Source: Apibacter raozihei (lineage in GTDB: Bacteria; Bacteroidota; Bacteroidia; Flavobacteriales; Weeksellaceae). Taken from it: a stretch of 64,000 bases of DNA. This document shows positions 1 through 64,000 of this stretch, one piece after another; the first letter of the stretch is position 1; each line of letters starts with the position of its first letter. The notes under the pieces are model-generated. The model was not told the DNA's origin, searched no databases, and saw nothing but the letters and a program-made list of their open reading frames with translations. The stretch spans positions 2,025,716 through 2,089,715 of the forward strand of contig NZ_CP034930.1 of NCBI RefSeq assembly GCF_004014855.1. The letters are read 5' to 3'. The position numbers were made by a program, and so were the translations under genes.

Positions 1-2
1 TT

Positions 3-518
3 ACCATTGAACATTTTGATAAAATGACAAGAGATGAATTCGATAAAGTGCTGGCAGTAAATACGACAGGAGTATGGCTTTGCTGTAGAGAAGCCGCCAA
101 ATATATGGTTAAGCAGGGGACTGGTGGACGATTAATCAATTCTTCTTCCGGGCAGGGAAGAAAAGGATTTATTTATACTCCGCATTATGCCGCCAGTAAA
201 ATGGGAGTAATAGGAATAACACAAAGCTTAGCTTTAGAGTTGGCTCCACATAGCATAACTGTAAATGCGTTTTGTCCGGGAATTATCGTTACAGATATGT
301 GGGAATATAACGACAGAGTTTGGGGGCAAATCTTAAGCACAGAAAAAAAGAAATATCAAAAAGGAGAGCTGATGGCCGAATGGGTGGAAGGGATACCTTT
401 AGGAAGAGCAGGACAGCCAGAAGACGTATCCGGGTTAATCGCATTTTTAGCCTCTGAAGATGCATCGTATATTACAGGTCAAACCATAAACATAGATGGA
501 GGAATGTTTTTCTCATAA
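3..518 (+). CDS. SDR-family short-chain dehydrogenase/reductase, C-terminal part; the 5' end lies upstream of the window
   Basis: The translation has the catalytic Y-x3-K (YAASK) and the C-terminal segment of classical SDRs. The frame is open to the window edge. Confidence 0.7.
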   Translation, partial: TIEHFDKMTRDEFDKVLAVNTTGVWLCCREAAKYMVKQGTGGRLINSSSGQGRKGFIYTPHYAASKMGVIGITQSLALELAPHSITVNAFCPGIIVTDMWEYNDRVWGQILSTEKKKYQKGELMAEWVEGIPLGRAGQPEDVSGLIAFLASEDASYITGQTINIDGGMFFS

Positions 519-649
519 AACAAAAAAAAAAGAATTTGAATCCAGTTAATTTATAAGATTTAATTAACTATTAAACTTATTATTATCAGTGAGATATGAA
601 TCTTGCTTAGGATTCCTATTCACTAATATTTAACAAAAAAGAAGATCTT

Positions 650-1936
650 ATGGAAAAAAATAGTTCATATACGACAGTTCAGAGTTCAGGTAAAACAGTG
701 TTAGGGCTAAATGTAGATTTAATCTGGGGATTAGTAGGTGTTTTATTCTTTATTGTAGGGGACGGACTGGAGCAGGCTTGGATATCGCCGTTTCTTATAG
801 ATAAAGGTATGGTGGTAGAAGAAACAGCTACTTTAATTTCAATTTATGGAATAGCTGTGGCGATAGGTGCTTGGTTTTCAGGTGTTTTAGCGGAAGCCTG
901 GGGGCCGCGGAAAACCATGCTGGTAGGTGCTTTACTTTGGATTGTCGGCCAGTTGTTATTTTTACTGGTTGCCCTGCCTACGATGAGTTTTGCCATTATG
1001 ATACCTACCTATTGCGTTCGTGGGTTTGGATATCCGTTATTTTGTTACTCCTATCTGGTTTGGATAACCTATAAAAATAAACCCGAAACACTTGCCACAG
1101 CTGTAGGATGGTTCTTTGTAGCCTTTACCGGAGGCTTATATGTAGTATCCAATCTATTCGCTTCTTTTATGATGCCAATCATAGGAAGCATAGGGTTACT
1201 ATGGAGCGCTTTGATATGGGTTTTGATAGGAGTGGTCATTATTTGTGTGGCAGTTAAAGGAAGTATTCACGGAAATATAGGATACAAAGAACAACTCAAA
1301 ATATTACTTAGCGGAATTACCATAATTAAAAAGAATCCTAGAGTAGGAGTGGGGGGATTAGTTCGTCTAATTAATGGAACTTCACAGTTTGCAATGCCGG
1401 TATTTTATCCTCTTTTTTTGTCACAGTATGGAATAAGTACCGAACAATGGCTTCAGATATGGGCCTTAGTATTCTTTGTCAATATATTTTTCAATATTTT
1501 TTGGGGGATAGTAGGCGATAAAATCGGTTGGGGTAAAGCTGTTCAGATTTTTGGAGGTTTCGGATGTGGAACTGTATTACTTCTTATGGCTTTTGCTCCT
1601 CCGTTTTTTGAGGGTAATTTTATAGCAATGATGGTGGTAGGAGCATTATACGGGGCCTTCATCGCAGGATTTGCCCCGCTCACTGCATTAGTTCCTTCCT
1701 TAGAACCTGAATATAAAGGAGCTACGATAACCATGATCAATTTAGGTGCAGGATTATCCAGTTTTGTAGGTCCGTTAATTGTAGCGTTGGGTATTGCTCA
1801 GCTTAAAGCACAGGGAATTCTTATATTTCTAGCAGTTCTGTACTATCTGAGTATAATATTAATGAATTATGTTAAAAAACCTGAAGTTGAGCGAAGAAGA
1901 GCTGCTAAATTAAATCAAGTGAATGTAAAAATATAA
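650..1936 (+). CDS. MFS transporter
   Basis: 428 aa, about 12 predicted TM helices in two six-helix halves, with Gly-rich MFS-like loops. Confidence 0.7.
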   Translation: MEKNSSYTTVQSSGKTVLGLNVDLIWGLVGVLFFIVGDGLEQAWISPFLIDKGMVVEETATLISIYGIAVAIGAWFSGVLAEAWGPRKTMLVGALLWIVGQLLFLLVALPTMSFAIMIPTYCVRGFGYPLFCYSYLVWITYKNKPETLATAVGWFFVAFTGGLYVVSNLFASFMMPIIGSIGLLWSALIWVLIGVVIICVAVKGSIHGNIGYKEQLKILLSGITIIKKNPRVGVGGLVRLINGTSQFAMPVFYPLFLSQYGISTEQWLQIWALVFFVNIFFNIFWGIVGDKIGWGKAVQIFGGFGCGTVLLLMAFAPPFFEGNFIAMMVVGALYGAFIAGFAPLTALVPSLEPEYKGATITMINLGAGLSSFVGPLIVALGIAQLKAQGILIFLAVLYYLSIILMNYVKKPEVERRRAAKLNQVNVKI

Positions 1937-1968
1937 ATGACATGTACTGAGTACATACTACTTATTTT

Positions 1969-2003
1969 TAAAGAAAAAGATGGAATTTTCCATCTTTTTC
2001 TTT
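1969..2003. terminator. Perfect palindromic hairpin (GAAAAAGATGGAA..TTCCATCTTTTTC) in T-rich context, between the MFS and NCS2 genes
   Basis: A 13-bp perfect inverted repeat seen directly in the sequence, followed by a T-run. Confidence 0.6.
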
Positions 2004-2088
2004 ATTTAAATACGCAATTACTAAAAACGATTAATTTTTTGTTCTTACTTTTGCCACAAAAAACTAAACTAAATTTTAACTAATTATC

Positions 2089-3435
2089 ATGCGTACCTTA
2101 ATAAGTAGCTATTTTCAGCTAAAAGAGAACAATACTACCATAAAAAAAGAACTGACGGCTGGTTTAATAACCTTTCTTACCATGTCGTATATTCTCATAG
2201 TAAATCCCAGTATATTATCGGAAACAGGGATGGATAAAGAAGCCTTATTTACAACTACAGCAATAGCAACTATTTTTGCTACCTTGCTAATGGGTATATT
2301 TGCCAAACTTCCGATTGCACAAGGACCAGGTATGGGGTTGAACAGTTTTTTTGCCTTTTCCGTGGTTTTAGGTTTGGGATATTCCTGGCAGTTTGCCCTT
2401 ACAGCGGTATTTATAGAAGGAATTATATTTATTCTTTTAACATTTTTTAATATCAGGGAGTTAATTGTTAAGAGCATACCGAAAGTTTTGAAAGAAGCCA
2501 TACCTGCCGGTATTGGGTTGTTCATTACTCTAATTGGTTTAAAAGGAGCAGGAATTATTGTATCTAATCCAAATACCTTAGTAAGTTTGGGAGATTTTTC
2601 CCAGCATTCAGTATGGATGGCATTTACCGGATTATTAATAACGGCTGTTTTGTTTGCAAGAAACATCAACGGAGCCATATTAGTGGGAATCGTAGTAGCA
2701 AGTCTATTCGGTTTTATTCTGGGTGATGTTGCTTTGCCTGAAACTTCTCTAATCAGTTTACCACCGTCAATCGAACCTATTTTTGGTAAAGCCATAGAGC
2801 CTATGATGACTGCCCAGGGATGGAAACAGATTTTTTCAATTGATATGTTGTTAGTGGTTTTTACTTTTTTGTTTGTCAATTTATTCGACACGGTAGGTAC
2901 CTTAATCGGAGTAGTATCTAAAATAGGATTAACCGATGAAGAAGGAAACTTTCCGCAAATGAAAAAAGCATTGTTTTCCGATGCATTAGGAACCACTGTG
3001 GGAGCCATTTTAGGAACCAGTACCATAACTTCTTATGTAGAAAGTGCTTCCGGAGTTGCTTCCGGTGGAAGAACAGGATTGACAGCCGTAGGAACTGCAT
3101 TAATGTTTATTTTAGCTTTATTTCTGGCTCCTTTGTTTTTAATGGTTCCCGCAGCTGCTACAGCACCCGCATTGATTATTGTAGGGCTGTTTATGATATC
3201 TTCGGTAGTTAAAATAAACTTTACGGATATTACCGAAGGATTACCTGCATTTTTAACTATAGCCTTTATGCCTTTTACATACAGCATAGCAGAAGGTATC
3301 GTATACGGAATGCTTAGTTATATGTTACTCAAAGTATTTACAGGAAAATACAAAGAAGTAACTCCGACTGTTTATGTAGTTTCTATTTTATTTTTTGTGA
3401 AAATAGTAATGGATGCTTCACATATATTGGGATGA
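2089..3435 (+). CDS. NCS2-family nucleobase permease (AzgA/AdeP-like purine permease)
   Basis: 448 aa polytopic membrane protein. The N-terminus resembles AzgA-type adenine/guanine/hypoxanthine permeases. Confidence 0.75.
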   Translation: MRTLISSYFQLKENNTTIKKELTAGLITFLTMSYILIVNPSILSETGMDKEALFTTTAIATIFATLLMGIFAKLPIAQGPGMGLNSFFAFSVVLGLGYSWQFALTAVFIEGIIFILLTFFNIRELIVKSIPKVLKEAIPAGIGLFITLIGLKGAGIIVSNPNTLVSLGDFSQHSVWMAFTGLLITAVLFARNINGAILVGIVVASLFGFILGDVALPETSLISLPPSIEPIFGKAIEPMMTAQGWKQIFSIDMLLVVFTFLFVNLFDTVGTLIGVVSKIGLTDEEGNFPQMKKALFSDALGTTVGAILGTSTITSYVESASGVASGGRTGLTAVGTALMFILALFLAPLFLMVPAAATAPALIIVGLFMISSVVKINFTDITEGLPAFLTIAFMPFTYSIAEGIVYGMLSYMLLKVFTGKYKEVTPTVYVVSILFFVKIVMDASHILG

Positions 3436-3503
3436 AAAATAATTAGTGTATATGTAAGGGACTAATCATATTCCGTCATACCAATTACCACCGTGCCAAT
3501 TTC

Positions 3504-3737
3504 GTTGGGAATGGTCTATATTTGAAGGCTAATCACAACAGAAAAACCTTGAATTTGTTTTAATTCAGAGTTGGGAATGGTCTATATTTGAAGGCTAATC
3601 ACAACTGTATGTTTGTAGTCATAATAGGATACATTGTTGGGAATGGTCTATATTTGAAGGCTAATCACAACCAAAACTAGAAACTCCATAATGCCTTAGT
3701 CGTTGGGAATGGTCTATATTTGAAGGCTACTCACAAC
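3504..3737 (+). CRISPR. Type VI-B CRISPR array: 4 repeats of 36 bp (GTTGGGAATGGTCTATATTTGAAGGCTAATCACAAC), 3 spacers of 30 bp
   Basis: Repeats at 3504-3539, 3570-3605, 3636-3671 and 3702-3737. The last repeat is degenerate (CTAATC to CTACTC). The repeat begins GTTG and ends CAAC, is 36 nt with 30-nt spacers, and shares about 25/36 positions including the 3' TAATCACAAC with the B. zoohelcum Cas13b repeat as I recall it. It lies directly upstream of the cas13b-like gene. Confidence 0.92.
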
Positions 3738-3819
3738 TACCTATTTCTATATATTTTGCTCTTTTTAAATTGGTTTTTATAATAGATATACCAGAAAATA
3801 GAATCTCAAAAAAGTCTAT

Positions 3820-3860
3820 ACAGGGGAATAAAAATGTAATTTTACCCCTGTTTTCTTATT
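3820..3860 (+). terminator. Stem-loop ACAGGGG(N18)CCCCTGT followed by a T-run, between the array and cas13b
   Basis: A GC-rich 7-bp stem seen in the sequence, followed by TTTTCTTATT. It may terminate the pre-crRNA transcript. Confidence 0.4.
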
Positions 3861-3942
3861 CAATGCTGAAATTTTTTATAATCTCTAATCTGTTTTACGA
3901 TAAAATATTTTATCTTAGCTCATCGCTTGAAAATCTGTTTTT

Positions 3943-6900
3943 ATGAAAACTTTAGGGGCTTTATCTTCACATAATTACAATAATAAAAAGTATTATTTTT
4001 CCGGATTACTAAATACGGCACAGTATAATTTTAATTTAGCCTTGCAGGAGGTCAATGACCGGTTAGGGAAAAAGGGAAAAAATCCGGGGAAAACTATGAT
4101 TAAAAATATTTTTGATCAGAAAGATTCTTTTTCAACCCAAGAACGTGCAATGTATTATTTGGAAGAATTTTTTCCCTGGATTTTTTTAGTAATGAAACAA
4201 TCAGGTATAAACATACCTACGGAAGAGCAGGAAACGAAATTGCATAAAGAGGAAATTCAGCTAATACAGGAACATCTTATTTCTTTATATGAATTGCTCG
4301 ATGATTTACGCAATGAACAAACCCATTATATGCACGATCCGGTTATTATTCCGGAAGAAGTTTCGAAAATGCTGGATGCTCTTTTATTGCAGATTCTTAA
4401 AAATACCCGAAAAAAGTGTAAGGACGACGAATACCGTACATTTATAGTTAAAAAGTATCAGGAAGAATTTCAGAAAGAGATTAAAGTGCAGGTAAAAGAT
4501 AGATTTGGTAAAGAAAAAGAAAAGATAGTAACCGGAGAGGTAAAAGAAAACTATGTAATTAACCGATGTTTCAGGAAATGGATTCAAAAAGAAGGAGAAG
4601 AAGAAACACTCAGGTATTCTACCGTACAGGAAGAACAAGGAAAGTATGTTTGGTCTTCCTCAGGATTTGTTTTCTTTTTATCCTTGTTTCTACGGCGTAA
4701 AGAGCTGGAAGATGTAATGAACCATGTACCGTATTTTAAAGACAGTCGAAAGTTACTGTTTTACCTAACAAGAAAAACCTTTTCTTCTTATTGTTTCCGG
4801 GATCTAAGAAAATCCCTAAGGAGCGATTATTCCAATGACTCCCTGCTTATGCAGATGATTGAGGAATTATATAAATGTCCCGGAGAATTATACGAAGTAT
4901 TGCTTAAAGAACAAAAGCAGGAATTTATTGAAGATATAAATGAATATTATAAAGATAATCCGGAGTTTGAAGGCTCTGCAAATGAGGCGCAGGTAATTCA
5001 TCCCGTAATACGGAAACGGTACCAGGATAAGTTTCCCTATTTCGCGCTTAGGTTTATAGATGAGTATTTTAATTTTCCTACACTTCGTTTTCAGCTGGTG
5101 CTGGGGGAATATGTCACAGACCGTAGAACAAAAGAATTACAGGGGACTGCTTTGTTTACAGATAGGGTAATTTCTCAAAGAATTAGTTATGTCGGAAAAC
5201 TGTCTGAAGCGGAAATGAACAAGAAGAGAGAAGGATATACAGAAACCGGATGGAAAGAATATCCCAATCCTTATTATAAGATTGAAAATAATCGGATACC
5301 TCTTTATATTGAGTTTTCAAAAAATGAAGAACTCATTTTTAAAGAAAAGAAATTTAAATATAACACTCTTGCTAAATGGGAAAATAGAGAGATAGATAAG
5401 AGGACAGGAGAATTTAATCAGGTAAACAAGCAAAGAAGAATAACTCAGTTGGAGGAATTTAAAATCGATAATCCTAAGAAAATGAAAACACCGAATGTTT
5501 TCCTGAGTATATACGAACTACCGGCTCTTTTACACGCATTGCTTATTGAGAAGAAAACAGAAGCAGAAATAGAAGACATTATTAAGGCAAAAATAAAAAA
5601 GCAACTGACGGAAATTGCCGAAGGAAGACGGAATTTGTCAGGATTACCTAAAGGGATAAAAAAAATGCGTAATTGTAATTCCGATTTTGAAAAAAAGAAA
5701 TTAATTAGTGATATAGATAACGAAATAAAAAAAGGAGAAAAAATACTAGAAGAAGTACAGCAGTGGCTCAACCCGGTTATTAATAAAAAAGGAACAGGTA
5801 AACAGGAAAATAACAAACCTTTTTTCTCTAATACGTATAGGGGGAAATACGCCACCTGGCTGGCATACGATATCAAACGGTTTACAGGAAAAGATCATAT
5901 ACAAAACTGGAAAGGCTATCAGTTTAGCGAATTACAAACCCTATTATCTTTATATACGTTGCGTAAAGAAGAGCTGAAAAACTTTTTAGAAAAAGACCTT
6001 CAGCTTACATCCCATCCTTTTTTAAAAGAAGCGTTAAAGGCAGTTAATCTGGAAGATTTTATGGGTGCTTATTTGCGTGGCAGGCAGTTTTTTTTAGAAA
6101 AAGCAAAAAAACAAATAGGCATAAAAGGAGTAAAGAAAAGTATTTTTCAGTATTTTGAAGAACGTAAATACAAGATTTATTCTTCTAATTTGGACTATTG
6201 GGAAGAATTGTGGAAACATCCGGTAAATCTGGATAGAGGACTTTTTGATGAGCGGGGTACAGTTTACAATAAAAACAAAGAATTAAATGATCTTCAAAAC
6301 CGGGCAGCTTGGTTTTCTTTTGCAGAAACAAACCCTAAACAGCAGTTTTATCATTTCCCAAGAATATATTCAGATGAGGATATAACAAAACCGGTCACCG
6401 ATAGATATGGGAAAACAAAAGAAAAACTAATACTATTTAAATTATCTCCACAAAAAGGTTTTATGGAGCAGATTCCTTCGGATTTGAAAAAGAAGTATCA
6501 GGAAGATAAAGGAAAGGTAGAGCATCCGGAAGTGCAAAAGGAAAAAAAGTACGAAGAAAAAAAACATCCCGGCATTAATGCTTTTATAAAAAATGCATAT
6601 AAAAACGAACAGAAAATACGCAGGATTTCCCGGAATGATATTTTTCTTTATGAAATGGTAAAATACATGTTAAATAAAATTTCTCCTGCTACAGAATTTT
6701 CTTCTTTGGATAAGGTATGGCTAACCCGGATAGAAAGAGAAAAACAAGCTACAGAAGCCCGTGAACAATCTTTTAAGGAAAAGGGAGATACTTCAGAAAA
6801 TAAAATAAGACAAGATTACCTCTTGTCTTTTCCCATTACTCTCACTCTTTTTAACGATATAATTAAAGAAAAGGTTAAAATAAAAGATATAGGACGTTTC

Positions 6901-7425
6901 CGTAAGCTGGAAAAAGATGAAAGGGTACAGACGATGATTAGCTATTATACTTCCGGTTTGTGGAAGAATGACCAACCCAGCCTAACTATAAAAGAATTGG
7001 AAGCTGAGCTTGAAAGTTATCATAAAATCAGGCTTCAGGAAATATTCAAAGAAGTACATAAGCTGGAAAAAGAAATTTATGAATTTACACCCGAAGAGGA
7101 TAAAAGTAAGTTATTAGCCCGAGAGAGTTTTCCTAAATTTAAATATTATATTTCTTTTTATTTTATACCTAAAGAAGATCAGGAGGTTTTTAACGAAATT
7201 CAATTCGATAAGTATAAAAATTTGGAACAGATACCAGGAAGAAAGCCGGAATACGATCCGTATTATTTGTTAATCTTTATTCGCAATAAATTTGCCCATA
7301 ATCAGCTTCCGGCAGAGCCAATATATAAAACAGCTCTTACTTTTTTGCCTAATAATTTTAATACTTTAGCAGAATATTATCACAAATTATTTATTCTTCT
7401 GAATAATAAAAATTATAACAACTAA
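3943..7425 (+). CDS. cas13b: Cas13b (C2c6), type VI-B RNA-guided RNase
   Basis: 1160 aa. HEPN motif 1 is RNEQTH near aa 120 and HEPN motif 2 is RNKFAHNQ near aa 1120, both R-X4-H, placed as in known Cas13b. The N-terminus (YFSGLLNTAQ..) resembles the Bergeyella Cas13b N-terminus. The gene is adjacent to a VI-B-type array. Confidence 0.9.
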   Translation: MKTLGALSSHNYNNKKYYFSGLLNTAQYNFNLALQEVNDRLGKKGKNPGKTMIKNIFDQKDSFSTQERAMYYLEEFFPWIFLVMKQSGINIPTEEQETKLHKEEIQLIQEHLISLYELLDDLRNEQTHYMHDPVIIPEEVSKMLDALLLQILKNTRKKCKDDEYRTFIVKKYQEEFQKEIKVQVKDRFGKEKEKIVTGEVKENYVINRCFRKWIQKEGEEETLRYSTVQEEQGKYVWSSSGFVFFLSLFLRRKELEDVMNHVPYFKDSRKLLFYLTRKTFSSYCFRDLRKSLRSDYSNDSLLMQMIEELYKCPGELYEVLLKEQKQEFIEDINEYYKDNPEFEGSANEAQVIHPVIRKRYQDKFPYFALRFIDEYFNFPTLRFQLVLGEYVTDRRTKELQGTALFTDRVISQRISYVGKLSEAEMNKKREGYTETGWKEYPNPYYKIENNRIPLYIEFSKNEELIFKEKKFKYNTLAKWENREIDKRTGEFNQVNKQRRITQLEEFKIDNPKKMKTPNVFLSIYELPALLHALLIEKKTEAEIEDIIKAKIKKQLTEIAEGRRNLSGLPKGIKKMRNCNSDFEKKKLISDIDNEIKKGEKILEEVQQWLNPVINKKGTGKQENNKPFFSNTYRGKYATWLAYDIKRFTGKDHIQNWKGYQFSELQTLLSLYTLRKEELKNFLEKDLQLTSHPFLKEALKAVNLEDFMGAYLRGRQFFLEKAKKQIGIKGVKKSIFQYFEERKYKIYSSNLDYWEELWKHPVNLDRGLFDERGTVYNKNKELNDLQNRAAWFSFAETNPKQQFYHFPRIYSDEDITKPVTDRYGKTKEKLILFKLSPQKGFMEQIPSDLKKKYQEDKGKVEHPEVQKEKKYEEKKHPGINAFIKNAYKNEQKIRRISRNDIFLYEMVKYMLNKISPATEFSSLDKVWLTRIEREKQATEAREQSFKEKGDTSENKIRQDYLLSFPITLTLFNDIIKEKVKIKDIGRFRKLEKDERVQTMISYYTSGLWKNDQPSLTIKELEAELESYHKIRLQEIFKEVHKLEKEIYEFTPEEDKSKLLARESFPKFKYYISFYFIPKEDQEVFNEIQFDKYKNLEQIPGRKPEYDPYYLLIFIRNKFAHNQLPAEPIYKTALTFLPNNFNTLAEYYHKLFILLNNKNYNN

Positions 7426-7617
7426 TTGTATATTAAATTTTAGTAATTTAACAGGTGGCTTTATAAATTAAAAATGGTTGTATGTATAAATGATTAAAAA
7501 TTAAATAATAATCGTTTATCATCGTCTCTAAATTCCTCAAAATAAAGAATTAATTAACACAAGAGTTGTAATAAATTTGTAAAAATCATAGTATTTGATA
7601 AATTAATTCAGATTTTA

Positions 7618-7648
7618 TTGTTTAATTTCACATAAAATACTATATTTG
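7618..7648 (+). promoter_or_regulatory. Candidate Bacteroidetes sigma-A promoter (TTG at -33, TATATTTG at -7) placing the TSS at the a1 repeat of the ncRNA
   Basis: TATATTTG at 7641-7648 matches the TAnnTTTG -7 consensus, and a TTG sits about 20 bp upstream. The predicted start is near 7654, exactly where the a1 inverted repeat begins. Confidence 0.4.
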
Positions 7649-7653
7649 TTCAG

Positions 7654-7873
7654 GGTTAAAAAATACCTTGCTTTTCTGAATAAGAAAAAGATGATGTATC
7701 GTCATCGGTGAGCTATTGCTAGACATTCGGCACTACCTGCAATCTTTATGGGGAGAGTAACTACTATACGTATGGTTACGGTTCTCCTCTCCACGAGTTT
7801 AACCATACGTATAGTAGTTACTCTCTGGAGTTGATTGATATAGTCCTTAGAAAATACGAAGGTTTTTTAACCT
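7654..7873 (+). ncRNA. Retron-like msr/msd non-coding RNA: a1 (GGTTAAAAAATACCTT) and a2 (AAGGTTTTTTAACC) inverted repeats flanking small msr hairpins and a perfect 26-bp msd stem-loop (7753-7825)
   Basis: a1 at 7654-7669 and a2 at 7859-7872 are reverse complements apart from a 2-nt bulge. The arm GAGAGTAACTACTATACGTATGGTTA pairs perfectly with 7800-7825 across a 21-nt loop. A small hairpin GATGA(N7)TCATC sits at 7691-7707. The layout directly upstream of an RT gene is the canonical retron arrangement. Confidence 0.6.
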
Positions 7874-7874
7874 G

Positions 7875-7918
7875 AAAGCCCTATTTTATTGATAAATAAA
7901 ACAGGGCTTTTATTTTTA
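7875..7918 (+). terminator. Hairpin AAAGCCCTATTTTA..TAAAACAGGGCTTT plus T-run between a2 and the RT start codon (possible attenuator)
   Basis: A 14-bp stem with one mismatch, followed by TTTTATTTTTAT, about 25 bp before the ATG at 7944. Confidence 0.4.
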
Positions 7919-7943
7919 TGATCATTAATTATAGAAAAGGCTT

Positions 7944-9464
7944 ATGTCTGAAAAACTAACGAAACAGCAAATTTACGACCGAATCAGAGCTACATCCAAA
8001 GATAGTTATATTTTAGAGGAAATGCAGCGATTAGGATTTTGGGAAAAAGCAGATAGTCCTCAAATTCCGGAAATCTTCATTGAAAATGAAACCAGATTAC
8101 TTCAGGAGCTCAACCAATTACTGGATAAAAATAAACAATACAGTGATCAGCTGAGCATGCTTAAGTCCATGCGAAAGGTCCGCATGAAAAATGCAAAAGA
8201 AAAAAGAGAAGTTACCCGGCAGAATAATAAATTAAAAGCGTTGGAAAAGGCCGAACGATGGCTGAAACTTCAACAGGAACAGGTTCTCTTTTTAGGAAAA
8301 GAAGTATCTAAAGGCTTAAATAATACAGAGCCGAATGTTAATTCCTTAAAAAAATTTAATTTACCCGTATTTCATTCAGTAGTTGAATTTGCTGGATATA
8401 TGGAAACTGATTTACCGTCATTACGATATTTATTATATCAGCGAAAGGTTTCTACCATAAACCACTATCATACATTTGAATTACCTAAAAAATCGGGAGG
8501 AAAAAGAAAAATTTCAGCTCCTAAATCAAGGATTAAAGCACTTCAGCTTCAGGTGCTTGATAAAATTTTAAAAAATATTCCTGTAAATGATTACGTACAT
8601 GGATTTATTCAGGGAAAATCCATAGTATCAAATGCTCAACCGCATGTAAATAAAGATATTGTAATCAACATGGATCTAAAAGATTTTTTTCCATCAATAG
8701 AATACAAAAGAGTTAAAGGACTATTTTATAAACTGGGATATTCTGAACAAATTTCAACAATGTTGGCACTGGTATGTACGCAATCAGATACCTATGAGGT
8801 GAACATGGACGGAGTTACTTATCATGTTCAGAAAGGAGCCCGATTTCTGCCTCAGGGTTCACCTGCAAGTCCTGCAATCAGTAATTTGATAGCCTACAAG
8901 CTTGATAAACGAATTAAAGGATTAGCAGAGCGACTGAATTTTACTTACACCCGTTATGCAGATGATTTAAGTTTTTCTACAACCAATGAAAATCAAAAAA
9001 ATATCCGTCAATTACTATTTTTTGTAAATCAAATAGTTGTAGAAGAAGGGTTTAAGGTTCATCCGGAAAAAACTCATATCATGAGAAAAGGGAATTTACA
9101 AATGGTTACCGGAATAGTGGTCAATCGAAAATTAAATATAGAGAGAAAAAAATTAAGAAATTTCAGAGCCTTATTACACAACTTAAATTTAAATGGATGG
9201 AAAGATCAGAAGTGGGGAAATGCTGTCCATCTTATTCATGCAGTGGAAGGATATATTCGTTTTGTTAAAATGGTTAATCCGGAAAAAGGTAAAGAATTTG
9301 CAGAAAAATTAGCAACCATAATAAAGAAACAGGGATATCCGGAAATATCGTGTCAAAAATATAACTCAAATGATACTACGGAAAAAACAACAGCTTCTAT
9401 AACAAAACCAGAGACTAATCAAAAAGAAGAAAATGACAGCCAGGACTGGTGGGATATTTTTTAA
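7944..9464 (+). CDS. Reverse transcriptase, retron/Abi-like, with a roughly 130-aa N-terminal coiled-coil-like extension
   Basis: RT motifs are visible in the translation: ELPKKSGGKRKISAP (motifs 1/2), MDLKDFFPSI (motif A), LPQGSPASPAISNL (motif B'), YTRYADDLSF (YADD motif C) and VTGIVVNRKLN (the retron-type VTG region). There is no maturase, endonuclease or Cas1 domain. Confidence 0.85.
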   Translation: MSEKLTKQQIYDRIRATSKDSYILEEMQRLGFWEKADSPQIPEIFIENETRLLQELNQLLDKNKQYSDQLSMLKSMRKVRMKNAKEKREVTRQNNKLKALEKAERWLKLQQEQVLFLGKEVSKGLNNTEPNVNSLKKFNLPVFHSVVEFAGYMETDLPSLRYLLYQRKVSTINHYHTFELPKKSGGKRKISAPKSRIKALQLQVLDKILKNIPVNDYVHGFIQGKSIVSNAQPHVNKDIVINMDLKDFFPSIEYKRVKGLFYKLGYSEQISTMLALVCTQSDTYEVNMDGVTYHVQKGARFLPQGSPASPAISNLIAYKLDKRIKGLAERLNFTYTRYADDLSFSTTNENQKNIRQLLFFVNQIVVEEGFKVHPEKTHIMRKGNLQMVTGIVVNRKLNIERKKLRNFRALLHNLNLNGWKDQKWGNAVHLIHAVEGYIRFVKMVNPEKGKEFAEKLATIIKKQGYPEISCQKYNSNDTTEKTTASITKPETNQKEENDSQDWWDIF

Positions 9465-9481
9465 TTATAAATAGTAGATAA

Positions 9482-12400
9482 ATGAAACTAGTTAAGATAA
9501 GTAAATTATATTTCAATGAAGGAAATTCTAATAAAGTTTATGAAATTGAACTGTTAGAATTAACCGCATCAGAATGCCTGGTGAATTTTCGGTATGGAAA
9601 AAGAGGAAGCAGACTCAAAGAAGGAACTAAAACGCCGGAAGTTGTTTCTCACAATGAGGCGGAAAAAATATTTCTTGCAGTAGAAAAAGAAAAATTAAAT
9701 AAGGGGTACCTTCCGGAAAAAGAACATAAAACAGAGCTATCTATTTCTGAAAGAGTATTTCCGGATTCAAAAGAAGGAATTATACTGCATAGGTTACAAG
9801 ATGCTGTTAACGGAACTCAGAGTTTCAATACACCATGGAAAACCAGTCGGGTGATATGGAAAGCAGGCTGTTATAATATAAAGCAGGCAATACCTTTTAT
9901 CATTAAGCTTGTTTTTAAAGGAGATGAGATGCAGACCTATGCTTCATTATGGGCATTAAATAAATTAAAATCAGTAGAAGCCAAAGAGTTATTCTATCAA
10001 TATTCTTTTTCGAATAAAAAGGAATATATCAGAAATATAGCCATCGAAGGGTTTTTAACTATCGCAGGTGAAAATGAACTCTTGGAGATGGAGGAAAAAC
10101 TATTACAGAGAGTTTCGGCAGAAATAAAATATTACTGGCAGATTAAAGATTATGAAGCTCTTTATCAGGAGCTTTTAAAGGATTATGAAAAAGATAAATT
10201 AACTTATATAACAGTCCTTTATCAACTTAATAAGATAAGGCCGGTATTAACCGATTATTTTTTGAAATTTTTTACAATCTGCAAGTTTCAGCCTCCCTGT
10301 TTTAAACAAATCCGTTCTGTATATAAACTGGCACAGGCTAGGAATGATTATCCGGTAGTAGCAGTATTATCATATCGGATAGAAAAAGAGCAAGGCAGTT
10401 TTAACGCATCTTACAATGATGGCTTTGATTCAGTCAAAACAGAATATCTGCCTAGTATAGACGAGGGGGAAGAAGAAATTGCAAAACAGGCATTTTCAAA
10501 ACAAACCCAAGCTTATTTTCGGAAAAATGCTCTGTATTTTCTCAAAAATACAGCCAAAGATGGAAAGAACGAATACTTAAAATTAGCAGTAAATCTTTTG
10601 TTGCAGTATAAAGAATCGGATTATTCTCCAGAACAAGAAATACCGGTATCTAATTATGGTACTTATGATTATGATAAAGAAATTTATCGTTATACTTTGA
10701 TTGATTATCCGGAGTGTTCAGAATCCGTTTTATTATTTACCATTTTATTTGGTCATTCGCCTCAGGTGTATTTAAATAATCATTCAAGGTTTATAAAAGG
10801 TAAAAGAGAAGTATATAGTCGCAGTTATTATTTTACATCCCAGATTTCAGAACATGAGGAAGATTTTTTAGAAAATACAATGGAAAGTTCAGAAGAAGAA
10901 GAAGAGGAGTTTGTTCTGCAGGAAAGTTTAAACAATGATTCTGACAAAGGAATAGTTGGAACAATCAAAAACTTTTTTAAAAATATATTAGGAGGTGAAA
11001 AAGAATTAAGACCAGAAAATAATTTACTTTCGGAACATGATGACGAACCGGAAGATAGGGATGAGAATATTACAGAATCCTTTGAAGTTGAGCCTGTAGA
11101 AAATATAAGTGATGATGAATTTGAAGAACCGGTTTTATCAGCTGTATGGGTAAGAAATGAACTTTATCCGGAATACTGGGATCAGTATCCTCAGGCTTAC
11201 ATACAATTATTATTCAAAGCAAAGATGACTCTTATCCATCAATTTGCCTTAAATAATTTGTCAGCTCATCCGCAGTATCATGATCTCTTACAGCGATTAA
11301 GTAAAGATGACATATTAGATTTATTAAACAGTGATTTCTATATACCTAATAATTTTGGACAAAGAATTATTGAAAATAAAGAAAATGATTTTAAAGAAGA
11401 CAGAGAATTTATTGCTAAAGTTTTAAATTCTAAATCAGCCATTTCAAGGAGCTGGGCATATGAAAATGTACAGTCCAACACAAAATACTATTTCGAATCG
11501 ATTGAGTTTACATTACTGGTATTGTTTAATTCAGTAAAAGATTTTAAAGAAGAGATCAACATTCTGCTTCATAGTACATCATTTGAGACAGAACGAAAAA
11601 AAGCACTGATAGGTAAGACTATTGCCGAATTACTCATTTTGTCAGATAGTAAAGAAAATAATGATATTGCTGAAGAAGTAATATCCAGGCTTAATTGTTT
11701 AGCTTCCACTGAATACGATTGTATTAACTGGCAGATTTTAGAGCAGTTGTTTTCATCAACGTTGAAAGCTAACCATATATTAGCCAGTTCAATCATCATG
11801 AAAAAATATGAAAATAAATCAATAATTGATTTACCATTATCTTTAATTGATTCATTTCTCAAGTATGAAAATAAAGACATAAGATCTAATGGCCTCTTAT
11901 TATTGAAAAAATATTCGGATACTTATCTCGTTAATAATATTAATTTTATTTTAAGTCACACGGAGTCTCAATATGAAGAAGTAGTAAAAGAAATGGTATC
12001 TCGTTTGGTTCAACTGATACGTTATAGCAAAACAACCGCTAATACAGCCTTGCGTTATTTAGTTTATGTACTTATGAGAAAGGAGAAGTTTTCCGGAGCA
12101 CATGCATATATTAACTCATTTGTTACTAATGAGTTAAAATCTAATTGGAACGAAGGATTAGCTCCAAATGATATTACTAAACTTATTCATTCGCAATATC
12201 GTAAAAGTCAAATAACTGGATATGAAATTCTTTTAAATTATAAAAAGTCAGATGATTTTACACTGAAACAGATTATTTCATTCGGAAATCATGAAATTCT
12301 AGCTTTAAGACAATGGTGTTGGAATTATTATAAAGAAAATATAAGCCGTATAAAAACCGAAAAAACAAAAGCGCTTAATTTGCTTAATTCCAGATGGGAG

Positions 12401-12910
12401 GATACCCGAAATTATGCTTTTGAGTTTTTCAGATCTGAATTCAATGAATCTGACTGGGACATGGATACTCTTTTGAGTATTATAGATTCAATTCGCCCGG
12501 ATGTTGAAAATTTTGGAAAAGAGTTAATAAAGATATATTCCGGGTCCAATTGGGATATAAAGTTTTTAACCCGTTTAAGTGAGCATCCGAGTGTACAGGT
12601 GCAGGCGTTTATAACTGGTTATTTAAATCAATACGTAGCCGGCAGGCCGGAAATAATCGGTCAGCTAACTAATTATTTTCAGACAACGCTTTCACAGGTA
12701 AATAAAGCAAGAGTTGCTAAAAACAGAATATTTAAATTTTTGCATCAGGAATCAATAAAAGATTATGAAACAGCTAAAATAGTCACTCCGCTCTTAGATT
12801 TTTTATCTGCTCAGTCAACCATACAGGATAGAGCCACATGCATCGATATTTTGACAAATATTAAAAGCTTGTATCCTCACATAGAAATGAATCTGGAAGT
12901 TAAAAATTAG
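9482..12910 (+). CDS. WGR-domain protein with a long alpha-helical repeat region (MolR-like, probably DUF4132) and an acidic low-complexity linker
   Basis: The N-terminal 80 aa (KVYEIELLE..FRYGKRGSRLKEGTK..EAEKIFLAVEKEKLNKGY) fits the WGR-domain pattern. About 1000 aa of helical repeats follow. A poly-E/D segment lies at about aa 465-545. The start is 18 bp after the RT stop. Confidence 0.6.
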   Translation: MKLVKISKLYFNEGNSNKVYEIELLELTASECLVNFRYGKRGSRLKEGTKTPEVVSHNEAEKIFLAVEKEKLNKGYLPEKEHKTELSISERVFPDSKEGIILHRLQDAVNGTQSFNTPWKTSRVIWKAGCYNIKQAIPFIIKLVFKGDEMQTYASLWALNKLKSVEAKELFYQYSFSNKKEYIRNIAIEGFLTIAGENELLEMEEKLLQRVSAEIKYYWQIKDYEALYQELLKDYEKDKLTYITVLYQLNKIRPVLTDYFLKFFTICKFQPPCFKQIRSVYKLAQARNDYPVVAVLSYRIEKEQGSFNASYNDGFDSVKTEYLPSIDEGEEEIAKQAFSKQTQAYFRKNALYFLKNTAKDGKNEYLKLAVNLLLQYKESDYSPEQEIPVSNYGTYDYDKEIYRYTLIDYPECSESVLLFTILFGHSPQVYLNNHSRFIKGKREVYSRSYYFTSQISEHEEDFLENTMESSEEEEEEFVLQESLNNDSDKGIVGTIKNFFKNILGGEKELRPENNLLSEHDDEPEDRDENITESFEVEPVENISDDEFEEPVLSAVWVRNELYPEYWDQYPQAYIQLLFKAKMTLIHQFALNNLSAHPQYHDLLQRLSKDDILDLLNSDFYIPNNFGQRIIENKENDFKEDREFIAKVLNSKSAISRSWAYENVQSNTKYYFESIEFTLLVLFNSVKDFKEEINILLHSTSFETERKKALIGKTIAELLILSDSKENNDIAEEVISRLNCLASTEYDCINWQILEQLFSSTLKANHILASSIIMKKYENKSIIDLPLSLIDSFLKYENKDIRSNGLLLLKKYSDTYLVNNINFILSHTESQYEEVVKEMVSRLVQLIRYSKTTANTALRYLVYVLMRKEKFSGAHAYINSFVTNELKSNWNEGLAPNDITKLIHSQYRKSQITGYEILLNYKKSDDFTLKQIISFGNHEILALRQWCWNYYKENISRIKTEKTKALNLLNSRWEDTRNYAFEFFRSEFNESDWDMDTLLSIIDSIRPDVENFGKELIKIYSGSNWDIKFLTRLSEHPSVQVQAFITGYLNQYVAGRPEIIGQLTNYFQTTLSQVNKARVAKNRIFKFLHQESIKDYETAKIVTPLLDFLSAQSTIQDRATCIDILTNIKSLYPHIEMNLEVKN

Positions 12911-12915
12911 AAATT

Positions 12916-14577
12916 ATGATAGTAGATTATAAATATACAGACAATACATACATAGATAACTCTTCTGCCGGAACAAAAATGAGCTTTGCTCCGGATTTAC
13001 TTCGTGAACCTACTTTTTTTACAGGTAAATTAAATAAAAAAGTAGCTTTTAGAGAAGCTATTTCTGCATTGCATGACGTAGTGGTTTCAGATTTACGATT
13101 CAAGCCTAAAGACAAAACAGAATATAAAGCCTGGGTAGCGGAGCAGGAAAAGATTTGGTTAGGGGAATATATGGCTGAGTTTGAAATTGAAGAAGTTCGG
13201 TTTCGTATAAATGAAATTAAAAAAGAACTTTCAGAATTATACGAAGAAAAAAATAAAGTCTTGGCTCCTTTCAATCAGGCTAAACAGAAGTACTTTGATT
13301 ATTTGTATCAAAATGATCCCGATGCATGGTATGTTTTAGATCCCGTTATAACCGTACATCCCGATGAAGTTTTTTTTGAATGTTTCAGTCAGGATGAATC
13401 TTCCTATGGAAAATTAAGCTGTAATTATAATGTTTTTAATGAAATAAACGAATTTAAATGCGGTACAACGAATATTGATTATTCCGCAGAATTATATGGT
13501 GAATTTCAAAAAATAAGAGGATATAAAGATACACAGTTTAGTATAGATTCTTCCGGTTTTGAAATGAAAACGACTTATGAAGAGGTTTACAAGGAAATTA
13601 AAATAGATTTGCCCGATTCCTGGGTGAGAGGTTTTTTGCAGGTAAGCACAGCCATGACATTACCTTCAGCCGTTTTCAATTTGCATCCTATGGATATTTA
13701 TAGCATTTGCCAGTATCTGAGAAGGTTCAAAGAAAAAGAAGGTCCGAGAGCTTTACGTTTTTTATTAGAACCTGATAAGCCTGTTAGATTGGTAATAGAA
13801 CCCTGGGGTAAAATTTTGACATTTTACAGATCGGTTTACCATGGGGACAGTAAAAAAGATATACGTGTATGGGGCCGAAGACGGTTATTTATTTTAGAAC
13901 GATTGATACCTATAGCTAAGAGTTTTAAGGTTTTTTTACTGGGGTCGGGAATGCCTTCGTTTTATGTGGCGGATTTAGGGGATATGTCTTTTACGTTAGG
14001 ACTTTCAGGCTGGACGGCTAATGATTGGAGCAGGTTAGGAAATTTCGATTTAATGGCTCCAAGAAACGAAGTGGATATACTGACAAAAAAAAGAGTTTTC
14101 AATAGACTTAAAGAAAGTTGGTTTGACACATCTCAGCACTTAGCTGAAAAACTAAATTTACATTCTTCCGTAGTTCAATCAGTATTGACTTCTTATACAC
14201 AAACGGGAAATGTAATTTATGATTTAAACTCGGGCGTGTACAGAATTCGTGAATTATCCAACAAGCCACTAGATATAGAGGATTTACGCTTTACCTCGGA
14301 GCAGGAAAAATTAGCTGAAGAATTGGTGAATGAAGGAAGAGTTAAAAATCTAAAATTTAAAATACAAGACAAAAAATTATTTTTAACCGCAGAAGTATAT
14401 GATAAAAACTCAGTATTTCATACCTCAGCTGTAATAGATAATGATCAGCGATTAATTGATGCTCAATGTGATTGTGATCATTTTAAAAGGAATCGTCTAA
14501 GAAAAGGACCCTGTGAGCACATATTGGCAATTCGTTTACAATATCAAAAAAATAAAATTTACGCTAATAAAATGTAA
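12916..14577 (+). CDS. SWIM zinc-finger domain protein (YehQ-like)
   Basis: The C-terminus has CDCDHFKRNRLRKGPCEHILA, a C-x-C-x(n)-C-x-H SWIM signature. The start is 6 bp after the WGR-protein stop, consistent with an operon with the RT. Confidence 0.6.
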   Translation: MIVDYKYTDNTYIDNSSAGTKMSFAPDLLREPTFFTGKLNKKVAFREAISALHDVVVSDLRFKPKDKTEYKAWVAEQEKIWLGEYMAEFEIEEVRFRINEIKKELSELYEEKNKVLAPFNQAKQKYFDYLYQNDPDAWYVLDPVITVHPDEVFFECFSQDESSYGKLSCNYNVFNEINEFKCGTTNIDYSAELYGEFQKIRGYKDTQFSIDSSGFEMKTTYEEVYKEIKIDLPDSWVRGFLQVSTAMTLPSAVFNLHPMDIYSICQYLRRFKEKEGPRALRFLLEPDKPVRLVIEPWGKILTFYRSVYHGDSKKDIRVWGRRRLFILERLIPIAKSFKVFLLGSGMPSFYVADLGDMSFTLGLSGWTANDWSRLGNFDLMAPRNEVDILTKKRVFNRLKESWFDTSQHLAEKLNLHSSVVQSVLTSYTQTGNVIYDLNSGVYRIRELSNKPLDIEDLRFTSEQEKLAEELVNEGRVKNLKFKIQDKKLFLTAEVYDKNSVFHTSAVIDNDQRLIDAQCDCDHFKRNRLRKGPCEHILAIRLQYQKNKIYANKM

Positions 14578-14931
14578 ATATTAAGTAAATATAAAATGTG
14601 ATTTTTATACAATGAATTTAATATTTTATCGTTCAATTTTTTAACTGAATTAATTTTAGTAAAATTAATGTGTATTAATAAAATAAAGGGACAAGTCTGA
14701 TAATTTAAAAAAAAAATATTAGATGAATAAAGGATTTAATTCAGATTCATTTATTATGTAATAAAATAAAAATTATGCTAAAATTATTATATTTGATAAA
14801 TAAAGAGCGAAAAATAAATATTTTAAAAAAAGTTAAATTTGTTAGTAGATAATATTTTTGTTAATTGGTTCAATATTTGACAATAAACTTTAAAATTTGT
14901 AGTTTATTATTAAGAAAATGCTAAAAATCGA

Positions 14932-15492
14932 ATGAAAAAATTTTTTTTAACCCTCTCAAGTATTTTTATCATAAGCTTTTTGCCGGCACAGGTGAGAGGT
15001 TATGGACAAAAATACAAAAAACCAAAAATTTCAAATTCCACGAATAATTCAAATAAAAAGGATAATATAAATGATCCCTTCGCTGCTGAAGATTGGGCAG
15101 ATGCTAAAAAATTTGCTGATAAAGTGGCAGGTGCTTCAGGAAAATATGTATTCCTTCAAAAAAAAGAATCGTCTACTCCAGGAGTCATAGTTTTAAGGTA
15201 TATTCCGACAAGTATCAGCAATAAAGATTTCTATATAAATAAACCTTGTGCTGAATGTATGGACATAGAATTCAAAAAGAATAATTCTTCTAAATATAAT
15301 TATGCATTTAGCCATGTCTGGGGAAACTTTGCAGACTTATTCCCTGTTTGGAAATCTATATTTAGTCCTAATGCTCAAATGTCTGATTATTCAGTGAGCG
15401 ATCAAAACGTATTGGTTCAATGGCGAACGTCTTACGGTCAAAATCAGGTAACTTTTGGAAGGCTGGGTACCGCCTGGTTTATTAAAATATAA
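14932..15492 (+). CDS. Hypothetical secreted protein (signal peptide)
   Basis: An N-terminal hydrophobic signal peptide; no recognisable domain. Confidence 0.45.
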   Translation: MKKFFLTLSSIFIISFLPAQVRGYGQKYKKPKISNSTNNSNKKDNINDPFAAEDWADAKKFADKVAGASGKYVFLQKKESSTPGVIVLRYIPTSISNKDFYINKPCAECMDIEFKKNNSSKYNYAFSHVWGNFADLFPVWKSIFSPNAQMSDYSVSDQNVLVQWRTSYGQNQVTFGRLGTAWFIKI

Positions 15493-15520
15493 CGTTAGAT
15501 ATAATAGTTAAAATTATAAA

Positions 15521-15565
15521 AATACCCGATTGAAAATTTATACATAAATTTTCAATCGGGTATTT
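15521..15565. terminator. Bidirectional terminator: perfect palindrome ACCCGATTGAAAATTTA..TAAATTTTCAATCGGGT
   Basis: A 17-bp perfect inverted repeat between convergent genes (the 14932 ORF and proA), flanked by T-runs. Confidence 0.65.
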
Positions 15566-16819
15566 TTATATTCGTATCTGACCATTGCCTTCAATGATCC
15601 ATTTATAAGTGCACAGTTCATCTAAGGCCATAGGGCCACGGGCATGCATTTTTTGAGTACTGATACCGATTTCAGCTCCCAGACCGAATTGGGCTCCGTC
15701 TGTGAAAGCAGTAGAGGTGTTTGAATATATGCAGGCAGCATCAATCAGTCTTTCAAATTTATGTATTATTACTACATTTTCACTAATTATGGCTTCACTA
15801 TGTTTGGAACTGTAAGAAGATATGTGTTGAATAGCCTCGTCAAAACAAGTAACGGTCTTAATTGCCATTTTATAATCCAAAAATTCCGTCCCATAACTTT
15901 CCGCATTTGCTTCTTTTAATAAATCAGCTGGATAGCTATCATATAAAGCCTTGTGAGAAAGCTTATCCGCATAAATAATGACATTCTTTTCCTGAAGTTT
16001 TTTACATAATGTAGGTAAATCTTTAATTCGTTCTTCATCTATGACCAAACAATCCAATGAATTGCAAACACTAACTTTTCGTGTTTTGGCATTGAAAATT
16101 ATATTTTCACCTTTTTCAATATCTCCATCTTTATGAAAATAGGTATGGCACACACCTGCGCCGGTTTCAATAATTGGAATTTTTGAATTTTCTCGAACGA
16201 AATTTATGAGTTCTTTACCTCCTCTGGGAATAATCAGATCCACATAGTTTCTGGCATTCATTAATTCCTGAGTAGCATAGCGTTCATTAGGTAGCAGCGT
16301 ACATATATCAGAATTATAACCTTCATCTGCAATGACTCTTCGTATTATATTTACGATAGCTGTATTAGAATTTATGGCATCGGAACCTCCTTTTAATATG
16401 CAGGCATTTCCAGATTTAAGGCATAAAGAGAAAACATCAAAGGATACGTTGGGCCTGGCTTCATAAATGATTCCGATTACTCCGAAAGGAACTGAAATTT
16501 TTGAAATTGTTAAGCCGTTAGCCAACTTTTTTCCCATAAGTTTTTTATTAGAAGGAGTTGGTAGTGAGACTACGTTTTCAATATCTTTAATGATATTAAA
16601 AATTCGTTCTTCAGTAAGTAAAAGCCGGTCATATTTTGGATTAGAACGAGACATTCTATCCAAATCTTTTTGATTTTCAATTAGTAAATAAGAAATATTT
16701 TTTTTGGTTTCCTCAATGAGTTTGTTAAGGATGCCATTAATCTGAGTATCACTCAGGAGATTTACCTGCCTGCTTGCCAGCAATGAATCTTCGAACAGGT
16801 TATTTAGTCTGGAAATCAT
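15566..16819 (-). CDS. proA: Glutamate-5-semialdehyde dehydrogenase (gamma-glutamyl phosphate reductase)
   Basis: 417 aa and ALDH-like. The stop overlaps proB by 4 bp. The sequence family is typical ProA. Confidence 0.85.
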
Positions 16820-17898
16820 AGGTTATTTTCTATATAAAGATAATCGTAGTGTACAATAGGTTTTTTATTAGCCAGACCTATTAGTTCAGTGGCTTTCACA
16901 TTGTCATAGGAAGATCTGCCCAAACCGATTTGTTTTCCATGATCATCTATAATGAGTACAATATCATCTGCTTCAAAGTTTCCTGATATTTGAGTTACTC
17001 CTACAGGTAGTATACTTACAGCTTTATCACTCAGTAAAGCTTGTTTTGCTCCAGAATTAATATGAACTTCTCCTTTTGCAAATCCCTGGGAATGAGCAAT
17101 CCATTTTTTTACACTGGAAGTTTCTTTTTTTGAAGGAATAAATCGGGTTGATGTAACTTTTTTACCTTGTATCAGGTCTGTAATTATATTTTTTGTTTTT
17201 CCATTAGCTATAATAACCTCAATACCTTCTTCAGCTACTCTTCGGGCTATATTGTATTTGGTTATCATTCCTCCTCGTCCCGTTTTAGAACGTGAAGGTT
17301 GAATATACGCTCCCATATCATCTTTCAAAGTGTCTATTTCTTGAATAAGTCTGGACTCCGGATGAGAAGGATCTCCTGTAAAAATTCCGTCAATATTACT
17401 TAAAATTAATAGCTTGTCACAATGCATCATTGCTGCCACCAAACCTGAAAGTTCATCATTATCTGTAAACATCAGTTCATTAACGGAAATAGCATCATTT
17501 TCATTAACAATGGGGATCACTCTGTTTTCCAGCATGACAGACATGCAATTTCGCTGATTCAAATAATGACGTCGGGTAGAAAAATCTTCTTTAGTGGCAA
17601 GTATCTGACCGCAGACAATTCCATGATGACGAAATAAATCATAATAGCGATTGATTAGTTTTACCTGACCGATAGCAGAATATAACTGTCGGGAAGATAC
17701 GCTGTCCAGTTTGGAAATAGTTTCTAGCTCACTTTTTCCGGAAGCCACTGCACCGGAAGATACAAGAATTATTTCCTTGTTTTTTTTATGAAGATCAGCA
17801 ACTTGATCAACAATGCAGGACATTTGAGTAATATCCAATGATCCATCCGGACGTGTGAGTACCTGGCTTCCAATCTTTATGACTATACGATCTTTCAT
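16816..17898 (-). CDS. proB: Glutamate 5-kinase with C-terminal PUA domain
   Basis: [15 protein letters not shown].. is the classic ProB N-terminus. The ORF track begins 8 codons further upstream at 17922, but the Met at 17898 is the likelier start. Confidence 0.85.
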
Positions 17899-18123
17899 AA
17901 ATTTAAATATGAATAGAAACAAATATACTATTATAATTATGAATATTTAATATAGAAAATAAAATTTATTTTAAAAATATAATGTTAAAAATAGTATATG
18001 TATTACTTTTTAAGAACCACCTATATGTTATGACAGTTCGTTTGAACCGGCAGTTGTAAAGGCTGGATAAATTATCTATCTTTGCAGCCTTAATTTAATA
18101 TACTAATAATTAAAAAAAATATA

Positions 18124-18447
18124 ATGACAGATGTTTTAACGTGCCCGAAATGTTCCATGGAAAATGTGTATTTTGACGGTACTTCTTATGTTTGTCCGGA
18201 TTGTTTTTATGAGTGGTCCGGAGATGAAGCAGAAAATAATACTACTCCAAAGGATAGTAATGGTACGGAATTACAGGATGGGGATGCAGTAACGGTTATA
18301 AAAGATTTAAAAGTAAAAGGTTCATCTATGGTAATTAAGAGAGGTACTAAAGTGAAAAGTATCCGTTTGACCGATAATCCTGAAGAAGTGGATTGTAAAA
18401 TTGACGGATCAAGCATTGTGCTGAAAACCTGTTTTCTAAAGAAATAA
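18124..18447 (+). CDS. PhnA/YjdC-family zinc-ribbon protein
   Basis: 107 aa with CPKC..CPDC and a C-terminal DGDAVTVIKDLKVKGSS..KVKSIRL segment, closely resembling E. coli PhnA. Confidence 0.8.
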   Translation: MTDVLTCPKCSMENVYFDGTSYVCPDCFYEWSGDEAENNTTPKDSNGTELQDGDAVTVIKDLKVKGSSMVIKRGTKVKSIRLTDNPEEVDCKIDGSSIVLKTCFLKK

Positions 18448-18495
18448 TTATACACATATAGTATTGAAAAAAGAGTTAATGAATTAGCTCTTTTT

Positions 18496-19167
18496 TCAAT
18501 ATTTAAAGTTACCCATTAAAAATAAATAGAGTGCCTGAATAACTATATTAATTATAAAAAGGCCTAAAATCCACGTAAGTGTAAAACCACTTAAAAAAGT
18601 TTGCTTGATATACGAATCCACTTCTGAATAGAATAATTCATTAAACTCTCCTTTCGAATAATTCCCCGAATCAAATTTGACTTTACTTTGGTTTAATATA
18701 GAAACAAAAGGGATTTTATTTATTAAGTATGAAATAATAGCCTTTAATATCCAGGGAGTCTTATCCTGATAAGTCTGGTTAAGTGAATTTTTCCAATCAA
18801 TAGTTTTTTTTACATTGGTGTTGGTCAGCAATTTCTTAGATGAAGCATTGTAAGTCTTGGAGATAACAGAATTGCATATTTTTCTGAAAAAAGGCTCTAA
18901 ATAGGGATATGCGGTATTTAAACCCAGATTGATAGCGTATCTGTAATAAATAATCATGGCAAGAGCAATAAAAATGATTGCAATACAAAGACAGCCTAAG
19001 CACGAAAAAATTAGTGATTTGTAGGTTAAATTTAAAAATAACAAAGGATAGCATAAGGCTAAGATATTTAATGAAATAAATAACAAAAGCATTATTATAA
19101 ATGTAAAGATGACGCGTATGCCTAACATTTTTAAATCATTAAATGCTTTGGATATTTTTGATTTCAT
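18496..19167 (-). CDS. Hypothetical membrane protein
   Basis: 223 aa with several TM helices. Confidence 0.4.
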   Translation of the reverse strand: MKSKISKAFNDLKMLGIRVIFTFIIMLLLFISLNILALCYPLLFLNLTYKSLIFSCLGCLCIAIIFIALAMIIYYRYAINLGLNTAYPYLEPFFRKICNSVISKTYNASSKKLLTNTNVKKTIDWKNSLNQTYQDKTPWILKAIISYLINKIPFVSILNQSKVKFDSGNYSKGEFNELFYSEVDSYIKQTFLSGFTLTWILGLFIINIVIQALYLFLMGNFKY

Positions 19168-19359
19168 AGAATTACCATTTTGTATTTAATGCAAACATAT
19201 ATATTTTAGTTACAATTTTATAAAAATTATTCCAGAAATCATATAATTTATGTTCAATGCGAATAGATAAGCTTATCGCAAATTTCTTAGATAGAGATAA
19301 CTATCCCTAAATAATCAGTAGTTAGATAAAATAAACTAAAATTAAATTTTCATATAGCA

Positions 19360-19926
19360 TTAAATTACAGCTCTGACCCTGCTAAGAGTTTCGGGTGTCA
19401 TCAGCAAATACGAAGCAATATGTGCAATAGATACTCTTTTTGAAACAATAGGAAATTCTTTACAAAAGCGTTTATATCGATCATGTGAGTTTTCAAATCT
19501 CCATGAATCTGCTTTTTTTTGTGACACAATTAATTTGTATTCTAATATTGCCTGATATAAACAATTGATTTCAGGGTATTTGTTAGATAAAATTTTAAAT
19601 TTCTCATAATTAATACGATAAATGATAGAGGTTTCAATAGCTTCGATGTTAATATGTGTAGGTTCTTTTAGAAATAGACTTTCAAGACAAGTGGCAATAT
19701 CTCCCTCACACGAAAAATGTTCCGTGATGTCTCTTCCCTCTTTAAAATAGAATTGGCGAATAATTCCCTGTTCTATAAAATACATATAACGACTTGTTAG
19801 CCCCTGCTTTAAAATGATTTCATCTTTCTGATACTTTTTTCTTTCTACTATAGATATAAACTGATTAACTGATTGGGGAGAAAGAGTGACCTTATATTTA
19901 TCTATGAGTTTATGTATTGCATTCAT
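19360..19926 (-). CDS. Crp/Fnr-family transcriptional regulator
   Basis: 188 aa, a cNMP-binding-like beta-roll followed by a C-terminal HTH. Confidence 0.65.
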   Translation of the reverse strand: MNAIHKLIDKYKVTLSPQSVNQFISIVERKKYQKDEIILKQGLTSRYMYFIEQGIIRQFYFKEGRDITEHFSCEGDIATCLESLFLKEPTHINIEAIETSIIYRINYEKFKILSNKYPEINCLYQAILEYKLIVSQKKADSWRFENSHDRYKRFCKEFPIVSKRVSIAHIASYLLMTPETLSRVRAVI

Positions 19927-20061
19927 AATTGCAGTTTATAAAGTTCTTAAAAGTAGTGTATTTTATTTAACCTTCAGGATATTTTCGAAATTGACGAAGA
20001 TCATTTATTGATTATTGACAAGGGATTATATTTGTATTATAACTTAAGATAATATACTGTA

Positions 20062-20448
20062 ATGAAAATTGAACATTTAGCAATTTGGGTTGATGATATA
20101 GAATTAATTCGAAAATTTTATATGAAATATTTTAAAGTTACTTGCAGCGAAAGGTATAATAATCCTAAAAGAAATTTTACGTCATATTTTTTATCTTTTG
20201 GAGAAGATAAAACTCGAATTGAGTTAATGCATATTCCTGATATGAAAAATTCTGTAAATAGACAAAACTTAAAAGGATTAGCTCATTTTGCAATATCGGT
20301 AAGAAATAAAGATAAGGTAGATGCTTTTACTGAACGATTGAGAGCAGACGGTTTTACAATTGCAAGTGAACCAAGAACTACAGGTGATGGATATTACGAG
20401 AGCGCTGTTTTAGATCCGGAAGGCAACTACATAGAGATAACGGTATAA
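20062..20448 (+). CDS. VOC-family (glyoxalase/bleomycin-resistance fold) protein
   Basis: 128 aa; MKIEHLAIWVDDIE is a typical VOC N-terminus. Confidence 0.65.
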   Translation: MKIEHLAIWVDDIELIRKFYMKYFKVTCSERYNNPKRNFTSYFLSFGEDKTRIELMHIPDMKNSVNRQNLKGLAHFAISVRNKDKVDAFTERLRADGFTIASEPRTTGDGYYESAVLDPEGNYIEITV

Positions 20449-20491
20449 TATACGACATGTAATTAACTAAAAAGACTATATCTTTGTCTAC

Positions 20492-20797
20492 ATGTTTGCC
20501 AATCGTACAAAAAATTCATTAATTCTGTTATTTTTATTCTTTTTCTCTGTTTTTGCTGCAAGAGGACTGGAAGGGTTCAGATATTCAAATTATCGATGGA
20601 TTTATACCTGGGGAACTATGTTTTCTTTTTTTGTTCATTTTACTTCTGTTTTACTATCAATAATCAACTCAGTTGAAATTGTAATTAGTAAAAAAAAAAT
20701 TAAATTTAAATGGGGAGTTTTACTCATAAGCCTTTTTCCTTTATTATACTGGATATTGGGATTAGTATATATTTCAATGAAAAATTTGTCAGTTTAA
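20492..20797 (+). CDS. Small hypothetical membrane protein
   Basis: 101 aa with 3 TM helices. Confidence 0.3.
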   Translation: MFANRTKNSLILLFLFFFSVFAARGLEGFRYSNYRWIYTWGTMFSFFVHFTSVLLSIINSVEIVISKKKIKFKWGVLLISLFPLLYWILGLVYISMKNLSV

Positions 20798-20840
20798 AAA
20801 ATATATGTAAATTTGAACTGTAATTTAATTTGTTACAGTA

Positions 20841-21248
20841 ATGAATGACAGACATTTTATACTATCCATGCATATTTTAACTCTTATGGCTAAAAATTCA
20901 GATGAATGGCTTTCTTCTGAATTTATATCTGGAAGTATTAATGTTAACCCGGTTTTAGTAAGAAAAGAGTTATCCAACTTAAGTAAGCATGGTTTTATCC
21001 AAACCAAAGAAGGAAAAAACGGAGGGAGTAGATTAAACAAGCCGGCGGAAAAGATTATGTTGTCCGAAGTTTATGCTAGCGTGTACAATCAGACCTTATT
21101 AGGAAAGCTTCTGGCGGATCCTAATCCCAAATGTTGTGTAGGAAAGAAAATAAACGAAAATATTAATGAACTCAGCAGTTCCATTGAAGAAGTAGTACTT
21201 AAACAGCTACACACACAAAGTCTGATGGAATTCAGTGAAAAATTTTAA
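20841..21248 (+). CDS. Rrf2-family transcriptional regulator
   Basis: The N-terminal winged HTH matches Rrf2/BadM proteins (ILSMHILTLMAKNSDEWLSSEFISGSINVNPVLVRKELSNLSKHGFIQTKEGKNGG). Confidence 0.75.
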   Translation: MNDRHFILSMHILTLMAKNSDEWLSSEFISGSINVNPVLVRKELSNLSKHGFIQTKEGKNGGSRLNKPAEKIMLSEVYASVYNQTLLGKLLADPNPKCCVGKKINENINELSSSIEEVVLKQLHTQSLMEFSEKF

Positions 21249-21317
21249 TTTTTTTTTGACCTATACTGTAACATATAAAGTTTCAGTTTTAAATTTAAAT
21301 AATATATACATATAGTT

Positions 21318-21968
21318 ATGAAAAAAATAGTATTGATAGGAGCCACCGGATTTATTGGCTCTGAATTAGTAAACGAGTTACTTAACAGAGGATTTGAAGT
21401 AACAGCCATCGCTAGATCCGTTGAAAAAGTTAAAGTGAAAAGTGAACATTTAAAGGTAGTTAGCGTTGATATATTTGATAAAGAAAAGCTGGCAGAAGTT
21501 TTAAAAGGTAATGATGCCGTAATTAGTGCCTATAACCCCGGATGGACTAACCCGGAAATTTATGAAGATACAATAAAAGGATACCGTTCTATAATTGCCG
21601 CAGTAAAACTGGCAGGAATTAAGAGATTGCAAGTAGTAGGAGGTGCCGGTAGTTTATTGGTAGCACCAGGAAAAACAGTGGTAGATACCGGGGTAATTCC
21701 AGAGGAGATTCTTCCCGGAGTAAAATCATTGGCCTTGGTTTTAAAGGAGCAGTTTCTTCCGGAAAAAGATCTGGACTGGGTATTTTTCTCTCCGGCAGGA
21801 GTTATAGAACCGGGAGAACGGACCGAGAAATACCGTTTAGGCTTAGATGACCTGATTACAGATGAGCAAGGAAACAGTAAAATATCAGTACAGGACTATG
21901 CTAAAGCTATGGTAGATGAGCTAGAAACTCCTCAGCATCACCAGCAGAGAATGACAATCGGATATTAA
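21318..21968 (+). CDS. NAD(P)H-binding protein (atypical SDR, NmrA-like)
   Basis: MKKIVLIGATGFIGSELV is a Rossmann GxxGxxG N-terminus. Confidence 0.7.
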   Translation: MKKIVLIGATGFIGSELVNELLNRGFEVTAIARSVEKVKVKSEHLKVVSVDIFDKEKLAEVLKGNDAVISAYNPGWTNPEIYEDTIKGYRSIIAAVKLAGIKRLQVVGGAGSLLVAPGKTVVDTGVIPEEILPGVKSLALVLKEQFLPEKDLDWVFFSPAGVIEPGERTEKYRLGLDDLITDEQGNSKISVQDYAKAMVDELETPQHHQQRMTIGY

Positions 21969-21973
21969 AAAAA

Positions 21974-21998
21974 GGAGCTGTTTAGCTCCTTTTTTTTA
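21974..21998 (+). terminator. Rho-independent terminator GGAGCTGTTTAGCTCC plus T8
   Basis: Hairpin plus T-run immediately after the stop at 21968. Confidence 0.7.
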
Positions 21999-22196
21999 TC
22001 AAAAAAGCGGTAGATATAATTTCATAAAATAATTTTTTAACAGATGAAGAATGATATTTTATTCTGCTGTTGATTAAATTAATAGCTGTTAAAAATTTTA
22101 AAATATGACCCAAATATCTTTATTCAATATACTATTTATGAGTAAAATATTTGGAAATATGAACGTTGTTCATTAATTTTGTTTTAGAAATTTTCC

Positions 22197-22817
22197 ATGG
22201 GAACAGCAGAACGAAGACAAAAAGAAAAAGAAGACCTTAAAAATTCCATACTCGAAGCAGCCAAAGAACTTTTTATTGAAAAAGGATTGGAACATACGAC
22301 GATTCGCAATATTGCGGAAAAAATAGATTACAGCGTAGGTACTGTATATCTTTATTTTAAAGACAAGGATTCTATACTATTTGAGATCAATAAGTCCGGA
22401 TTCGGCCTTTTGAAGCAGTATATGGCAGAAGCTGTTTCCAATACGGAAGATGCATTTCAACAATTGACAGACATAGCACATGCGTATGTTAAATTTGCTT
22501 TAGAAAACAGAGAGCTTTACGATCTCATGTTTATTATGACAGCACCTATAGATCATGTTTATAAGCACTGCGATGGAGAAGGGTGGGAAGGTCAGGATGC
22601 ATTTGGATTTTTGCAGACTATCATTCAACGATGTTTGGACAATGAAATGATTCAGGATGGAGAACCAGATGTACTTGCAGTTTTATTTTGGAGTACAGTA
22701 CACGGAATGAGTTCTTTATATATTAGAAATCGATTAAATGTAATTGAAGAGGCTAATATTAAAAATATCATGAATTATGAAGTGTTAGACGCTTTTATAA
22801 AACTGATAAAAAAATAA
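22197..22817 (+). CDS. TetR/AcrR-family transcriptional regulator
   Basis: The N-terminal HTH (TTIRNIAEKIDYSVGTVYLYF) is typical TetR. It lies upstream of the efflux operon. Confidence 0.8.
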   Translation: MGTAERRQKEKEDLKNSILEAAKELFIEKGLEHTTIRNIAEKIDYSVGTVYLYFKDKDSILFEINKSGFGLLKQYMAEAVSNTEDAFQQLTDIAHAYVKFALENRELYDLMFIMTAPIDHVYKHCDGEGWEGQDAFGFLQTIIQRCLDNEMIQDGEPDVLAVLFWSTVHGMSSLYIRNRLNVIEEANIKNIMNYEVLDAFIKLIKK

Positions 22818-22900
22818 AATTTTTTGCCTAATGACTAAACATTGTTCAATAAAAAATCAACGTTTATTTTCGTATTATTATAATAATTAATTTCAAAACT

Positions 22901-24319
22901 ATGATAATGAAAAATTTTTTTTACTACCTATATGAACAAGGTTCATATTATAAACATAGATTATCTATGTGGATTTTAGCAATTTCAAGTTGTATTATTT
23001 CATTAAATGCTAATTACTTGAAAGGTCAGGTATTTTTGGAAGAATACCTGAAAGAAGGGCTTAATAATAATGAAAGTATAAAGCAGCAAACTTTTCTTTT
23101 AAAAAAAAATATGTATTCGCTAAAAGAAGCTCGTGCTCTATTTTTTCCAACTTTATCACTTGAAGGAAATTATTCTTACGCGAAAGGAGGCAGAGCTATA
23201 GAACTACCCATAGGAGATTTACTAAATCCTATTTATTCTACGTTAAATGAACTCTCTACCAGTGCGCAATTTTCAGAGGTAAATAATATTAGTGAACAAC
23301 TCAATCCAAAAAACTATTATGACAGTAAAATCAGATGGTCTCTTCCCATAATTAATTCGGAAATCTACTACAATCAAAAGATTCAAAAATCAGCTTTTAA
23401 CATGCAACAACTAGAATTACAAATATATAAGAGAGAGCTGGTAAAAGATATTAAAATAGCTTATTACCAATTTTGTCAGATGACAGAAGAAATAAATATA
23501 TATGAGAATGGAGTAAAACTAGCAAAAGAGGGATCACGAATAAATGAATCTATGTTCAAAAATGGTAAAGTAAATAGATCAGTAGTGTTGAGATCAGAAA
23601 ATGAAGTAAGCAAAAATGAAGAAAATTTATTTTCAGCAAAACTAAAATTAAAAAATACTCAGGCTTATTTTAACTTTTTACTAAACAAACCTTTTGATAG
23701 TCATATTAGCTTCATTGATTTCGAAATTTCAGATATAAATAAGGATGAAATTAATGAAGATAGCTTAGGAGAAAGAGAAGAACTTCAAAAACTTGATTTT
23801 GCCAGTAAAATATACAACTATGAGAACCAGAGTGCAAAAAGCTATTATCTACCTAAAATGAACGCTTTTTTTGATATAGGTTCGCAAGGTATCGATTGGA
23901 GATTTAATCAAAATACTCGCTATTATATGGTGGGAGTATCACTAATTTGGAAATTGTCATTAGGAGGAGAAGAACTATATAAAATAAAAAAGTCCAAAGC
24001 AAATTTGGAAATAATAAAATCAAAGCAAGATGAAGCAGAAAGGCAGCTTAAGCTACAACTATTGACAGCTATAAACTCATATAAAGAAGTCGTCAACAGT
24101 TTTTATGCTATACAAAAACGACTATCAGCAGCTCAAAAGTACTATAAAGAAGTTGAAAAGCAATTTAAAGAAGGAATGGCATTATATATAGAATTTCTTG
24201 ATGCACAAAATCAATTTATCAATACGAATCTGTTATACAATATCTCGTATTACGATATAAAAATAAAATACGCTGAAGTAGAGAGAGCTAGTGCCAGTAT
24301 TAACTTATCAAACTATTAA
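22901..24319 (+). CDS. TolC-family outer-membrane efflux protein
   Basis: 472 aa. It is the first gene of the TolC-MFP-RND operon and has coiled-coil repeats. Confidence 0.75.
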   Translation: MIMKNFFYYLYEQGSYYKHRLSMWILAISSCIISLNANYLKGQVFLEEYLKEGLNNNESIKQQTFLLKKNMYSLKEARALFFPTLSLEGNYSYAKGGRAIELPIGDLLNPIYSTLNELSTSAQFSEVNNISEQLNPKNYYDSKIRWSLPIINSEIYYNQKIQKSAFNMQQLELQIYKRELVKDIKIAYYQFCQMTEEINIYENGVKLAKEGSRINESMFKNGKVNRSVVLRSENEVSKNEENLFSAKLKLKNTQAYFNFLLNKPFDSHISFIDFEISDINKDEINEDSLGEREELQKLDFASKIYNYENQSAKSYYLPKMNAFFDIGSQGIDWRFNQNTRYYMVGVSLIWKLSLGGEELYKIKKSKANLEIIKSKQDEAERQLKLQLLTAINSYKEVVNSFYAIQKRLSAAQKYYKEVEKQFKEGMALYIEFLDAQNQFINTNLLYNISYYDIKIKYAEVERASASINLSNY

Positions 24320-24322
24320 AAA

Positions 24323-25375
24323 ATGAAAAAAATAGAAATTATAATATTTCCTGTTATTATGCTTTTATTTACTGCATGCGCCAGAAATAAAGATCAACAC
24401 AAAGCAGATTTTAAGGAAAATATGGAAACAATTCCTGTTAAAATTATAGGTATAGAGAAGAAAAGTATAATTCCTGAAATTAAAGCTTATGGAATAATAA
24501 AAACACAAGAAGATGTAAAGATGTCTTTTAATATGAATGGAAGAATAAAGCGGATGTATGCAAGACAAGGAGAGTATGTACGAAAAGGACAACTCTTGGC
24601 AGAGTTGGAGCTTACAGAATTAATGGCACAAGTTGATCAGGCAACTGAAAGTTATAACAAGGCGGTCAGAGATTTCAAACGACTTCAGAATTTAAGAACA
24701 GATTCAGCAGCTACTCTTGAACAGATACAAAATGCTGAAACAACCATGAATATAGCTCGCGAATCTTTAAAAATATTAGCATATAATAAAGCGTATACAG
24801 TGATAAAAGCACCGGAAAATGGAGTTGTTTTACAAAAGATGAATAATGAAGGAGAGTTTGTTAATGCTGGGAGTCCAGTTTATATGGTGAGCTCTGAAAA
24901 AAATAATGAATTTATTATAAAAGTTTCCTTAACAGCCAACGAACGTTTGTTAGTAGCAGTTGGAGATTATGCAGAGATAGAATTGGAAGGAAAATTGAAT
25001 AATAAATTTAAGGGTAAAGTTAAACATATTGCCCATAATGCAGATTATTCCACAGGTTTATATACTGTAGATATTCAAATAAACCAAAATTCCGAAAGCA
25101 TATCCGTAGGGTTGTTTGCTACAGTAAATATTATTCCGGAAAGATCAATTGCCTATTACACTTTACCCCTTGAATGTTTAATAGAGGGTAACAATAAGAA
25201 AGGTTTTGTATATGTACCCAAAGAAAACAAAAGGGTTGAAAAAGTAGAACTGGATATAGACTTCATTGATAAAGGCTTATTTTATTTCAAAAAAAAGCCG
25301 GAGTATATTAATACAGTAATAAAAGAAGGTGCAGGATTTTTATCCTCCGGTTCCAGGGTGTCAATTAACCAATAA
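24323..25375 (+). CDS. Efflux RND periplasmic adaptor subunit (HlyD/MFP family)
   Basis: 350 aa with a lipoprotein-like N-terminus and coiled-coil/lipoyl-like regions. It sits between the TolC and RND genes. Confidence 0.8.
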   Translation: MKKIEIIIFPVIMLLFTACARNKDQHKADFKENMETIPVKIIGIEKKSIIPEIKAYGIIKTQEDVKMSFNMNGRIKRMYARQGEYVRKGQLLAELELTELMAQVDQATESYNKAVRDFKRLQNLRTDSAATLEQIQNAETTMNIARESLKILAYNKAYTVIKAPENGVVLQKMNNEGEFVNAGSPVYMVSSEKNNEFIIKVSLTANERLLVAVGDYAEIELEGKLNNKFKGKVKHIAHNADYSTGLYTVDIQINQNSESISVGLFATVNIIPERSIAYYTLPLECLIEGNNKKGFVYVPKENKRVEKVELDIDFIDKGLFYFKKKPEYINTVIKEGAGFLSSGSRVSINQ

Positions 25376-25397
25376 GAAATACAAACTATTATTCACT

Positions 25398-28300
25398 ATG
25401 AATTCATTTTTAAAATTTTTCTTAGAAAGAAGTTCTCTGACTTTGCTTATTGTTTTAGGAATCTTAGCTTTAGGATGGACAACGTTGAACAACATGCCCA
25501 GAAGTGAAGATCCTGAAATCAAATATGCTTATTATGTTATAGTTACAGCAATGCCGGGAGCAATGCCTAATGAAATTCAGGAACGAATTGTAAAACCGAT
25601 AGAAGATCGTTTTTACGAACTGGAGGATGTGAAAGAAATTAAAGCTCAGATATGGAGTGATATTGCAGTTACTACTATAGAATATAAATACGGAGTTGAT
25701 GGAGATAGTAAATATCAGGAAGTTGTAAGAGAAATGGAGATTGTTAGAAATCAAAAACTTCCGAATAATGCATACATCCTTAGCATCGAACATTTTAAAA
25801 ACAGTGATGTCAATATTTTTCAACTGGCCTTACAATCCAAAGGAGCAGATTATAAAGAATTAGAAAAATATGCTGTAAAGTTAAAAGATGTTTTAAGAAC
25901 AGTAGAGGGTCTTAAAAATATAAAAACTCACGGTTATCCTGAGCAGGAAATAAGAGTTGAGCTTGATATTAATAAAATTGCCAATTATCATATTCCGGTC
26001 TCTCAAATTATTAATTATTTAAAACGTGAAAGTTTTAATATATCAGCAGGTAACGTAGTATCGGGAAATTCAGTTTTTAGTGTAAAAGCAGGTAATAAAT
26101 ATCAATCAGTAGAGCAGATAGCCAATACCATAGTTTATACTAAAAATAAGACAAACCTAAAGCTTAAAGATATTGCAACCGTAAAAAGAACATATAAAGA
26201 AGAAGACCACATAATCAGGCTTAATGGTCTGCAATCGGCTTTGGTTACAGCATCATTAAAAGAAGGGTATAATATAGTATCAGTCGCAGATGAAGCAAAA
26301 GATAAAATATCCTCCTTTGAAAAAAACTTACCAGATACCATTAAACTTGAAACAAACTTTGATCAATCGAGTAGTGTGGAAAAAAGATTAAAACAGTTGG
26401 GTGGTGATTTTATAATTGCTCTTTTTTTGGTAATAATAACTCTTCTGCCTTTAGGCTTCAGATCTACGTTGGTTGTTATTATATCCATTCCTCTGTCATT
26501 AGCAATAGCTTTAGTAGCTTTAAACCTGTTAGGATACAATCTTAATCAATTAAGTATTGTAGGATTGATTATTTCACTGGGTATATTGGTAGATGATTCC
26601 ATTGTTGTTAACGAGAATATTGAAAGGACGGTACGTTCTGGTCTACCTTTAAAAAAAGCTATTTTAACCAGTACCCATCAAATATCTTTTGCTGTGATAG
26701 GAGTTACGGCTACCTTGATTATAGCATTTATGCCTATAGTTTTTTTACCCGAAGGCACCGGTGAATTTATAAGATCATTGCCTATGGCAGTAATCCTGGC
26801 GGTGTCAGCTTCCTTATTTGTATCCCTGGCCATTGTCCCGTTTCTTTCAAGTAAAATATTAACAGATAAAACTAATCCTCAAGGCAACATATTTTTGAGA
26901 GCCGTAAAAAAAGGAATAGATTTAACCTATAGTAAAATCATCAGAATTTCTTTAAAATATCCCGTACGGGCAGCTCTTTCAGTCATGCTTATTACTCTTT
27001 TAGGTTTTTCTGTTGTTCCCATGATGGGATTTTCACTATTCCCTAAATCGGATAAACCCCAATTTTATATGGAAATTGAAACAACTCCAAATTCATCATT
27101 GGAATACACAAATTTAAAAGCCAAAGAAGTTGAAAAAGCCTTAGCAACAGAAAAAGACATTCAATATTTTACCACTAATGTAGGAAAGGGTAATCCCAGA
27201 GTTTATTACAATGTCAATCCTATGCAGACTATGAATAATTATGCTGAGATATTTGTTCAATGCTATGAAGATATTTCCGTAGAGGAAAAAACTGAAATTA
27301 TAAAAAGACTGCGAAAGAAATTAGAAAATGTATCAGATAGTAAAATCAGAATAAAAGAATATGAACAAGGACCCGCATTAGAAGCACCAACTGCTATACG
27401 GCTATATGGAGAGAATATAGATACACTACAGGCATATTCGGTTAAAATTGAAGATATAATAAAAAAGGTTGAAGGTACTAACTATGTTCAAAATCCAATA
27501 CTGATAACAAAGACAGGCTTACAAATTATTATAAACAAAGAAAAAGCAGCTCTGTTGGGAGTTAACCCTACCAATATAGATCTTGCGGTACAAATGGCAA
27601 TTGCCGGAATTGATGCCGGAGAAATTGAGTTGGAATATGTAGAAAATAAATCAGGTATAAGATTGACTTTACCCCGAAACAAACAACAAACTGCCGAAGT
27701 ATTTGACAAAATATACATCCAATCTGATACTGGAGAATCAATTCCCTTTCAATCTGTAGCAACTATAGTTTTTGAAAAAACTCCAAGTACACTTACACGT
27801 ATCAACAAAGAACAATATACCCTTATTACAGCTTCTGCTATAGAAGGATACTTATATGATAATATAAACAATGAAATTATTGAAAAACTAAATACGTTAG
27901 ATTTACCAAACGGTTATAGATGGTCAGCTGCAGGAGAAAAAGAAAATCAACAAAGAGCATTTAACGGTTTTGGCATAGTGTTGATTATTTCTTTTATAGC
28001 TTTTATATCAGCCTTGATTTTAGAATTTAAAAATTTTAAATCCATTCTTATTGTATTATCTGTTATTCCTTTAGGAATTATGGGAGGAATATGGGCACTA
28101 TTTATTACGGGACACCCGCTCTCATTTATTTCAATGGTAGGTTTTATAGCTTTAATAGGTATTGAGATAAAAAACTCGATCCTTCTGGTTGATTATACCC
28201 ACTACTTGAGAAAAGAAGAAAAAATGTCCGTCACAGATGCTGTTGCACATGCCGGTGAAGTTAGGTTTATACCTATATTTTTAACCACTATGACTGCTGT

Positions 28301-28454
28301 AGCCGGTATGATACCGCTTGTGATACAATACTCTCCATTATACAGTCCATTGGCATTAGTCATTATAGGGGGATTGATAAGCTCCTTATTATTATCACGC
28401 ATTCTAACTCCAGTTTTGTATAAACTATTATCACCTGCCCTGGAAAAAGAATAA
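25398..28454 (+). CDS. Efflux RND transporter permease (AcrB/HAE1-like)
   Basis: About 1019 aa, 12 TM helices and two large periplasmic loops. The start is taken as MNSFLKFF at 25398 rather than the overlapping 25329. Confidence 0.85.
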   Translation: MNSFLKFFLERSSLTLLIVLGILALGWTTLNNMPRSEDPEIKYAYYVIVTAMPGAMPNEIQERIVKPIEDRFYELEDVKEIKAQIWSDIAVTTIEYKYGVDGDSKYQEVVREMEIVRNQKLPNNAYILSIEHFKNSDVNIFQLALQSKGADYKELEKYAVKLKDVLRTVEGLKNIKTHGYPEQEIRVELDINKIANYHIPVSQIINYLKRESFNISAGNVVSGNSVFSVKAGNKYQSVEQIANTIVYTKNKTNLKLKDIATVKRTYKEEDHIIRLNGLQSALVTASLKEGYNIVSVADEAKDKISSFEKNLPDTIKLETNFDQSSSVEKRLKQLGGDFIIALFLVIITLLPLGFRSTLVVIISIPLSLAIALVALNLLGYNLNQLSIVGLIISLGILVDDSIVVNENIERTVRSGLPLKKAILTSTHQISFAVIGVTATLIIAFMPIVFLPEGTGEFIRSLPMAVILAVSASLFVSLAIVPFLSSKILTDKTNPQGNIFLRAVKKGIDLTYSKIIRISLKYPVRAALSVMLITLLGFSVVPMMGFSLFPKSDKPQFYMEIETTPNSSLEYTNLKAKEVEKALATEKDIQYFTTNVGKGNPRVYYNVNPMQTMNNYAEIFVQCYEDISVEEKTEIIKRLRKKLENVSDSKIRIKEYEQGPALEAPTAIRLYGENIDTLQAYSVKIEDIIKKVEGTNYVQNPILITKTGLQIIINKEKAALLGVNPTNIDLAVQMAIAGIDAGEIELEYVENKSGIRLTLPRNKQQTAEVFDKIYIQSDTGESIPFQSVATIVFEKTPSTLTRINKEQYTLITASAIEGYLYDNINNEIIEKLNTLDLPNGYRWSAAGEKENQQRAFNGFGIVLIISFIAFISALILEFKNFKSILIVLSVIPLGIMGGIWALFITGHPLSFISMVGFIALIGIEIKNSILLVDYTHYLRKEEKMSVTDAVAHAGEVRFIPIFLTTMTAVAGMIPLVIQYSPLYSPLALVIIGGLISSLLLSRILTPVLYKLLSPALEKE

Positions 28455-28465
28455 GATTTTACTTT

Positions 28466-28498
28466 ATTATTCGGGTAGAAATATTCTACCCGAATAAT
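28466..28498. repeat. Perfect 15-bp inverted repeat ATTATTCGGGTAGAA-ATA-TTCTACCCGAATAAT just after the RND stop
   Basis: Seen directly in the sequence. There is no T-run, so it may be an operator or a stem-loop. Confidence 0.5.
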
Positions 28499-28641
28499 TA
28501 TCCGTTAAAATTTAATTCATATACCTTATTTACACTGAAAACATTAAAAATAGGTTTTATAATTACCAGGCAAAAATATTATATAAATAATAACCGAAAT
28601 TATATAAAACGTAATATGCCCTGATCCTTTAGTTTTGTAAA

Positions 28642-28986
28642 ATGCTTCTGATTAAGAAACCATTTCCAATAATTTTGTTTCTGCTATTCCTGTTTTCAGT
28701 GAATATTGTACAGTCAGTCTATAGGGGTAACGAACTCTACACACAGAAGCACCAGTCAAGAGAATGCTGTAAGAAAGAAAAAGATACTCATTGCAAAACA
28801 ACAGATACCAAAAACCGGCTATGCATAAACAATTCTTGCCATGCCACAGGTTTATTTGTTACAAAAGCACCAGTCTACACACTTTTCATCAATACTTTAA
28901 AAAAGTATACGTTAAAAATAAATAAATTACAATTTTTTCAATTGCAGCAGGTATATTTTGTTGCCTGGCAGCCTCCGGAATTCTAG
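28642..28986 (+). CDS. Small hypothetical secreted Cys/His-rich protein
   Basis: 114 aa with a signal peptide and 7 Cys. It lies upstream of the multicopper oxidase. Low-confidence gene call. Confidence 0.3.
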   Translation: MLLIKKPFPIILFLLFLFSVNIVQSVYRGNELYTQKHQSRECCKKEKDTHCKTTDTKNRLCINNSCHATGLFVTKAPVYTLFINTLKKYTLKINKLQFFQLQQVYFVAWQPPEF

Positions 28987-29103
28987 ATTTTTTCAATTTC
29001 GTTTTTGTATTCGTGAAGCTTAAGATAAAACATGGTTTACTATTTGATAGTAAATTAAATACAAAAACACTTATAAACTTTTTTTAATTATACAATCAGA
29101 TTT

Positions 29104-31392
29104 ATGATATCCAAAATATATAAAATTATTCCGCTGTTTTTTTTCATGAGCATCTACCAGCTTACTGCACAAAAAACAGTACGTTACGACTTAACCATTA
29201 CAGATACCCTGGTTAATTATACAGGGAAAAATAAAAAAGCCTTTGCCGTTAACGGGCAAATACCTATGCCTACACTTAGATTTACGGAAGGAGATACTGC
29301 AGTTATATACATACATAACAACCTGAAAGGAAAAACTACCTCGTTGCACTGGCATGGTATATTGCTACCCAACCAATACGATGGTGTAGACTATCTGACA
29401 TCAGCTCCTATTAAAGCAGGAGAAACGGTTGTTTATAAATTCCCGATTATTCAGAACGGTACTTATTGGTATCACTCTCATACCGGATTACAGGAGCAGG
29501 ACGGAATGTATGGCGCTTTTATCATTGATAAAAAGGATGAAAAAATTACCTATCCGGAACATACGGTTCTTGTTACTGACTGGACCAATGCTAATTCCAA
29601 TGATGTTTTACGCAGGTTGTATTTTCACGATGACTGGGCTGAAATACAGAAAAATAAAATACAAAAAGGAGTTACTCAAAGTTATCTGGAAGCTATTCAA
29701 CAAGGGCATTTGGGAACAAAAATAAAAAATGAGTGGAAAAGAATGAGTGCAATGGATGTTAGCGATGTTTATTATGACCAGATACAAATCAATGGAAAAC
29801 AAGAAGATACTATCAAAGTAAATCATAATAAAAGAGTTAAATTACGAATTATTAACGGAGGCTCCTCTTCCTATTTCTGGGTTACGTATTCCGGAGGTAA
29901 AATGCAGGTGGTTGCTGCCGACGGTAAAGATGTGGAACCGGTAACGGTAGACCGTTTTATTATGGGAAATGGAGAAACTTATGATGTATGGGTAGAAGTT
30001 CCGGATGATTCTATGTCGTATGAACTATTAGCTACTACTGAAGATCGTACCCGTACAGCTTCTCTTTGGGTTGGTAACGGAGGCCATAAAATGCCGGCTG
30101 AACGATTGAAACCGCTCAAATATTTTGAAGGAATGAAAATGATGAACGGTATGATGAAAATGAATGGAAACCTGGATCCTATGGGAATGAAAATGGGAAT
30201 GCAAAAGATGGATATGAATCAGGTGATGTATCCCGAAATTAAAAATAACTCAGGCGGACATTCCGGTCATGGCGATCATGCTATGGGGATGAACATGAAT
30301 ATGGAGGGTGAAGATTCAAAAAATGAGCATTCAGGGCATACTATGAATCATGAATCTATGCATACCACTACTCAAAAAAATACTAATCCGGTTACATTAA
30401 ACTATTCAATGCTTAAATCTCCTGTAGTTACTACACTGCCTGAAGGTCCTGTAAAAGAATTGCGTTTTGAACTCACCGGTAACATGGATCGGTATGTGTG
30501 GTCGCTAAACAATAAAACCATATCTGAAGCTGATAAAATAGTTATAAAGAAAGGAGAGAAGGTAAGAATTGTATTATATAATAATACCATGATGAGGCAT
30601 CCGCTTCATTTGCATGGGCACTTCTTCCGGATTTTAAATGGTCAGGGTGAATATTCTCCCTTAAAACATACGCTGGATATTATGCCCATGGAAACCGATA
30701 CGATTGAATTTGAAGCTAATGAATCCGGAGACTGGATTTTCCACTGTCATATATTATATCATATGATGAGTGGAATGGGTAGGGTATTCAGCTATGAAAA
30801 TTCACCGCAAAACCCTCAGCTTCCTGATTCTGCCATGTCCTGGAAAATGTTTTCCATGATGGATAAAATGAAACGGTTCAGCATACAAAATGAATTTAGC
30901 AGCGGAGGTAATACAGGGAAATTAATGCTGGAAAATAAAAGATGGGCTTTACAATCGGAATGGAAACTTGCCTATCAATCCGATCCAGGCTATGAAGCAG
31001 AAGTTCGTTTAGGGAGGTATATAGGCAAAATGCAATGGTTTATGCCGTATATAGGATACAATTGGAATCATACAAGTTCCGAAAGAGAAAAAAATATATT
31101 CGGACAGAGGCAAAACAGACAAACCATCAATGACCTGACCATAGGTTTTCGTTATCTTCTTCCGATGCTGGTGCGTTTAGATGCCAGCGTTTCACCAACC
31201 AGCGGGCAGGTTAGAGTTAAGCTGGAAAAAGAAGATGTGGTAGTAAGTCCCCGGCTGCGTATGGACTTGTCTTTAGATGATCACCTTGAATTTACCACGC
31301 GTATGCGTTATTTACTAACCAAATATATTTCAGTTTCCGGTTACTATGACAGTGAATGGAAATGGGGAGCAGGGTTGCAGTTCAGATATTAA
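29104..31392 (+). CDS. Multicopper oxidase (CopA/CueO-like) with a Met-rich insert and a roughly 200-aa CopB-like C-terminal domain
   Basis: Cu sites HWHGILLP and HCHILYHMMSGM are present. The Met-rich segment is MKMMNGMMKMNGNLDPMGMKMGMQKMDM. The C-terminal region has amphipathic beta-strand alternation and ends ..GLQFRY, a terminal aromatic as in outer-membrane barrels. Confidence 0.8.
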   Translation: MISKIYKIIPLFFFMSIYQLTAQKTVRYDLTITDTLVNYTGKNKKAFAVNGQIPMPTLRFTEGDTAVIYIHNNLKGKTTSLHWHGILLPNQYDGVDYLTSAPIKAGETVVYKFPIIQNGTYWYHSHTGLQEQDGMYGAFIIDKKDEKITYPEHTVLVTDWTNANSNDVLRRLYFHDDWAEIQKNKIQKGVTQSYLEAIQQGHLGTKIKNEWKRMSAMDVSDVYYDQIQINGKQEDTIKVNHNKRVKLRIINGGSSSYFWVTYSGGKMQVVAADGKDVEPVTVDRFIMGNGETYDVWVEVPDDSMSYELLATTEDRTRTASLWVGNGGHKMPAERLKPLKYFEGMKMMNGMMKMNGNLDPMGMKMGMQKMDMNQVMYPEIKNNSGGHSGHGDHAMGMNMNMEGEDSKNEHSGHTMNHESMHTTTQKNTNPVTLNYSMLKSPVVTTLPEGPVKELRFELTGNMDRYVWSLNNKTISEADKIVIKKGEKVRIVLYNNTMMRHPLHLHGHFFRILNGQGEYSPLKHTLDIMPMETDTIEFEANESGDWIFHCHILYHMMSGMGRVFSYENSPQNPQLPDSAMSWKMFSMMDKMKRFSIQNEFSSGGNTGKLMLENKRWALQSEWKLAYQSDPGYEAEVRLGRYIGKMQWFMPYIGYNWNHTSSEREKNIFGQRQNRQTINDLTIGFRYLLPMLVRLDASVSPTSGQVRVKLEKEDVVVSPRLRMDLSLDDHLEFTTRMRYLLTKYISVSGYYDSEWKWGAGLQFRY

Positions 31393-31414
31393 TCATAACA
31401 TTTATAATAAAAAA

Positions 31415-31439
31415 AGACAGCCCAATCATTGGGCTGTCT
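31415..31439. terminator. Bidirectional terminator AGACAGCCCAATCATTGGGCTGTCT
   Basis: A 10-bp perfect stem between convergent genes, with A/T runs on both sides. Confidence 0.7.
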
Positions 31440-31453
31440 TTATCTTAAAAGGG

Positions 31454-32548
31454 CTATTTAGAAAACAAAGTTCTTAATTGTTCCAATGTATTTCCACCAC
31501 CGGAAAGGCTGATTTCACCAATCTTATCTGCTATCTTTTCCATGTATTCCATTTCTTTCAACTTCCATAACATACTATTTTCTTCCATTAGTTTGGCAGT
31601 ATTCAACAAACTACGTGTAGAAGCAGTTTCTTCTCTTCGGGTAATGCTATTTGCCTGCGCCTTCTTTTCAGCAATTAAAACCTGATTCATTATCTCCTTG
31701 ATCTCTCCGGGAAGGATAATATCTTTTAAACCACAATCCATAAGTTCAACACCAAGTTTTTTAGCTTTATCGGCGCAAAGGGCAAGTATAACAGAGGCAA
31801 TTTCCGTCTTAGTATCCATTAACTCGTCAAAAGTCAATTTCCCCACGTACTCTCTTAACGCAAACTGAACACAAGTATATAATTGTTTATCAAAATCCTT
31901 ATTTTCTACCAGGGCTTTAACAAAATCTATTACTTGATAAGTAATTGTAAAATTGATTCTAAGCTGAGCTTTATCACGGGTAAGGATTTCCTGTCCCGGT
32001 ATTTCCATTGAAATTTTTCGTACATCCGATTTAACTACATGTATGGTTGTATTGTTTTTCCACCAGTAATAGGAACCGGCTTCCAGTAAACCTTCAAATT
32101 TACCGTCAATAAAAAGCAACCCTTTTTCGTAGGACTGGATCTGATAAGTTCTTATATATTTAAAGAAAATATCTCTGGTAAATAAATTTTTATCAATAGA
32201 TTCATCCATTTCAAGAGAATTTAGATCAACCGTAGTAAAAGAAAAAACCTCATTACTTTTCCAGAAAGCGTGTTTCCCGGCTTCTAGTATAGTATAAAAA
32301 TTTTTATCTTTATATACTAAACCTATTTCATTATCCGCAAGGGCAAAAACTTGTAACTTTTCCTTTAATTTTTCATTTAAAAGTAAAGTTTCTAAATTAA
32401 TATAAGGATTAAAAGGTTGCTCCATGTCGTAAATTTCCAGTATTTCTTTCCAAAAAATCCAATGAGAACCTTTTTCCAAAATTCGTATCAATTCACCATT
32501 TTTAAATACCAATCCAATCGTGTTGGTAATAATTCGTACTTTTTTCAT
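31454..32548 (-). CDS. SPFH/band-7 domain protein with three N-terminal tandem repeats of about 50 aa
   Basis: The C-terminal 190 aa is SPFH-like. The N-terminus carries three copies of a G(E/K)LxxxLEAGxHxxWK motif. Confidence 0.65.
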   Translation of the reverse strand: MKKVRIITNTIGLVFKNGELIRILEKGSHWIFWKEILEIYDMEQPFNPYINLETLLLNEKLKEKLQVFALADNEIGLVYKDKNFYTILEAGKHAFWKSNEVFSFTTVDLNSLEMDESIDKNLFTRDIFFKYIRTYQIQSYEKGLLFIDGKFEGLLEAGSYYWWKNNTTIHVVKSDVRKISMEIPGQEILTRDKAQLRINFTITYQVIDFVKALVENKDFDKQLYTCVQFALREYVGKLTFDELMDTKTEIASVILALCADKAKKLGVELMDCGLKDIILPGEIKEIMNQVLIAEKKAQANSITRREETASTRSLLNTAKLMEENSMLWKLKEMEYMEKIADKIGEISLSGGGNTLEQLRTLFSK

Positions 32549-32902
32549 AAGTATAAAATTTACATTATAATTATTATTTTATAAATTAAAAAGGTGTATT
32601 GAAAAGAAATTCCTTTCCTTATACGGAAACAAAAGAGGTTTAAAAATGTTTGATATAATCATTTTTGTTTTTAATCACTAAAATTTAATGGTTTAATATT
32701 TTAGTGAATTCACAAAATGTTTATAAAAATTATAAGTAAACCTGGTTATGTTTTCAGAGTATTCGGTAAAGTGCCGTTTAATTATCCAACGATAATAAGC
32801 CGAATCTCCTTTCAATAAACCTAAGTCGAGAAATTTTTTAAGGTATCTCATCCTTCCTACTAATAGATTTACAGTCTATTAAACAAACCGATGTCCAATT
32901 AA

Positions 32903-33112
32903 GAGTTGGATGCTGGAATCGAACCAGCCAGATTTATACTGTGCTCTACCCATTGAGCTATGCTTTAAAAAACAACAGGACTCGAACCTGTAACCCCAGC
33001 GTCCATGGTTAGCAGACACACGTTTTGTTTCCAGTATGGTAACAGCCAAAGGCTTATACCACTTCCATGCTATACAGAAACATGAGATTCAGACAACGAA
33101 CCGGTGTTACTC
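32903..33112 (-). other. Cluster of degenerate tRNA-like fragments (three T-arm-like GGTTCGAnTCC motifs and one perfect D-arm GCTCAATGGGTAGAGC) that do not fold into complete cloverleaves
   Basis: The reverse complement contains GCTGGTTCGATTCCAGC, ACAGGTTCGAGTCCTGT and CACCGGTTCGTTG. The acceptor and anticodon arms are incompatible or truncated. Confidence 0.4.
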
Positions 33113-33113
33113 G

Positions 33114-33185
33114 TACTCAGGCAGGGAATTGAACCCTAATCTCCAGATTGAAAATCTGATGCACTTGCCATTATGCTACTTGAGC
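33114..33185 (-). tRNA. tRNA-like gene, Glu(TTC)-like cloverleaf with one A-C mismatch in the acceptor stem; possibly a pseudo- or foreign tRNA
   Basis: The minus-strand sequence is GCTCAAG-TA-GCAT-AATGGCAA-GTGC-A-TCAGA-TTTTCAA-TCTGG-AGAT-TAGGG-TTCAATT-CCCTG-CCTGAGT-A. It is AT-rich and does not look like a typical host tRNA-Glu. Confidence 0.35.
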
Positions 33186-33412
33186 GAATCATTGAAAGTA
33201 GCTATTAACTATTTCAATACTGCAAATATGCATGCCTAAGTGTGTTATAGAATTGCGTAATTAAATAATTTTATATAATTTTTTTTATATAACTGTAAAT
33301 CATTATTTTATTTATGATTTAATTTTTTTAATTAGAGAGATAATTCTCAGTTACGCAATTATATTGCGTCTTTTAAATTAAAATGAATTATATTTGAAAA
33401 GATAAGAACAAT

Positions 33413-34450
33413 ATGGCGACTAACAAATCTGCATTAATACGTTACAGAACTATAGATAATTGTTTACGAAACCCATATCGGAAATGGACACTTGAAGATT
33501 TGATCGATAAGGTTTCCGACGCATTATATGAATATGAAGGCATAACCACGGGTGTAAGTAAGAGAACAATTCAGGCCGATATTCAGTTAATGAGAAGCGA
33601 TAAATTAGGATATAATGCACCTATTATTGTTAAAGAAAGAAAATATTATGTTTATGATGATCCTGAATATAGTATAACCAACTCACCAATCACCGATGCC
33701 GATATGGGGAAAATGAAGGAAATTGTAGCTGTATTAAAGCAGCTTAACGGTTTTCAGTATTTTGATGAAATGAGTGAAATGATAGCCAGATTAGAGAATA
33801 GTTTATATAAAACAGAAGATAAAAAACAGGAATTTATACAATTTGAAGGAAATCAACGATTAAGAGGTATTAAATATATTACTCCTATTTATCATGCAAT
33901 AGTTCATAAAAAACCATTACTTATTAATTATAAATCTTTTAAAGCCATACAGGCTAGGCAATCTGTTTACTATCCTTATCTACTCAAAGAATATCGTAAT
34001 CGCTGGTTTCTGGTATCTAAGCAGAAAAGCGGAAAATTTCTTTATAATCTTGCCTTGGATCGTATGGAAGAAGTCTACGAATTGGCAGCAGAACCTTATG
34101 TTGAGTATGAAGGGGTTGACTTTAACCGTTATTTTGACGATGTAATAGGAGTTTCCAAAACAGAAAAAGATAGGGCACAAAAAGTTATTTTATGGTTTAA
34201 TAAAGATAATGCTCCCTATGTAATTACTAAGCCTTTGCATAGCTCTCAGCAGATTGTAAAGAACGAAGAGGATGGAGGTATAGTAATACGAATTGATGTA
34301 GTACTTAATTTTGAACTGGAAAGAGAAATATTAGGTTTTGGAGATACAGTAAAGGTGTTAAGTCCCAGATTATTGCAGAAAAAAATAAGAAAAAAGTTAT
34401 TCAGTGCATCCCAATTATACACCGAAGCAGAAACAGAATCTGAAGATTAG
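33413..34450 (+). CDS. WYL-domain transcriptional regulator (HTH-WYL-WCX architecture)
   Basis: 345 aa. The central YRNRWFLVSKQKSGKFLYNLALDRMEEV fits the WYL-domain pattern (RWYLV...FRLDRI), with an N-terminal HTH-like region. Confidence 0.6.
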   Translation: MATNKSALIRYRTIDNCLRNPYRKWTLEDLIDKVSDALYEYEGITTGVSKRTIQADIQLMRSDKLGYNAPIIVKERKYYVYDDPEYSITNSPITDADMGKMKEIVAVLKQLNGFQYFDEMSEMIARLENSLYKTEDKKQEFIQFEGNQRLRGIKYITPIYHAIVHKKPLLINYKSFKAIQARQSVYYPYLLKEYRNRWFLVSKQKSGKFLYNLALDRMEEVYELAAEPYVEYEGVDFNRYFDDVIGVSKTEKDRAQKVILWFNKDNAPYVITKPLHSSQQIVKNEEDGGIVIRIDVVLNFELEREILGFGDTVKVLSPRLLQKKIRKKLFSASQLYTEAETESED

Positions 34451-34462
34451 TAAAAAAACAAT

Positions 34463-35104
34463 TTATCTTTCACTTTTAAGTCTTGGGATTTGTAAATCCC
34501 ATTTCACAGCTATATAACGTAGTAGTACAACTACTCCAACAGTGATAATGCTTATAAAAGGAAGTTGAAAATTAAACAGTTGTAAAAATACAAAACAGCT
34601 ACCTCCTAAAATACAAGGAAAGGCATATATTTCACGTTTAAATATCTGAGGAATTTTATTTAGAAAAACATCCCTGAGAATTCCGCCAATAATACCTGTA
34701 ATAGTTGCCATAGAAATAATAACCCATGAGTTATAGCCTAGAAGCATGGCCTTTTCTGCACCGACGACTACAAATAAGCCCAGCCCGATACTGTCACTCC
34801 AGAAGAAAAATCTGTTGAGATGGTTAAGATGTTCCCTTAGAAAAATATAAAATAAAAGAGCCAGAAGTGTACACCATAAATAGATACTGTTTAGCATCCA
34901 AAAAGGAGTTATATCTAAAAGAAGATCCCGTAAAGTTCCCCCGCCCACAGCAGTTACGAAGCCCAGAACAAACGCTCCGAACCAGTCGCAATTTTTAGTA
35001 GCAGCTCCTCGTATACCGTTAATAGCAAAAGCAAAAGTTCCTATAAATTCAATGATTTCCACATATCGGATTTGTAGGAGTAAATCAATTACAGATTCTT
35101 TCAT
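34463..35104 (-). CDS. TRIC/UPF0126-family cation channel membrane protein (YadS-like)
   Basis: Two repeats with the glycine-rich motifs AVGGGTLRD and ITGIIGGILRD; seven TM helices. Confidence 0.75.
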   Translation of the reverse strand: MKESVIDLLLQIRYVEIIEFIGTFAFAINGIRGAATKNCDWFGAFVLGFVTAVGGGTLRDLLLDITPFWMLNSIYLWCTLLALLFYIFLREHLNHLNRFFFWSDSIGLGLFVVVGAEKAMLLGYNSWVIISMATITGIIGGILRDVFLNKIPQIFKREIYAFPCILGGSCFVFLQLFNFQLPFISIITVGVVVLLRYIAVKWDLQIPRLKSER

Positions 35105-35198
35105 TTTTCTGACTAAATTTTAAAAATTTTGCAATATTACAATATTTATTAAAAATTTTAGAAAAGGATAACCATAATTTATTAATCCGAGTTTGTAA

Positions 35199-35945
35199 TT
35201 ATTTTATGGCAAGAATGGCTTCAGCTAATAAAGTACAATATTCTAAATTTTCCGGAAGATTTAATATGTCTCGTTCAATTTGATAAATCCGGTTGGTAAT
35301 AGATGTTATATCAGCACCTGTCTTTTTGAGAATGAAAATATCCGGAATGTAATTCTTAAATTTATTGCTACCATTAATAATACCTTCAAAATTAGAGTGC
35401 CAGTTTATCCATAAAATATCATTGATTTTTTTGAAGAGAATAAAATCCTGACTTGTCTTTAGCGTATTCTTAAGGCCATTGCTTCGATTAAATAAAAGAA
35501 GTAATGATTCGGTTTCTTCAATCAAAGTTTTATCTTCAAAATAGTTAGCAGTATTAATAGCCAGATAAGGAAAATCCAATTCATTATTTTTATCAAAAGC
35601 AGAAGCATAGGAATGTCCGGAATTATTGTAAGTAATTTGGGCTGTAAGTTCCGCTAATAATAAATAAGTATTAGGTGCAAAATCAGTGTTTAACGTTGAA
35701 AAATCTTTTAATTTCTGATAAATTTCATAAGCAAACCGCCACTGTTCAATATCCGGGATAATAGTGTATAATTCTCTAACCGGATCAGGTAAGGTATCTA
35801 TGTAGACATCAAATAATGAGAGTATAGAACAAGCCCATCCCGGTTTAACCTGATCCGGAATATTATCTAAAATCAAAGGGCTTGAATTATTTATTAGATA
35901 CTCTTGCTTTTTATCCATATTCTTATTGAGGGGGCAAAGGTACAA
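35199..35945 (-). CDS. Hypothetical protein
   Basis: 248 aa ORF with no recognisable motif. Confidence 0.35.
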   Translation of the reverse strand: MYLCPLNKNMDKKQEYLINNSSPLILDNIPDQVKPGWACSILSLFDVYIDTLPDPVRELYTIIPDIEQWRFAYEIYQKLKDFSTLNTDFAPNTYLLLAELTAQITYNNSGHSYASAFDKNNELDFPYLAINTANYFEDKTLIEETESLLLLFNRSNGLKNTLKTSQDFILFKKINDILWINWHSNFEGIINGSNKFKNYIPDIFILKKTGADITSITNRIYQIERDILNLPENLEYCTLLAEAILAIK

Positions 35946-36112
35946 AAATGACTTATATAAGTTTTAATTCAGTAATTAATTTTTGCTTGTGTAAATAACA
36001 ATCTGTTTATGAATTTATGAGGTAATATAATCTTTAAAAAGTTTCAATTTTCGTACCTTTGCATTTGTCTTAAAAATATCTGTAAATCTATAATTTTAAG
36101 ACAATTAAATTT

Positions 36113-38938
36113 ATGAATCAGGATTATATAAAAATATACGGAGCCAGAGAACATAATTTGAAAGATTTGTCTTTGGAAATTCCCAGAAATAAGTTGGTGG
36201 TAATTACAGGATTGAGTGGTAGTGGTAAATCATCATTGGCATTTGATACTATTTTTGCAGAAGGTCAGCGAAGATACATTGAAACTTTTTCAGCCTATGC
36301 CCGCCAATTTTTAGGTACTTTGGAACGTCCGGATGTTGATAAAATTGACGGACTTTCTCCTGTTATAGCAATAGAGCAGAAAACTACGTCTAAAAATCCT
36401 CGTTCGACTGTAGGAACAGTTACAGAATTATATGATTTTTTCCGTTTATTGTATGCGCGTGCATCTGATGCCTACTCCTATAATACAGGAGAAAAAATGA
36501 TTAAATACTCGGAAGATCAGATTATCGATTTGATTTATAAGGATTTTTTAGGAGAAAAAGTACTGTTACTGGCGCCATTAATCCGTTCAAGGAAAGGACA
36601 TTACCGAGAATTATTTGCAGGTCTGGCAAAAAAGGGTTTTTTACAGGTTAGAGTTGATGGAGAGCTTAGAGAGATTGGAAAAGACATGAAGCTGGATAGA
36701 TATAAAATACATGATATAGAAGTGGTTGTGGATAAGTTAGCTATCGATGAAAATGAATACAATCAGCGCATTTTATCTTCTGTCCGTTTAGCTATGCAGC
36801 ATGGTGAGGGTACAATCATGTTGCTTAAACAGGGTGAAGAACAAGGGAAATATTTTAGTAAAAATCTCATGTGTCCTACTACGGGAATTTCTTATCAGGT
36901 ACCTGAACCCAATACGTTTTCATTTAATTCTCCCAAAGGGGCATGTGAGCACTGCAATGGTATAGGAAGAGTGAAAGAAATTAATATATCTAAACTTATA
37001 CCTAACACCAAACTGTCTTTTAATAAAAATGTTTTTCCAGTCTTTGAAGAATTAAAACATACCGGGTGGATTATGTCGCAGATAGAAATTATTTTGAAAA
37101 AAAATGGTTTTGACATGAGTACTCCTTGGGAAAAACTTTCTGAGCAGGCGCAAAATGAGGTGTTATATGGTGCTAATGAAAAAATTACCATGGATTTGGA
37201 TTATGCTCAGATCAAGAAGACCTATAAGATAAGTTTTGAGGGTGTGCTGGAACATCTGACCCGTTTAACGGAAGGTAATGAAGAGGGAGATACTCAAAAA
37301 TTTAAGACCCAGATATTTGAAGATAATATTTGTCCGGTTTGTCAGGGAGCACGTTTAAAAAAAGAAAGTTTATTTTTCAGGCTTGATGAGAAAAACATTT
37401 CAGAAATATCAAATTATTCGTTAAAACAATTAGATGTCTGGATTAAAGAACTTCCCGCAAAAATTTCCGAAAATCAAAATATAATAGCCAAAGAGTTGTT
37501 GCAGGAGATAACCAAAAGGTTAAGTTTTCTGTTAGATGTTGGGTTGGAATACTTAAGTTTAAACCGTCCTTCTCAAACGCTTTCCGGAGGTGAATCCCAA
37601 AGGATACGTCTGGCTACGCAAATTGGTTCTCAGCTGGTAAATGTACTGTATATTTTAGATGAGCCTAGTATTGGTCTACATCAAAGAGATAATGTAAAAT
37701 TAATAGAATCACTTAAAAAACTAAGAGATTTAGGAAATTCGGTAATAGTTGTAGAGCATGATAAAGATATGATTTTACATGCAGACTATGTGATTGATTT
37801 AGGGCCTTTTGCTGGCAAAAGGGGAGGGGAAATAGTATGGCAGGGTGAACCTAAAGATATATCAGAAGCTAATACGTTAACATCTCAATATATAAACGGT
37901 CAGCTAAAAATTAATGTTCCGGATGAAAGAAGAGCAGGAAATGGTCATCATTTAAAATTATCAGGTTGTACCGGAAATAATTTAAAAAATGTAACCTTGG
38001 ATATTCCGTTAGGAAGTTTAGTATGCATCACCGGAGTTTCAGGTAGTGGTAAATCTTCTTTGATAACCAATACTTTATACTCCATTTTAAACAAGCATTT
38101 TTATCGCGCTGAAAAGCTGCCTTTACCATACAAAAAAATTGAAGGAATAGAATTTTTGGATAAAATTGTAGATGTTGATCAATCTCCTATTGGCAGAACT
38201 CCACGTTCTAATCCAGCTACCTATACCGGAGTTTTTACCGAAATAAGAAATCTTTTTGCTCAACTTCCAGAATCTAAAATAAGAGGATATAAATTAGGAC
38301 GTTTTTCATTCAACGTTAAAGGAGGAAGATGTGAAGTTTGTCAGGGTTCCGGACTAAAGCTTATCGAAATGAATTTTTTACCGGATATCTATGTTCATTG
38401 TGAAACCTGTCATGGGAAACGATTTAATAGAGAAACCTTAGAAGTTCGGTATAAAGGAAAATCTATTTCCGATGTTTTGGATATGACTATCGATGAAGCG
38501 GTTGAATTTTTTCAACCCATACCTAAGATTTATCAAAAGATTAAAACTTTACAAGAAGTAGGATTAGGGTATATAACTTTGGGACAACAGTCTACTACTT
38601 TATCGGGAGGCGAAGCACAAAGAGTAAAATTAGCTACTGAACTAAGTAAAAAACAAACCGGAAATACTATTTACATATTAGATGAACCTACTACTGGCTT
38701 GCATTTTGAAGATATTCGTATACTAATGGATGTTATTAATAGGCTGGTTGATTTAGGTAACTCTGTACTTATAATTGAACATAACCTGGATGTTATCAAA
38801 GCTTCTGATTATATTGTGGATATAGGATTGGAAGGAGGAGATAAAGGAGGTAAAATTGTGGTGCAAGGAACTCCGGAAGAAATAATAAAAAATAAAGTAA
38901 GTTATACAGCAAAATATTTAAAAGAGGAAATGCTTTAA
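36113..38938 (+). CDS. uvrA: Excinuclease ABC subunit A
   Basis: 941 aa. It has two ABC ATPase modules (GLSGSGKSS and GVSGSGKSS Walker A) and zinc-finger Cys clusters, the canonical UvrA organisation. Confidence 0.95.
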   Translation: MNQDYIKIYGAREHNLKDLSLEIPRNKLVVITGLSGSGKSSLAFDTIFAEGQRRYIETFSAYARQFLGTLERPDVDKIDGLSPVIAIEQKTTSKNPRSTVGTVTELYDFFRLLYARASDAYSYNTGEKMIKYSEDQIIDLIYKDFLGEKVLLLAPLIRSRKGHYRELFAGLAKKGFLQVRVDGELREIGKDMKLDRYKIHDIEVVVDKLAIDENEYNQRILSSVRLAMQHGEGTIMLLKQGEEQGKYFSKNLMCPTTGISYQVPEPNTFSFNSPKGACEHCNGIGRVKEINISKLIPNTKLSFNKNVFPVFEELKHTGWIMSQIEIILKKNGFDMSTPWEKLSEQAQNEVLYGANEKITMDLDYAQIKKTYKISFEGVLEHLTRLTEGNEEGDTQKFKTQIFEDNICPVCQGARLKKESLFFRLDEKNISEISNYSLKQLDVWIKELPAKISENQNIIAKELLQEITKRLSFLLDVGLEYLSLNRPSQTLSGGESQRIRLATQIGSQLVNVLYILDEPSIGLHQRDNVKLIESLKKLRDLGNSVIVVEHDKDMILHADYVIDLGPFAGKRGGEIVWQGEPKDISEANTLTSQYINGQLKINVPDERRAGNGHHLKLSGCTGNNLKNVTLDIPLGSLVCITGVSGSGKSSLITNTLYSILNKHFYRAEKLPLPYKKIEGIEFLDKIVDVDQSPIGRTPRSNPATYTGVFTEIRNLFAQLPESKIRGYKLGRFSFNVKGGRCEVCQGSGLKLIEMNFLPDIYVHCETCHGKRFNRETLEVRYKGKSISDVLDMTIDEAVEFFQPIPKIYQKIKTLQEVGLGYITLGQQSTTLSGGEAQRVKLATELSKKQTGNTIYILDEPTTGLHFEDIRILMDVINRLVDLGNSVLIIEHNLDVIKASDYIVDIGLEGGDKGGKIVVQGTPEEIIKNKVSYTAKYLKEEML

Positions 38939-39042
38939 AATATTAAATACGTGTAAAGTATAAAATGTATTAAAATAAAGGTCTTTTTTAGCGGGATTTT
39001 TATATTTTTGCATCGATTTTTAAATTACTATAAAGTTAGATT

Positions 39043-40014
39043 ATGCCTAAGCAAAGAGATTCTTTTTTCGATTCTATAAAATTTATATTAATTTTTTTAG
39101 TGGTTCTTGGTCATTTGCTGGAAGCAGTAGCAGGCATAAATCATTTGAATCGAGTAGCTTTCGATTTTATATATACCTTTCATATGCCTCTTTTTATTTT
39201 TATTTCAGGCTATTTTTCTAAAAATATTACTTGGAATAAATTTGTGAAAAGCTTTAAATCATTATTTTCAACTTATGTTGTTTTCCAGTTTTTATTTATT
39301 TTATTTCAGTTCTTTTTTTCAGGGAAATTTGATTGGTTTAAGTTTCTCTTTTTTCCTCAAAGCGTTTTATGGTACATAGCAGGGTTGATGATTTGGCGCT
39401 TTTTATTCTATTTTATTGAAAAATTTAAAATTTCATTTATACTGGTATTTACTATTTCATTAGTAATTACTTTTGCTTTAGGTTTTACGAAAGATGTAAT
39501 TCCTTTTTCAAGAATATTAACTTTCTTCCCTTATTTTATTTTAGGATATTTTTGCAGTGAAAAGTTTATAAAAAAAATAAGATCTATAAATAAAATATAT
39601 TTTACGGCCTTCTTAATTTTATTTTTTTTAGCACTGTATTTTACAACAAGTAATTTATATAGATACAATCTTTTTGGAGAATCTACTTACAACGCTTATC
39701 CAACTATATTGGAAGGAATTGTTTACAGAGGAGTATGGTTTTTGATTACCATTATTGTTTCCATAGCTTTTATAAATGTGATGCCTGTTATATTTCCTAA
39801 TTTAGGATTAAATACAATGGAGATTTATTTGCTTCATCCACTCTTTGTTTATTACATATTTAATATTATTGTAGGTTATTATCATTTAAACCCACCTTTT
39901 ATCTTGGTTTTTTTGTCAGCTGTGCTTATTGTTATAATTTGTTTATATTTAGGAAAGTTGAAATTTATTAAATACCTAATAAATCCTATGGATTTATGGA
40001 AAAAACGGTCCTGA
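39043..40014 (+). CDS. Acyltransferase-3-family membrane O-acyltransferase
   Basis: 323 aa and polytopic. The N-terminal FDSIKFILIFLVVLGHLL is characteristic of acyltransferase 3. Confidence 0.65.
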   Translation: MPKQRDSFFDSIKFILIFLVVLGHLLEAVAGINHLNRVAFDFIYTFHMPLFIFISGYFSKNITWNKFVKSFKSLFSTYVVFQFLFILFQFFFSGKFDWFKFLFFPQSVLWYIAGLMIWRFLFYFIEKFKISFILVFTISLVITFALGFTKDVIPFSRILTFFPYFILGYFCSEKFIKKIRSINKIYFTAFLILFFLALYFTTSNLYRYNLFGESTYNAYPTILEGIVYRGVWFLITIIVSIAFINVMPVIFPNLGLNTMEIYLLHPLFVYYIFNIIVGYYHLNPPFILVFLSAVLIVIICLYLGKLKFIKYLINPMDLWKKRS

Positions 40015-40187
40015 TTATATTAAATAACAAATAATATAAATATTTATATTCATTTATTAAATTATTCTTATTTAATATTATATTTTGTTTTTGTAAGATT
40101 TTCAGTATAAATTTTTATACTTATAAATATTTTATATAAGTAAAAGTATGTATCTTAGTTGATAATTTATAATAATATAAAAATCTT

Positions 40188-40859
40188 ATGAAAAGAATTT
40201 TTCTTATATTAACTCTTTTTGTGATTAGTAGTTCTTTTTCGCAAACAATAGACCTCGAAACAGTTAAAAAAGAAGTAATAAATAAAAACTCTTCATTTTA
40301 TTATGAAGATTTGGTAAAGCAATTTATTGAACATCCTGAAACTTTTCGAGCTGATACAGTAAAATCTGAATATTTATATTACGGTAAATTATTTTCTACC
40401 TACTATAAGAAATCATCTGAGGTTAAGTCGCAAAATATGCGGTTGATAAAATTAACCGGAGATAAAAAATATTCTAAAGCTATTGCTTTAGGAGAGAATT
40501 TGATCGAAAAAGATCCTGTAAATTTAGTTATTATAATGAATTTAATTAATTCGTATAAAAACCAAAATAAGGATGAAAACAAAGATAAAATAAATAAATT
40601 ATCTCTACAGGCAGAGATTTTGCTAACTGCTATAGCCAAGTATGGTGATGGTAAATCTAAGGAAACTGCGTTTAAAGTTATTGCTTTAGGGGATGAATAT
40701 ATTCTGCTAAATTATTTAGGGATTAATTTGGCTAAATATACTCGAAAATCGGAAAATTCGAAAACAAAAGAAATTTTAGATATCTGGACGAAAGATAATA
40801 ACTTCGCAGATGATCATAGAGAGAAAATTTATACAGTTGTATACTCAAATGTAGATTAA
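40188..40859 (+). CDS. Hypothetical secreted protein
   Basis: Signal peptide, helical and Lys-rich. Confidence 0.4.
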   Translation: MKRIFLILTLFVISSSFSQTIDLETVKKEVINKNSSFYYEDLVKQFIEHPETFRADTVKSEYLYYGKLFSTYYKKSSEVKSQNMRLIKLTGDKKYSKAIALGENLIEKDPVNLVIIMNLINSYKNQNKDENKDKINKLSLQAEILLTAIAKYGDGKSKETAFKVIALGDEYILLNYLGINLAKYTRKSENSKTKEILDIWTKDNNFADDHREKIYTVVYSNVD

Positions 40860-41034
40860 ATTTTTTGAATATTTATCGTACTAAATAAGTTTTATTTTTG
40901 GTTAGTTAAAATTTTAACATAAAAACCGATAGTTTTTGACATAATTTTTAATTTTATTAAATTCTGTGCAATATCAGTTGAAGATGATTGGATATTCATA
41001 ATACAAATACTTATATTTACAAAAAATATTATTT

Positions 41035-41694
41035 ATGATTGTTCACGATTTTAGTCAAACTAAATCTATATTAAATCATTTTGTAGCAGAGTTAAGAGAC
41101 GTTGAAGTACAAAAAGACCGAATGCGTTTCAGAAGGAATTTAGAAAGAATAGGTGAAATATTAGGGTATGAATTAAGTAAATCATTAAATTACCATACTG
41201 AAAATATTAAAACCCCACTTGGAATTAAGCCTACAGACTTATTGGATCAACAACCTGTTCTATGCACCATATTGCGTGCAGGGTTACCTTTACATCAGGG
41301 AATGATGAACTTTTTTGATCAGGCAGAAACTACGTTTGTGTCTGCTTTTCGTCATCATCCAAATGGTGAAAAGGAATTTGAAATTGTGGTTGAATATCTG
41401 GCTACTCCTTCTCTACAGGATAAAACTTTAATCATTTCTGATCCTATGTTAGCTACGGGTGAATCATTGGCTAATGTGTATGAAGTATTATTAAGTCAGG
41501 GAGTTCCTAAAAAAGTTCATATTGTTGCAGCTATAGGTTCAAAACCTGGAATTGATTATATAACTAAAAAACTTCCCGAAAATTCTGAACTATGGATTGC
41601 TTCTGTTGATGAAAGGCTTGATGATAATCAATATATTATACCAGGATTAGGTGACGCAGGAGATCTTGCTTTTGGTAAAAAATTGTCAAAATAA
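41035..41694 (+). CDS. upp: Uracil phosphoribosyltransferase
   Basis: 219 aa with the PRPP-binding LIISDPMLATGESL segment and a C-terminal IIPGLGDAGD motif typical of UPRTase. Confidence 0.9.
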   Translation: MIVHDFSQTKSILNHFVAELRDVEVQKDRMRFRRNLERIGEILGYELSKSLNYHTENIKTPLGIKPTDLLDQQPVLCTILRAGLPLHQGMMNFFDQAETTFVSAFRHHPNGEKEFEIVVEYLATPSLQDKTLIISDPMLATGESLANVYEVLLSQGVPKKVHIVAAIGSKPGIDYITKKLPENSELWIASVDERLDDNQYIIPGLGDAGDLAFGKKLSK

Positions 41695-41717
41695 ACTGAA
41701 TTTTTTAAATTCAATTA

Positions 41718-41748
41718 AAAAGCTGAAGTTTAAACTTCAGCTTTTTGT
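41718..41748 (+). terminator. Rho-independent terminator AAAAGCTGAAGTTTAAACTTCAGCTTTTT
   Basis: A perfect hairpin plus T-run after the upp stop. Confidence 0.7.
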
Positions 41749-41809
41749 GTTTAATAAAATTACTAATGATTTTAAGAGTAAAAGGTTATACTAACTTGGT
41801 TGTACAAAT

Positions 41810-42271
41810 TTATTTTTTTGAATATTCTTCTTCATAATCACAGATGCGTTGAACTTTAGGAGTGGAACCTCCTCCGCTAAATTCAGATTCAAGCCATGTG
41901 TTTAGTAAGCTTTTAGCAAGTTCATGTCCAATAACTCGTTCCCCAAAGCAAATAATTTGAGCATTATTACTTTTTCTCGCTCTTTCAGCAGAAAACGGGT
42001 CATGACATACGGCTGCTCTTACACCAGGTATTTTATTAGCAGTTATAGCCATACCTATGCCAGTTCCACATGTTAATACAGCTCGTTCAAATTCTCCTGA
42101 AGCAACAGCTTTGGCTACATTTGCTGCAACATCCGGGTAAAGAACCACTTCACCTTTTTCTGCTCCAAAATCCTTTACTTCATATCCTAGCTTTTCCAAA
42201 TATTCTTTTAATACTATTTTTAATGCATAAGCCGCTTCATCACAACCTATTGCTATTTTTTTCTTTTCCAT
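41810..42271 (-). CDS. rpiB: Ribose-5-phosphate isomerase B (RpiB/LacAB family)
   Basis: 153 aa with IAIGCDEA.. at the N-terminus and the CGTGIGMAI.ANK active-site region. Confidence 0.85.
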   Translation of the reverse strand: MEKKKIAIGCDEAAYALKIVLKEYLEKLGYEVKDFGAEKGEVVLYPDVAANVAKAVASGEFERAVLTCGTGIGMAITANKIPGVRAAVCHDPFSAERARKSNNAQIICFGERVIGHELAKSLLNTWLESEFSGGGSTPKVQRICDYEEEYSKK

Positions 42272-42576
42272 GATATACTATTATATTTTCTGAATTAGTA
42301 AATGACTTAATTTCAATAACACAAATATACTTACTAAAACAAAACTAAACAATACTATTACGAAATAATTTTTATGATAATTAACAGTTTTTATCATAGA
42401 TGTATAATATATTAATTGATAATCAGTTAATTAATTAATTATTAAATATTTCGATAGTGAAACTTTTGTTTCAATAAAATATTGATGGGTAAATTAACAA
42501 GATTAAAAAACAGATTAATATATAATTTTTACTTATTATTGCTAATTGACTGATTGATATATGTCTTTATTAAATA

Positions 42577-43359
42577 TTATTCTATTTTAGAATGAATTTT
42601 GAGTATAAATTTTTTATCAAAGATGAAAATGAATAAGATAATAATTATATTTGAAAGTATGGTAGAAATTCCTACTACAGAACTATACAGTTCGTTTCCA
42701 TTAGAGATGTAAAGAGGAAATAGGATGCCTATAGAATTGATCATTCCATGAAATAAACAAGGAGCCAATATTGAGTTTGTTTTATATGTTAAATAACTAA
42801 AAATAGGACTAATTGTTATAGTAAACAGACACATAATTAAAATTCCTACAATTAGTGATGATGGATAATTATGCCCCATAATAATTAGCGGAATATGCCA
42901 TAAGCCCCAAATGGTTCCTATAAATATTGATGATCTAAAGAAACCCAATGATTTTGTTTCATTAAGTAAAAAATTTCTCCATCCGAATTCTTCTCCAAAT
43001 GTTGCAAATAAGTTTACAATTCCTCCAAAGATTGTACACTGTATGAAGAATGCAAAAAATAATATAATAGGTGAAATAGATGATATATTATAAGATGTTG
43101 AAGATGTAGGAATTAATTTTTGAGTTAATTTTGTTAAACGAAAAGAAAAACCTTCACTTGAGAAGTCAACTTGTCCAAAATTTTCATTCAAATGATTATT
43201 TCCAAATATCCAAATAATTGTAAAAGATAATAATATTAAACAAACAAATACCAAGGGTGTTAATAAAAGCTTATTATAAGGCTTAAAATTTAATTTTAAG
43301 GAAAACTTATTTTTTTTTAATTTAATTAATAAAAGAGCTGCGGATGTAGGTCCATACAT
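42577..43359 (-). CDS. CPBP-family intramembrane metalloprotease (CAAX protease-like)
   Basis: EEFGWRNFLL and WGLWH motifs (EExxxR, FxxxH); polytopic. Confidence 0.75.
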   Translation of the reverse strand: MYGPTSAALLLIKLKKNKFSLKLNFKPYNKLLLTPLVFVCLILLSFTIIWIFGNNHLNENFGQVDFSSEGFSFRLTKLTQKLIPTSSTSYNISSISPIILFFAFFIQCTIFGGIVNLFATFGEEFGWRNFLLNETKSLGFFRSSIFIGTIWGLWHIPLIIMGHNYPSSLIVGILIMCLFTITISPIFSYLTYKTNSILAPCLFHGMINSIGILFPLYISNGNELYSSVVGISTILSNIIIILFIFIFDKKFILKIHSKIE

Positions 43360-43482
43360 ATATACGATAACAAGTAATAAATATGTTATGGAATTGGATT
43401 TACAGCCAATCAGATTAATTAAATAGGCAATTGTCCAGCTAAAAGAAAAGATAAAATAATAAATAATGTAATATTTTTTTTA

Positions 43483-44691
43483 TCAATTTTTTTCATAGAT
43501 GTTAAATTGTTGACTGATAACAAAAGCTTCGCTCCAACATGCCTGAAAATTAAACCCTCCGGTAATTGCATCTATGTCAATAACTTCACCAGCAAAATAA
43601 AGATTTTGAACTAGTTTTGACTGCATTGTCCGGAAATCTATTTCTTTACGATTAACTCCTCCGGCAGTAACAAATTCATCTTTAAATGTACTTTTGCCAT
43701 TTATTGTTAGCCTGGTATTTGTTAATGTTTCTGTAATTCTATTTATATCAGTTTTACTCAATTCAGCAAGCACTTTTTCTTTTATATCTAAAACATTTAG
43801 CATATTTTGCCAGAATCTTTGTGTAAGATTATAGGGTTTAAGAGAATAAATGGATTTTTTAGGATTTTGAACTTTGTAACCGTTAAGTGTATTTTTAACT
43901 TCGTCAAAACTCTCAGAAACCCAATTAATTTTAAGAATAAAGTTATATTTTAATTCAGCAAGTTCTCTGGCCTTCCAGGCAGAAAGTTTAAGTATTGATG
44001 GGCCACTCAGTCCCCAGTGGGTTATTAATAAAGGTCCGTATTCAGTATGTTTTAACAAAGGAATTGATATTTCAGCTTCAGTAAAAGAAGTTCCCTGAAG
44101 ATTCTGGATTAAAGGAGATTTACAATTAAATGTAAATAGACTGGGAACAGGAGAAATTATTGAATGGCCTAATTTAGATATAATTTTCCACATTTTGGGA
44201 GAGCTTCCTGTTGCTATGATTAATGCATCAGCTTCATAAACGAATTTCGAAGTTATAATTTTAAACAATTGATTTTCATTCATTATATCAGAAACAACAG
44301 TTTCGTAATGTACTTGTATATTGTTTTTTTCAGTATGTTTAAGTAATGTGTCAATGATTGTTTGCGATGTATTAGTGTCAGGAAATACCCTGTTATCAGC
44401 TTCTATATTTAAATTAACTTTTCTTCTTTCAAACCAGTCAAAAGTATCAGAAGGTTGAAAATGAGAAAAAATACTAGTTAATTCTTTGGAACCTCTAGGA
44501 TAGAATTTAACAAGTTCTTTAGGATTAAAACATGCATGTGTTACATTACACCTCCCTCCACCAGATATTTTAACCTTTTGTAAAGGATGTTTGGATTGTT
44601 CTAATATGGTAACTTTCCAATTAGTTTTATTAAGATTTGCTGCTAAGAAAAAGCCGGAAGCTCCTCCACCTATGATAACTAATTTTTTCAA
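43483..44691 (-). CDS. NAD(P)/FAD-dependent flavoprotein, HI0933/BaiN family
   Basis: N-terminal VIIGGGASGFFLA dinucleotide fold and a C-terminal GEVIDIDAITGGFNFQ segment typical of HI0933-like proteins. Confidence 0.75.
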   Translation of the reverse strand: MKKLVIIGGGASGFFLAANLNKTNWKVTILEQSKHPLQKVKISGGGRCNVTHACFNPKELVKFYPRGSKELTSIFSHFQPSDTFDWFERRKVNLNIEADNRVFPDTNTSQTIIDTLLKHTEKNNIQVHYETVVSDIMNENQLFKIITSKFVYEADALIIATGSSPKMWKIISKLGHSIISPVPSLFTFNCKSPLIQNLQGTSFTEAEISIPLLKHTEYGPLLITHWGLSGPSILKLSAWKARELAELKYNFILKINWVSESFDEVKNTLNGYKVQNPKKSIYSLKPYNLTQRFWQNMLNVLDIKEKVLAELSKTDINRITETLTNTRLTINGKSTFKDEFVTAGGVNRKEIDFRTMQSKLVQNLYFAGEVIDIDAITGGFNFQACWSEAFVISQQFNIYEKN

Positions 44692-44772
44692 AGAGTTATA
44701 AATTTATTTAGATTGTATTAGTCCTAATTTTATATAAATGAATAGGACTGGTTTAACCAGTCCTATTTGAAT

Positions 44773-47283
44773 TTATGATTTTTTAAATAATCTTTTTATT
44801 CTGGATATTAAGGAATTGTCGTAATTTTCATCTTCTTCAAAATATCCGTATCCATATCCGTATCCATATCCGTATCCATAACCATACCCATAACCGTATC
44901 CATAGCCTCCAGGATTTGTAAAGTCATTAAAAATTATTCCTATATGATTTACTTCTCCTGCTTTGTATTTTTCATTTATGCTTCGTAATAATTGTTTATA
45001 TGTATAGTTACATCTTGTTACATATAATCTAGCATCTGAAAGTCCCATTAAATCGTAAGCATCAATTACTAAACCTACTGGTGGTGAATCAATAATTATA
45101 TAGTCGTATAAATTTCTTAACTTTTCAATTAATTCCCGATTCTCATCACTAATTAAAAGTTCTCCCGGGTTAGGTGGAATTGGTCCTGCAGGTATAATAT
45201 CAAAATTATCATAACCTGTAGGTTTAATAATTTCTTCAAGAGTATTATTTCCAGACAAATAACCGGATAAACCTACTTTATTACTTATATTAAAGTCATC
45301 AAAAATTCTAGGCTTTCTTAAATCCATGCCTACCAGTACGGTTTTCTTACCGCTTAGAGCGATTACTGATGCTAAGTTGATAGCTATAAAAGTTTTACCT
45401 TCGCCCCCAATAGAGGATGTGATAAGAAATACTTTACCGTTTTTAACAGTTTTTTCGTTAAATAAAAATCTAAGATTTGAACGTATAGCTCTAAAGCTTT
45501 CTGAAATACTTGATTTAGGTCTTGTTAAAACAACTAAATTATTTTCTGCATTTTTTGGACCTATAGTACCAATTAAAGGAATTTTAGTGGTAGACTTAAG
45601 ATCAGAAATTAATTTTATCTTATTATCTAATAATTCAATTAAGAAAAATACTATAAAAGGAATTAAAGTAAAAATACTTATATATATAATTTTATTTTTT
45701 CTTACATCAGGTGTTATCGGTCCCTGACCTATATTTTTAGCTTTATCTAATATGACTATATCAGATACCGTAGTTGCTTTTCTCATCTCAGCTTCCGATA
45801 ATTTATCTAATAAATTATTATAAATTCCATCATTCAACAAATAGCCACGTTGTGCGTTTATGAATTCACGTTCTTTTTCTGGAAGTGTTGCAAATTCAGC
45901 TTCTATTTCCCTAATTTTTTCAGATACACTATTTATATCATTAGATAAATTTTTTCCTGAATTAGCTAAGATAGAAATGGCTTTATTCTTAGCTATATTT
46001 ATCTTATAATCGAGATCTTTAATTGGTTCTGAAGTAACTCTATACAAAATAAGTTTTTCTCTTTTTTCCTGTTCTAAAGCTTGAATATTTTGTATTACCG
46101 ATGAAAAAGTAGGATCAACCCCAGTAACGTTGCTGTCGATAATGATAGATCCATTGAATACAGAGTTCCTTAATAGTGAGACAGCTTGGAGTTTTGACTG
46201 AAGTTCTGCTTTTTGTTGATCTAAATTTTGAATTTTGGATAAAGCAACACTGGTACCTAAATCTGATTGTGAAAATGTTTTATTTTTTATCTGAACTCTT
46301 TGAAATTCAGCTGAAGCGCTATCTAATTTCTTTTTAGTAATGACTATTTGATCTTTTATAAAATCAATAGTATTTTGATTAACAATGTTTTTGTCATCTA
46401 GTCTTTTGATTATTAACTGTTCTATGGATTTATTTAAAAAATTAATTGTTCCATTCAGACTTAAACCTTTTTTAGAAACAATCATAACAGATGGTAATTC
46501 ATTATCAAAATTGACATTAATCATAGACTGAATAGAGGATACAGCTTGATTAACAGTAACTAAATTAAAATAAAATTGTGATCCTATAGCATTACCATTT
46601 CCTTCAAATTCGTCATTTTTTACTATCTTAAATTTAAGATTATTTGAATTTAACCAAGTATTTATAGGAACAATAACTTCACTTTTATTGGGAACATTTC
46701 TATTAACATATTTTTCAGAAGAATAAAAGTAACAAGTTTCGTTCGGAGTTTCAGGGAAAGTAATTTTAAACTTGTTATTTTTTAGAATTTCAATTTTTGT
46801 ATTATAATTTAAAGCTTGTGCATAAGTTGTATCAATAATTACCCTGTAAGGTAAATCAATATAATCTATTTCAGTTGTTTTTATATTTCCTTTTTGAAAA
46901 TAAGTAACATAGAGACTTAACTTTTTGACTAAAGCCTCGTTATGCGTTCTAGAAGATAATAGTTTTTTGTAGTAGATTCCTTGAGTAGCACCGGAATTTC
47001 CACCCCAGATAAAATTAATTGACTGGCTTGGAGCTAATACACTTGAAGTTCCTGTTGAGATACTTGTAGTGATTGAAGATTGATAAAATCTATCAGAAAA
47101 TCTATTGACTACAAAAGATACTATCCAACCAATTATAAAAGCTATTATAAACCAATACCAGTTACTAATAAGCCTTCTTATAAATCTTTCGATACTAAAA
47201 AAATTATTTTCAAGAATATCCGAAGCTTTATTTTTGGAAGATGCAGAATTTGGGTTGGAATTAGAATTAGTTTCGTTAGACAT
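44773..47283 (-). CDS. Polysaccharide co-polymerase/tyrosine autokinase (Wzc-like BY-kinase) with a C-terminal (GY)9 repeat
   Basis: 836 aa. It has an N-terminal Wzz-like region with 2 TM helices, a C-terminal P-loop kinase with Walker A (SSIGGEGKTF), and a GYGYGYGYGYGYGYGYGY tail. Confidence 0.85.
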   Translation of the reverse strand: MSNETNSNSNPNSASSKNKASDILENNFFSIERFIRRLISNWYWFIIAFIIGWIVSFVVNRFSDRFYQSSITTSISTGTSSVLAPSQSINFIWGGNSGATQGIYYKKLLSSRTHNEALVKKLSLYVTYFQKGNIKTTEIDYIDLPYRVIIDTTYAQALNYNTKIEILKNNKFKITFPETPNETCYFYSSEKYVNRNVPNKSEVIVPINTWLNSNNLKFKIVKNDEFEGNGNAIGSQFYFNLVTVNQAVSSIQSMINVNFDNELPSVMIVSKKGLSLNGTINFLNKSIEQLIIKRLDDKNIVNQNTIDFIKDQIVITKKKLDSASAEFQRVQIKNKTFSQSDLGTSVALSKIQNLDQQKAELQSKLQAVSLLRNSVFNGSIIIDSNVTGVDPTFSSVIQNIQALEQEKREKLILYRVTSEPIKDLDYKINIAKNKAISILANSGKNLSNDINSVSEKIREIEAEFATLPEKEREFINAQRGYLLNDGIYNNLLDKLSEAEMRKATTVSDIVILDKAKNIGQGPITPDVRKNKIIYISIFTLIPFIVFFLIELLDNKIKLISDLKSTTKIPLIGTIGPKNAENNLVVLTRPKSSISESFRAIRSNLRFLFNEKTVKNGKVFLITSSIGGEGKTFIAINLASVIALSGKKTVLVGMDLRKPRIFDDFNISNKVGLSGYLSGNNTLEEIIKPTGYDNFDIIPAGPIPPNPGELLISDENRELIEKLRNLYDYIIIDSPPVGLVIDAYDLMGLSDARLYVTRCNYTYKQLLRSINEKYKAGEVNHIGIIFNDFTNPGGYGYGYGYGYGYGYGYGYGYGYFEEDENYDNSLISRIKRLFKKS
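44845..44908 (-). repeat. Tandem hexanucleotide repeat (TATCCG/TATCCA) encoding (GY)9 in the Wzc tyrosine cluster
   Basis: Visible as ccgtatccatatccgtatccatatccgtatccata.. in the sequence. Confidence 0.8.
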
Positions 47284-47292
47284 AAAATAATT

Positions 47293-48102
47293 TTATAAAT
47301 TTTTAAAGAATAGATATGTAGTTATAGCTGACATTCCTAACGACATGAACTGTGTTACGTCTCCTATAGTTGTTCCTCCGCCAAGACCAGATATTTTTTC
47401 TTTCAATGGATCAATTATAATTTGATCTCCAGGTTGTAAATAGTAATAGGGAGAGTTCATTATATCATCTCGAGTAATATCTAAAACTATATTTTTTTTC
47501 CCTTCCGGATATTCTCTTATAATTCTGATATGCCTCCTATCCGCATATCTCGTTAAATCTCCTGCTTTAGCGATAGCTTGGAGTAAATCAAGTCTATTGG
47601 AATCTTCTGTTTTTTCCCCAGGAGAAGAAACTTCTCCAACCATGTAATATTTGATAGTTCCTAAATTTATTCTTACTTCTGCTTTTCCTTCATTATATAA
47701 AACCTGATTTAATTTGGTCTGAACTAAATTAGTTATTTCGCTTAAAGTCAAACCGTATACATAAAATTCTCCAAGCCCGTAGATTGATATGAAACCATCA
47801 GGATCAACAGGTAAGCCTCCACTTTTTAATCGACTCATAGATGAACCTGTAGCGTTTTTAAATACTTCAGTGTTCTCAGATGTCAAAAATTTAGAAGCAT
47901 TCTCATCGGTAGTAATTAATACCATTGTTAAAATATCATCTTTTTTAACTCTATAATTTTCATAGGAAACAGGAATCAAACCGTATTGGTTTAATTGAAT
48001 GTTATCACTAGGTTGTAAATATTTTAAATCCTTCACACCAATACATGAAGTTAAAAATATTGAAAATAAAAGTATTAATATATAAAATTTAGAATTCATC
48101 AT
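47293..48102 (-). CDS. Polysaccharide export protein (Wza-like, SLBB domain)
   Basis: 269 aa with a lipoprotein signal. It is adjacent to wzc. Confidence 0.7.
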   Translation of the reverse strand: MMNSKFYILILLFSIFLTSCIGVKDLKYLQPSDNIQLNQYGLIPVSYENYRVKKDDILTMVLITTDENASKFLTSENTEVFKNATGSSMSRLKSGGLPVDPDGFISIYGLGEFYVYGLTLSEITNLVQTKLNQVLYNEGKAEVRINLGTIKYYMVGEVSSPGEKTEDSNRLDLLQAIAKAGDLTRYADRRHIRIIREYPEGKKNIVLDITRDDIMNSPYYYLQPGDQIIIDPLKEKISGLGGGTTIGDVTQFMSLGMSAITTYLFFKNL

Positions 48103-48183
48103 GATAAAATTAATTTTTCAAAAATAGTTATTTTTTTATAATGTTATTATCTATAAATCATATTTTAAAAAAGTGATTCGACC

Positions 48184-49302
48184 TCACAATTTATATTTAT
48201 TTAGTTTTAAAATTAATATAGGCAGAAAAGAAAAAATTAGACCCAAAGATATTATAATTATAAGTAAAAAATGTATATTAATATGCCTAAATAAATAAGC
48301 GACAGTAATAACAAAAGCATTTTCTAAAACCATAATTAGAGATACTTGTTTATGATTCAAGTTTAAATGTAAATATCTATGGTGCATATGATTTCTATCT
48401 GCAGCAAAAGGGGATTTTCTTTTATAGATTCTAATTGAAAAAACGCATAAGGTATCTATAATAGGTATAATTAATATAGCAATAACAATCACAGGTGCAG
48501 ATTGTAAATGATATATAGGTATTCCTGACGAAGATAATAATAAAAATAAATTTAAAAATTTTATACCCATAAATGAAAGCAAGAAACCTATAATCATAGA
48601 ACCTGTATCACCCATAAATATTTTATATTTTTTGGAAAAATTAAAAATAAGAAATGCACTTAAACTCCCAATAATTGTTAAGCACAAAACAATCATAGGA
48701 TAATTTATTTCTCCAAGTCTCCAAAAAGTCCAGATAAAAGCAATACTTACTAAAATAGCTACACCAGATGCAAGGCCGTCAATACCATCAATAAGATTAT
48801 ATGCATTGATTAGTAAAATAAATACAAAAACTGTAAAGAGTATACTAAACCAATAGGGTAAAAGTTCAATTCCAAGTATTCCAAAAAAATTACCTATTCT
48901 AACATTAGAACCAATAGAAATCATGAGAGCAGTGGCTATTTGTGCATAAAATTTTTTGTCAGGAGCTACTACCAGAATATCATCCATTAGTCCTATAAAA
49001 AACAATATAATTATAGCAGAAAATAAAAATATATATGCTGAAAATAATTCATATGCACATATTGAAGACATTATAGTTATAGAGTAAAAGATTGAAATTC
49101 CCCCAAGATTAGGTGTTCTTTTAATATGAGAACTTCTATCACCTGGAAGAGCCATTAAGTTTTTTTTATAAGATACTCGTATTATTTTAGGAATTGTTAA
49201 AAAAGTCAATAAAAACGAGCCTACAAAACCTACTATACACTTTAGGTAAAAACTATCAACACCTAAAACTGTTTTAATTAATCTAATATCAAAATTTTCC
49301 AT
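48184..49302 (-). CDS. Polyprenol-phosphate sugar-1-phosphate transferase (WecA/MraY family, GT4)
   Basis: 372 aa with 10 TM helices and MraY/WecA-like motifs (GLMDD, NAYNLIDGIDGLA). Confidence 0.75.
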   Translation of the reverse strand: MENFDIRLIKTVLGVDSFYLKCIVGFVGSFLLTFLTIPKIIRVSYKKNLMALPGDRSSHIKRTPNLGGISIFYSITIMSSICAYELFSAYIFLFSAIIILFFIGLMDDILVVAPDKKFYAQIATALMISIGSNVRIGNFFGILGIELLPYWFSILFTVFVFILLINAYNLIDGIDGLASGVAILVSIAFIWTFWRLGEINYPMIVLCLTIIGSLSAFLIFNFSKKYKIFMGDTGSMIIGFLLSFMGIKFLNLFLLLSSSGIPIYHLQSAPVIVIAILIIPIIDTLCVFSIRIYKRKSPFAADRNHMHHRYLHLNLNHKQVSLIMVLENAFVITVAYLFRHINIHFLLIIIISLGLIFSFLPILILKLNKYKL

Positions 49303-50050
49303 ATTTTTTTAAACCGTTGAGGCCCCATTTTAATGTGTAATAAATTGATTTAGGCAAAGATAGTTTTAAAAATTTATAATAAACTAAAAACTGATAATAT
49401 GTGATTTTAAATTTATTTCTAGAGTAAGAATCATTTCTTATTCTATATATTGCTAAAGGCTTGGTAATAGCTTTAGCACTTGGAATTTTTTTTAATACAT
49501 TTATCCACATTGCATAATCTTCTCTTTTAGGTACATCTTCTGGAATAAATATTTTACCTATTCTTTGACTATCATACATTGTGGTTAGCATAGGCATAGG
49601 ACAATTATTTAATAATCTTTTATATGTTATGTTGTCTTCGGCTATAAAATCAGGTAATAAAGGATTCAAATCTTCATCATATCTTTTATAAGAACTATAT
49701 ACTAATTCTTCATTATTATTTACTAAAAAATTTTTAGCAGTTATTAAGAAATCCGGGAACCAAATATCATCGCTGTCAATAAAGGTTATAAAACGTCCTT
49801 TCGCTAATTTTAATCCTATATTTCTTGCTTTTGCAGCTCCATGATTAAAATCCAATTTTAATAATTTAATTCTTTTATCAGTTACAGATTTTATCAAGTT
49901 TACCGAATTATCAGAACTATTGTCATCAACAATAAACCATTCCCAGTTAGTATATTCTTGTGCTAAAACTGATTCAATCGTTTTCATAATATAATTATCC
50001 GAGTTATAACAGGCTGTAATAATAGAAATTTCAGGATTAGAGTTCATCAC
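49289..50050 (-). CDS. Glycosyltransferase family 2
   Basis: N-terminal ISIITACYN..DDNSSD; GT-A fold with DxD. Confidence 0.75.
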   Translation of the reverse strand: MMNSNPEISIITACYNSDNYIMKTIESVLAQEYTNWEWFIVDDNSSDNSVNLIKSVTDKRIKLLKLDFNHGAAKARNIGLKLAKGRFITFIDSDDIWFPDFLITAKNFLVNNNEELVYSSYKRYDEDLNPLLPDFIAEDNITYKRLLNNCPMPMLTTMYDSQRIGKIFIPEDVPKREDYAMWINVLKKIPSAKAITKPLAIYRIRNDSYSRNKFKITYYQFLVYYKFLKLSLPKSIYYTLKWGLNGLKKYGKF

Positions 50051-51053
50051 GTTTACAGGTATTATTGGACAATACTAACTGACATAATAATAAAGGAATA
50101 AATAGACGTATTTCCCATAATATACCCGCATATAAAATAATCAGTATATAAGGAGAAGAAAAAAGTATATATAAGAAAATATTGATTTTTTGAGATTTTT
50201 TATGACATAATGAAATAGATAAATAAGTGAATATAATATAAAATATAATGCCAAGAATGTTTTTAAATTCTGTAAAATTTAATTTTAAAAAGTTAGCCAT
50301 AATCACAGAATTAGAATAACCTTCATTGTCATATTTGATTCTAATAATTATATAAGGAATAAGAAAACACAATATAGGGAAAAATAATTGTTTTGATATC
50401 TTAATTAAATGATCAATTTTGTAGTTATGATTTAAAATAATTACTAAATAAAATGATAAGCTTAGTGCTGATGTTTCTCTATTCAATGTTGAAATGACAA
50501 TTATTATTAATAGTAAAATATATTTTAATAATGAATATTTATAATTTAAATCAATAATTAATAACATTGATAATGATAATAAAAATAAAGAGGATAAATC
50601 ATATGGAGTTACAACATATTGGGATAATCCAATAATGAAAACTGATATTATAAGTATTAAATTTTCTATTATTGAGTTGTGACTTTTAGATCTGTAGTTA
50701 AGTATAAAGAAAAATATTATACTTGTTAAAATGTAAAAAACAGTGTTATAAGCAAATATTAATAAATAAAATTCTGAGGCTCCTAATTTCACAAGAACTT
50801 TATTTATAAAAGAAGAGTCGTTTTTGATATAAAAAATGTATTTTTTAACATAATATTGTAGCCATATAATAATATCCCTTGATAAAAATCTATATTTATA
50901 AACATTTTCAAAGTAATTATCAGGCATTTTTTCAACATAATAATAATTATTATATCTAGAAAAGTAGCCAAAATAAGTAGCAAAAGAAATTATAGAAGGT
51001 AATAATATTGTATATAAAATAAAGTCAAATTTTTTTCTAATCGATAAATTCAT
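50037..51053 (-). CDS. Polytopic membrane protein, possible oligosaccharide-unit polymerase/ligase
   Basis: 338 aa and very hydrophobic, within the polysaccharide locus. Confidence 0.35.
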   Translation of the reverse strand: MNLSIRKKFDFILYTILLPSIISFATYFGYFSRYNNYYYVEKMPDNYFENVYKYRFLSRDIIIWLQYYVKKYIFYIKNDSSFINKVLVKLGASEFYLLIFAYNTVFYILTSIIFFFILNYRSKSHNSIIENLILIISVFIIGLSQYVVTPYDLSSLFLLSLSMLLIIDLNYKYSLLKYILLLIIIVISTLNRETSALSLSFYLVIILNHNYKIDHLIKISKQLFFPILCFLIPYIIIRIKYDNEGYSNSVIMANFLKLNFTEFKNILGIIFYIIFTYLSISLCHKKSQKINIFLYILFSSPYILIILYAGILWEIRLFIPLLLCQLVLSNNTCKRDEL

Positions 51054-52164
51054 TGGGTGTGTTATAAAATAAGTTGTAATTCGTGTTAAAAATGTTAGAG
51101 AAATTGTTAAATCCTAAAGCTTGAGCATTTCCCCAAAAGCGCCAGCTAATTAAAAAGATATATATGATTATATAACTATATAGTAATCGTCTATAGGTTA
51201 ATTTAGAATACTTTATTATCATAGGTATTAACAAAATTGCAAAGTCTCCATAAACACCCGGAAGTCTAACTGAAAAAATTGCATTACCTCTAAATGAATA
51301 AAAAATAAAATAATAAAATATAACTAAATTTCTTACTTTTAAATAATTAGTATCTTTCGTATTTTCTAAAATGTATTTATCGTTAAATAGTATAATTCCT
51401 ATAAAAATAATTTTTACTATATCATTGATGGACAAACCAAGTTCATCAAGGTTTTTATAAGAATTAAAAGCTCCTGAAACGGTATCTATTGTTAAGCTTT
51501 CGAACAAGTTTCCAAACCAGTTATATGGTTCTAAAGGCCATAAAATAAGAGATGAAATTAATATTAAATAACATTGTCTTGTAGATATATTTGCGTTAGC
51601 TATCCAATAAGCTGGAAGAAATACAACTGCAGTTTTGTGACTGTAATAACCTATTAAAATACAAAATAAAAATTTTAATAATTTTTTGTCTGCAATAAAT
51701 TTATATGAATATATGCAACAAGCGATAGCAGCCGATTGCCTAACGTGTCCACAGTCCTCAAAAAAATAAACTGGCATAAAATAAAAGGCTAAAGACAACA
51801 TAGGTAGCGGAGAATATTTGTAAAAAATATAACTTTTTAATGAAATAGAAAAAGTCGCAAATACGGTTAATAATGCAAAAAAAGGTAAATGAAGTTTACC
51901 TAAAATTTTTGATACAATTATATAACTAGGTTCAATATCAGCTTTAAAAACTTCATCCCATTTGATGTATTTGTTAGAACCCTTATATAATTCAAGATAA
52001 GGCCAATAATCAGCACCTTGAGCTACTCTTAAACCAGACATTAAAATTAATATAATTACAGAGAATATGTAAATACCCTTTAGATTACCTTTTTGATTAG
52101 ATTGTTCTATATAGGTTAAAAAAACAAAAACAAATAAGATTATATAATATATAGGGTGTAACAT
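51037..52164 (-). CDS. EpsG/Wzy-like membrane protein
   Basis: 375 aa polytopic protein within the polysaccharide locus. Confidence 0.4.
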   Translation of the reverse strand: MLHPIYYIILFVFVFLTYIEQSNQKGNLKGIYIFSVIILILMSGLRVAQGADYWPYLELYKGSNKYIKWDEVFKADIEPSYIIVSKILGKLHLPFFALLTVFATFSISLKSYIFYKYSPLPMLSLAFYFMPVYFFEDCGHVRQSAAIACCIYSYKFIADKKLLKFLFCILIGYYSHKTAVVFLPAYWIANANISTRQCYLILISSLILWPLEPYNWFGNLFESLTIDTVSGAFNSYKNLDELGLSINDIVKIIFIGIILFNDKYILENTKDTNYLKVRNLVIFYYFIFYSFRGNAIFSVRLPGVYGDFAILLIPMIIKYSKLTYRRLLYSYIIIYIFLISWRFWGNAQALGFNNFSNIFNTNYNLFYNTPNEFID

Positions 52165-52167
52165 AAG

Positions 52168-53133
52168 TTATAGTCTGATAATATTTAAAGTGTAAAAAAT
52201 GATTTTTAAGTAGCTTAATGAGAATAAATATAATTTATTATATCTTTTTAAATATAAAATTTCTGATTTACTTAAATTTTCTTCTTTTAATAAATTTTTA
52301 AGGTAACTAATCATAATTTTTTTTATCAAACGGTCTTTTATATAAGCATAATAAGCTAAAAAACTATAAAATCCCTGTAAAATTACAAATTTTTTCCAAT
52401 CTTCTGTGTTGTTTTTGTAAATACTGATTGAAAAATCTTCTTTCACAAGTCCTATAGCCTTAAACATGTCTAAACCTTTAGAAGTGTAATTTCTGGTTAT
52501 AGATCCCTTACGAACAAAATAATTATATAAATACTTATTACTTTTAGCAATAACCTTAGATTTCAAAAATAAACGAGGTATAGTGGCAATATCTTCAAAA
52601 TGTAAGCCAGATGGGAATTCGATATAATTAAACAGTTCACGTTTAAAAATTTTGTTACATGCAAAACAGGACATCTCACCAAATACAGTAAAATCTTCTT
52701 CTAAAATTATTTTTTCCGAAAGTTGTGGTAATTGAGGTAGCAATTTGAAAATTCCCCCCTTTTCATCAACATTTTGAAGATTACAAAAAACAATATCAGC
52801 ATTATGTTTTTTACCAAGAAAGTATAATTCTGACATCATTTCTTGTTCAACCCAATCGTCACTATCTACAAAAGCTATGTATTCACCAGTAGCTTTTTTT
52901 ATACCCAAATTTCTGGCTTCACTCAAACCTCCGTTAGTTTTACAAATGCTGACAATATTTGTGTTTTTTTGTGTGTAACTATCAATGATAATCTGGGAAC
53001 CGTCTGTAGAACCATCATTAATCAGGACAATTTCTATTTCCTGCAATGTTTGATTTATTAAAGAATCAATGCATTTAGAAAGATATTTTTCTACGTTATA
53101 TACGGGGACAATTATAGATACTTTATAAGCCAT
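52168..53133 (-). CDS. Glycosyltransferase family 2
   Basis: SIIVPVYNVEKYLSKCIDSLINQT..INDGSTDGS is the canonical GT2 N-terminus. Confidence 0.8.
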   Translation of the reverse strand: MAYKVSIIVPVYNVEKYLSKCIDSLINQTLQEIEIVLINDGSTDGSQIIIDSYTQKNTNIVSICKTNGGLSEARNLGIKKATGEYIAFVDSDDWVEQEMMSELYFLGKKHNADIVFCNLQNVDEKGGIFKLLPQLPQLSEKIILEEDFTVFGEMSCFACNKIFKRELFNYIEFPSGLHFEDIATIPRLFLKSKVIAKSNKYLYNYFVRKGSITRNYTSKGLDMFKAIGLVKEDFSISIYKNNTEDWKKFVILQGFYSFLAYYAYIKDRLIKKIMISYLKNLLKEENLSKSEILYLKRYNKLYLFSLSYLKIIFYTLNIIRL

Positions 53134-53385
53134 GTATTAAAAAAGTGTTGCAAAGTTACTTTTTTAACCCGAATTTTTAATTATTTAATTTAAAATAATT
53201 TAGGATTTACTTCATGTATATTTGTGTAATTTTTATTTAGGATATAAATTAAATAATTAAATATTAAAAACATATAGTAAAGATAATTTTGTAATTAATT
53301 ATATAATCATAGTAAATCAGTGTTAAAATATATAAAATATTTTAACAATCAGGATACAAAATCATACTTTACACGTAACCGAAAG

Positions 53386-54576
53386 TCATGTAATACCATA
53401 GCATTTCATATCATCCCAAAATTCAACATATGATTTTTCAACTACAGATGGGTTATCTATTGTTATAGGGAAAAGTAATTTTAAGGGAGTAAAACACATC
53501 GCCATGCGATGATCATTATAAGTTAATATTTTTTGTTTTTCGATAAATTGGTCGAATTTTTTTAATTCAAATGTAGAATCTGTAATTTCAACTTTGCCAC
53601 CACATTTTTCAATTTCTTTCTTTAGAGCAAATAAACGGTCAGTTTCCTTAATTTTTAATGTTTCCAAACCTGTTATTTTAATGGGTATTTTTAAACCAAA
53701 AGCTGTGACAGAAACAGTCTGGGCAATATCCGGACAATCATTCATATCAAGTTCAATAAATTCAGGATAGTCAAATTGCTCTATTTTTGATAAAGTAATT
53801 TCTCCAGCATTAAATTCAGTATGTACACCAAAAAAATCTTTATAAATTGAGACAATTCGTTTATCAGCTTGTAAAGAGTCCTCAAATAAATAAGAAAGAG
53901 TTATTTTTTTATTTTTTCCTAAAGCACATAATGAATAATGATAAGATGCTGATGACCAATCGCTTTCAATAATATAACTTTGTTTGTTAATATCTTTTTT
54001 AAAAGGAATATTAATAGTATTATTTGAAAATGAAGCATCAATACCTAAAGAATTTAAAATAGACAAGGTCATATTGATATAGGGTAATGAAGTAATTTTT
54101 CCTTTCAAACTTATTTTAAGCCCATTTTCAATCTGAGTACCTATAAGACAAAGTGCAGTAATATATTGGCTACTAATTCCTGCTGATAAATTCACTGAAT
54201 TAGTATTTATATTTTTACCGTTTATTTCAATAGGCGGATATCCGGTATTTTCAAGATAAGATATATCTGCTCCCAAATCTACTAAAGCATTTACTAATAT
54301 TTCAATTGGGCGCTCTTTCATACGTTGAGATCCTGTTAAAATAATTTTTTTATTCGGTTGTATAGAATAAAAAGCAGTTAAAAAACGCATGGCTGTACCT
54401 GCATGATGAATGTCTATTAATTCCTCTTTTGAAGAAAGAGCTTTTTGAAGTAAATCTGAATCTTGACTATGAGACAAATTTTTTAATGAAATGGAGCCAT
54501 TATATAATGCATTTAGAATTAAAAGACGATTCGTTATACTTTTGGAACCTGATAGTTTGATGGAAATATTAGTCAT
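53386..54576 (-). CDS. aroA: 3-phosphoshikimate 1-carboxyvinyltransferase (EPSP synthase)-family protein
   Basis: 396 aa. The N-terminal KLSGSKSITNRLLILNAL and HHAGTAMRFLTA segments match EPSP synthase signatures. Confidence 0.7.
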   Translation of the reverse strand: MTNISIKLSGSKSITNRLLILNALYNGSISLKNLSHSQDSDLLQKALSSKEELIDIHHAGTAMRFLTAFYSIQPNKKIILTGSQRMKERPIEILVNALVDLGADISYLENTGYPPIEINGKNINTNSVNLSAGISSQYITALCLIGTQIENGLKISLKGKITSLPYINMTLSILNSLGIDASFSNNTINIPFKKDINKQSYIIESDWSSASYHYSLCALGKNKKITLSYLFEDSLQADKRIVSIYKDFFGVHTEFNAGEITLSKIEQFDYPEFIELDMNDCPDIAQTVSVTAFGLKIPIKITGLETLKIKETDRLFALKKEIEKCGGKVEITDSTFELKKFDQFIEKQKILTYNDHRMAMCFTPLKLLFPITIDNPSVVEKSYVEFWDDMKCYGIT

Positions 54577-54899
54577 ACTAGTTTTTCATTATTTTTGTGT
54601 CTGTCTTTATCTCTTTTTGTTTTCTTATTCATTTGATTTTGAAAAGCTTCTTCAAGATTAATTCCGGTTTGATTTGCCAGGCAGGTAACTACAAAAATAA
54701 CATCAGCTAATTCTGCTCCTAAATCTTTATTTTTATCGGATTCTTTTTCGGATTGCTCACCATATCTTCTGCTAATAATTCGTGCAACCTCTCCAACCTC
54801 TTCTGTTAGCTGGGCCATGTTAGTGAGTTCATTAAAATATCTAACACCATAATCCTGTATCCATTGATCAACCTGTTCCTGAATCAGTTTTAAACTCAT
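54573..54899 (-). CDS. MazG-like nucleotide pyrophosphohydrolase
   Basis: 108 aa with EVGEVARI and AELADVIFVV motifs. It overlaps aroA by 4 bp. Confidence 0.7.
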   Translation of the reverse strand: MSLKLIQEQVDQWIQDYGVRYFNELTNMAQLTEEVGEVARIISRRYGEQSEKESDKNKDLGAELADVIFVVTCLANQTGINLEEAFQNQMNKKTKRDKDRHKNNEKLV

Positions 54900-54912
54900 A
54901 ATAAATAATCTG

Positions 54913-56175
54913 TTATATAGTTTCGAATTTTCTTATGGTAGTTTTTATTATTTCAAGACACTCCTGTAATTGATTTTCGTTAATAACTAGAGGAGGAGCA
55001 AAGCGTATTATATTAGTATGAGTAGGTTTGGCAAGTAATCCATTTTCTTTTAATTTAAGGCAAATTTCCCAAGCTAAATTTTTATAGGTAGAATTATTAA
55101 TTACTAATGCATTCAATAGCCCTTTGCCTCTTACAAATTCTGCAATTTTAGAATCTTTACAGAATTTTGTTAATTCATCTCTAAAAATCTTACCCAATTC
55201 GTATGCATTAGATGCCAGATTTTCTTCTTCAATAACTTTTAATGCAGCAATTGCTATAGCAGCAGCTAGTGGATTACCACCAAACGTAGAACCATGTTGT
55301 CCCGGTTTTATTACATCCATAATTTCAGAATTTGAAAGTACGGCAGAAACCGGATATGCACCTCCGGACAAAGCTTTACCTAAAATTAAAATATCTGGCT
55401 GAACTTCATCATAATTACAGGCTAGTAATTTTCCGGTTCTGGCAATGCCCGTTTGAACTTCATCCGCAATAAAGAGTACGTTTTTTTCTTTACATAAATC
55501 ATAACAGGCTTTTAAATATCCATCATCGGGAACATAAGCACCAGCTTCACCCTGTATGGGCTCAACTAAAAAGCCGGCAATATTAGAATTTTGTTCCAGT
55601 ACAGATTGTAATGCATGTACATCATTGTATGGAATTTTTATGAAGCCAGGAGTAAAGGGCCCGTAATGAGTATAAGCATCGGCATCAACAGAAAAGGATA
55701 CAATAGTAGTAGTTCTTCCATGAAAATTGTTTTTACATACAACAATATGAGCCAGATCTTCTTTAATACCTTTCTTTTCATATCCCCATTTTCTACACAG
55801 TTTGAGTGCTGTCTCTACCGCTTCTGCACCCGTGTTCATAGGAAGAACTTTTTCAAAGCCAAAATATTTTGTTATAAATTCTTCATATTTCCCCAATTCA
55901 CTGTTATAAAAAGCACGAGAAGTTAGCGTAAGTTTTTTAGCCTGCTCAATTAATGTATTGATAATTTTAGGATGACAATGACCTTGATTAACAGCGGAAT
56001 AAGCTGAAAGGAAATCGTAATATTTTTTCCCCTCCACATCCCATACATACACTCCTTCACCTTTCTCTAAAACGACAGGAAGAGGGTGGTAATTATGGGC
56101 ACCATACTGATTTTCTAACTCCATTAAATGTAGTGAGGATAATTTTGATTCCATATATTTTTTATTTTTTTGCAA
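54913..56175 (-). CDS. rocD: Ornithine aminotransferase (class III PLP aminotransferase)
   Basis: 420 aa. [45 protein letters not shown] is the typical OAT N-terminus. The true start may be the second Met at 56154. Confidence 0.8.
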
Positions 56176-56266
56176 TTTAGGTAATTTAGTTCTTTTTGTA
56201 AATTATTAAAACAAATTTAATAATATTTACTAGGAGTTTGTTTTTTCAAAAGACTAATTTTGCATT

Positions 56267-57175
56267 ATGGAATGGATTTCTGCAATAGAAAATTTTCAGG
56301 AATATTTATGGTTAGAGAAAGGATTGTCTGAAAATACACGAAAAGCGTATGTTAGGGACTTAGCTAAATTAAAATTATTTGCGGCTGAAAATCATGCGTT
56401 AGATCCATCAATAATTACCAAAGAAGCTATTCAGGATTTTGTTTATGATTTTTCTAAAAAAACAAAAGCAGCAAAATCTCAGGCACGATTAATTTCATCA
56501 TTAAAATCTTTTTTTAATTTTTTGCAGGAAGATGAAATCAGAAAAGACAATCCGGCAGAATTACTCGAAAGTCCTAAAATCGGATTTAGATTACCTGATA
56601 CGCTTAATCATCAGGAAGTTCAGAAAATAATTGAGTCTGTTGATTTATCAAATTCTGAAGGAGAAAGAAATAGAACAATTCTAGAAACACTTTACGGATG
56701 TGGACTTAGAGTATCAGAATTAACAAACTTAAGGCTCTCTGATTTATTTTTCGAAGAGAATTTTATAAGAGTTATAGGTAAGGGAGAGAAGCAAAGACTA
56801 GTTCCTGTTTCAGACTGGACAATAAAATATATTTCCATATATATTCAATCTATCAGGAATTATCAGGTAATAAAGCCTCAATATAAAGATTTTTTGTTTT
56901 TAAATAGAAGAGGAGCAAAATTGACAAGAGAAATGATTTTTATAATTGTCAAGAATGCAGTGGCAAATTCTGGAATAAAAAAAAATGTATCTCCGCATAC
57001 ATTTAGACATTCATATGCAACAGTACTTTTAAAAAATGGTGCTGATTTGCGTTCAATTCAGCAGATGCTGGGACACGAAAGTATCACAACAACTGAAATA
57101 TATACTCATTTGGATAAACAACAATTACGGGATGCTATTGAAAAGTTTCACCCGTTCTATAAATCGGATCAATAA
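56267..57175 (+). CDS. xerD: Site-specific tyrosine recombinase XerD
   Basis: 302 aa with the R..HxxR..Y catalytic pattern (HTFRHSYAT..IYTHL), the chromosomal XerD length and architecture. Confidence 0.8.
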   Translation: MEWISAIENFQEYLWLEKGLSENTRKAYVRDLAKLKLFAAENHALDPSIITKEAIQDFVYDFSKKTKAAKSQARLISSLKSFFNFLQEDEIRKDNPAELLESPKIGFRLPDTLNHQEVQKIIESVDLSNSEGERNRTILETLYGCGLRVSELTNLRLSDLFFEENFIRVIGKGEKQRLVPVSDWTIKYISIYIQSIRNYQVIKPQYKDFLFLNRRGAKLTREMIFIIVKNAVANSGIKKNVSPHTFRHSYATVLLKNGADLRSIQQMLGHESITTTEIYTHLDKQQLRDAIEKFHPFYKSDQ

Positions 57176-57199
57176 TTTACAAAAAGACCGATAAAGAAT

Positions 57200-57688
57200 A
57201 TGGATATAGAAAAAAATAAAGAAGAAGCTATTAAACGGCAGGATATTCATTCTAAATATTTATCAAAATTAAAAAACAAAAAAGTAAAAAATCTGGATCA
57301 AAAAGTTTTAGAAATACACCATTCTGTATTTAATAAAATTGATTGTCTCGAATGTGCTAACTGTTGCAAAACAACGGGTCCTTTATTTACAGAAAAAGAT
57401 ATAGAAAGAATTTCCAAACATTTAAAAATGAAAGTTTCTGCTTTTATAGATAAATATTTGCATAAAGACGAAGATAATGACTGGGTTTTTAATGGTTTAC
57501 CTTGTCCTTTTCTGGATTCTGAAAATTATTGTCTTATCTACGACGTTCGTCCCAAAGCTTGCAGGGAATATCCGCATACCGATCGGAAAAAGATATATCA
57601 GATCAATAAAATTACATTGAAAAATACTTTGATTTGTCCAGCAGCTTTCAAAGTAGTCGAAGAGATGATAAAAAAAATTCCAATGTAG
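57200..57688 (+). CDS. YkgJ-family cysteine-cluster protein (UPF0153)
   Basis: CLECANCCKT and CPFLD..CLIY..RPKACREYP motifs. Confidence 0.7.
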   Translation: MDIEKNKEEAIKRQDIHSKYLSKLKNKKVKNLDQKVLEIHHSVFNKIDCLECANCCKTTGPLFTEKDIERISKHLKMKVSAFIDKYLHKDEDNDWVFNGLPCPFLDSENYCLIYDVRPKACREYPHTDRKKIYQINKITLKNTLICPAAFKVVEEMIKKIPM

Positions 57689-57692
57689 AATT

Positions 57693-58127
57693 TTATACTG
57701 AATCCTTTTTTGATTTGGCTTCTTTTTTATTTTGTAACCATTCCACAAGTTGTGCACCTAACCACGAAAACGGAAAAAAAATAAAAAACATGCTTACGAT
57801 GTACCAGGTAGGATGGCCAGGGAAAATAAATACAGTAGCAATAGCTGTTAATAACAAAATAAAACCAATCAACATAGCATAAGCCTTTTTAGCAGTTTTG
57901 ACAATCAAGGCACAAACGATACCTCCAAGTAAAGAGCCAATACCAGATGAAATGAGCAAAGCTATGAAAAACTCACCCTTAGCCGTTTTTATGATAGGAG
58001 TCCAGTACTCTATTGCAAGACCTTTATACTCATAAGGTATCCAATAAGGATTAATCATAACCGACGAAGTAATTATTGCTACGGCTACAAACAGTCCCGA
58101 TAAAACTGCAATTGTATTTCTAATCAT
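57693..58127 (-). CDS. Small hypothetical membrane protein
   Basis: 144 aa with 4 TM helices. Confidence 0.35.
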   Translation of the reverse strand: MIRNTIAVLSGLFVAVAIITSSVMINPYWIPYEYKGLAIEYWTPIIKTAKGEFFIALLISSGIGSLLGGIVCALIVKTAKKAYAMLIGFILLLTAIATVFIFPGHPTWYIVSMFFIFFPFSWLGAQLVEWLQNKKEAKSKKDSV

Positions 58128-58142
58128 TTTATAGTAAACTAT

Positions 58143-58520
58143 TTATTCTGCAGCAATTACTGATATTTCTATGGATACGTTTTTAGGCAAAGCAGATACC
58201 TGTACACATTCTCTTGCAGGATAAGAATCTGCAAAATAGGATGCATAAATATCATTAACTATAGCAAAATTGTTTAAATCAGTTAAAAAAATAGAAGATT
58301 TAACAATATGATTAAAAGACAACCCTGCCTCTGTAAGAATAGCCTGAATATTTTTCATCACTTGATGAGTCTGCTCTGTTATTTCGTCTGAAAATTCATT
58401 CGTTGCCGGATTAACCGGGATTTGACCTGAAATAAATAATAAATTATTTACTTTAACAGCCTGTGAGTAAGGACCAATAGCTGCAGGAGCTTGAGAAGTA
58501 GATATAATTTCTTTTTTCAT
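58143..58520 (-). CDS. ridA: RidA-family reactive-intermediate deaminase (YjgF/TdcF)
   Basis: 125 aa; APAAIGPYSQAVKVNNLLFISGQIP is the classic RidA N-terminus. Confidence 0.85.
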   Translation of the reverse strand: MKKEIISTSQAPAAIGPYSQAVKVNNLLFISGQIPVNPATNEFSDEITEQTHQVMKNIQAILTEAGLSFNHIVKSSIFLTDLNNFAIVNDIYASYFADSYPARECVQVSALPKNVSIEISVIAAE

Positions 58521-58568
58521 TTTCTTGTAATTGTACGATTAAATTTAATTCATAAAGGTATTAATTTT

Positions 58569-61178
58569 TTAAAGATCAGTGCTTGTATCATTGAAATTTC
58601 TTGCTTCATATTTCACAGCATCTTTAAGAATTGCAGCCTTTATTCCTATGTAGAAATTCCATGTTTTATTATAACCGGAAGAAATAGGAACCCAGTTAAA
58701 ATTGATATTAAAGCTTCGTAAATCCCTCATAAATCCTAGTCGGGTATAACCAAACTCTTTACTTTCAAGGTCATAATTGGTAGAAGCTGTAATTTTCCAA
58801 TACGGAGAAGGCGATATTTCTCCTGTTAAATTTACAGTAGCTGATGTATTTGCCGTACGGTTATATTCTTTGGTTCTGGCATAATTAAGTCCCACATCCA
58901 ATTTCCATGGAATTTCAAAATGAGCATAATTTTCTTCATCAAAATTATATTTTTCATATCGTATTGAGCCTTGTTTTGAATATTTTTTTTCTTTTTTACC
59001 ACCAAACATAGAAGGTTCCAGAGAAAAGTTCAATCCCATTGTATAACTGGCTATAGAGAAATATCCTAATTTATCAACATTATATCCCACAGTAGAAGTT
59101 GGAGAATCAAATACAATTTTATAAGGATTAATCCTCAAAGCATAGTTAACTCTCAGTTTAGAATTGAATAGAGAGCTGGAACCAGTAGCCGTTATAGGAC
59201 TTAATCGTAAAGAGTCAGCAGCAAAATTATAAGAGGTGGAAATATTTAGACTCTCAAAGATTTTTATCTTTTTTATACCGGTTTTTTCTTTTTTATTCCG
59301 CACTTTCATTTCCAGATTATTAGCCAGGGAAATATTTACAGAACTATTCTCTGTATTTGAAGGATCACCTAAAACGCCGCCGTTAAAATAGGAATATTTA
59401 ACCTTTTTACCATTTTCATCTATATAAGTACCATAGTACCCCCATGAATCAGAAGAAAAATTAGGAGAATAACTATAACTTAGAGTAGGGGATATCATAT
59501 GTCGGATAGCTTTTATCATTTTATCCTGCCCCTCTTTTTCAAAGTTAGCCATTCCATAAAGTGTTGTAGTTAAATTTAAAGCAGTTCCAAAAGTTCTGTA
59601 AGACCTGAATCCGTCTTTATTTAGAGTTACAACTTCATTTGTAACAGAATTATAGTCTCTGCGTATTGTTTTGGTTGTCCATGCTTCCTTGTAATTTCCG
59701 GTTAATCCTAATTGGAAGTAGTTAAATATAGTAGTAGTAGTTCCCAGATTTGTCTCGTTTTTTATTCCGTTTTTGGAATTATCAAACATTTTGAATGAAA
59801 ACATATCCTCAGTGGTCGTAGTAACGGAGTTTTGAAGATTCATTTTATAATCCATGTAAATATTTTGAAACAAACCTTTTTTTGAGCCGCTTTTAGGAGC
59901 AAAAGGATAAATTTGAGGCATTGTAACGGATAAGCTGGGAAGCACAAGCGCAACTGTTCCATCAGAAATATTTTGGGAAGCCGAAGTATTTAATGAAACT
60001 GTTAACGGATTATTGTTAAATCGCTTAACCAGTGAAATGGATGATGAGGTTTGATTATTATTTACATTACCAGATAATGCGTTTTGATTATATATACTAT
60101 TATTATAATAATTTTGACTAACAAAATTAACAGAAGAATTAAACGATAAATTTGGATTAGCTTTAGCATCCTGAGAATGAGTCCATACGACACGATAATT
60201 TTCTGTTTCCGAGTAATCACTCAGACCTTTAGTACTATTTATATTCTTTTCATATACCAGGTTGAAATTACCTGAATATCTATATCTTTTAGTATATCTG
60301 AAACGATTATCAATAGTCCAGCTCCCTTTAGTGTAAATACCAAACCGGGTTTCTAAATCAAGATATTCCCCTATAGGAACATACACTCCCCATCTTTCCA
60401 GATAAAAACCTTTAGATTGTCTTTCACCGAAAGTACCTATAAGAAGTCCGGCTTCTCTTTTACGACCTGATGATGGAAGATATAAAAAAGGGAGTATAAA
60501 TGGAGTAGGAACCTGTTCAATATACATGGTTGTAGGTCCCGCAATTAAAGTCTTTTGGTTTTTTCCCGTAATCATTTTCATACGGGTGGTTGATAAATGA
60601 TAATCGGGCACAGAATCTTTTTTTGATTTAAAGTATTCATCCGTTGTAATCATCCCGTTTCTCATGTAATACTCCTCTTCATTCATCCTTTTTGCTTTTT
60701 GAGCAATTATCACCATTTCATCCTCTTCAGTACGTACATTAAAAGCTGTACCCTGTTTTGTATTCATGTTGAACTTGGCTTCAGTATATTCGAATTCTCT
60801 GTTTCCTTGTTTAAAAGTAATATTTTCAATAATTCTTCCTAAACTGTCAACTTTGCCCCGAGCAAAAATATCCCCTGTATTCCAGTCCATAACAATATAA
60901 TCCGCCTTTATCGTCATGTCCTGATAGGAAACGGAAGCATTATGTATCAGATAGGTCATTTTTTTAGAAAATATATTGCGGATTTCATCCCCTCTGGAAT
61001 CTACCACATCTTCTAATTTTTCTTTTTTTGAAGGTATTATTTTTGTCGAATCAGAAGGCGTTTCAGTCTTTTTAACTTGTGCTAACAGAATGTTAAAAAT
61101 TAGAAAAAACAAACAAAGTACACTATATTTGAAGCTTGAATTAATCAAAGTATATAAATTCAAAAAATTTGTGTCCAA
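58569..61178 (-). CDS. Large outer-membrane beta-barrel protein, putative LPS-assembly protein LptD (OstA-like)
   Basis: 869 aa with a signal peptide and an Asn/Ser/Thr/Tyr-rich beta-rich composition. The size and neighbourhood fit Bacteroidota LptD. Tentative call. Confidence 0.45.
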   Translation of the reverse strand: MDTNFLNLYTLINSSFKYSVLCLFFLIFNILLAQVKKTETPSDSTKIIPSKKEKLEDVVDSRGDEIRNIFSKKMTYLIHNASVSYQDMTIKADYIVMDWNTGDIFARGKVDSLGRIIENITFKQGNREFEYTEAKFNMNTKQGTAFNVRTEEDEMVIIAQKAKRMNEEEYYMRNGMITTDEYFKSKKDSVPDYHLSTTRMKMITGKNQKTLIAGPTTMYIEQVPTPFILPFLYLPSSGRKREAGLLIGTFGERQSKGFYLERWGVYVPIGEYLDLETRFGIYTKGSWTIDNRFRYTKRYRYSGNFNLVYEKNINSTKGLSDYSETENYRVVWTHSQDAKANPNLSFNSSVNFVSQNYYNNSIYNQNALSGNVNNNQTSSSISLVKRFNNNPLTVSLNTSASQNISDGTVALVLPSLSVTMPQIYPFAPKSGSKKGLFQNIYMDYKMNLQNSVTTTTEDMFSFKMFDNSKNGIKNETNLGTTTTIFNYFQLGLTGNYKEAWTTKTIRRDYNSVTNEVVTLNKDGFRSYRTFGTALNLTTTLYGMANFEKEGQDKMIKAIRHMISPTLSYSYSPNFSSDSWGYYGTYIDENGKKVKYSYFNGGVLGDPSNTENSSVNISLANNLEMKVRNKKEKTGIKKIKIFESLNISTSYNFAADSLRLSPITATGSSSLFNSKLRVNYALRINPYKIVFDSPTSTVGYNVDKLGYFSIASYTMGLNFSLEPSMFGGKKEKKYSKQGSIRYEKYNFDEENYAHFEIPWKLDVGLNYARTKEYNRTANTSATVNLTGEISPSPYWKITASTNYDLESKEFGYTRLGFMRDLRSFNINFNWVPISSGYNKTWNFYIGIKAAILKDAVKYEARNFNDTSTDL

Positions 61179-61200
61179 AATTAATCAAAAAAAAGAATTA

Positions 61201-62478
61201 ATGAGAGTTTTAACAATTTTTAACTTAAAAAATATATTATTTGCGTTTACAGCCCTATGTATAAATTTTTCTTATTCACAAAAGTTTAAACTGGTTCTGG
61301 ATGCGGGACATGGAGGACATGATTATGGAGCCAAAGGACCGTATGCTAATGAAAAAGATGTTAATCTATCGTTGGCATTGAAGGTGGGTTCAATGATTGA
61401 AAAGAACAATAAAGATGTAGAAGTTATTTATACCCGTACTATCGATGAGTTTATTCCATTAATGACCCGGGCAGGTATTGCTAATAAAAACAAAGCAGAT
61501 TTATTTATATCCATTCACTGTAACTCCAGTTCTAAGAGCGCACCCTACGGAACCGAAACTTTTGTCTTAGGATCTCATAGAAACAGAGATAACTTTGATG
61601 TAGCAAAAAGAGAAAACTCTGTGGTATATATGGAAAAAGATTATCAGACCACCTATGAGGGGTTTGATATCAACTCACCTGAGTCTCTTATCGGATTAAC
61701 ACTTATGCAGAACGTTTATCTTGAAAACAGCTTAAAACTTGCCTCTTATGTAGAAGAAAATTTCAAAAAAGAAAGTAGATTATCCAGAGGAGTAAAACAG
61801 GCAGGTTTTTTAGTATTAGTTCAGACAGCTATGCCTGCAGTTCTTATAGAAACCGGGTTTATATCCAATTATCAGGAAGGAGAATATTTAGCTTCTGCGG
61901 AAGGTCAAAATACAATAGCAAAAAATATTTATGAAGCCTTTTTGGCATATAAAAAGGAATTTGATAAAAGATCAGGTAGAACTGAAATACAAAAAGTCGA
62001 AGTTAAAGAAGCCGAAATACCTTTAAAAAATACAACGCTTAAAATACAGTTTTTAGCATCATTTAACAAGTATCCACAAGGAGCTGCTCAATTTAGAGGT
62101 ATAAAAGATGTCGAAATTATAAAATCTAATGGGAAATATGTTTATTATGCAGGAGCTACTAATTTAAAATCAGAGGCAGACACAAATCTCAAAATTGTTA
62201 AAGAAGCTGGTTTTAAAGATGCTGCAGTCGTTGAATTTAAAGATAGTGAATCATTAAAAAATGAGTATTATACTATTGAAATTTTATTATCCACAAAAAA
62301 ATACAGGGAAAAAGATCCTATTTTTAAAGGATTGAACAATGTTGTAAGAGATAAAATCAATAATATCTATATATATACATCCGGCAAAGTAACTAATTAC
62401 GAATCGGCAAAAAGATTATTAGATAATATTAAAAAATTAGGATTTAACGATGCAGTTATATCCAAAATATCTGCATAA
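61201..62478 (+). CDS. N-acetylmuramoyl-L-alanine amidase (Amidase_3) with a C-terminal extension
   Basis: LVLDAGHGGHDYGA..ISIHCNS..ETGFISN are the zinc-amidase motifs. The start is taken at 61201 (MRVLTIF) rather than the overlapping 60976. Confidence 0.8.
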   Translation: MRVLTIFNLKNILFAFTALCINFSYSQKFKLVLDAGHGGHDYGAKGPYANEKDVNLSLALKVGSMIEKNNKDVEVIYTRTIDEFIPLMTRAGIANKNKADLFISIHCNSSSKSAPYGTETFVLGSHRNRDNFDVAKRENSVVYMEKDYQTTYEGFDINSPESLIGLTLMQNVYLENSLKLASYVEENFKKESRLSRGVKQAGFLVLVQTAMPAVLIETGFISNYQEGEYLASAEGQNTIAKNIYEAFLAYKKEFDKRSGRTEIQKVEVKEAEIPLKNTTLKIQFLASFNKYPQGAAQFRGIKDVEIIKSNGKYVYYAGATNLKSEADTNLKIVKEAGFKDAAVVEFKDSESLKNEYYTIEILLSTKKYREKDPIFKGLNNVVRDKINNIYIYTSGKVTNYESAKRLLDNIKKLGFNDAVISKISA

Positions 62479-62516
62479 AAAATCTGAAAATTTTTGTAGA
62501 AAAATTAGTTAGTTTT

Positions 62517-62556
62517 ATAGCCTGTTTATATTATTTATAAACAGGCTATTTTTTTG
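62517..62556 (+). terminator. Rho-independent terminator ATAGCCTGTTTATA..TATAAACAGGCTAT plus T7
   Basis: A perfect hairpin plus T-run after the amidase stop. Confidence 0.7.
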
Positions 62557-62766
62557 CTAAATTATGTTTTGGTAAATTAAACTCTATTTAATCTTTTCAA
62601 ATTCTTCGAAGAAACTTTTTTCAATAATATCTTGGAAAAAATAAGATTTTTTTAAAACAATTAAGAGTCATGTTATCATATTAATTTTTTGTTTCTTTTA
62701 GTTATAAATTAAGAGATACATAAACATTCAGTATAAATGTAAATAGTATTTAAATGTAAAATAAAA

Positions 62767-62791
62767 AGCCTTTGGAGTAATCATCCAAAGG
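62767..62791 (-). terminator. Terminator hairpin AGCCTTTGGA(N5)TCCAAAGGCT downstream of asnB on the minus strand
   Basis: A 10-bp stem. Read on the minus strand it is followed by TTTTTA. Confidence 0.6.
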
Positions 62792-62827
62792 CTACTATTT
62801 AGTTATAGTATATATATTGATGTATTT

Positions 62828-64000
62828 TTATATTGCATCAGTATGTACTGTCTTCACAGCGCGTCCGGATGGATCCGGATTGTTTTTAAAAGCTTCATCC
62901 CATTCAAGAGCTACAGCTGAGCTACATGCAACAGAAGGTACGGAAGGAACTGTCTGTGCTGCTGCCTGAGATGGAAAATGTTCTTCGAATATAGAACGGA
63001 ACCAGTATTCTTCTTTAGACATAGGTGGATTGATAGGAAAACGTTCTGCTGCTCTTTCCATCTGCTTATCAGTGATCTTTTCATCAGCAACTTTTTTAAG
63101 AGTGTCAATCCAAGAGTATCCTACACCATCAGAAAACTGTTCTTTTTGTCTCCAGGCAACTTCAGCAGGAAGGTAGTCTTCAAAAGCTTCCCGTAAGATA
63201 TGTTTTTCAATTTTTCCACCTCCACACATTTTATCTTTAGGGTTAAGAGTCATTGCAATATCCATAAATTCTCTATCTAGAAAAGGAACACGGCCTTCAA
63301 CTCCCCAAGCCATTAAAGATTTATTAGCCCTTAAACAATCATATAAATGAAGTTTATCTAGTTTTCGTACAGTTTCTTCATGAAATGCCTGGGCATCCGG
63401 AGCTTTATGAAAATACAAATATCCTCCAAACAGTTCATCAGATCCTTCACCAGATAAAACCATTTTAACCCCCATAGATTTAATATATCTAGCAAGAAGA
63501 TACATGGGCGTTGAAGCCCTTACAGTAGTCACATCATACGTTTCAATGTGATAAATTACATCGCTTAAAGAATCTAAGGCTTCTTCAATAGTGAAATGTA
63601 TTTCGTGGTGAACAGTTCCTATATGATCGGCTACTTTTTTAGCAGCAATTAAATCAGGAGCACCTTTAAGACCTACTGCAAAAGAGTGTAGTTGTGGCCA
63701 CCAGGCATCTGTTTGTCCATCTTCTTCAATTCTTTTGCTCGCATATTTTTTTGCAATAGCAGAAATAATTGAAGAATCTAAACCTCCGGATAATAATACA
63801 CCATAAGGTACGTCCGACATAAGTTGTCTGTGTACTGAATCTTCCAATCCTTTTCTTAATTTCTGAATATCAGAAGTATTATCTTTTACAGAGTCAAACT
63901 TCATCCAGTCTCTATGATACCATTCTTTTATTTCTCCATCGGGACTATAAAAATATTTTCCAGGCTCAAATTCTTTGATATCAGGACATACACCCTCTAA
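62828..64000 (-). CDS. asnB: Asparagine synthase (glutamine-hydrolysing), C-terminal synthetase domain; the N-terminus lies beyond the window
   Basis: SGGLDSS PP-loop motif. The frame stays open from 63904 to the window edge (..CPDIKEFEPGKYFYSPDGEIKEWYHRDW precedes the first Met). Confidence 0.8.
   Translation of the reverse strand, partial: LEGVCPDIKEFEPGKYFYSPDGEIKEWYHRDWMKFDSVKDNTSDIQKLRKGLEDSVHRQLMSDVPYGVLLSGGLDSSIISAIAKKYASKRIEEDGQTDAWWPQLHSFAVGLKGAPDLIAAKKVADHIGTVHHEIHFTIEEALDSLSDVIYHIETYDVTTVRASTPMYLLARYIKSMGVKMVLSGEGSDELFGGYLYFHKAPDAQAFHEETVRKLDKLHLYDCLRANKSLMAWGVEGRVPFLDREFMDIAMTLNPKDKMCGGGKIEKHILREAFEDYLPAEVAWRQKEQFSDGVGYSWIDTLKKVADEKITDKQMERAAERFPINPPMSKEEYWFRSIFEEHFPSQAAAQTVPSVPSVACSSAVALEWDEAFKNNPDPSGRAVKTVHTDAI

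Follow-up and report, generated by a model that had tools for sequence, protein, structure and literature searches.

A probably self-contained type VI-B CRISPR-Cas13b locus without accessory genes in Apibacter raozihei

Does a type VI-B CRISPR-Cas locus that holds only a short array and a cas13b gene represent a complete system, a system that depends on functions encoded elsewhere, or a system in decay? Such a locus had been predicted in Apibacter raozihei from the DNA sequence, as consisting of the array and cas13b only and as possibly degenerating. Searches for the individual components agree with the first of these claims and go against the second: within the window (i.e. the whole 64-kb stretch of DNA that was analysed; features in Table 1) we very probably have a self-contained, accessory-free type VI-B module, as judged from its genes and repeats. 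The components recognizable in the sequence have all been identified, they are intact, and their layout is kept in the closest relative. The locus is intact but ordinary, and public databases already annotate it.

Table 1. Features of the Cas13b locus and of the neighbouring retron (window positions)
Feature	Position	Strand	Remarks
Leader-array-cas13b cassette, 4,094 bp	3434..7527	+	absent from Apibacter sp. HY039
Putative leader, 68 nt, permease stop codon to first repeat	3436..3503	+	within cassette; degenerate repeat at opposite end
CRISPR array, four 36-nt repeats and three 30-nt spacers	3504..3737	+	
Spacers, 30 nt each	3540-3569, 3606-3635, 3672-3701	+	
Terminator-like hairpin ACAGGGG...CCCCTGT followed by TTTTCTT	3820..3858	+	between array and cas13b; -12.4 kcal/mol, z -2.3
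cas13b, 1160 aa	3943..7425	+	uninterrupted ORF
HEPN1 catalytic motif RNEQTH (R123...H128)	4309..4326	+	direct translation and alignment
HEPN2 catalytic motif RNKFAH (R1114...H1119)	7282..7299	+	direct translation and alignment
Retron ncRNA	7645..7880	+	neighbour outside CRISPR locus; folds at -85 kcal/mol, z -8.3
ncRNA a1 / a2	7649-7662 / 7863-7876	+	
ncRNA msd stem, perfect, 26 bp	7753-7778 / 7800-7825	+	
Type XIII retron proteins	7944..14577	+	RT 7944-9464, WGR/HEAT-ARM 9482-12910, SWIM 12916-14577

In the case of the effector, the protein matches the NCBIfam equivalog NF038190 (VI_Cas13b) over residues 13-1155 with 782 bits (cut-off 150) and the PADLOC Cas13b model with an E-value of 1e-216; among PDB structures, BzCas13b (6AAY) matches best, with an E-value of 8e-59, and the protein is 100% identical to WP_128151999.1, the RefSeq Cas13b of A. 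raozihei. It thereby combines full-length homology to the family with two R-x4-H motifs, one near each terminus. Both HEPN motifs had been read from the sequence before and are indeed intact. Realignment, which might have uncovered mutated motifs, left both dyads unmutated: R123/H128 and R1114/H1119 do not vary among the 20 sequences of a family alignment, all other family-invariant residues are present as well, and RNEQTH aligns with LRNFYTH of BzCas13b, the motif that holds R116/H121.

The array likewise contains the predicted four repeats and three spacers. The repeat, GTTGGGAATGGTCTATATTTGAAGGCTAATCACAAC, begins at 3504, 3570, 3636 and 3702, that is with a period of 66 nt (0 matches expected from shuffles), lies on the cas13b strand and forms a hairpin in which the two ends of the repeat pair (GUUG/CAAC; -9.4 kcal/mol, z -3.1), as is characteristic of type VI-B arrays with 36-nt repeats and 30-nt spacers. 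Since 28 of its 36 positions are identical to the Bergeyella zoohelcum repeat, the label 'Bergeyella-like' that it had been given is a fair one. The first three repeats are identical, and the fourth, at the cas13b-proximal end, carries a single A to C change. The minimum free energy fold contains no hairpin between leader and first repeat, repeat 1 folding on itself; by a published model (PMC13187072), in which the lack of such a hairpin lets an extraneous crRNA from repeat 1 compete for Cas13b, such competition could occur here. No protospacer was recovered for any of the three spacers in exact scans of IMG/VR, a blastn search of the array against GenBank phages returned only noise (E>=3), and there is no self-target in the window at up to 8 mismatches to any spacer. 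A search of a metagenome collection with the repeat, both exact and as a degenerate pattern covering the repeat of the closest relative, gave no match; it also missed the contig of that relative itself, and the collection is therefore uninformative on other arrays with this repeat.

Some of these observations could be taken to mean that the locus is a remnant, now without its accessory and with few of its spacers left, that is on its way to deletion and no longer defends the cell: there are three spacers only, none with a protospacer match, and the last repeat has a substitution. Yet the 3.5-kb reading frame is uninterrupted and retains every invariant residue and both dyads, three repeats are identical and the hairpin is preserved, the change in repeat 4 falls on an unpaired base where other, functional-looking Cas13b repeats also have a C, three-repeat arrays occur in relatives too, and in none of the frames of the window is there a trace of a csx27 or csx28 pseudogene. 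Nothing points to decay, and we consider a remnant very unlikely.

The accessory genes at issue are csx27, which encodes a protein of ~200 aa with four TM segments and adjoins cas13b in VI-B1, and csx28, which encodes a protein with a TM segment and a divergent HEPN domain and lies downstream of cas13b in VI-B2. Neither arrangement is present here. With our own HMMs for Csx27 and Csx28, the best E-value over the six reading frames of the entire 64 kb was 0.49 (0.5 for the Csx28 model, which was built from two sequences only). Of the curated PADLOC and NCBIfam models, those for Csx27 were used on control proteins only, where they recognize BzCsx27 (L050) and the Csx27 of locus L003; those for Csx28 recognize two control proteins (L053, L061) and matched none of the scanned ORFs of the window. 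CorA was not found in the window, and none of its 55 ORFs matched a model of Cas1 or Cas2, the Cas1 models having been validated on a locus with an RT-Cas1 fusion (L062; Cas1_IIIb, 587 bits). The predicted absence of csx27, csx28 and adaptation genes is thus borne out over the 64 kb.

The gene upstream of the array is, as had been proposed, an NCS2 permease (Xan_ur_permease/NCS2 match at 2089-3435), and downstream 518 nt separate cas13b from the RT gene that starts at 7944. When both intergenic gaps were searched, no ORF of at least 20 aa had a family match, in agreement with the original prediction for the two flanks. We rejected the idea that the only sizeable candidate, a 58-aa ORF with a TTG start at 3770-3946, is an accessory that had gone unnoticed: no family matches it, it runs across the terminator hairpin, and the closest relative has nothing equivalent.

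The oddity that had been implied for a locus with neither accessory nor cas1/cas2 disappears when the family is taken into account. Missing cas1 and cas2 are not unusual, because VI-B was discovered by screening for loci that lack them and the absence belongs to its description (10.1101/092577); in the same study a small accessory accompanied only ~80% of the loci, with csx27 being 'less consistently present', and BzCas13b gave interference by itself, that is without a need for Csx27. Among the Cas13b loci of GTDB species representatives, 40 could be assessed in our census; 10 of these have Csx27, two CorA, one Csx28 and 27 none of the three. The claim that the locus lacks the modulators of most VI-B systems therefore stands with respect to the absence and falls with respect to its rarity.

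The closest relative, a metagenomic sequence (P0002, locus L064), has a Cas13b that is 42% identical; to everything else found, the identity is at most about 35%. Its locus has an array of at least ten repeats upstream of cas13b in the same orientation, a hairpin with T-run at the place of the terminator that is stronger than ours (-26.7 kcal/mol, z -5.0) and no accessory gene; the downstream gene is an acyl-CoA ligase. The two repeats differ at 6 of 36 positions with all hairpin pairs kept (from A. raozihei to L064: U2-A35 to C2-G35, G10-U27 to A10-U27, U12-G25 to C12-G25 and U9-A28 to U9-G28). An array-first, accessory-free layout that is common to a relative at such a distance again argues against a remnant. 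In a rough NJ tree, i.e. a distance tree without support values, the two sequences group together; L034, from a locus with no accessory, and L001, from one with csx27, join them next, and the Csx28/CorA branch is separate. The array lies upstream in all four.

The VI-B1 system of B. zoohelcum (BzCas13b, 6AAY; Smargon et al. 2017; L050) has a homologous full-length effector with the same two HEPN dyads, 36-nt repeats closed by GTTG...CAAC, 30-nt spacers, an array on the cas13b strand and, like A. raozihei, no cas1/cas2. It differs in that csx27 lies 10 nt upstream of cas13b and the array downstream, whereas in A. raozihei csx27 is missing and the array takes its place, and the proteins are only ~30% identical. 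The accessory-free VI-B loci (~20% in Smargon et al.) likewise consist of cas13b and an array with no small neighbour gene; in our census their hosts include Chryseobacterium, Flavobacterium, Neptunitalea and Mesonia, and the array is upstream in L014, L016, L026 and L034. Unlike those, the A. raozihei Cas13b forms a small deep branch together with one metagenomic sequence, P0002.

Within the genus, the locus is a clean insertion-deletion difference. The genome of Apibacter sp. HY039 (L065), compared by blastn with window positions 1-20000, is 98.8% identical over 1-3433 and 99.0% identical over 7528-19461, and in place of the cassette has 38 unrelated bp, in which alignment scores for a remnant of the cassette or repeat stay inside the shuffle range. 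At the permease/proA junction, Apibacter genomes that are less closely related lack the cassette and the retron alike. Because the cassette is missing from HY039, and both elements from the more distant genomes, it is strain-variable cargo in a defence hotspot. A deletion in HY039 would fit a locus on its way out; however, an intact cassette with flanks 99% identical to those of a cassette-free strain implies a recent gain or loss and no slow decay. As to the direction, the permease stop codon is TGA in A. raozihei and TAA in both HY039 and the outgroup (L067), a weak hint at an insertion in A. raozihei, and not a deletion in HY039; comparison of the HY039 filler and the cassette ends with the intergenic DNA of the outgroup gave no signal on polarity. 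Transposon-like ends were rejected (no direct or inverted repeat of at least 8 nt is common to the two ends of the cassette), as was a plasmid or phage vehicle (no PLSDB match by blastn, no phage match by tblastn). A broader view holds that the A. raozihei locus, L064 and L034 constitute a distinct array-first, accessory-free VI-B lineage, whose autonomous 4.1-kb unit, having neither its own recombinase nor terminal repeats, would travel from genome to genome as one small cassette and settle at defence hotspots, the permease/proA junction being an example; we regard this generalization as unlikely to hold.

The RT downstream of cas13b had been noted to follow after 500 bp of non-coding DNA. 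The distance is about right, but much of the stretch is taken up by the ncRNA of a type XIII retron. The cluster has the published composition of this type (Mestre et al. 2020, PMC7736814), i.e. a structured ncRNA upstream of a clade-10 RT, followed by WGR/HEAT-ARM and SWIM proteins (PADLOC: RT_XIII 591 bits, WGR_XIII 953 bits, SWIM_XIII 770 bits), here in a Bacteroidota (Weeksellaceae) host. By its composition the retron is complete; it is predicted to produce msDNA and to be a defence system of its own, separate from the Cas13b locus. The two systems lie side by side on the same strand, and VI-B loci that recruit an RT are known: the VI-B1/RT variant (Gonzalez-Delgado et al., NAR 2024, PMC11662929) also lacks Csx27 and Csx28 and has an RT gene adjoining the Cas13b locus. 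One could therefore imagine a single functional unit, in which for instance the RT supplies cDNA for spacers acquired from RNA. That variant, however, carries RT-Cas1, Cas2 and CorA, its RT being fused to Cas1 (as in L062) and serving adaptation, whereas the RT of A. raozihei has no Cas1 domain, matches retron models only and is encoded with its own ncRNA, WGR and SWIM partners in a window devoid of cas1/cas2. Moreover, HY039 keeps the ncRNA and the retron at 99% identity without cas13b, and a retron RT lies within ~2.5 kb of cas13b neither in L064 nor in any of 63 other loci. A single unit is hence extremely improbable, and functional cross-talk between Cas13b and the retron is hardly more than a marginal extra. 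Separately, PADLOC matches to mad3 and mad8 in the window all fall on one 941-aa ABC ATPase (36113-38938) and do not indicate a defence system, because its counterpart in L067 carries UvrA domains.

A self-contained module might still be regulated or assisted in trans, by the WYL/WCX protein encoded at 33413-34450, by a distant csx27 or csx28, or by the Cas1-Cas2 of another CRISPR system. For VI-B, adaptation in trans is what is usually proposed (10.1101/092577), a link between WYL proteins and certain VI-B loci without accessory has been described (PMC11662929), and the window holds one WYL/WCX protein. Its gene, on the other hand, lies at a distance of 26 kb, next to a tRNA gene and beyond housekeeping genes and an efflux operon. 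It is not part of the 4.1-kb cassette, which is present or absent as a whole. We consider such help rather unlikely, and return to the self-contained module.

From what is known of the family, we infer how this module may work. The array would be transcribed on the + strand, either with initiation in the leader or with transcription running on out of the permease gene, and the transcript would end at the terminator-like hairpin. Cas13b, made from its own transcript, would bind each 36-nt repeat hairpin and cut at its 3' end, giving three crRNAs of 66 nt, each with a 30-nt spacer 5' of the 36-nt repeat. A phage transcript that is complementary to one of them would, on base-pairing, activate the composite HEPN site, which would then cleave target and bystander RNA, so that the infected cell is arrested. 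The Csx27 brake and the Csx28 pore would play no part, and new spacers, if acquired at all, would need machinery encoded elsewhere.

Overall, the discovery value is small. That the protein is a Cas13b is already stated in RefSeq, and missing adaptation and accessory genes are documented for VI-B; the new detail is the clean presence/absence of a 4.1-kb cassette between near-identical Apibacter genomes. The census suggests that, in species-representative genomes, accessory-free loci are far more common than the figure of 20% given in 2017. As a divergent orthologue (at most 42% identical to any other sequence found) that is predicted to need no accessory, this Cas13b is a candidate to try out for RNA targeting. 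Finally, A. raozihei and HY039, being 99% identical, offer a natural isogenic pair in which the contribution of a bare Cas13b module may be measured.

As judged from its sequence, the window holds an intact, accessory-free subtype VI-B locus that had already been annotated. The array and cas13b lie where the original prediction put them: the repeats are exactly 66 nt apart, three of the four being identical and the cas13b-proximal copy carrying one A to C change (shuffled sequence gave no matches like them), and the ORF matches both PADLOC Cas13b models and, end to end, the NCBIfam equivalog NF038190 (782 bits, cut-off 150). Of the solved structures, Bergeyella zoohelcum Cas13b (6AAY) matches the protein best (E 8e-59); the nearest homologue is the metagenomic protein P0002 (42% identity), all others found reaching at most ~35%. 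Both HEPN motifs are intact, as predicted, their R and H being invariant across 20 aligned members of the Cas13b family; the first aligns with the BzCas13b motif holding R116/H121, residues demonstrated to be catalytic (10.1101/092577).

Coordinates of the features discussed (window positions unless a contig is named)
Feature	Position	Strand	Remarks
Leader	3436-3503 (68 nt)	+	putative
CRISPR array	3504-3737	+	four copies of the 36-nt repeat GTTGGGAATGGTCTATATTTGAAGGCTAATCACAAC with three 30-nt spacers between
Terminator-like hairpin	3820-3858	+	ACAGGGG...CCCCTGT, then TTTTCTT; equivalent of the L064 hairpin and T-run
cas13b	3943-7425	+	1160-codon ORF, same strand as array
HEPN motif 1	4309-4326	+	RNEQTH
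HEPN motif 2	7282-7299	+	RNKFAH
Cassette	3434-7527 (4,094 bp)	+	leader, array, terminator and cas13b, plus the next 102 nt; absent from HY039
Type XIII retron	7645-14577	+	complete: ncRNA, RT_XIII, WGR/HEAT-ARM protein, SWIM zinc-finger protein
Retron a1/a2 pairing	7649-7662 with 7863-7876		predicted fold, upstream of RT; encloses small hairpins
msd stem	7753-7778 with 7800-7825		inside a1/a2; perfect 26 bp
Retron RT	7944-9464	+	PADLOC RT_XIII, 591 bits
Permease/proA junction	3435-15566; L066 10348-11800; L067 10345-10814		compared across Apibacter

Controls were run first, asking whether the models can detect Csx27, Csx28, Cas1 and RT in known loci. The Csx27 models of PADLOC and NCBIfam recognised the BzCas13b neighbour 10 nt upstream (L050) as well as its homologue in locus L003; Csx28 models recognised, in loci L053 and L061, the gene that overlaps the 3' end of cas13b; and Cas1 and RT models recognised the gene after Muribaculum cas13b (L062). 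HMMs of our own for Csx27 (from 16 of 17 upstream neighbours in related loci) and Csx28 (from two sequences), searched against all stop-to-stop segments of at least 15 aa in six frames of the whole 64-kb window, gave best E-values at noise level (0.49 and 0.5, respectively), and a PADLOC scan of the eight ORFs round the locus and 47 further ORFs recovered no Cas1, Cas2, Csx27, Csx28 or CorA. Both gaps flanking the locus contain short ORFs only, none with a family match; the largest, a 58-aa TTG ORF (3770-3946), was rejected as an accessory, as it spans the terminator hairpin, has no counterpart in L064 (the contig encoding P0002) and has no matches. The predicted lack of csx27/csx28 and of adaptation genes nearby is thereby confirmed.

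Elsewhere in the window, a WYL and WCX domain protein (33413-34450; PADLOC WYL, E 7e-22), adjoined by a tRNA gene (33114-33185, minus strand), lies 26 kb from cas13b. Some Cas13 loci are accompanied by a WYL protein, but here an RND efflux operon and housekeeping genes stand between the two. All PADLOC mad3, mad8, NsnB, LmuB and AriA matches in the window fall to a 941-aa ABC ATPase (36113-38938), the counterpart of which in the outgroup contig L067 has UvrA domains, so that these matches come from similarity among ATPases in general and do not indicate a defence system.

The implication that so minimal a locus is odd did not hold. The pipeline that uncovered subtype VI-B demanded that cas1/cas2 be absent within 10 kb, and this absence belongs to the subtype description; a small accessory accompanies only ~80% of VI-B loci, with csx27 described as "less consistently present in VI-B1 loci", and BzCas13b alone has been demonstrated to interfere with RNA (10.1101/092577). 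An entire VI-B1 branch without Csx27 has been described as well (PMC11662929). In our census of 63 Cas13b loci (one genome per GTDB species), 27 of the 40 assessable ones (cas13b full-length and flanked on both sides by 1 kb or more) had no conserved neighbour, compared with 10 with Csx27, one with Csx28 and two with a CorA-like protein, proportions that are indicative only because the search patterns were built from relatives of the window protein and VI-B2 is under-represented. Several census loci have arrays of about three repeats, and about eight carry the array upstream of cas13b. The minimal state is thus the common condition of subtype VI-B. Small XRE-type helix-turn-helix genes (73-127 aa), which may encode regulators, recur within 2.5 kb of accessory-free cas13b (L017, L018, L021, L029, L035, L039, L045 and L058; Chryseobacterium, Mesonia, Flavobacterium, Sporocytophaga). 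A CorA-like membrane protein is encoded upstream of cas13b in L055, L060 and L062 (Muribaculaceae, Barnesiella), with an RT-Cas1 fusion immediately downstream in L062, in agreement with the published VI-B/RT variant.

The original prediction also considered that the locus might be degenerating; the evidence argues that it is not. The layout recurs in L064: at least 10 repeats form an array on cas13b's strand, ~240 nt upstream of it (205 nt in the window), a strong hairpin and then a T-run lie between the two, and no accessory gene is present, an acyl-CoA ligase following cas13b. Between the L064 repeat and that of the window, six positions differ with all predicted pairs kept (U2-A35 to C2-G35, G10-U27 to A10-U27, U12-G25 to C12-G25, U9-A28 to U9-G28), and both are predicted to fold into a hairpin closed by their own ends, the form that Cas13b recognises. 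The A to C change in repeat 4 falls on an unpaired position, where many other Cas13b repeats have C. A rough neighbour-joining tree groups the window and L064 with L034, which lacks an accessory, and L001, in which csx27 separates the array from cas13b; the array is upstream of cas13b in all four. A scan of metagenome contigs with a degenerate pattern exactly matching the L064 repeat missed L064's own JGI contig, and negatives from that collection are therefore weak evidence.

In the mechanism that we propose, a plus-strand array transcript would end at the terminator-like hairpin, and Cas13b would bind each repeat hairpin and cut at its 3' end, yielding three 66-nt spacer-repeat crRNAs. Pairing with a complementary phage transcript would then switch on the HEPN site, which would cleave target and collateral RNA and so bring about dormancy, with neither a Csx27 brake nor a Csx28 membrane pore present. 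None of the three spacers found a target in IMG/VR, GenBank phages or the window itself. A leader-repeat hairpin is reported for many VI-B systems, and extraneous crRNA has been modelled where this pairing is missing (PMC13187072); as folding of 3436-3545 predicted no pairing between leader and repeat 1, that model would allow an extraneous crRNA here, with a guide derived from the leader.

Downstream of cas13b, the expected 500 bp of non-coding DNA followed by an RT proved half right: the RT is there, and the gap is not featureless. The a1/a2 pairing, the msd stem and the fold energy of the 236-nt stretch 7645-7880 (-85 kcal/mol, 8.3 sd below shuffles) predict that much of it is a retron ncRNA gene. 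The RT, which RefSeq names 'retron St85 family' only, is followed by two genes matching WGR_XIII (953 bits) and SWIM_XIII (770 bits), which agrees with the published type XIII composition of RT, WGR and SWIM (PMC7736814). A domain search found no Cas1 domain in the RT, so that the RT-Cas1 variant of VI-B is ruled out. Between the SWIM gene and proA lies a 186-aa ORF (14932-15492) with no Pfam or PADLOC match; it is present in Apibacter sp. HY039 and absent from the outgroups, and hence travels with the retron island.

HY039, which carries a near-identical copy of the RT, separates the two systems. Its contig, L065, matches window positions 1-3433 at 98.8% identity and 7528-19461 at 99.0%, and 38 unrelated bp (L065 9546-9583), without repeat remnant, replace what lies between, so that leader, array, terminator and cas13b, together with the 102 nt that follow it, form one unit, which one of two near-identical genomes has and the other lacks, the retron being common to both. 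An obligatory partnership of Cas13b with the adjoining retron is argued against by the retron standing without cas13b in HY039, and by none of the other Cas13b loci examined having a retron RT within ~2.5 kb. Terminal repeats are lacking in the cassette, and plasmid and phage collections gave no match to it. The permease gene ends in TAA in HY039 and L067 and in TGA in the window, where the last two bases of this stop codon fall in cassette sequence; this, the only hint, slightly favours an insertion in A. raozihei, a species not included in published Apibacter surveys (PMC5913662). In more distant Apibacter genomes (two MAGs, permease 81% identical) the permease is directly followed by proA/proB, with neither cassette nor retron, and in GCA_031552575.1 (permease 84% identical) two unrelated small genes occupy the junction, which holds the retron alone in HY039 and retron plus Cas13b in the window. 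Compared at the sequence level, the NCS2 permease/proA-proB junction is thus a variable hotspot in Apibacter.

The accessory-free state of this Cas13b locus is therefore not anomalous, nor does it indicate decay, and what is newly added is the recognition of the downstream region as a retron and the strain-level presence and absence of the 4.1-kb cassette.

Follow-up and report, generated by a model that had tools for sequence, protein, structure and literature searches.

The earliest retrons ever discovered belong to what is now called type XIII. This type was defined by Mestre et al. in 2020 (NAR, PMC7736814), whose Table 1 describes it as a clade 10 reverse transcriptase (RT) combined with two partners, one of DEDE/winged-helix/SWIM and one of WGR-HEAT composition, and whose members include Retron-Mxa1 (Mx162), Mxa2 (Mx65), Sau1 (Sa163) and Nex2 (Ne144). 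According to the SPIRE survey, it is the retron group most broadly spread across phyla, and a Flavobacterium genome paper already calls a "retron XIII" through routine PADLOC annotation. The searchable literature yielded neither an experimental mechanism nor a published anti-phage test for this type. [quoted passage not shown] Their effectors, however, are unrelated to those of type XIII: an N-glycosidase, the PtuAB ATPase-HNH pair and a Toprim domain, as against a WGR-HEAT and a DEDE-SWIM protein, neither of which matched the solved structures by sequence.

Here we describe a locus in a 64-kb stretch of the Apibacter raozihei chromosome (the window), which is almost certainly a complete and intact type XIII retron; a protein comparison gave 100% identity to an A. 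raozihei protein. The class itself is already known, having been catalogued in 2020, and what is added here are the details of one locus.

Identity and gene order of the Apibacter locus

The locus consists, in this order, of a promoter-like box, an ncRNA of about 230 nt, a terminator hairpin, and the genes for the RT, the WGR protein and the SWIM protein (Table 1). A first-pass annotation, made from the sequence, had read this arrangement as a retron-type operon with two co-transcribed partner genes, and the three open reading frames, all on the plus strand, are as it described them. Their tight spacing is also real, even though the gaps measure 17 nt (RT-WGR) and 5 nt (WGR-SWIM) instead of the 18 and 6 bp given there.

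Table 1. Coordinates of the retron features and of the neighbouring CRISPR-Cas13b segment in the window
Feature	Position	Strand	Remarks
CRISPR array	3504-3737		4 repeats
cas13b	3943-7425	+	NCBIfam 8.5e-235
Probable Bacteroidetes-type ncRNA promoter	7618-7648	+	TTG 7618-7620, 20-nt spacer, -7 box TATATTTG 7641-7648
Structured ncRNA	7649-7877	+	a1/a2 arms and perfect 26-bp stem
a1 arm	7649-7669	+	pairs with 7859-7877
Exact 10-nt a1/a2 core	7654-7663/7863-7872	+
Candidate branching (priming) guanosine	7670	+	first unpaired base past a1, in near-invariant CCTTGC
msr region, two small hairpins	7672-7706	+	7672-7677/7683-7688 and 7690-7696/7700-7706 (GATGATG...CGTCATC)
msd region, composite stem-loop of ~31 bp, five helices	7732-7844	+	template for predicted msDNA
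Perfect 26-bp inverted repeat within msd	7753-7778/7800-7825	+
a2 arm	7859-7877	+	invariant ATACGAAGG before it
Intrinsic-terminator-like hairpin and U-run	7873-7919	+	AAAGCCCTATTTTATT/AATAAAACAGGGCTTT, between ncRNA and RT start codon
Retron RT, type XIII, 506 aa	7944-9464	+	N-terminal extension of ~130 aa, conserved C-terminal DWWNIF motif
WGR + HEAT/ARM-repeat protein (Mestre cluster 216), 1142 aa	9482-12910	+	PADLOC WGR_XIII
DEDE-motif/clamp-like/winged-helix/SWIM zinc-finger protein (Mestre cluster 114), 553 aa	12916-14577	+	PADLOC SWIM_XIII 2.5e-232

All three proteins match their PADLOC profiles over the full length (RT_XIII, 4e-178; WGR_XIII, 9e-287; SWIM_XIII, 2.5e-232), and the assignment to type XIII rests on the agreement between these end-to-end matches and the domain compositions given by Mestre et al. 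(PMC7736814). Pfam and NCBIfam by themselves return generic names (RVT_1, WGR, SWIM, "retron St85 family") that do not reveal the type, which would favour the first-pass proposal of a new retron or defence-RT subtype, with a previously unreported pair of WGR/DUF4132 and SWIM effectors of no catalogued class. That proposal, which we give almost no credence, is wrong because the operon matches an already named type, the very outcome that the annotation had set in advance as refuting it: the matched models are named RT_XIII, WGR_XIII and SWIM_XIII, the exact trio stands in Table 1 of PMC7736814, DUF4132 occurs in 0 of 35 family members, and "retron XIII" is a name in use in the Flavobacterium paper. 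The claim of a discovery falls with it, since this is a catalogued system that standard defence annotators recognise.

The RT matches RT_XIII over residues 2-502 (4.4e-178, 591 bits), the next model scoring 313 bits, and the best 25 of its 48 PADLOC matches are all to retron RT models. It also reaches the NCBIfam model retron_St85_RT (235.5 bits, cut-off 235) and is 99% identical to a protein of Apibacter sp. HY039 named as a retron RT. The retron-type motifs noted beforehand are real: NAxxH (as SNAQPH), YADD and VTG are present, together with an RVT_1 domain (Pfam, 2.8e-25), and SNAQPH, RYADD and QMVTGIVVN are invariant across 16 homologues. Its placement in the clade 10 defined by Mestre et al. 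rests on profile scores rather than a phylogeny. This RT and those of DRT/UG, Abi, group II intron and DGR systems have the RVT_1 core of palm and fingers in common; two of these were tried as assignments and rejected, the Drt2 model reaching 44.1 bits against a cut-off of 390 and group_II_RT_mat 66.9 bits against 300.

The trio is syntenic across Bacteroidota (80 related loci examined), and the co-occurrence search that the first-pass annotation had proposed finds RT, WGR and SWIM genes conserved as a unit in other genomes. Among the related loci, the 41 that match best include 33 with the order RT-WGR-SWIM, all but one from Bacteroidota. Of the remaining eight, one keeps just the C-terminal half of the WGR gene, followed by the SWIM gene; three break off within the WGR or the SWIM gene and three more within the RT gene, and one intact locus (L029) has neither partner gene within 7 kb. 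Whereas Bacteroidota, including Apibacter, have the order ncRNA-RT-WGR-SWIM, it is WGR-SWIM-ncRNA-RT in Myxococcota, Cyanobacteria and Acidobacteriota, and likewise in Verrucomicrobiota; Mestre et al. describe the SWIM gene as lying upstream or downstream of the RT (PMC7736814).

With the class of Mx162, Mx65, Sa163 and Ne144 the locus has in common the RT profile and both partners, the DEDE/winged-helix/SWIM protein (CxCx12CxH) and the WGR protein with HEAT/ARM repeats. The ncRNA plan of the Myxococcota type XIII loci, with a1/a2 arms and a long msd stem, appears to be the one found here, and the motifs CCTTGC, GGAGTTGA and ACGAAGG are shared with them; at the level of motifs and layout, the loci from Myxococcota and other phyla hint at the type-specific ncRNA structure of Mestre et al. 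The msDNA has been demonstrated for the myxobacterial members and is predicted for the Apibacter locus.

The ncRNA and its flanking signals

Nearly every one of the 21 aligned Bacteroidota loci reaching that far has, in this position, the box TAnnTTTG, the consensus of Bacteroidetes sigma-A promoters, with the middle two bases varying. A generic sigma-70 scan was uninformative, showing no enrichment (49 found against 42 expected); support for the promoter claimed earlier comes instead from the conserved Bacteroidetes-type -7 box. Transcription of the ncRNA would start from this probable promoter.

The fold energy of the 236-nt RNA is -85 kcal/mol (z = -8.3 against shuffles). In 19 Bacteroidota homologues the predicted pairs form in 96% of cells, compared with 41-50% when the partners are slid, and compensatory changes occur in 27 of the 61 pairs, the observed values being reached by none of 500 shuffles. 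The earlier description of an ncRNA flanked by a1/a2 arms, with a 26-bp stem, is borne out by the perfect inverted repeat and by this covariation. In other genera the a1/a2 pairing is kept by covarying arms (for example GGTTAAAAAA/TTTTTTAACC, GTTCGGAA/TTCCGAAC and GATAGATCCTT/AAGGTTTATC), with a mean pairing energy of -11.2 kcal/mol for cognate arms and -8.7 for non-cognate ones. The motif ACGAAGG is also found upstream of the RT in loci of other phyla.

By analogy with characterised retrons, G7670 would be the branching guanosine. Of the motif around it, TTGC is invariant in 21 aligned loci, and loci of Cyanobacteria, Myxococcota, Acidobacteriota and Verrucomicrobiota also have CCTTGC, some 80 nt before the long stem begins. 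Spacing between this G and a2 is constant at 185-191 nt in all but one of the 34 loci scored, and the exception contains a run of N. In the consensus fold of 19 sequences, helix 3 of the msr region is almost invariant and helix 2 has three compensatory pairs. The letters of the msd stem vary by genus while its pairing is preserved, with 17 pairs of helices 6-8 changed on both sides, and the reverse-transcribed extent is estimated at roughly 110-135 nt.

The hairpin between the ncRNA and the RT gene (-18.6 kcal/mol, z = -5.8) is predicted to act as a terminator. All aligned Bacteroidota loci have it, with five compensatory pairs (helix 10), whereas no comparable hairpin is evident in 12 loci from other phyla; among the type XIII loci compared, a strong hairpin at this position is thus evident only in Bacteroidota. 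A search of Rfam 15 with the ncRNA gave no real match. The locus is a clean and compact type XIII representative of low GC content, and its ncRNA is sharply defined, with promoter box, candidate branch G, covarying msd stem and predicted terminator.

The WGR-HEAT and DEDE-SWIM proteins

The first partner matches WGR_XIII over residues 1-1141 (8.6e-287), and HEAT-ARM_XIII as well. It had been announced as a 1142-aa MolR-like protein with WGR and DUF4132 domains: its size is right and Pfam WGR is found at residues 13-81 (2.5e-6, 28 bits, cut-off 22), but no DUF4132 or MolR-type domain is detected at E<=10, nor is DUF4132 in 35 family members at E<=1. Of the profile searches proposed beforehand, those for WGR and SWIM succeeded and that for DUF4132 did not. 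Pfam WGR is present in all 35 members of the family and HEAT_2 in 27 of them, and the region past the WGR domain is made of HEAT/ARM repeats, with profile matches to alphaRep and HEAT structures.

An N-terminal WGR domain is shared with PARP-family proteins and with E. coli MolR/YehI-type proteins. However, the 1142-aa protein has neither the catalytic PARP domain of the former nor the DUF4132 of the latter (a comparison of domain content), and its remainder is instead a HEAT solenoid of about 1000 residues. The WGR domains of PARPs bind DNA ends, which for this protein serves as a lead; the first-pass suggestion that it senses msDNA is a hypothesis of the same kind. Its AF2 model (pLDDT 84.5) comprises the WGR domain (residues 1-76; a beta-sheet and a helix, pLDDT 76-90), a solenoid (97-373), a beta insert (385-446), a disordered stretch (468-554) and a second solenoid (563-1130), and Foldseek matches it to CAND1, SF3B1, karyopherins and the PP2A A subunit. 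The protein is probably a scaffold or an msDNA-binding subunit.

The second partner does end in a SWIM zinc finger, as claimed (Pfam SWIM, residues 507-539; 7.7e-5, 22.6 bits, cut-off 19.6). All the features of cluster 114 are present in its 553 residues, namely the DEDE motif, the winged helix and the C-terminal SWIM finger CxCx12CxH; neither the acidic DEDE residues nor the SWIM ligands vary between phyla. It is the most conserved of the trio, with 55-72% identity among homologues, compared with 43-63% for the RT and 24-46% for the WGR protein. In the predicted structure, a single DNA-clamp-like domain, the winged helix and the SWIM finger appear as DNA-binding modules; the DEDE region is modelled at pLDDT below 50 over residues 133-249, and residues 1-249 fall outside the modelled domains. 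No nuclease or transposase family matched the protein by sequence. Mestre et al. likened its DEDE motif to those of IS256 and Mutator transposases (PMC7736814), and since the DEDE region has no confident fold or family match, it is on this motif argument and on conservation that we regard the protein as the probable effector. The modelled solenoid scaffold and the clamp-like, winged-helix and SWIM modules offer testable leads for the entire class.

Proposed mechanism and alternative readings

If the locus works as characterised retrons do, the RT would bind the folded ncRNA and the 2'-OH of the unpaired G7670 would prime reverse transcription of the msd, yielding an msDNA whose DNA part would fold as a hairpin of 26-31 bp. 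Type XIII identity and this generic mechanism, taken jointly, are highly probable. The RT-msDNA particle may then dock on the WGR-HEAT scaffold, whose WGR domain would touch a DNA end or a junction while its solenoid wraps around the RT, an arrangement that would fit the RT/cluster-216 co-evolution reported by Mestre et al. (PMC7736814). The docked complex would keep the SWIM protein, a likely Mg-dependent effector derived from a nuclease or transposase, inactive until a phage factor alters the msDNA; the freed effector would damage nucleic acid and the infection would be aborted. Docking, restraint and phage-triggered release are, as a whole, a tentative scheme to which we give somewhat less than an even chance. 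In Bacteroidota, where the ncRNA has a terminator of its own, it probably accumulates to far higher levels than the read-through mRNA that encodes the three proteins.

A class working unlike the solved retrons is conceivable but unlikely. The SWIM protein, with its clamp-like domain and winged helix, would then be loaded onto the msDNA hairpin, or guided by it, as a new kind of nucleic-acid-processing effector, and in Bacteroidota the separately terminated ncRNA would act as a read-through switch coupling effector dosage to transcription state; such properties would belong to the known class and not to the Apibacter locus.

Rather improbable is a type XIII that serves no abortive-infection defence and is instead a vertically inherited, domesticated module of host DNA/RNA metabolism (repair, recombination or regulation). 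Mestre et al. suggest non-defence roles for some such retrons and report for type XIII a correlation with host 16S of 0.78, which they call moderate and which is consistent with vertical inheritance (PMC7736814). The SWIM protein is 55-58% identical between Bacteroidota and Cyanobacteria/Myxococcota, atypical of fast-evolving defence effectors; the flanking genes are housekeeping ones (a permease, an MFS transporter, proA/proB-like genes), the sister strain HY039 retains the retron at 99% identity, and the searchable literature yielded no phage-defence experiment on the type. Against this, the retron types tested so far are all reported active in phage defence, PADLOC, a defence annotator, includes type XIII, and the group's distribution across phyla is the broadest in the SPIRE survey. 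The retron also abuts a site of gain or loss of a CRISPR-Cas13b cassette, as defence islands do.

SWIM fingers occur in plant proteins derived from Mutator transposases, which counts for a reading in which the SWIM/DEDE protein is a transposase, active now or until recently, within a mobile element that carries the RT. The resemblance of the DEDE motif to IS256/Mutator transposases (PMC7736814) points the same way. However, the gene is single-copy in the window, has an identical chromosomal location in the two strains compared, and invariably accompanies the RT and WGR genes instead of being bounded by terminal repeats; the protein matches no transposase family by sequence, and its modelled domains (clamp-like, winged helix and SWIM; residues 1-249 lie outside the model) are not an RNase H-like core. 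We consider this reading very improbable.

Cas13b is indeed encoded next door, as had been noted, and the link that this implied is not sustained. That the type XIII retron and the type VI-B CRISPR-Cas13b system form one unit, the RT for instance supplying cDNA for spacer acquisition, is scarcely credible: the two adjoin on the same strand, with about 190 nt from the cas13b stop to the ncRNA promoter, and no cas1 or cas2 was seen beside cas13b, but the RT belongs to the retron clade and has an ncRNA of its own, and a Cas13b homologue accompanies 0 of 80 related retron loci within flanks of up to 7 kb. Cas13b is an unrelated neighbour within a strain-specific 4.1-kb indel. Together with the sharply defined ncRNA, a natural comparison strain could make the locus a convenient model for the roles of the WGR-HEAT and DEDE-SWIM proteins: in Apibacter sp. 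HY039, 38 bp replace the 4,094-bp CRISPR-cas13b segment, while both flanks are 99% identical and the retron is intact.

Class membership and conservation of the operon

The operon is a retron, and it belongs to an already known class, namely type XIII, which comprises three components according to Table 1 of Mestre et al. 2020 (PMC7736814): a clade-10 reverse transcriptase (RT), a WGR-HEAT protein, and a protein combining an acidic DEDE motif, a winged helix and a SWIM zinc finger. Mx162, Mx65, Sa163 and Ne144 are members of this class (PMC7736814). The PADLOC models derived from that classification match the three proteins over their full length: RT_XIII (4.4e-178 and 591 bits, with the runner-up model at 313 bits), WGR_XIII (8.6e-287), and SWIM_XIII (2.5e-232). 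The DEDE and SWIM residues that define the class are also present in the SWIM protein of the window. The RT carries all of the retron signatures NAxxH, YADD and VTG, and reaches the cut-off of the NCBIfam retron model while staying far under those of the group II and Drt2 models, so that a grouping with group II RTs is not borne out by the profile scores. A 99% identical protein from Apibacter sp. HY039 is designated a retron RT by NCBI. Because of these full-length matches, the defining residues, and the signatures and model score of the RT, the operon matches a named retron type; the first-pass annotation was thus right to call it a retron, and wrong to propose a new subtype with unreported effectors.

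"Retron XIII" has already been called in a Flavobacterium genome paper by routine PADLOC annotation, and a 2026 metagenome survey ranks type XIII third among retron groups by abundance and first by phylum range. The main text of a retron census preprint makes no mention of type XIII, clade 10, Mx162 or Mxa1, nor of any name beginning with Bacteroid- or Flavobacter-. On type XIII itself, the literature searched yielded classification and annotation papers and no published mechanism.

The three ORFs have the same orientation and are closely spaced. The elements initially described for this operon (the ncRNA repeats, the RT, the WGR and SWIM domains of the partner proteins, and the nearby Cas13b) were all found, with the sole exception of DUF4132, which Pfam detects neither in the WGR protein (E<=10) nor in 35 members of its family (E<=1).

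Features of the retron operon and its immediate surroundings (window positions)
Feature	Position	Strand	Details
Type VI-B CRISPR-Cas segment	3434-7527		4,094 bp, holds array and cas13b
CRISPR array	3504-3737		four 36-nt repeats GTTGGGAATGGTCTATATTTGAAGGCTAATCACAAC (last with one change), three 30-nt spacers
cas13b	3943-7425	+	NCBIfam 8.5e-235
TAnnTTTG box	7641-7648	+	conserved directly 5' of a1 in the Bacteroidota alignment
a1/a2 interrupted inverted repeat	7649-7669 with 7859-7877	+	ncRNA end arms, enclosing the 26-bp repeat
Perfect 26-bp inverted repeat	7753-7778 with 7800-7825	+	upstream of RT
Intrinsic-terminator-like hairpin	7873-7912, with U-run to 7919	+	between ncRNA and RT start codon
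Retron RT ORF	7944-9464	+	506 aa, Pfam RVT_1 above curated cut-off
WGR protein ORF	9482-12910	+	1142 aa, Pfam WGR at residues 13-81, above curated cut-off
SWIM protein ORF	12916-14577	+	553 aa, Pfam SWIM at residues 507-539, above curated cut-off
186-aa ORF	14932-15492		downstream of SWIM gene, starts MKKFF

Scanning a single genome for each species retrieved 80 related loci, among which the co-occurrence of RT, WGR and SWIM genes is common. The order RT-WGR-SWIM is found in 33 of the 41 best-matching loci, almost all of them from Bacteroidota. Of the remaining eight, one keeps SWIM preceded by no more than the C-terminal half of WGR, three are truncated within WGR or SWIM and three within the RT gene, and L029, although intact, lacks both partner genes within 7 kb. 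Loci from Cyanobacteria, Myxococcota, Acidobacteriota and Verrucomicrobiota have the order WGR-SWIM-(ncRNA)-RT. The most conserved component is the SWIM protein (55-72% identity), followed by the RT (43-63%) and the WGR protein (24-46%). No WGR or SWIM homologue was found in the flanks of up to 7 kb, several of them on shorter contigs, of the cyanobacterial loci L047-L051, L056, L064, L068, L072-L075 and L077-L080, whose RTs are 44-46% identical to that of the window; their partners may be located further off or have been replaced.

The non-coding RNA and its putative terminator

The 236-nt ncRNA stretch has a folding energy of -85 kcal/mol, 8.3 sd below dinucleotide shuffles, and the regions upstream of the RT align well across 21 Bacteroidota loci. 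In this alignment, the RNA part (msr) is near-invariant (TACCTTGC, GATGATGTTTCGTCATC, GCACTACCTGCAATC), the stem of the template part (msd) varies in sequence with its pairing always kept, and the region 3' of that stem consists of an invariant GGAGTTGAT...ATACGAAGG followed by the terminator hairpin. The consensus fold of 19 sequences has 61 pairs, 27 of them with compensatory changes, and 96.2% of its cells are paired, versus 41-50% when the partners are slid by 1-3 columns; none of 500 shuffles equalled the observed values by any measure. Covariation between genera is also seen in the a1/a2 arms, and 33 of the 34 loci scored place a2 at 185-191 nt from the conserved unpaired G after a1 (G7670), the odd one containing a run of N. 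In other phyla too, CCTTGC, GGAGTTGA and ACGAAGG flank a 12-22-bp stem 5' of the RT. At the gathering threshold, no Rfam retron msr family matched anywhere in the window, where only one tRNA was found; the matches of a permissive scan within 7600-7950, such as let-7, included no retron msr family either and were discarded as chance hairpin likeness.

The box preceding a1 has the form typical of Bacteroidetes promoters. A sigma-70 promoter scan, whose model is unsuited to Bacteroidota, gave no enrichment. At the other end, every Bacteroidota type XIII locus aligned from L001-L041 shares the terminator-like hairpin and U-run (-18.6 kcal/mol, z = -5.8), with compensatory changes, and in 12 inspected loci of other phyla no comparable hairpin is evident. 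This conservation suggests, at the level of sequence, that the Bacteroidota ncRNA would be a separate and abundant transcript, in excess over the three proteins, which would be expressed through read-through.

Partner proteins and a proposed mechanism

The WGR domain is detected by Pfam in 35 of 35 family members, and HEAT repeats in 27 of them. Sequence and family-profile searches of the PDB with the WGR protein returned only designed or natural HEAT repeats. In its AF2 model (pLDDT 84.5), the N-terminal WGR domain leads into a HEAT solenoid, which a small beta insert and then some 85 disordered linker residues separate from a second, long solenoid; no catalytic domain is recognisable, and Foldseek places the model near solenoids with a scaffold role (CAND1, SF3B1, karyopherins, and the PP2A A subunit). 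According to Mestre et al., the RT co-evolves with this partner and not with the SWIM protein (PMC7736814). The RT itself is extended at its N terminus by about 130 strongly conserved residues (QQIYDRI, LEEM..LGFW), and its C terminus (residues 499-506), preceded by a variable linker, bears an invariant WW inside a DWWNIF motif; through both of these elements it may dock on the HEAT solenoid.

The SWIM protein, 100% identical to an A. raozihei database entry, has an acidic motif (D142-x7-D150-x4-E155-x32-D188-x38-E227) and SWIM ligands (C518-x-C520-x12-C533-x-H535) that are invariant in 37 close homologues and 16 translated proteins from five phyla, residues 151-250 around the acidic motif being its most conserved segment. 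No nuclease or transposase family was detected in the 37 family members (Pfam, E<=1), and sequence and family-profile searches of the PDB gave no match. The family as a whole numbers more than 5,000 proteins. The alignment behind its AF2 model (37 sequences, 63-72% identity) is too shallow, and therefore residues 1-249, including the DEDE core, are poorly modelled (pLDDT <50). A likeness to PhuS among the top Foldseek matches was discarded (TM <0.15).

The components of the retron, its membership of type XIII and the conservation of the RNA fold are established, and a mechanism can be outlined on this basis. As in characterised retrons, the RT would prime from the 2'-OH of G7670 and copy the msd into branched msDNA, whose DNA part would fold into a long hairpin. 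We tentatively propose, as one possible reading, that the WGR-HEAT protein would act as the scaffold or sensor that holds the RT-msDNA, and that the SWIM protein, put forward for its invariant acidic core and three predicted DNA-binding modules, would be the effector, freed or activated once the msDNA is disturbed by a phage factor. The main rival explanation is that type XIII is no defence system at all. It agrees with the moderate correlation between type XIII and host 16S reported by Mestre et al., consistent with vertical inheritance (PMC7736814), and with the unusual conservation of the SWIM protein; moreover, we found no phage experiment on type XIII in the literature.

Cas13b and other neighbours

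The Cas13b proposed beside the retron is real, with no cas1/cas2 or csx27/csx28-like gene next to it. The genome of Apibacter sp. HY039 runs collinear to the window, with 98.8-99.0% identity on both sides, and has 38 bp in place of the CRISPR-cas13b segment, the retron being intact; in addition, none of the 80 related retron loci has a Cas13b homologue within flanks of up to 7 kb. On these two observations, a coupling between Cas13b and the retron was rejected. Judged by this genome comparison, Cas13b is a bystander, and its adjacency reflects a variable site beside the retron rather than a functional unit. The compact locus of the window and this Cas13b-less sister strain would make a convenient experimental model for the type XIII mechanism.

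On the other side of the operon, the 186-aa ORF was rejected as a fourth retron component, having neither a Pfam, PADLOC or NCBIfam match nor a homologue in the related loci. Between this ORF and a convergent gene (15566-16819) lies a 20-bp perfect hairpin (15520-15565) with a terminator score on both strands. The convergent gene belongs to the aldehyde-dehydrogenase family and adjoins a gene with amino-acid-kinase and PUA domains, the two being possibly proA and proB. Further away, the context is one of housekeeping genes: an RND efflux operon (22901-28454; OEP, HlyD and AcrB families), a single tRNA (33114-33185, minus strand), and a UvrA-family protein of 941 aa (36113-38938). Finally, positions 44773-53133 (minus strand) hold an ordinary exopolysaccharide/capsule cluster of low GC content (23-29%), with a Wzc-like AAA/CbiA protein, Poly_export, family 2 and family 4 glycosyltransferases, and an EpsG-type polymerase.

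Follow-up and report, generated by a model that had tools for sequence, protein, structure and literature searches.

The window, by which we mean the whole 64,000-nt stretch of DNA that was analysed, contains a CRISPR array of four repeats (3504-3737) and a cas13b gene (3943-7425), followed downstream by three genes on the plus strand. The first encodes a 506-aa retron reverse transcriptase (RT; 7944-9464; Pfam RVT_1, PADLOC RT_XIII), the second a 1142-aa accessory protein with a WGR domain and HEAT/ARM repeats (9482-12910; PADLOC WGR_XIII, Pfam WGR) and the third a 553-aa accessory protein with a SWIM zinc finger, the presumed effector (12916-14577; PADLOC SWIM_XIII, Pfam SWIM). Between the cas13b stop (7425) and the next ORF start (7944) there is no ORF of at least 50 aa. 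This intergenic region holds the RNA element described here (7650-7876), which is encoded on the same strand as the RT, lies 230 nt downstream of cas13b and ends 68-72 nt before the RT start codon (7944). The retron sits within a small defence island with a permease gene and proline-biosynthesis-like genes at its edges, and this site, with its CRISPR array and Cas13b, is suggestive of an anti-phage role.

The RT scores 591 bits against the PADLOC RT_XIII profile, the best model by about 280 bits. RVT_1 spans residues 181-381 and the RT domain begins at about residue 170-180 of 506, preceded by a long N-terminal extension that is typical of the Mx162 clade and has been described for myxobacterial RTs (PMC6868368). 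The retron-specific motifs NAxxH (here NAQPH), VTG and YADD, as defined in PMC6868368 (Fig. S2 legend), are all found in the translation and are invariant in 20 homologues, and the nearest solved structure is that of the Ec86 retron RT (E = 1e-40). The RT shares 99% identity with a protein of Apibacter sp. HY039, and for the SWIM protein the identity to one from Apibacter raozihei is 100%; the NCBI label of the RT is only "retron St85 family". Judged by its PADLOC profile score and its N-terminal extension, the RT would belong to clade 10, which corresponds to retron type XIII (Mestre et al. 2020) and holds the first retrons found, Mx162, Mx65, Sa163 and Ne144 (PMC7736814).

The two accessory proteins match the same retron type. 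The 1142-aa protein scores 953 bits against WGR_XIII and 102 bits against HEAT-ARM_XIII (both PADLOC), with the Pfam WGR domain at residues 13-81. The 553-aa protein scores 770 bits against PADLOC SWIM_XIII over its full length, with Pfam SWIM at residues 507-539 and with C518, C520, C533 and H535 invariant among homologues. A search of the PDB found no sequence relatives of either protein. The AlphaFold model of the SWIM protein (built with 28 homologues) is poor (pLDDT 55, pTM 0.32), and no PDB entry scored below E = 1e-3 in a Foldseek search with it; the sliding-clamp-like matches in that search are weak, cover about 110 residues of a poor model and are not trusted. We collected 80 related loci by scanning one genome per species, with aligned RT homologues as the query; they span Bacteroidota, Myxococcota, Cyanobacteria, Acidobacteriota, Proteobacteria, Planctomycetota and others. 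The WGR protein is linked to the RT in 61 of these loci and the SWIM protein in 69. Retrons are bacterial systems whose RT turns part of a folded RNA into a short DNA hairpin, and by these profile matches the RT, WGR/HEAT and SWIM genes of the window are a complete type XIII retron protein set.

Fold, conservation and predicted transcription of the RNA element

An earlier note on this DNA had proposed a retron msr/msd-like RNA bounded by inverted repeats a1 (7654-7669) and a2 (7859-7872), with a perfect 26-bp stem and a 21-nt loop between them, and all of these parts were found where it had placed them. The 5' arm of the terminal stem, a1, reads GGTTAAAAAA-TA-CCTT on the plus strand and consists of an outer helix (7654-7663), a bulge (7664-7665) and an inner CCTT (7666-7669), and the 3' arm, a2, reads AAGG-TTTTTTAACC. 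The two pair over 10 + 4 bp with the 2-nt bulge between, in a helix that can be extended to about 7650/7876, and the energy of this duplex is -15.4 kcal/mol compared to -6.2 kcal/mol with shuffled a2 (z = -3.8). Inside the terminal stem, again on the plus strand, lie a first msr hairpin (7672-7688; TTTTCT/AGAAAA with a 5-nt loop, from the RNAalifold consensus), a second msr hairpin (7690-7706; GATGATG-TAT-CGTCATC, with a recurrent U·G pair 7695/7701), which is the family-wide msr stem-loop, and a linker from msr to msd (7707-7729). The msd itself is an interrupted stem (7730-7846) in which an internal loop separates two lower helices (7730-7735/7841-7846 and 7738-7744/7833-7838) from the perfect 26-bp stem (7753-7778/7800-7825), whose arms enclose an apical loop of 21 nt (7779-7799) with a conserved CGGT. 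A single-stranded linker, TTAGAAAATACG (7847-7858), ends in a conserved TACG and leads to a2.

Within the 64-kb window the 26-nt arms are the longest perfect inverted repeat, and they are themselves partly short palindromes, e.g. ATACGTAT at 7768-7775. The note had suggested folding the region, and the fold of 7645-7915 (-100.7 kcal/mol) is indeed far more stable than those of dinucleotide shuffles (z = -8.9). Retron RNAs carry between one and three msr hairpins together with a long, stable stem-loop for the msd (PMC7736814), and the element in the window has two msr hairpins. No retron family of Rfam matched the element at E values up to 10, and a match to let-7 (29.5 bits against a cut-off of 53.5) is an artefact that any long perfect hairpin would produce.

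The evidence that this fold is maintained comes from the related loci. When the longest perfect hairpins were collected from the 450 nt upstream of each RT, their stems measured 12-30 bp and were wholly different in sequence between loci; in most of the 80 loci the loop was 20-40 nt long and the position comparable. The seven closest relatives (a Chitinophagaceae bacterium, four Flavobacterium, a Bacteroides MAG and a Pedobacter, whose RTs show 52-63% identity) have elements that align end to end with that of the window. On the 5' side, the conserved blocks of this eight-sequence alignment are a TAnnTTTG-like box, a1, an invariant ACCTTGC and the two small hairpins, and on the 3' side they are the long stem with half-conserved flanking helices, an invariant GAAAATACGAAGG, a2 and a hairpin with a T-run. 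RNAalifold on these eight sequences gave 58 pairs, 19 of them with compensatory double changes.

We built a covariance model (R1) from the window element and its seven close relatives and searched the 80 loci with it. This yielded 76 plus-strand matches, distributed over about 66 loci and located upstream of the RT, and recovered elements upstream of myxobacterial (including Archangium, Hyalangium and a Myxococcaceae MAG), cyanobacterial, acidobacterial and proteobacterial clade-10 RTs. In the resulting alignment, which was fitted to R1 and thereby favours the structure, 91.5% of the consensus-structure cells are paired, and sliding the partners by 1-3 columns lowers this to 34-45%; covariation scores 0.643 versus at most 0.114 in the slid controls, and 52 of the 58 consensus pairs show double-sided changes. 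That the structure is more than a product of model-fitting is argued by alignment-free hairpin searches and duplex calculations, which give the same picture: the former find msd long stems of 11-35 bp in nearly all members, and the a1/a2 duplex is present in nearly every locus, sharing in sequence only the nearly invariant inner CCTT/AAGG while its outer helix covaries. Among the individual helices, the long msd stem is 97.5% paired with compensatory change in all 17 pairs, msr hairpin 2 is 98.9% paired with compensatory change in 6 of 7 pairs, and msr hairpin 1 is 95.5% paired where present, with double changes in 6/6 pairs; this last hairpin is specific to Bacteroidota subclades and absent from most distant members. 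The CGGT of the apical loop recurs in 59 of 78 family members.

The earlier note had held that its reading would fall if the a1/a2 and long-stem pairings were not conserved in homologous loci, and both pairings are kept through extensive compensatory change. Covariation shows, at the level of sequence, the RNA fold with a1/a2, msr hairpins and interrupted msd stem. With a type XIII RT operon directly downstream, a homologous element in about 66 of 80 loci and this covariation, the proposal of a retron msr/msd RNA gained support, and we put at roughly nine in ten the probability that a type XIII (Mx162-clade) retron, belonging to Apibacter raozihei or a close relative, has its msr-msd gene at 7650-7876.

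The closeness of the element to cas13b, inside a defence island, might instead be taken to mean that it has nothing to do with the RT and acts as a terminator or attenuator of cas13b, as a CRISPR-associated small RNA or as a REP- or MITE-like mobile hairpin. Cas13b occurs in none of the 80 related loci, so that its adjacency marks no functional unit, and the element stands beside the RT in about 66 of them. Moreover, R1 finds one plus-strand copy in the window (7650-7875), its minus-strand matches there being palindromic hairpins only; the CRISPR repeat is unrelated in sequence, and the hairpin has no T-run, a separate terminator being located after a2 (see below). We give a role unrelated to the RT next to no probability.

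Upstream of a1, the earlier note had pointed to a TAnnTTTG -7 box, and a Bacteroidota-type box, TATATTTG, is present at 7641-7648 on the plus strand, along with a possible -33 element, (A)TTG, at 7618-7621 (19 nt upstream of the -7 box). The motif by itself occurs at chance frequency: TANNTTTG has 122 matches in the window versus 106 expected by chance, and a match alone is therefore meaningless. What carries the promoter call is its conserved position, a box 5-10 nt upstream of a1 being kept in most of the seven closest relatives and a TAnnTTTG-like box being aligned upstream of a1 in loci L001-L004 and L061 and variants of it in L005 and L058. Transcription would start at about 7650-7655, and a1 has pairing potential from about 7650. 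A scan with a sigma-70 promoter model, which is not applicable to Bacteroidota, gave nothing above chance.

Between a2 and the RT start codon lies an intrinsic-terminator-like hairpin, AAAGCCCTATTTTATT/AATAAAACAGGGCTTT, with a T-run (7875-7918, plus strand), the hairpin (7875-7910) folding separately from the msr-msd. It went unmentioned in the earlier note. The terminator scan missed it because of one internal A·C mismatch; a site that the scan did report, at 7651-7670, is spurious. A GC-containing hairpin with a T-run follows directly on a2 in all eight members of the subclade, with compensatory changes between the arms (GCCCTATT/AATAGGGC, GGCCCTGTTTA/TAAACAGGGCC and GTCCTATTTTTAA/TTAAAAATAGGAC), and other subclades are without it. 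The approximately 30 nt that separate the terminator from the RT start contain no promoter-like box. This arrangement would make the RNA a mostly separate, abundant transcript and leave the RT operon to be expressed by read-through. Textbook retron cassettes, with msr, msd and RT co-transcribed, do not usually have a strong terminator separating the msd from the RT, and we count this one against our preferred reading.

The same terminator splits the RNA gene from the RT, as expected for stand-alone ncRNA genes, and thereby bears on the alternative that the RNA serves the RT by a non-retron mechanism, as in DRT2 and DRT9, where an ncRNA serves as template for repetitive or homopolymeric cDNA, with no 2'-5' branch and no msDNA hairpin. 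In those systems, too, an RT lies beside a structured ncRNA gene in a defence island; the RT of the window has a weak match to NCBIfam Drt2, and in the literature searched there is no characterised type XIII retron outside Myxobacteria. However, the Drt2 match reaches 44 bits against a cut-off of 390 and compares with 591 bits for RT_XIII, and the RNA of the window shows all the retron hallmarks, namely a1/a2, msr hairpins, a long msd stem and, where the terminal stem ends, a conserved G; DRT2 and DRT9 are without a1/a2 terminal stem, priming G and long msd hairpin. The element is, in addition, homologous to those upstream of myxobacterial RTs of clade 10, in whose members msDNA was discovered (PMC7736814). 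A DRT-like mechanism thus appears very unlikely to us, and we continue with the retron msr-msd.

The candidate priming guanosine

In retrons the priming guanosine either stands at the inner end of the a1 arm or is the next base after it (PMC6868368). The base that the earlier note had expected just after a1, a branching G, is present as G7670 (plus strand), directly 3' of a1 in the context ACCTT-G-C, and is by position and conservation the candidate priming (branching) site: it is invariant in the eight close relatives, and among 78 family members CTTGC is found in 71 and TTGC in 76. On the opposite side of the stem, TACGAAGG before a2 is nearly universal, like CTTGC after a1, with [AT]CGAA[GA] at this position in 72 of 78 members.

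The contexts given for the priming G in PMC6868368 are TAGC and CAGC, the latter for Mx162, and that of the window is TTGC. Five myxobacterial loci read GCAGTACCTTGC, with a G inside the a1 bulge, where the window has UA. As this bulge G is not conserved, the G of CTTGC is the only family-wide priming candidate. The discrepancy between CAGC, as given for Mx162, and GCAGTACCTTGC is likewise counted against our preferred reading.

The local geometry invites comparison with Ec86, in which a1 ends in ...CCCTTA-G-C and a2 is preceded by ...CTGAC-G-TAAGG; the G in front of a2 faces the priming G there, and the C preceding it is the first base to be templated. With the corresponding segments of the window reading ...ACCTT-G-C and ...ATAC-G-AAGG, and hence the same local geometry, we predict by analogy that G7858 lies opposite the priming G and that C7857 is the first templated base.

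Strand asymmetry of pairing and the predicted DNA product

A helix that functions as plus-strand RNA tolerates G·U but not A·C, and a helix that pairs as the complementary DNA does the reverse, because an A·C in the RNA becomes T·G in the DNA and a G·U becomes C·A. We scored isolated mismatches, i.e. those with at least two Watson-Crick pairs on either side, in related sequences, in which the events counted are not all independent. The long msd stems contain 1 G·U, 27 A·C and 9 other mismatches next to 1529 Watson-Crick pairs (binomial p = 2e-7), compared to 21 G·U, 6 A·C and 16 others in the outer a1/a2 stems. In msr hairpin 2 the numbers are 84 G·U, 1 A·C and 4 others, counted over all cells of the model-fitted alignment rather than over isolated mismatches. 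The A·C cases of the msd comprise 16 in C·A and 11 in A·C orientation, at stem positions 3-19 and in many clades. A single inherited feature as the source of this bias was rejected, both orientations, many positions and many clades being represented. The argument is one at the level of the family, to whose mismatch count the perfect stem of the window adds nothing.

On the basis of these biases, msr and a1/a2 behave as plus-strand RNA helices and the msd stem as a helix of the complementary strand. Such a bias in the msd would be expected if the stem must pair as cDNA, as a retron predicts. G·U is likewise avoided, a doubtful outermost pair excepted, in the lower helices of the msd (7730-7744 with 7833-7846).

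The stem is restricted to Watson-Crick pairs, and the excess of A·C over G·U would also fit a functional minus-strand RNA. With arms that are partly short palindromes (ATACGTAT), the palindrome could be conceived either as the hairpin of an antisense RNA or as a double-stranded operator or cruciform for a regulator, its adjacency to the RT then being regulatory. A sequence-specific operator is argued against by the stems, which differ completely in sequence among loci while pairing is kept. Both forms of the idea are at odds with the msr hairpin and a1/a2, which behave as plus-strand RNA with G·U pairs, with the fact that stem, msr and a1/a2 are one conserved unit with a promoter and a terminator on the plus strand, and with the finding of no conserved promoter or terminator on the minus strand. 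We consider them extremely unlikely and retain the reading of the stem as an msd that is copied into DNA.

The extent of that DNA can be estimated from known retrons. The RNA of Mx162 is 77 nt long and branched at position 20, i.e. it extends 57 nt past the branch G. For Mx162, 71 nt and an overlap of 8 nt between RNA and DNA are given in PMC6868368. With the 57 nt and the overlap as a guide, and with the 17-nt hairpin that the subclade has in addition taken into account, the RT would be expected to halt near 7730-7737. The earlier note had envisaged a DNA hairpin of about 70 nt, and a 73-nt hairpin would indeed be contained in the product; by analogy with Ec86 and Mx162, however, the product as a whole is more likely to be an interrupted stem of about 125 nt, the complement of about 7731-7857, than one of 70 nt. 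The odds that the length of about 125 nt is right within 10 nt are perhaps even. Folded with DNA parameters, the predicted product has an energy of -27.9 kcal/mol (z = -7.3).

Relation to known retrons, proposed mechanism and significance

The type XIII retrons Retron-Mxa1 (Mx162), Mxa2 (Mx65), Sau1 (Sa163) and Nex2 (Ne144) share with the window the RT clade with its N-terminal extension, the same two accessory proteins (WGR-HEAT/ARM and SWIM) and a homologous RNA plan of a1/a2, CTTGC, msr hairpin, interrupted msd stem, CGGT loop and TACGAAGG. Gene order differs, being ncRNA-RT-WGR-SWIM in the window and its seven close relatives and WGR-SWIM-ncRNA-RT in most others, including myxobacteria. 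Compared to other type XIII retrons, the window has an extra small msr hairpin (7672-7688), its a1/a2 stem is short and AT-rich (14 bp versus more than 24 bp in myxobacteria), and its subclade has the conserved intrinsic terminator between msd and RT. By sequence comparison, these three features (the extra msr hairpin, the short AT-rich a1/a2 and the terminator before the RT) are specific to the subclade. The host here, unlike those of the known type XIII retrons, is a member of the Bacteroidota, and the msDNA is predicted from sequence. Retron-Eco1 (Ec86), of type II-A, follows the same msr-msd logic, provides the nearest solved RT structure and has a similar priming-site geometry. It differs in its effector, which is nucleoside deoxyribosyltransferase-like, in having neither an N-terminal RT extension nor a terminator between msd and RT, and in an RNA without sequence homology to that of the window.

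We propose the following course of events. Transcription would begin at the Bacteroidota-type promoter just upstream of a1; most transcripts would stop at the terminator (7875-7918), and read-through would yield the RT-WGR-SWIM mRNA. In the RNA, pairing of a1 with a2 places G7670 at the end of the terminal stem next to the two msr hairpins and the interrupted msd stem, a fold that the covariation shows. By analogy with Mx162 and Ec86, the RT would bind the msr hairpins, prime from the 2'-OH of G7670 and copy the template leftwards from about C7857 to about 7731, which would give a branched RNA-DNA molecule with approximately 125 nt of DNA folding into a long hairpin. The complex of msDNA and RT would presumably hold or regulate the WGR/HEAT and SWIM proteins, as in other retrons, and on that analogy it would probably restrain them until a phage signal is received. 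Such restraint is a matter of speculation, as is the idea that the WGR and SWIM/winged-helix domains, which are nucleic-acid binders, could read the DNA hairpin.

Our search of the literature turned up no experiments on what type XIII retrons do. As the oldest-known type, and one without demonstrated function, type XIII may work unlike the toxin-sequestering retrons that have been studied. The family-wide selection on the DNA form of the stem (A·C tolerated, G·U not) may point to the msDNA duplex stem as a ligand of the WGR/HEAT and SWIM proteins. That all of this holds together in Bacteroidota, with the RNA as a transcription unit that has its own promoter and the conserved terminator, the msDNA stem as the ligand of WGR/HEAT and SWIM and a mechanism other than toxin sequestration, is a possible but on the whole unlikely combination. 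If it were true, the RNA, and hence the msDNA, would be in large excess over the RT-WGR-SWIM mRNA, the latter arising by read-through alone.

By its sequence features, the element belongs to an ordinary new retron of the Mx162 type, in a phylum without an experimentally characterised type XIII retron; general knowledge of retrons is unchanged by it, and specialists will not find it surprising. Comparing A·C with G·U mismatches is a simple means of recognising, with nothing but sequences, those helices of a retron RNA that act as DNA. The 78-element alignment with its strong covariation could seed a family for type XIII retron RNAs, which no Rfam model detects. The predicted map of promoter, G7670, template (about 7731-7857) and terminator would be useful for employing the retron as a DNA-producing tool in Bacteroidota. 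For Apibacter, an unannotated intergenic region gains a function, and the annotation of a three-gene operon of the defence type is completed.

A defence island around the retron

The retron is directly adjoined on its upstream side by a type VI-B CRISPR-Cas locus (window 3504-7425), whose Cas13b protein of 1160 aa scores 782 bits against the NCBIfam model VI_Cas13b and whose array comprises four 36-nt repeats (GTTGGGAATGGTCTATATTTGAAGGCTAATCACAAC) with spacers of 30 nt. No csx27- or csx28-like gene was seen next to this Cas13b, the sole small ORF there (3770-3946) being an unassigned one of 58 aa. Together the retron and the type VI-B locus are a defence island, bordered on one side by a permease gene (2089-3435) and on the other by proline-biosynthesis-like genes on the minus strand (15566-17922). 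Near the latter border, between the convergent ORFs 14932-15492 (plus strand) and 15566-16819 (minus strand), we observed a near-perfect 36-nt palindrome with a 2-nt spacer (15506-15579, 89% complementary) that is probably a bidirectional terminator. The last gene of the retron encodes the SWIM protein (12916-14577), homologues of which are annotated in some JGI records as 'predicted Holliday junction resolvase-like endonuclease'. Its AlphaFold model is poor (pLDDT 55), and the fold matches are weak and only sliding-clamp-like.

Gene order and the region preceding the RT

Comparison with 80 related type XIII RT loci (L001-L080) revealed two gene orders among these retrons. In the window and its seven closest Bacteroidota relatives, the RT, WGR and SWIM genes follow the RNA gene in this order, whereas in most other loci, including those of myxobacteria, WGR and SWIM lie upstream of the RNA gene and the RT. 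A conserved and covarying intrinsic terminator (window 7875-7918) separates the gene for the retron RNA from the start codon of the RT; it occupies the same place in all seven relatives (L001-L005, L058 and L061) and is confined to the subclade with the order ncRNA-RT-WGR-SWIM. The placement of this terminator between the RNA gene and the RT implies that the retron RNA is transcribed in excess and that the RT operon is expressed by read-through.

In a few related loci the gap between the RNA gene and the RT is occupied by short tandem repeats (L045 1528-1735, with CTTGAAC-type units; L024 5656-6000; L070 767-878). The msr-msd is present as a single copy in the window; many of the related type XIII loci have two or three, arranged in tandem upstream of one RT (L011 138-901, L021 5206-5935, L045 897-1527, L032 2682-4341 and L044 5341-5890; also L015, L016, L031 and L033-L035), each copy having its own a1/a2 repeats and a hairpin sequence that differs from copy to copy. 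Duplication of the msr-msd repeat has long been on record for Nannocystis Ne160 (PMC6868368).

Msd motifs and strand asymmetry of the helices

We aligned 78 plus-strand RNA elements from the window and L001-L080 (alignment A4). The 5' side of the msd apical loop (window 7779-7799) carries CGGT in 59 of the 78 members, and a small secondary hairpin usually comes after it; GAGTTGA is located 3' of the long msd stem in 75 of 78. Both conserved motifs are single-stranded and may serve as contact sites for proteins.

In A4, A·C is accepted in the msd stems and G·U is not (27 versus 1), whereas the stems formed by a1/a2 and the hairpin of the msr tolerate G·U. The asymmetry appears to mark the helices that are under selection as cDNA, and it could offer a general way of recognising reverse-transcribed segments from sequence alone.

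What the first reader, a model, noticed from the sequence alone, without database searches (positions are those of the whole stretch)
9482..12910. WGR-domain giant protein with a poly-acidic linker, MolR-like
The N-terminal 80 aa fits the WGR fold, the PARP-type nucleic-acid break sensor. An E/D-rich stretch of about 80 aa (SSEEEEEEF..EHDDEPEDRDENITESFEVEPVENISDDEFEEP) splits the helical repeat region. From memory, E. coli MolR (WGR+DUF4132) sits next to the yehLMPQ cluster, whose last gene encodes the SWIM protein YehQ. If so, this WGR-SWIM pairing is an ancient conserved module, here attached to an RT.
Basis: partly seen in the sequence, partly recalled or inferred. Interest (0 to 1): 0.6.

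Follow-up and report, generated by a model that had tools for sequence, protein, structure and literature searches.

The report
Retron type XIII WGR scaffold protein
The giant WGR-domain protein is the known helical-repeat accessory subunit of a complete type XIII retron (non-coding RNA, reverse transcriptase, WGR giant, SWIM protein) in an Apibacter genome, so the gene is ordinary for its family, although how this family works has not been tested.

Summary
The ORF is real: 9482-12910, 1142 aa. Its N-terminus is a WGR domain that passes Pfam's cut-off. A roughly 100-aa disordered linker (36% Asp/Glu, net charge -29) splits two alpha-helical solenoids.

It is not a MolR (WGR+DUF4132) protein. 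No DUF4132 was found in this protein or in any of its 120 homologues. Profile comparison with E. coli MolR/YehI aligns only the WGR domain.

It is the WGR/HEAT-ARM accessory protein of a type XIII retron (PADLOC WGR_XIII, E 8.6e-287; cluster 216_1 of Mestre et al. 2020). On one side lie an RT_XIII reverse transcriptase and a covariation-supported msr-msd RNA. On the other lies the SWIM_XIII protein, which carries an invariant acidic D-E-D-E motif.

RT, giant and SWIM gene occur together in 77-78 of 80 related loci. Cas13b, which sits next to the retron here, occurs in none of them.

The strong acidity of the linker is specific to Apibacter. A short helix inside the linker is conserved across Bacteroidota.

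Homologues of this SWIM protein (not of YehQ) sit next to a large helical protein, with or without WGR and with or without an RT, in several phyla.

No experiment on the function of this family was found.

The parts
7650..7877 (+). Retron non-coding RNA (msr-msd). It is closed by the a1/a2 duplex and carries the invariant CCTTGC at 7666-7671. G7670, just 3' of a1, is the candidate branching guanosine.
   Evidence: MFE z-score is -9.05. On 25 loci, 44 consensus pairs were predicted and 30 show compensatory changes. 94.6% of cells are paired, against 33-49% when the partners are slid, and 0 of 500 shuffles reach the observed score. No Rfam family matches. The branching G is inferred from position only.
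7653..7669 (+). a1 arm (GGGTTAAAAAATACCTT), which pairs with a2.
   Evidence: The duplex is -15.4 kcal/mol (z -5.2) in the window. a1/a2 complementarity is kept with different sequences in 76% of 59 loci (z below -2).
7859..7873 (+). a2 arm (AAGGTTTTTTAACCT).
7752..7826 (+). Long hairpin with a perfect 26-bp stem (7753-7778 / 7800-7825). It is the predicted template for the msDNA stem-loop.
   Evidence: In helix 6 of the consensus structure, 15 of 16 pairs show double compensatory changes.
7875..7919 (+). Terminator-like GC hairpin followed by a T run, between the ncRNA and the RT start codon.
   Evidence: Read from the sequence and folded. An equivalent GCCCT...AGGGC hairpin follows a2 in the Flavobacteriia and Sphingobacteriia loci. 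Its function is inferred.
7944..9464 (+). Retron reverse transcriptase, clade 10 / RT_XIII (506 aa). It contains YADD, NAxxH (SNAQPH) and VTG.
   Evidence: PADLOC RT_XIII E 4.4e-178; Pfam RVT_1 E 2.8e-25. The motifs were read from the translation.
9482..12910 (+). WGR / helical-repeat accessory protein of the type XIII retron (1142 aa). This is the finding.
   Evidence: PADLOC WGR_XIII E 8.6e-287 over the full length. It is 99% identical to the 'WGR domain-containing protein' of Apibacter sp. HY039. AlphaFold mean pLDDT 86.9.
9482..9730 (+). WGR domain (aa 1-83), the most conserved part of the protein.
   Evidence: Mean major-residue frequency is 0.72.
9770..10387 (+). N-terminal HEAT-like helical repeats (aa 97-302).
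   Evidence: HEAT_2 matches in 23 of 28 members. The family profile matches alphaRep/HEAT chains in the PDB. Helices are seen in the model.
10388..10846 (+). Mixed alpha/beta insert domain (aa 303-455) of unknown fold family.
   Evidence: DSSP on the model. No family hit.
10847..11146 (+). Disordered acidic linker (aa 456-555, net charge -29).
10952..10987 (+). Short conserved amphipathic helix inside the linker (aa 491-502, IKNFFKNILGG).
   Evidence: The motif (..KNIFGKK / ..LFNWLGGEK) is kept in nearly all the Bacteroidota homologues sampled although the rest of the linker varies. It is predicted helical but at low confidence.
11147..12871 (+). C-terminal all-alpha solenoid (aa 556-1130). 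The last 200 aa are the second most conserved region.
   Evidence: Foldseek finds CAND1, karyopherins and the PP2A A subunit, E about 1e-6; conservation 0.64 for aa 931-1130.
12916..14577 (+). SWIM_XIII protein (553 aa), the predicted effector. The acidic motif is D142, D150, E155, D188, E227 (nt 13339-13596). The C-terminal SWIM finger CxC...CxH is aa 507-539 (nt 14434-14532).
   Evidence: PADLOC SWIM_XIII E 2.5e-232; Pfam SWIM E 7.7e-5. The residues are invariant in 43 close homologues, and D142, E155, D188 and E227 are also invariant in 13 distant homologues. It is 100% identical to an Apibacter raozihei protein.

Best explanation
The ORF encodes the WGR/HEAT-repeat accessory subunit of a complete type XIII retron, the clade that includes Mx162 and Mx65.

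The unit consists of:
- an msr-msd non-coding RNA (about 7650-7877)
- the reverse transcriptase (7944-9464)
- the WGR giant (9482-12910)
- a SWIM-finger protein with an invariant acidic D-E-D-E motif (12916-14577)

Proposed mechanism, by analogy with characterised retrons:
1. The RT copies the msd part of the RNA from the 2'-OH of the guanosine next to the a1/a2 duplex. This yields a branched RNA-DNA molecule (msDNA) with a hairpin stem of about 26 bp.
2. The WGR domain of the giant holds a DNA end or junction of that msDNA, as the WGR domains of PARP enzymes hold DNA ends.
3. The two helical solenoids dock the RT and the SWIM protein.
4. The assembled complex keeps the SWIM protein, a predicted metal-dependent nuclease, inactive until phage infection alters the msDNA or the complex.

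The disordered linker joins the two solenoid arms and carries a conserved short helix, probably a docking motif. Its extreme acidity in Apibacter may mimic nucleic acid and add self-inhibition.

Shown here: gene identities, the conserved three-gene-plus-RNA synteny, the RNA structure, the domain plan and the conserved residues. Inferred: msDNA synthesis, WGR-msDNA binding, nuclease activity, the roles of the linker and the defence function.
For: Identity:
- PADLOC gives WGR_XIII 8.6e-287, RT_XIII 4.4e-178 and SWIM_XIII 2.5e-232.
- Mestre et al. [quoted passage not shown]

Synteny:
- Of 80 genomic loci holding a homologue of the giant, 77 hold the RT and 78 the SWIM gene. The exceptions are explained by loci that end within or just beyond the giant or SWIM gene.
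- Two gene orders occur, and no fourth gene is conserved beyond genus level.

RNA:
- A conserved element of about 215 nt lies directly upstream of the RT in both gene orders. It has a1/a2 arms and a long variable-sequence hairpin.
- 30 of 44 pairs are compensatory. The covariation score is 0.547, against at most 0.125 for slid controls.

Protein:
- The model is confident, and the WGR domain and the last 200 aa are the most conserved regions.
- Mestre et al. report co-evolution of the RT with cluster 216.
- The acidic motif of the SWIM protein is invariant even in distant homologues.
Against: - No experiment on any type XIII retron accessory protein was found in the searchable literature. Every mechanistic step is therefore inference.
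- Nuclease activity of the SWIM protein is only a motif-based prediction. Its AlphaFold model is poor in exactly that region (mean pLDDT 56.5; residues 134-249 below 50).
- WGR similarity to the solved PARP domains is marginal at sequence level (E 0.02-0.06).
- Type XIII shows signs of vertical inheritance. Mestre et al. report this, and flanking genes in the related loci are conserved only within genera. That fits a housekeeping role as well as defence.
- The acidity of the linker is not conserved, so any role for it cannot be general.
Confidence: 0.8

Rival explanations
1. The protein belongs to the MolR family (WGR + DUF4132) and works in a yeh-type MoxR-VWA-SWIM system.
For: [quoted passage not shown] The E. 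coli cluster does contain a WGR gene, a DUF4132 gene and a SWIM gene. In five Flavobacterium loci a DUF5724-DUF4132-DUF7737 giant lies near the retron.
Against: No DUF4132 was found in the protein or in any homologue. hhalign against MolR/YehI aligns only the WGR domain. YehQ matches only at the zinc finger, which sits at the opposite end of the protein. No MoxR, VWA, DUF5682 or YehQ homologue occurs in the window or in the 80 retron loci, and no RT_XIII or SWIM_XIII homologue occurs in 80 yeh loci.
Confidence: 0.03
2. The retron, and hence the WGR giant, is functionally coupled to the adjacent type VI-B CRISPR-Cas13b locus, for example as an accessory module or a spacer-acquisition RT.
For: The array (3504-3737), cas13b (3943-7425) and the retron are contiguous on the same strand, between housekeeping genes. 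Type VI-B loci lack cas1/cas2 (background knowledge).
Against: Cas13b is absent from all 80 related retron loci, each with up to 10 kb of flank on either side where the contig allowed. The RT is a retron RT with its own ncRNA, not a Cas1-associated RT. A terminator-like hairpin and 500 nt separate the two units.
Confidence: 0.03
3. The type XIII unit is not an anti-phage system. It is a vertically inherited cellular module, for example a domesticated transposase-like nuclease working in DNA repair or rearrangement, in which the WGR giant targets DNA lesions.
For: Mestre et al. report a moderate correlation with 16S and suggest domestication. Flanking genes of the 80 loci are conserved within genera. 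WGR/DUF4132 genes are DNA-damage-induced in Deinococcus, and MolR is reported to be in the LexA regulon. No defence phenotype is published for this type.
Against: All experimentally characterised retron types act in phage defence (background knowledge). In this window the retron sits beside a CRISPR-Cas13b locus in a 12-kb island between a permease gene and proBA. PADLOC lists it among defence systems.
Confidence: 0.14

Closest known systems
Type XIII retron accessory protein (cluster 216_1 of Mestre et al. 2020; PADLOC WGR_XIII), from the retron clade that includes Mx162, Mx65, Sa163 and Ne144
   Same: Full-length profile match. The same neighbours (RT_XIII, SWIM_XIII). The same kind of ncRNA next to the RT. 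The same WGR + HEAT/ARM architecture.
   Different: In Apibacter the linker is expanded to about 100 aa and is strongly acidic. The locus lies next to a Cas13b system. No member of the family has been studied experimentally as far as could be found.
E. coli MolR (YehF/YehH) and YehI, with the yehLMPQ cluster
   Same: An N-terminal WGR domain on a helical protein of about 1200 aa. A SWIM-finger protein is encoded in the same cluster.
   Different: They have DUF4132, which is absent here. Partner genes are MoxR, DUF5682 and VWA, with no RT and no ncRNA. The SWIM fingers of YehQ are N-terminal and the rest of YehQ is unrelated. Nothing aligns outside the WGR domain.
RT-less pairs of a SWIM_XIII homologue with a DUF6493-DUF7824-DUF7825 giant (with or without an N-terminal WGR)
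   Same: The SWIM partner is a true homologue (hhalign probability 98.9%, E 2.7e-17) and keeps D142, E155, D188, E227 and the C-terminal finger. It is always adjacent to a helical protein of 840-1040 aa. In two Flavobacterium loci that giant also starts with a WGR domain.
   Different: No RT and no ncRNA. The solenoid of the giant is not detectably homologous to WGR_XIII (hhalign probability 2%). Among the aligned proteins, the retron-linked SWIM proteins carry an extra helical insertion of about 75-85 aa (window aa 62-135). The giants have no PADLOC family.
WGR domain of PARP1/2/3
   Same: The same Pfam family. The predicted fold is a beta-sheet plus a helix. The conserved motif FRYG(K/R)RG corresponds to the W-G-R motif.
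   Different: No PARP catalytic domain and no zinc fingers. The tryptophan is replaced by tyrosine. DNA-end binding has not been tested.

Membership tests
Type XIII retron (Mestre et al. 2020) | Reverse transcriptase of retron clade 10 (RT_XIII) with the retron motifs | tested here: met
   PADLOC RT_XIII scores 591 bits, against 313 bits for the next model. YADD, NAxxH and VTG are present.
Type XIII retron (Mestre et al. 2020) | A contiguous msr-msd ncRNA with a1/a2 inverted repeats and an msd stem-loop | tested here: met
   Structure and covariation on 25 loci, and a1/a2 duplexes in 59 loci. The type XIII consensus published by Mestre et al. was not compared directly.
Type XIII retron (Mestre et al. 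2020) | An adjacent cluster 114_1 protein with the DEDE motif and a C-terminal SWIM finger CxCx12CxH | tested here: met
   SWIM_XIII E 2.5e-232. The motif reads D142-x7-D150-x4-E155-x32-D188-x38-E227. The finger is C518, C520, C533, H535.
Type XIII retron (Mestre et al. 2020) | An adjacent cluster 216_1 protein with a WGR-like domain and HEAT/ARM repeats | tested here: met
   WGR_XIII E 8.6e-287, Pfam WGR, and a helical solenoid in the model.
Type XIII retron (Mestre et al. 2020) | Production of msDNA | not testable with these tools
   This needs expression followed by nucleic-acid analysis.
MolR family (WGR + DUF4132) | An N-terminal WGR domain | tested here: met
   Pfam PF05406 at 28 bits, above the 22-bit cut-off.
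MolR family (WGR + DUF4132) | A C-terminal DUF4132 domain (PF13569) | tested here: not met
   No hit at E up to 1 in 28 members and none in the precomputed domains of 120 homologues. hhalign of the two families aligns only the WGR domain.
MolR family (WGR + DUF4132) | The yeh-type neighbourhood (MoxR ATPase, DUF5682, VWA, YehQ-type SWIM protein) | tested here: not met
   tblastn with YehL, YehM, YehP and YehQ finds nothing in the window or in the 80 retron loci.
PARP-type WGR DNA-end sensor | Sequence and fold membership of the WGR domain | tested here: met
   Pfam match in 28 of 28 members. The family profile finds the PARP2 and PARP3 WGR domains and 2ra8 weakly. The predicted fold has four strands and a helix.
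PARP-type WGR DNA-end sensor | Binding to DNA breaks or ends | not testable with these tools
   This needs EMSA or a structure with msDNA.
Type VI-B CRISPR accessory protein | Recurrent co-occurrence with cas13b | tested here: not met
   Cas13b is found in 0 of 80 related loci.

The most novel reading that the evidence does not exclude
The effector half of type XIII retrons is a large helical solenoid protein, optionally carrying an N-terminal WGR domain, plus a D-E-D-E/SWIM protein. This pair may be an autonomous two-gene system that is widespread without any reverse transcriptase.

RT-less examples seen here:
- SWIM homologue + DUF6493-type giant in Alpha- and Betaproteobacteria, Bacteroidota and probably Actinomycetota.
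- SWIM homologue preceded by an unannotated protein of about 840 aa on two metagenome contigs.

On this reading, type XIII retrons arose when an RT-ncRNA cassette captured such a pair, and a helical insertion of about 80 aa in the SWIM protein was the adaptation. The RT-less pair has no PADLOC family for its giant, and no paper in the searchable library mentions its domains.
Probability: 0.45. Interest if true: 0.55.

Novelty: new member of a known kind. Interest (0 to 1): 0.33.

Why it matters
For the finding itself, very little is new. The gene is an already classified component of a catalogued retron type.

It still has some value. Type XIII contains the first retrons ever discovered (Mx162, Mx65), yet the searchable literature holds no experimental mechanism for it. 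This locus gives a compact, complete example with clear testable parts:
- a structure-supported ncRNA
- a confidently modelled WGR-solenoid scaffold
- a conserved docking-like helix in a disordered linker
- a SWIM protein with an invariant acidic motif

The side observation may help separate what the RT/msDNA contributes from what the effector pair does alone. Homologues of the SWIM protein are always paired with a large helical protein, with or without an RT and with or without WGR.

Tried and rejected
- Rfam scan of 3300-15600 gave only chance microRNA-like hits on the hairpins, so no curated family covers this ncRNA.
- Literature searches for WGR/SWIM/DUF4132/MoxR, for Mx162 + HEAT + SWIM, and for DUF6493 and its relatives gave nothing useful. 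The exceptions were Mestre et al. 2020, a 2026 survey preprint and a Deinococcus paper.
- The afdb50 fold library was not available. Foldseek against the PDB with the whole giant returned only generic HEAT solenoids.
- A single-sequence search of the WGR domain against the PDB found nothing relevant. The profile search was only marginal.
- The AlphaFold model of the SWIM protein was poor (pLDDT 56.5). The resemblance of its residues 250-360 to a PCNA/beta-clamp domain is weak and was not relied on.
- The metagenome scan with Cas13b found no relatives. The second metagenome scan, with the MolR/YehI alignment, returned only 80 loci 53-62% identical to the enterobacterial query, mostly from gut metagenomes. 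MolR-YehQ adjacency 'across phyla' could therefore not be tested.
- The three CRISPR spacers have no convincing match in 50,697 phage records.
- The plasmid search with the WGR-DUF6493 giant gave only three hits, none informative.
- Considered and rejected: MolR membership, a Cas13b accessory role, and a conserved fourth gene in the retron unit.
Full report
**What is at the coordinates**

Window 9482-12910 (+) is a single ATG-initiated ORF of 1142 aa. Residues 13-81 match Pfam WGR at 28 bits, above the 22-bit curated cut-off. All 28 sampled relatives match WGR too. A profile of the N-terminal 92 residues finds three solved WGR structures only weakly: B. fragilis 2ra8 at E 0.0043, PARP2 at 0.02 and PARP3 at 0.064.

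Residues 456-553 are 36% Asp/Glu, and residues 456-555 have net charge -29.

An AlphaFold model built on 103 homologues is confident (mean pLDDT 86.9, pTM 0.69). It gives this plan:
- WGR domain of four strands and a helix, residues 1-83
- HEAT-like helices, 97-302
- a mixed alpha/beta insert, 303-455
- a disordered stretch, about 456-555, containing one short helix (491-502)
- an all-helical solenoid, 563-1130

Foldseek against the PDB returns only generic HEAT solenoids such as CAND1, karyopherins and the PP2A A subunit.

**What it is**

PADLOC models give full-length matches for three consecutive genes:
- RT_XIII for 7944-9464 (E 4.4e-178)
- WGR_XIII for the finding (E 8.6e-287)
- SWIM_XIII for 12916-14577 (E 2.5e-232)

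These are the three protein components of type XIII retrons as defined by Mestre et al. 2020 (PMC7736814). That definition is a clade-10 RT (the clade of Mx162, Mx65, Sa163 and Ne144), a cluster 114_1 protein with a DEDE motif, a winged helix and a C-terminal SWIM finger, and a cluster 216_1 protein. [quoted passage not shown]

The giant is 99% identical to a "WGR domain-containing protein" of Apibacter sp. HY039. The SWIM protein is 100% identical to one of Apibacter raozihei. The window therefore comes from that species or a very close relative.

**The RNA component**

The 520-nt gap between cas13b and the RT holds a strongly structured element (MFE z -9.05). Its parts are:
- an a1 arm (7653-7669) that pairs with an a2 arm (7859-7873)
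- an invariant CCTTGC directly after a1, whose G7670 is the positional candidate for the branching guanosine
- two small hairpins
- a conserved clamp
- a hairpin with a perfect 26-bp stem (7753-7778 / 7800-7825)

The same element lies directly upstream of the RT in related loci of both gene orders. On 25 loci, 30 of 44 consensus pairs show compensatory double changes. 94.6% of cells are paired, against 33-49% when the partners are slid. The covariation score is 0.547, against at most 0.125 for the slid controls, and no shuffle of 500 reaches the observed value. The a1/a2 arms stay complementary with different sequences in 76% of 59 loci.

No Rfam family matches. The retron is therefore complete.

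**Conservation of the unit**

Eighty genomic loci with a homologue of the giant were fetched with up to 10 kb of flank on each side where the contig allowed. They come from Pedobacter, Flavobacterium, Chryseobacterium, Chitinophaga, Niastella and others. Of these, 77 hold the RT and 78 the SWIM gene; the exceptions are explained by loci that end within or just beyond the giant or SWIM gene.

Two gene orders exist: ncRNA-RT-giant-SWIM and giant-SWIM-ncRNA-RT. No further gene is conserved beyond genus level.

Identity to the window proteins runs SWIM (55-72%) > RT (44-63%) > giant (27-46%). Within the giant, the WGR domain and the last 200 residues are the most conserved regions, and the linker is the least.

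**The linker**

A linker is present in all the Bacteroidota homologues sampled, usually 60-75 aa (39 aa in one) and 6-21% Asp/Glu. It is only 17-18 aa in the five shortest-linker homologues, of which those named by their source are cyanobacterial. The 100-aa, strongly acidic version is therefore specific to Apibacter, and it is identical in the two Apibacter sequences.

What nearly all the Bacteroidota members share is a short amphipathic motif in its middle (IKNFFKNILGG here; ..KNIFGKK or ..LFNWLGGEK elsewhere). It looks like a docking motif within a flexible tether. That reading is an inference.

**Test of the MolR/YehQ idea**

K-12 has yehF (WGR), the yehH pseudogene, yehI (DUF4132), yehK, yehL (MoxR), yehM (DUF5682), yehP (VWA) and yehQ (SWIM). 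Intact "WGR and DUF4132" proteins exist in other enterobacteria.

Homology stops at the WGR domain:
- No DUF4132 was found in this protein, in the 28 members scanned at E up to 1, or in the precomputed domains of 120 homologues.
- BLASTP against YehI gives E = 14.
- hhalign of the two family alignments aligns 65 WGR columns and nothing else.
- YehQ shares only the zinc finger with the SWIM protein (39 aa by BLASTP; hhalign probability 0.6%). The finger is N-terminal in YehQ and C-terminal here.
- No YehL, YehM, YehP or YehQ homologue occurs in the window or in the 80 retron loci. No RT_XIII or SWIM_XIII homologue occurs in 80 yeh loci.

MolR-YehQ adjacency across phyla could not be surveyed. 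The only scan left returned loci 53-62% identical to the enterobacterial query, mostly from gut metagenomes.

**What survives of the "module" idea**

This was found while checking the above. In two Flavobacterium loci (L019, L078) a second gene pair lies right next to the retron. It consists of a 1030-aa WGR-DUF6493-DUF7824-DUF7825 protein and a 442-aa protein. The 442-aa protein is a homologue of the window's SWIM protein over residues 142-541 (BLASTP 3e-16; hhalign probability 98.9%, E 2.7e-17). In L019 the same strand also carries a DUF5724-DUF4132-DUF7737 giant. Related DUF4132 giants lie near the retron in four more Flavobacterium loci.

On plasmids of Diaphorobacter, Asticcacaulis and Chondrinema, a SWIM_XIII homologue is directly followed by a DUF6493-type giant, with neither an RT nor a WGR domain. 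Nonomuraea has a similar pair with weaker domain matches.

Seven further representatives of the SWIM family were looked up on metagenome contigs, and six contigs were informative:
- In all six, the SWIM homologue is directly preceded by a protein of 595-912 aa with no Pfam hit.
- Two of these are followed by an RT.
- Two, with 6 kb of flank, have no RT.
- Two contigs are too short to tell.

Across 13 retron-linked and RT-less SWIM proteins, D142, E155, D188, E227 and the four finger ligands are invariant. Among these aligned proteins, the retron-linked ones carry an extra helical insertion of about 75-85 aa.

The solenoids of WGR_XIII and of the DUF6493 giants are not detectably homologous (hhalign probability 2%). 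The DUF6493 giants have no PADLOC family, and no paper in the library mentions these domains.

The recurrent unit is therefore a large helical protein plus this SWIM family. WGR and the RT are each optional additions.

**The Cas13b neighbour**

Upstream lie a four-repeat CRISPR array (3504-3737; 36-nt repeats, 30-nt spacers) and a Cas13b gene (3943-7425; NCBIfam E 8.5e-235). Together with the retron and a small secreted-protein ORF, they form an island of about 12 kb between a permease gene and proBA.

Cas13b is absent from all 80 related retron loci. The adjacency is best read as co-location of two defence systems.

**Mechanism**

No experimental work on type XIII accessory proteins was found. 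The mechanism offered is by analogy with characterised retrons and with PARP WGR domains:
- the RT makes msDNA
- the WGR domain of the giant holds a DNA end or junction
- the two solenoid arms hold the RT and the SWIM protein
- the predicted nuclease stays silent until infection disturbs the complex

The main alternative is a vertically inherited cellular role. It is suggested by the 16S correlation reported by Mestre et al. and by the genus-level synteny seen here.

**Verdict**

The protein is an ordinary member of an already classified family, not a MolR homologue, and its link to an RT is the family's defining feature. Interest is modest. The most useful by-product is the RT-less giant-plus-SWIM pairing.

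Noticed in passing
window 3504-7425: A type VI-B CRISPR-Cas13b locus lies upstream. It has four 36-nt repeats (GTTGGGAATGGTCTATATTTGAAGGCTAATCACAAC; the last repeat has one mismatch), three 30-nt spacers, and a 1160-aa Cas13b with N- and C-terminal R-N-x3-H motifs. No csx27- or csx28-like ORF is evident beside it. The spacers have no convincing match among 50,697 phage records.
   Followed up: partly
window 7875-7919, and the equivalent positions in L002-L032: A GC-rich hairpin followed by a T run sits between the retron ncRNA and the RT start codon. It is conserved in the loci of Flavobacteriia and Sphingobacteriia (RT-giant-SWIM order) but not in those of Chitinophaga type. It may set the ratio of ncRNA to RT by attenuation.
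   Followed up: no
L019 6349-13697 (minus strand); L078 15262-19688: An RT-less second pair lies next to the retron in two Flavobacterium genomes: a WGR-DUF6493-DUF7824-DUF7825 giant and a 442-aa homologue of the retron SWIM protein. In L019 the pair is preceded by a DUF5724-DUF4132-DUF7737 giant.
   Followed up: partly
L164, L165, L166, L167 (plasmids); L169, L176 (metagenome contigs): Homologues of the SWIM protein are directly adjacent to a helical giant of 840-1040 aa, with no RT, in Beta- and Alphaproteobacteria, Bacteroidota, probably Actinomycetota, and two unassigned contigs. The giant is of DUF6493 type or has no annotation. The giants have no PADLOC family, and no paper in the searchable library names these domains.
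   Followed up: partly
window 12916-14577 (SWIM protein aa 62-135): Among the 13 SWIM proteins aligned, the retron-linked ones carry an extra helical insertion of about 75-85 aa that the RT-less homologues lack. It may be the adaptation that couples the protein to the RT or msDNA.
   Followed up: no
window 13660-13995 (SWIM protein aa ~250-360): The best-modelled central domain of the SWIM protein resembles a single PCNA/beta-clamp domain in Foldseek (rmsd about 3 A over about 125 columns, E about 1e-3). The overall model is poor (pLDDT 56.5), so this is only a hint.
   Followed up: no
L168 4065-10314 (Clostridium butyricum megaplasmid): A type XIII retron in Bacillota with the order giant (978 aa, matching only the middle of the WGR_XIII model) - SWIM (602 aa) - RT. 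The coding regions overlap, so its ncRNA must lie elsewhere.
   Followed up: no
window 14932-15492: A 186-aa ORF with a signal-peptide-like N-terminus has no family hit. It lies between the retron and proA and has no homologue in the related retron loci.
   Followed up: partly
L036, L039, L042, L043, L073: In some Cytophagia loci, extra ORFs of 250-480 aa are inserted between the giant and the SWIM gene. They were not identified.
   Followed up: no
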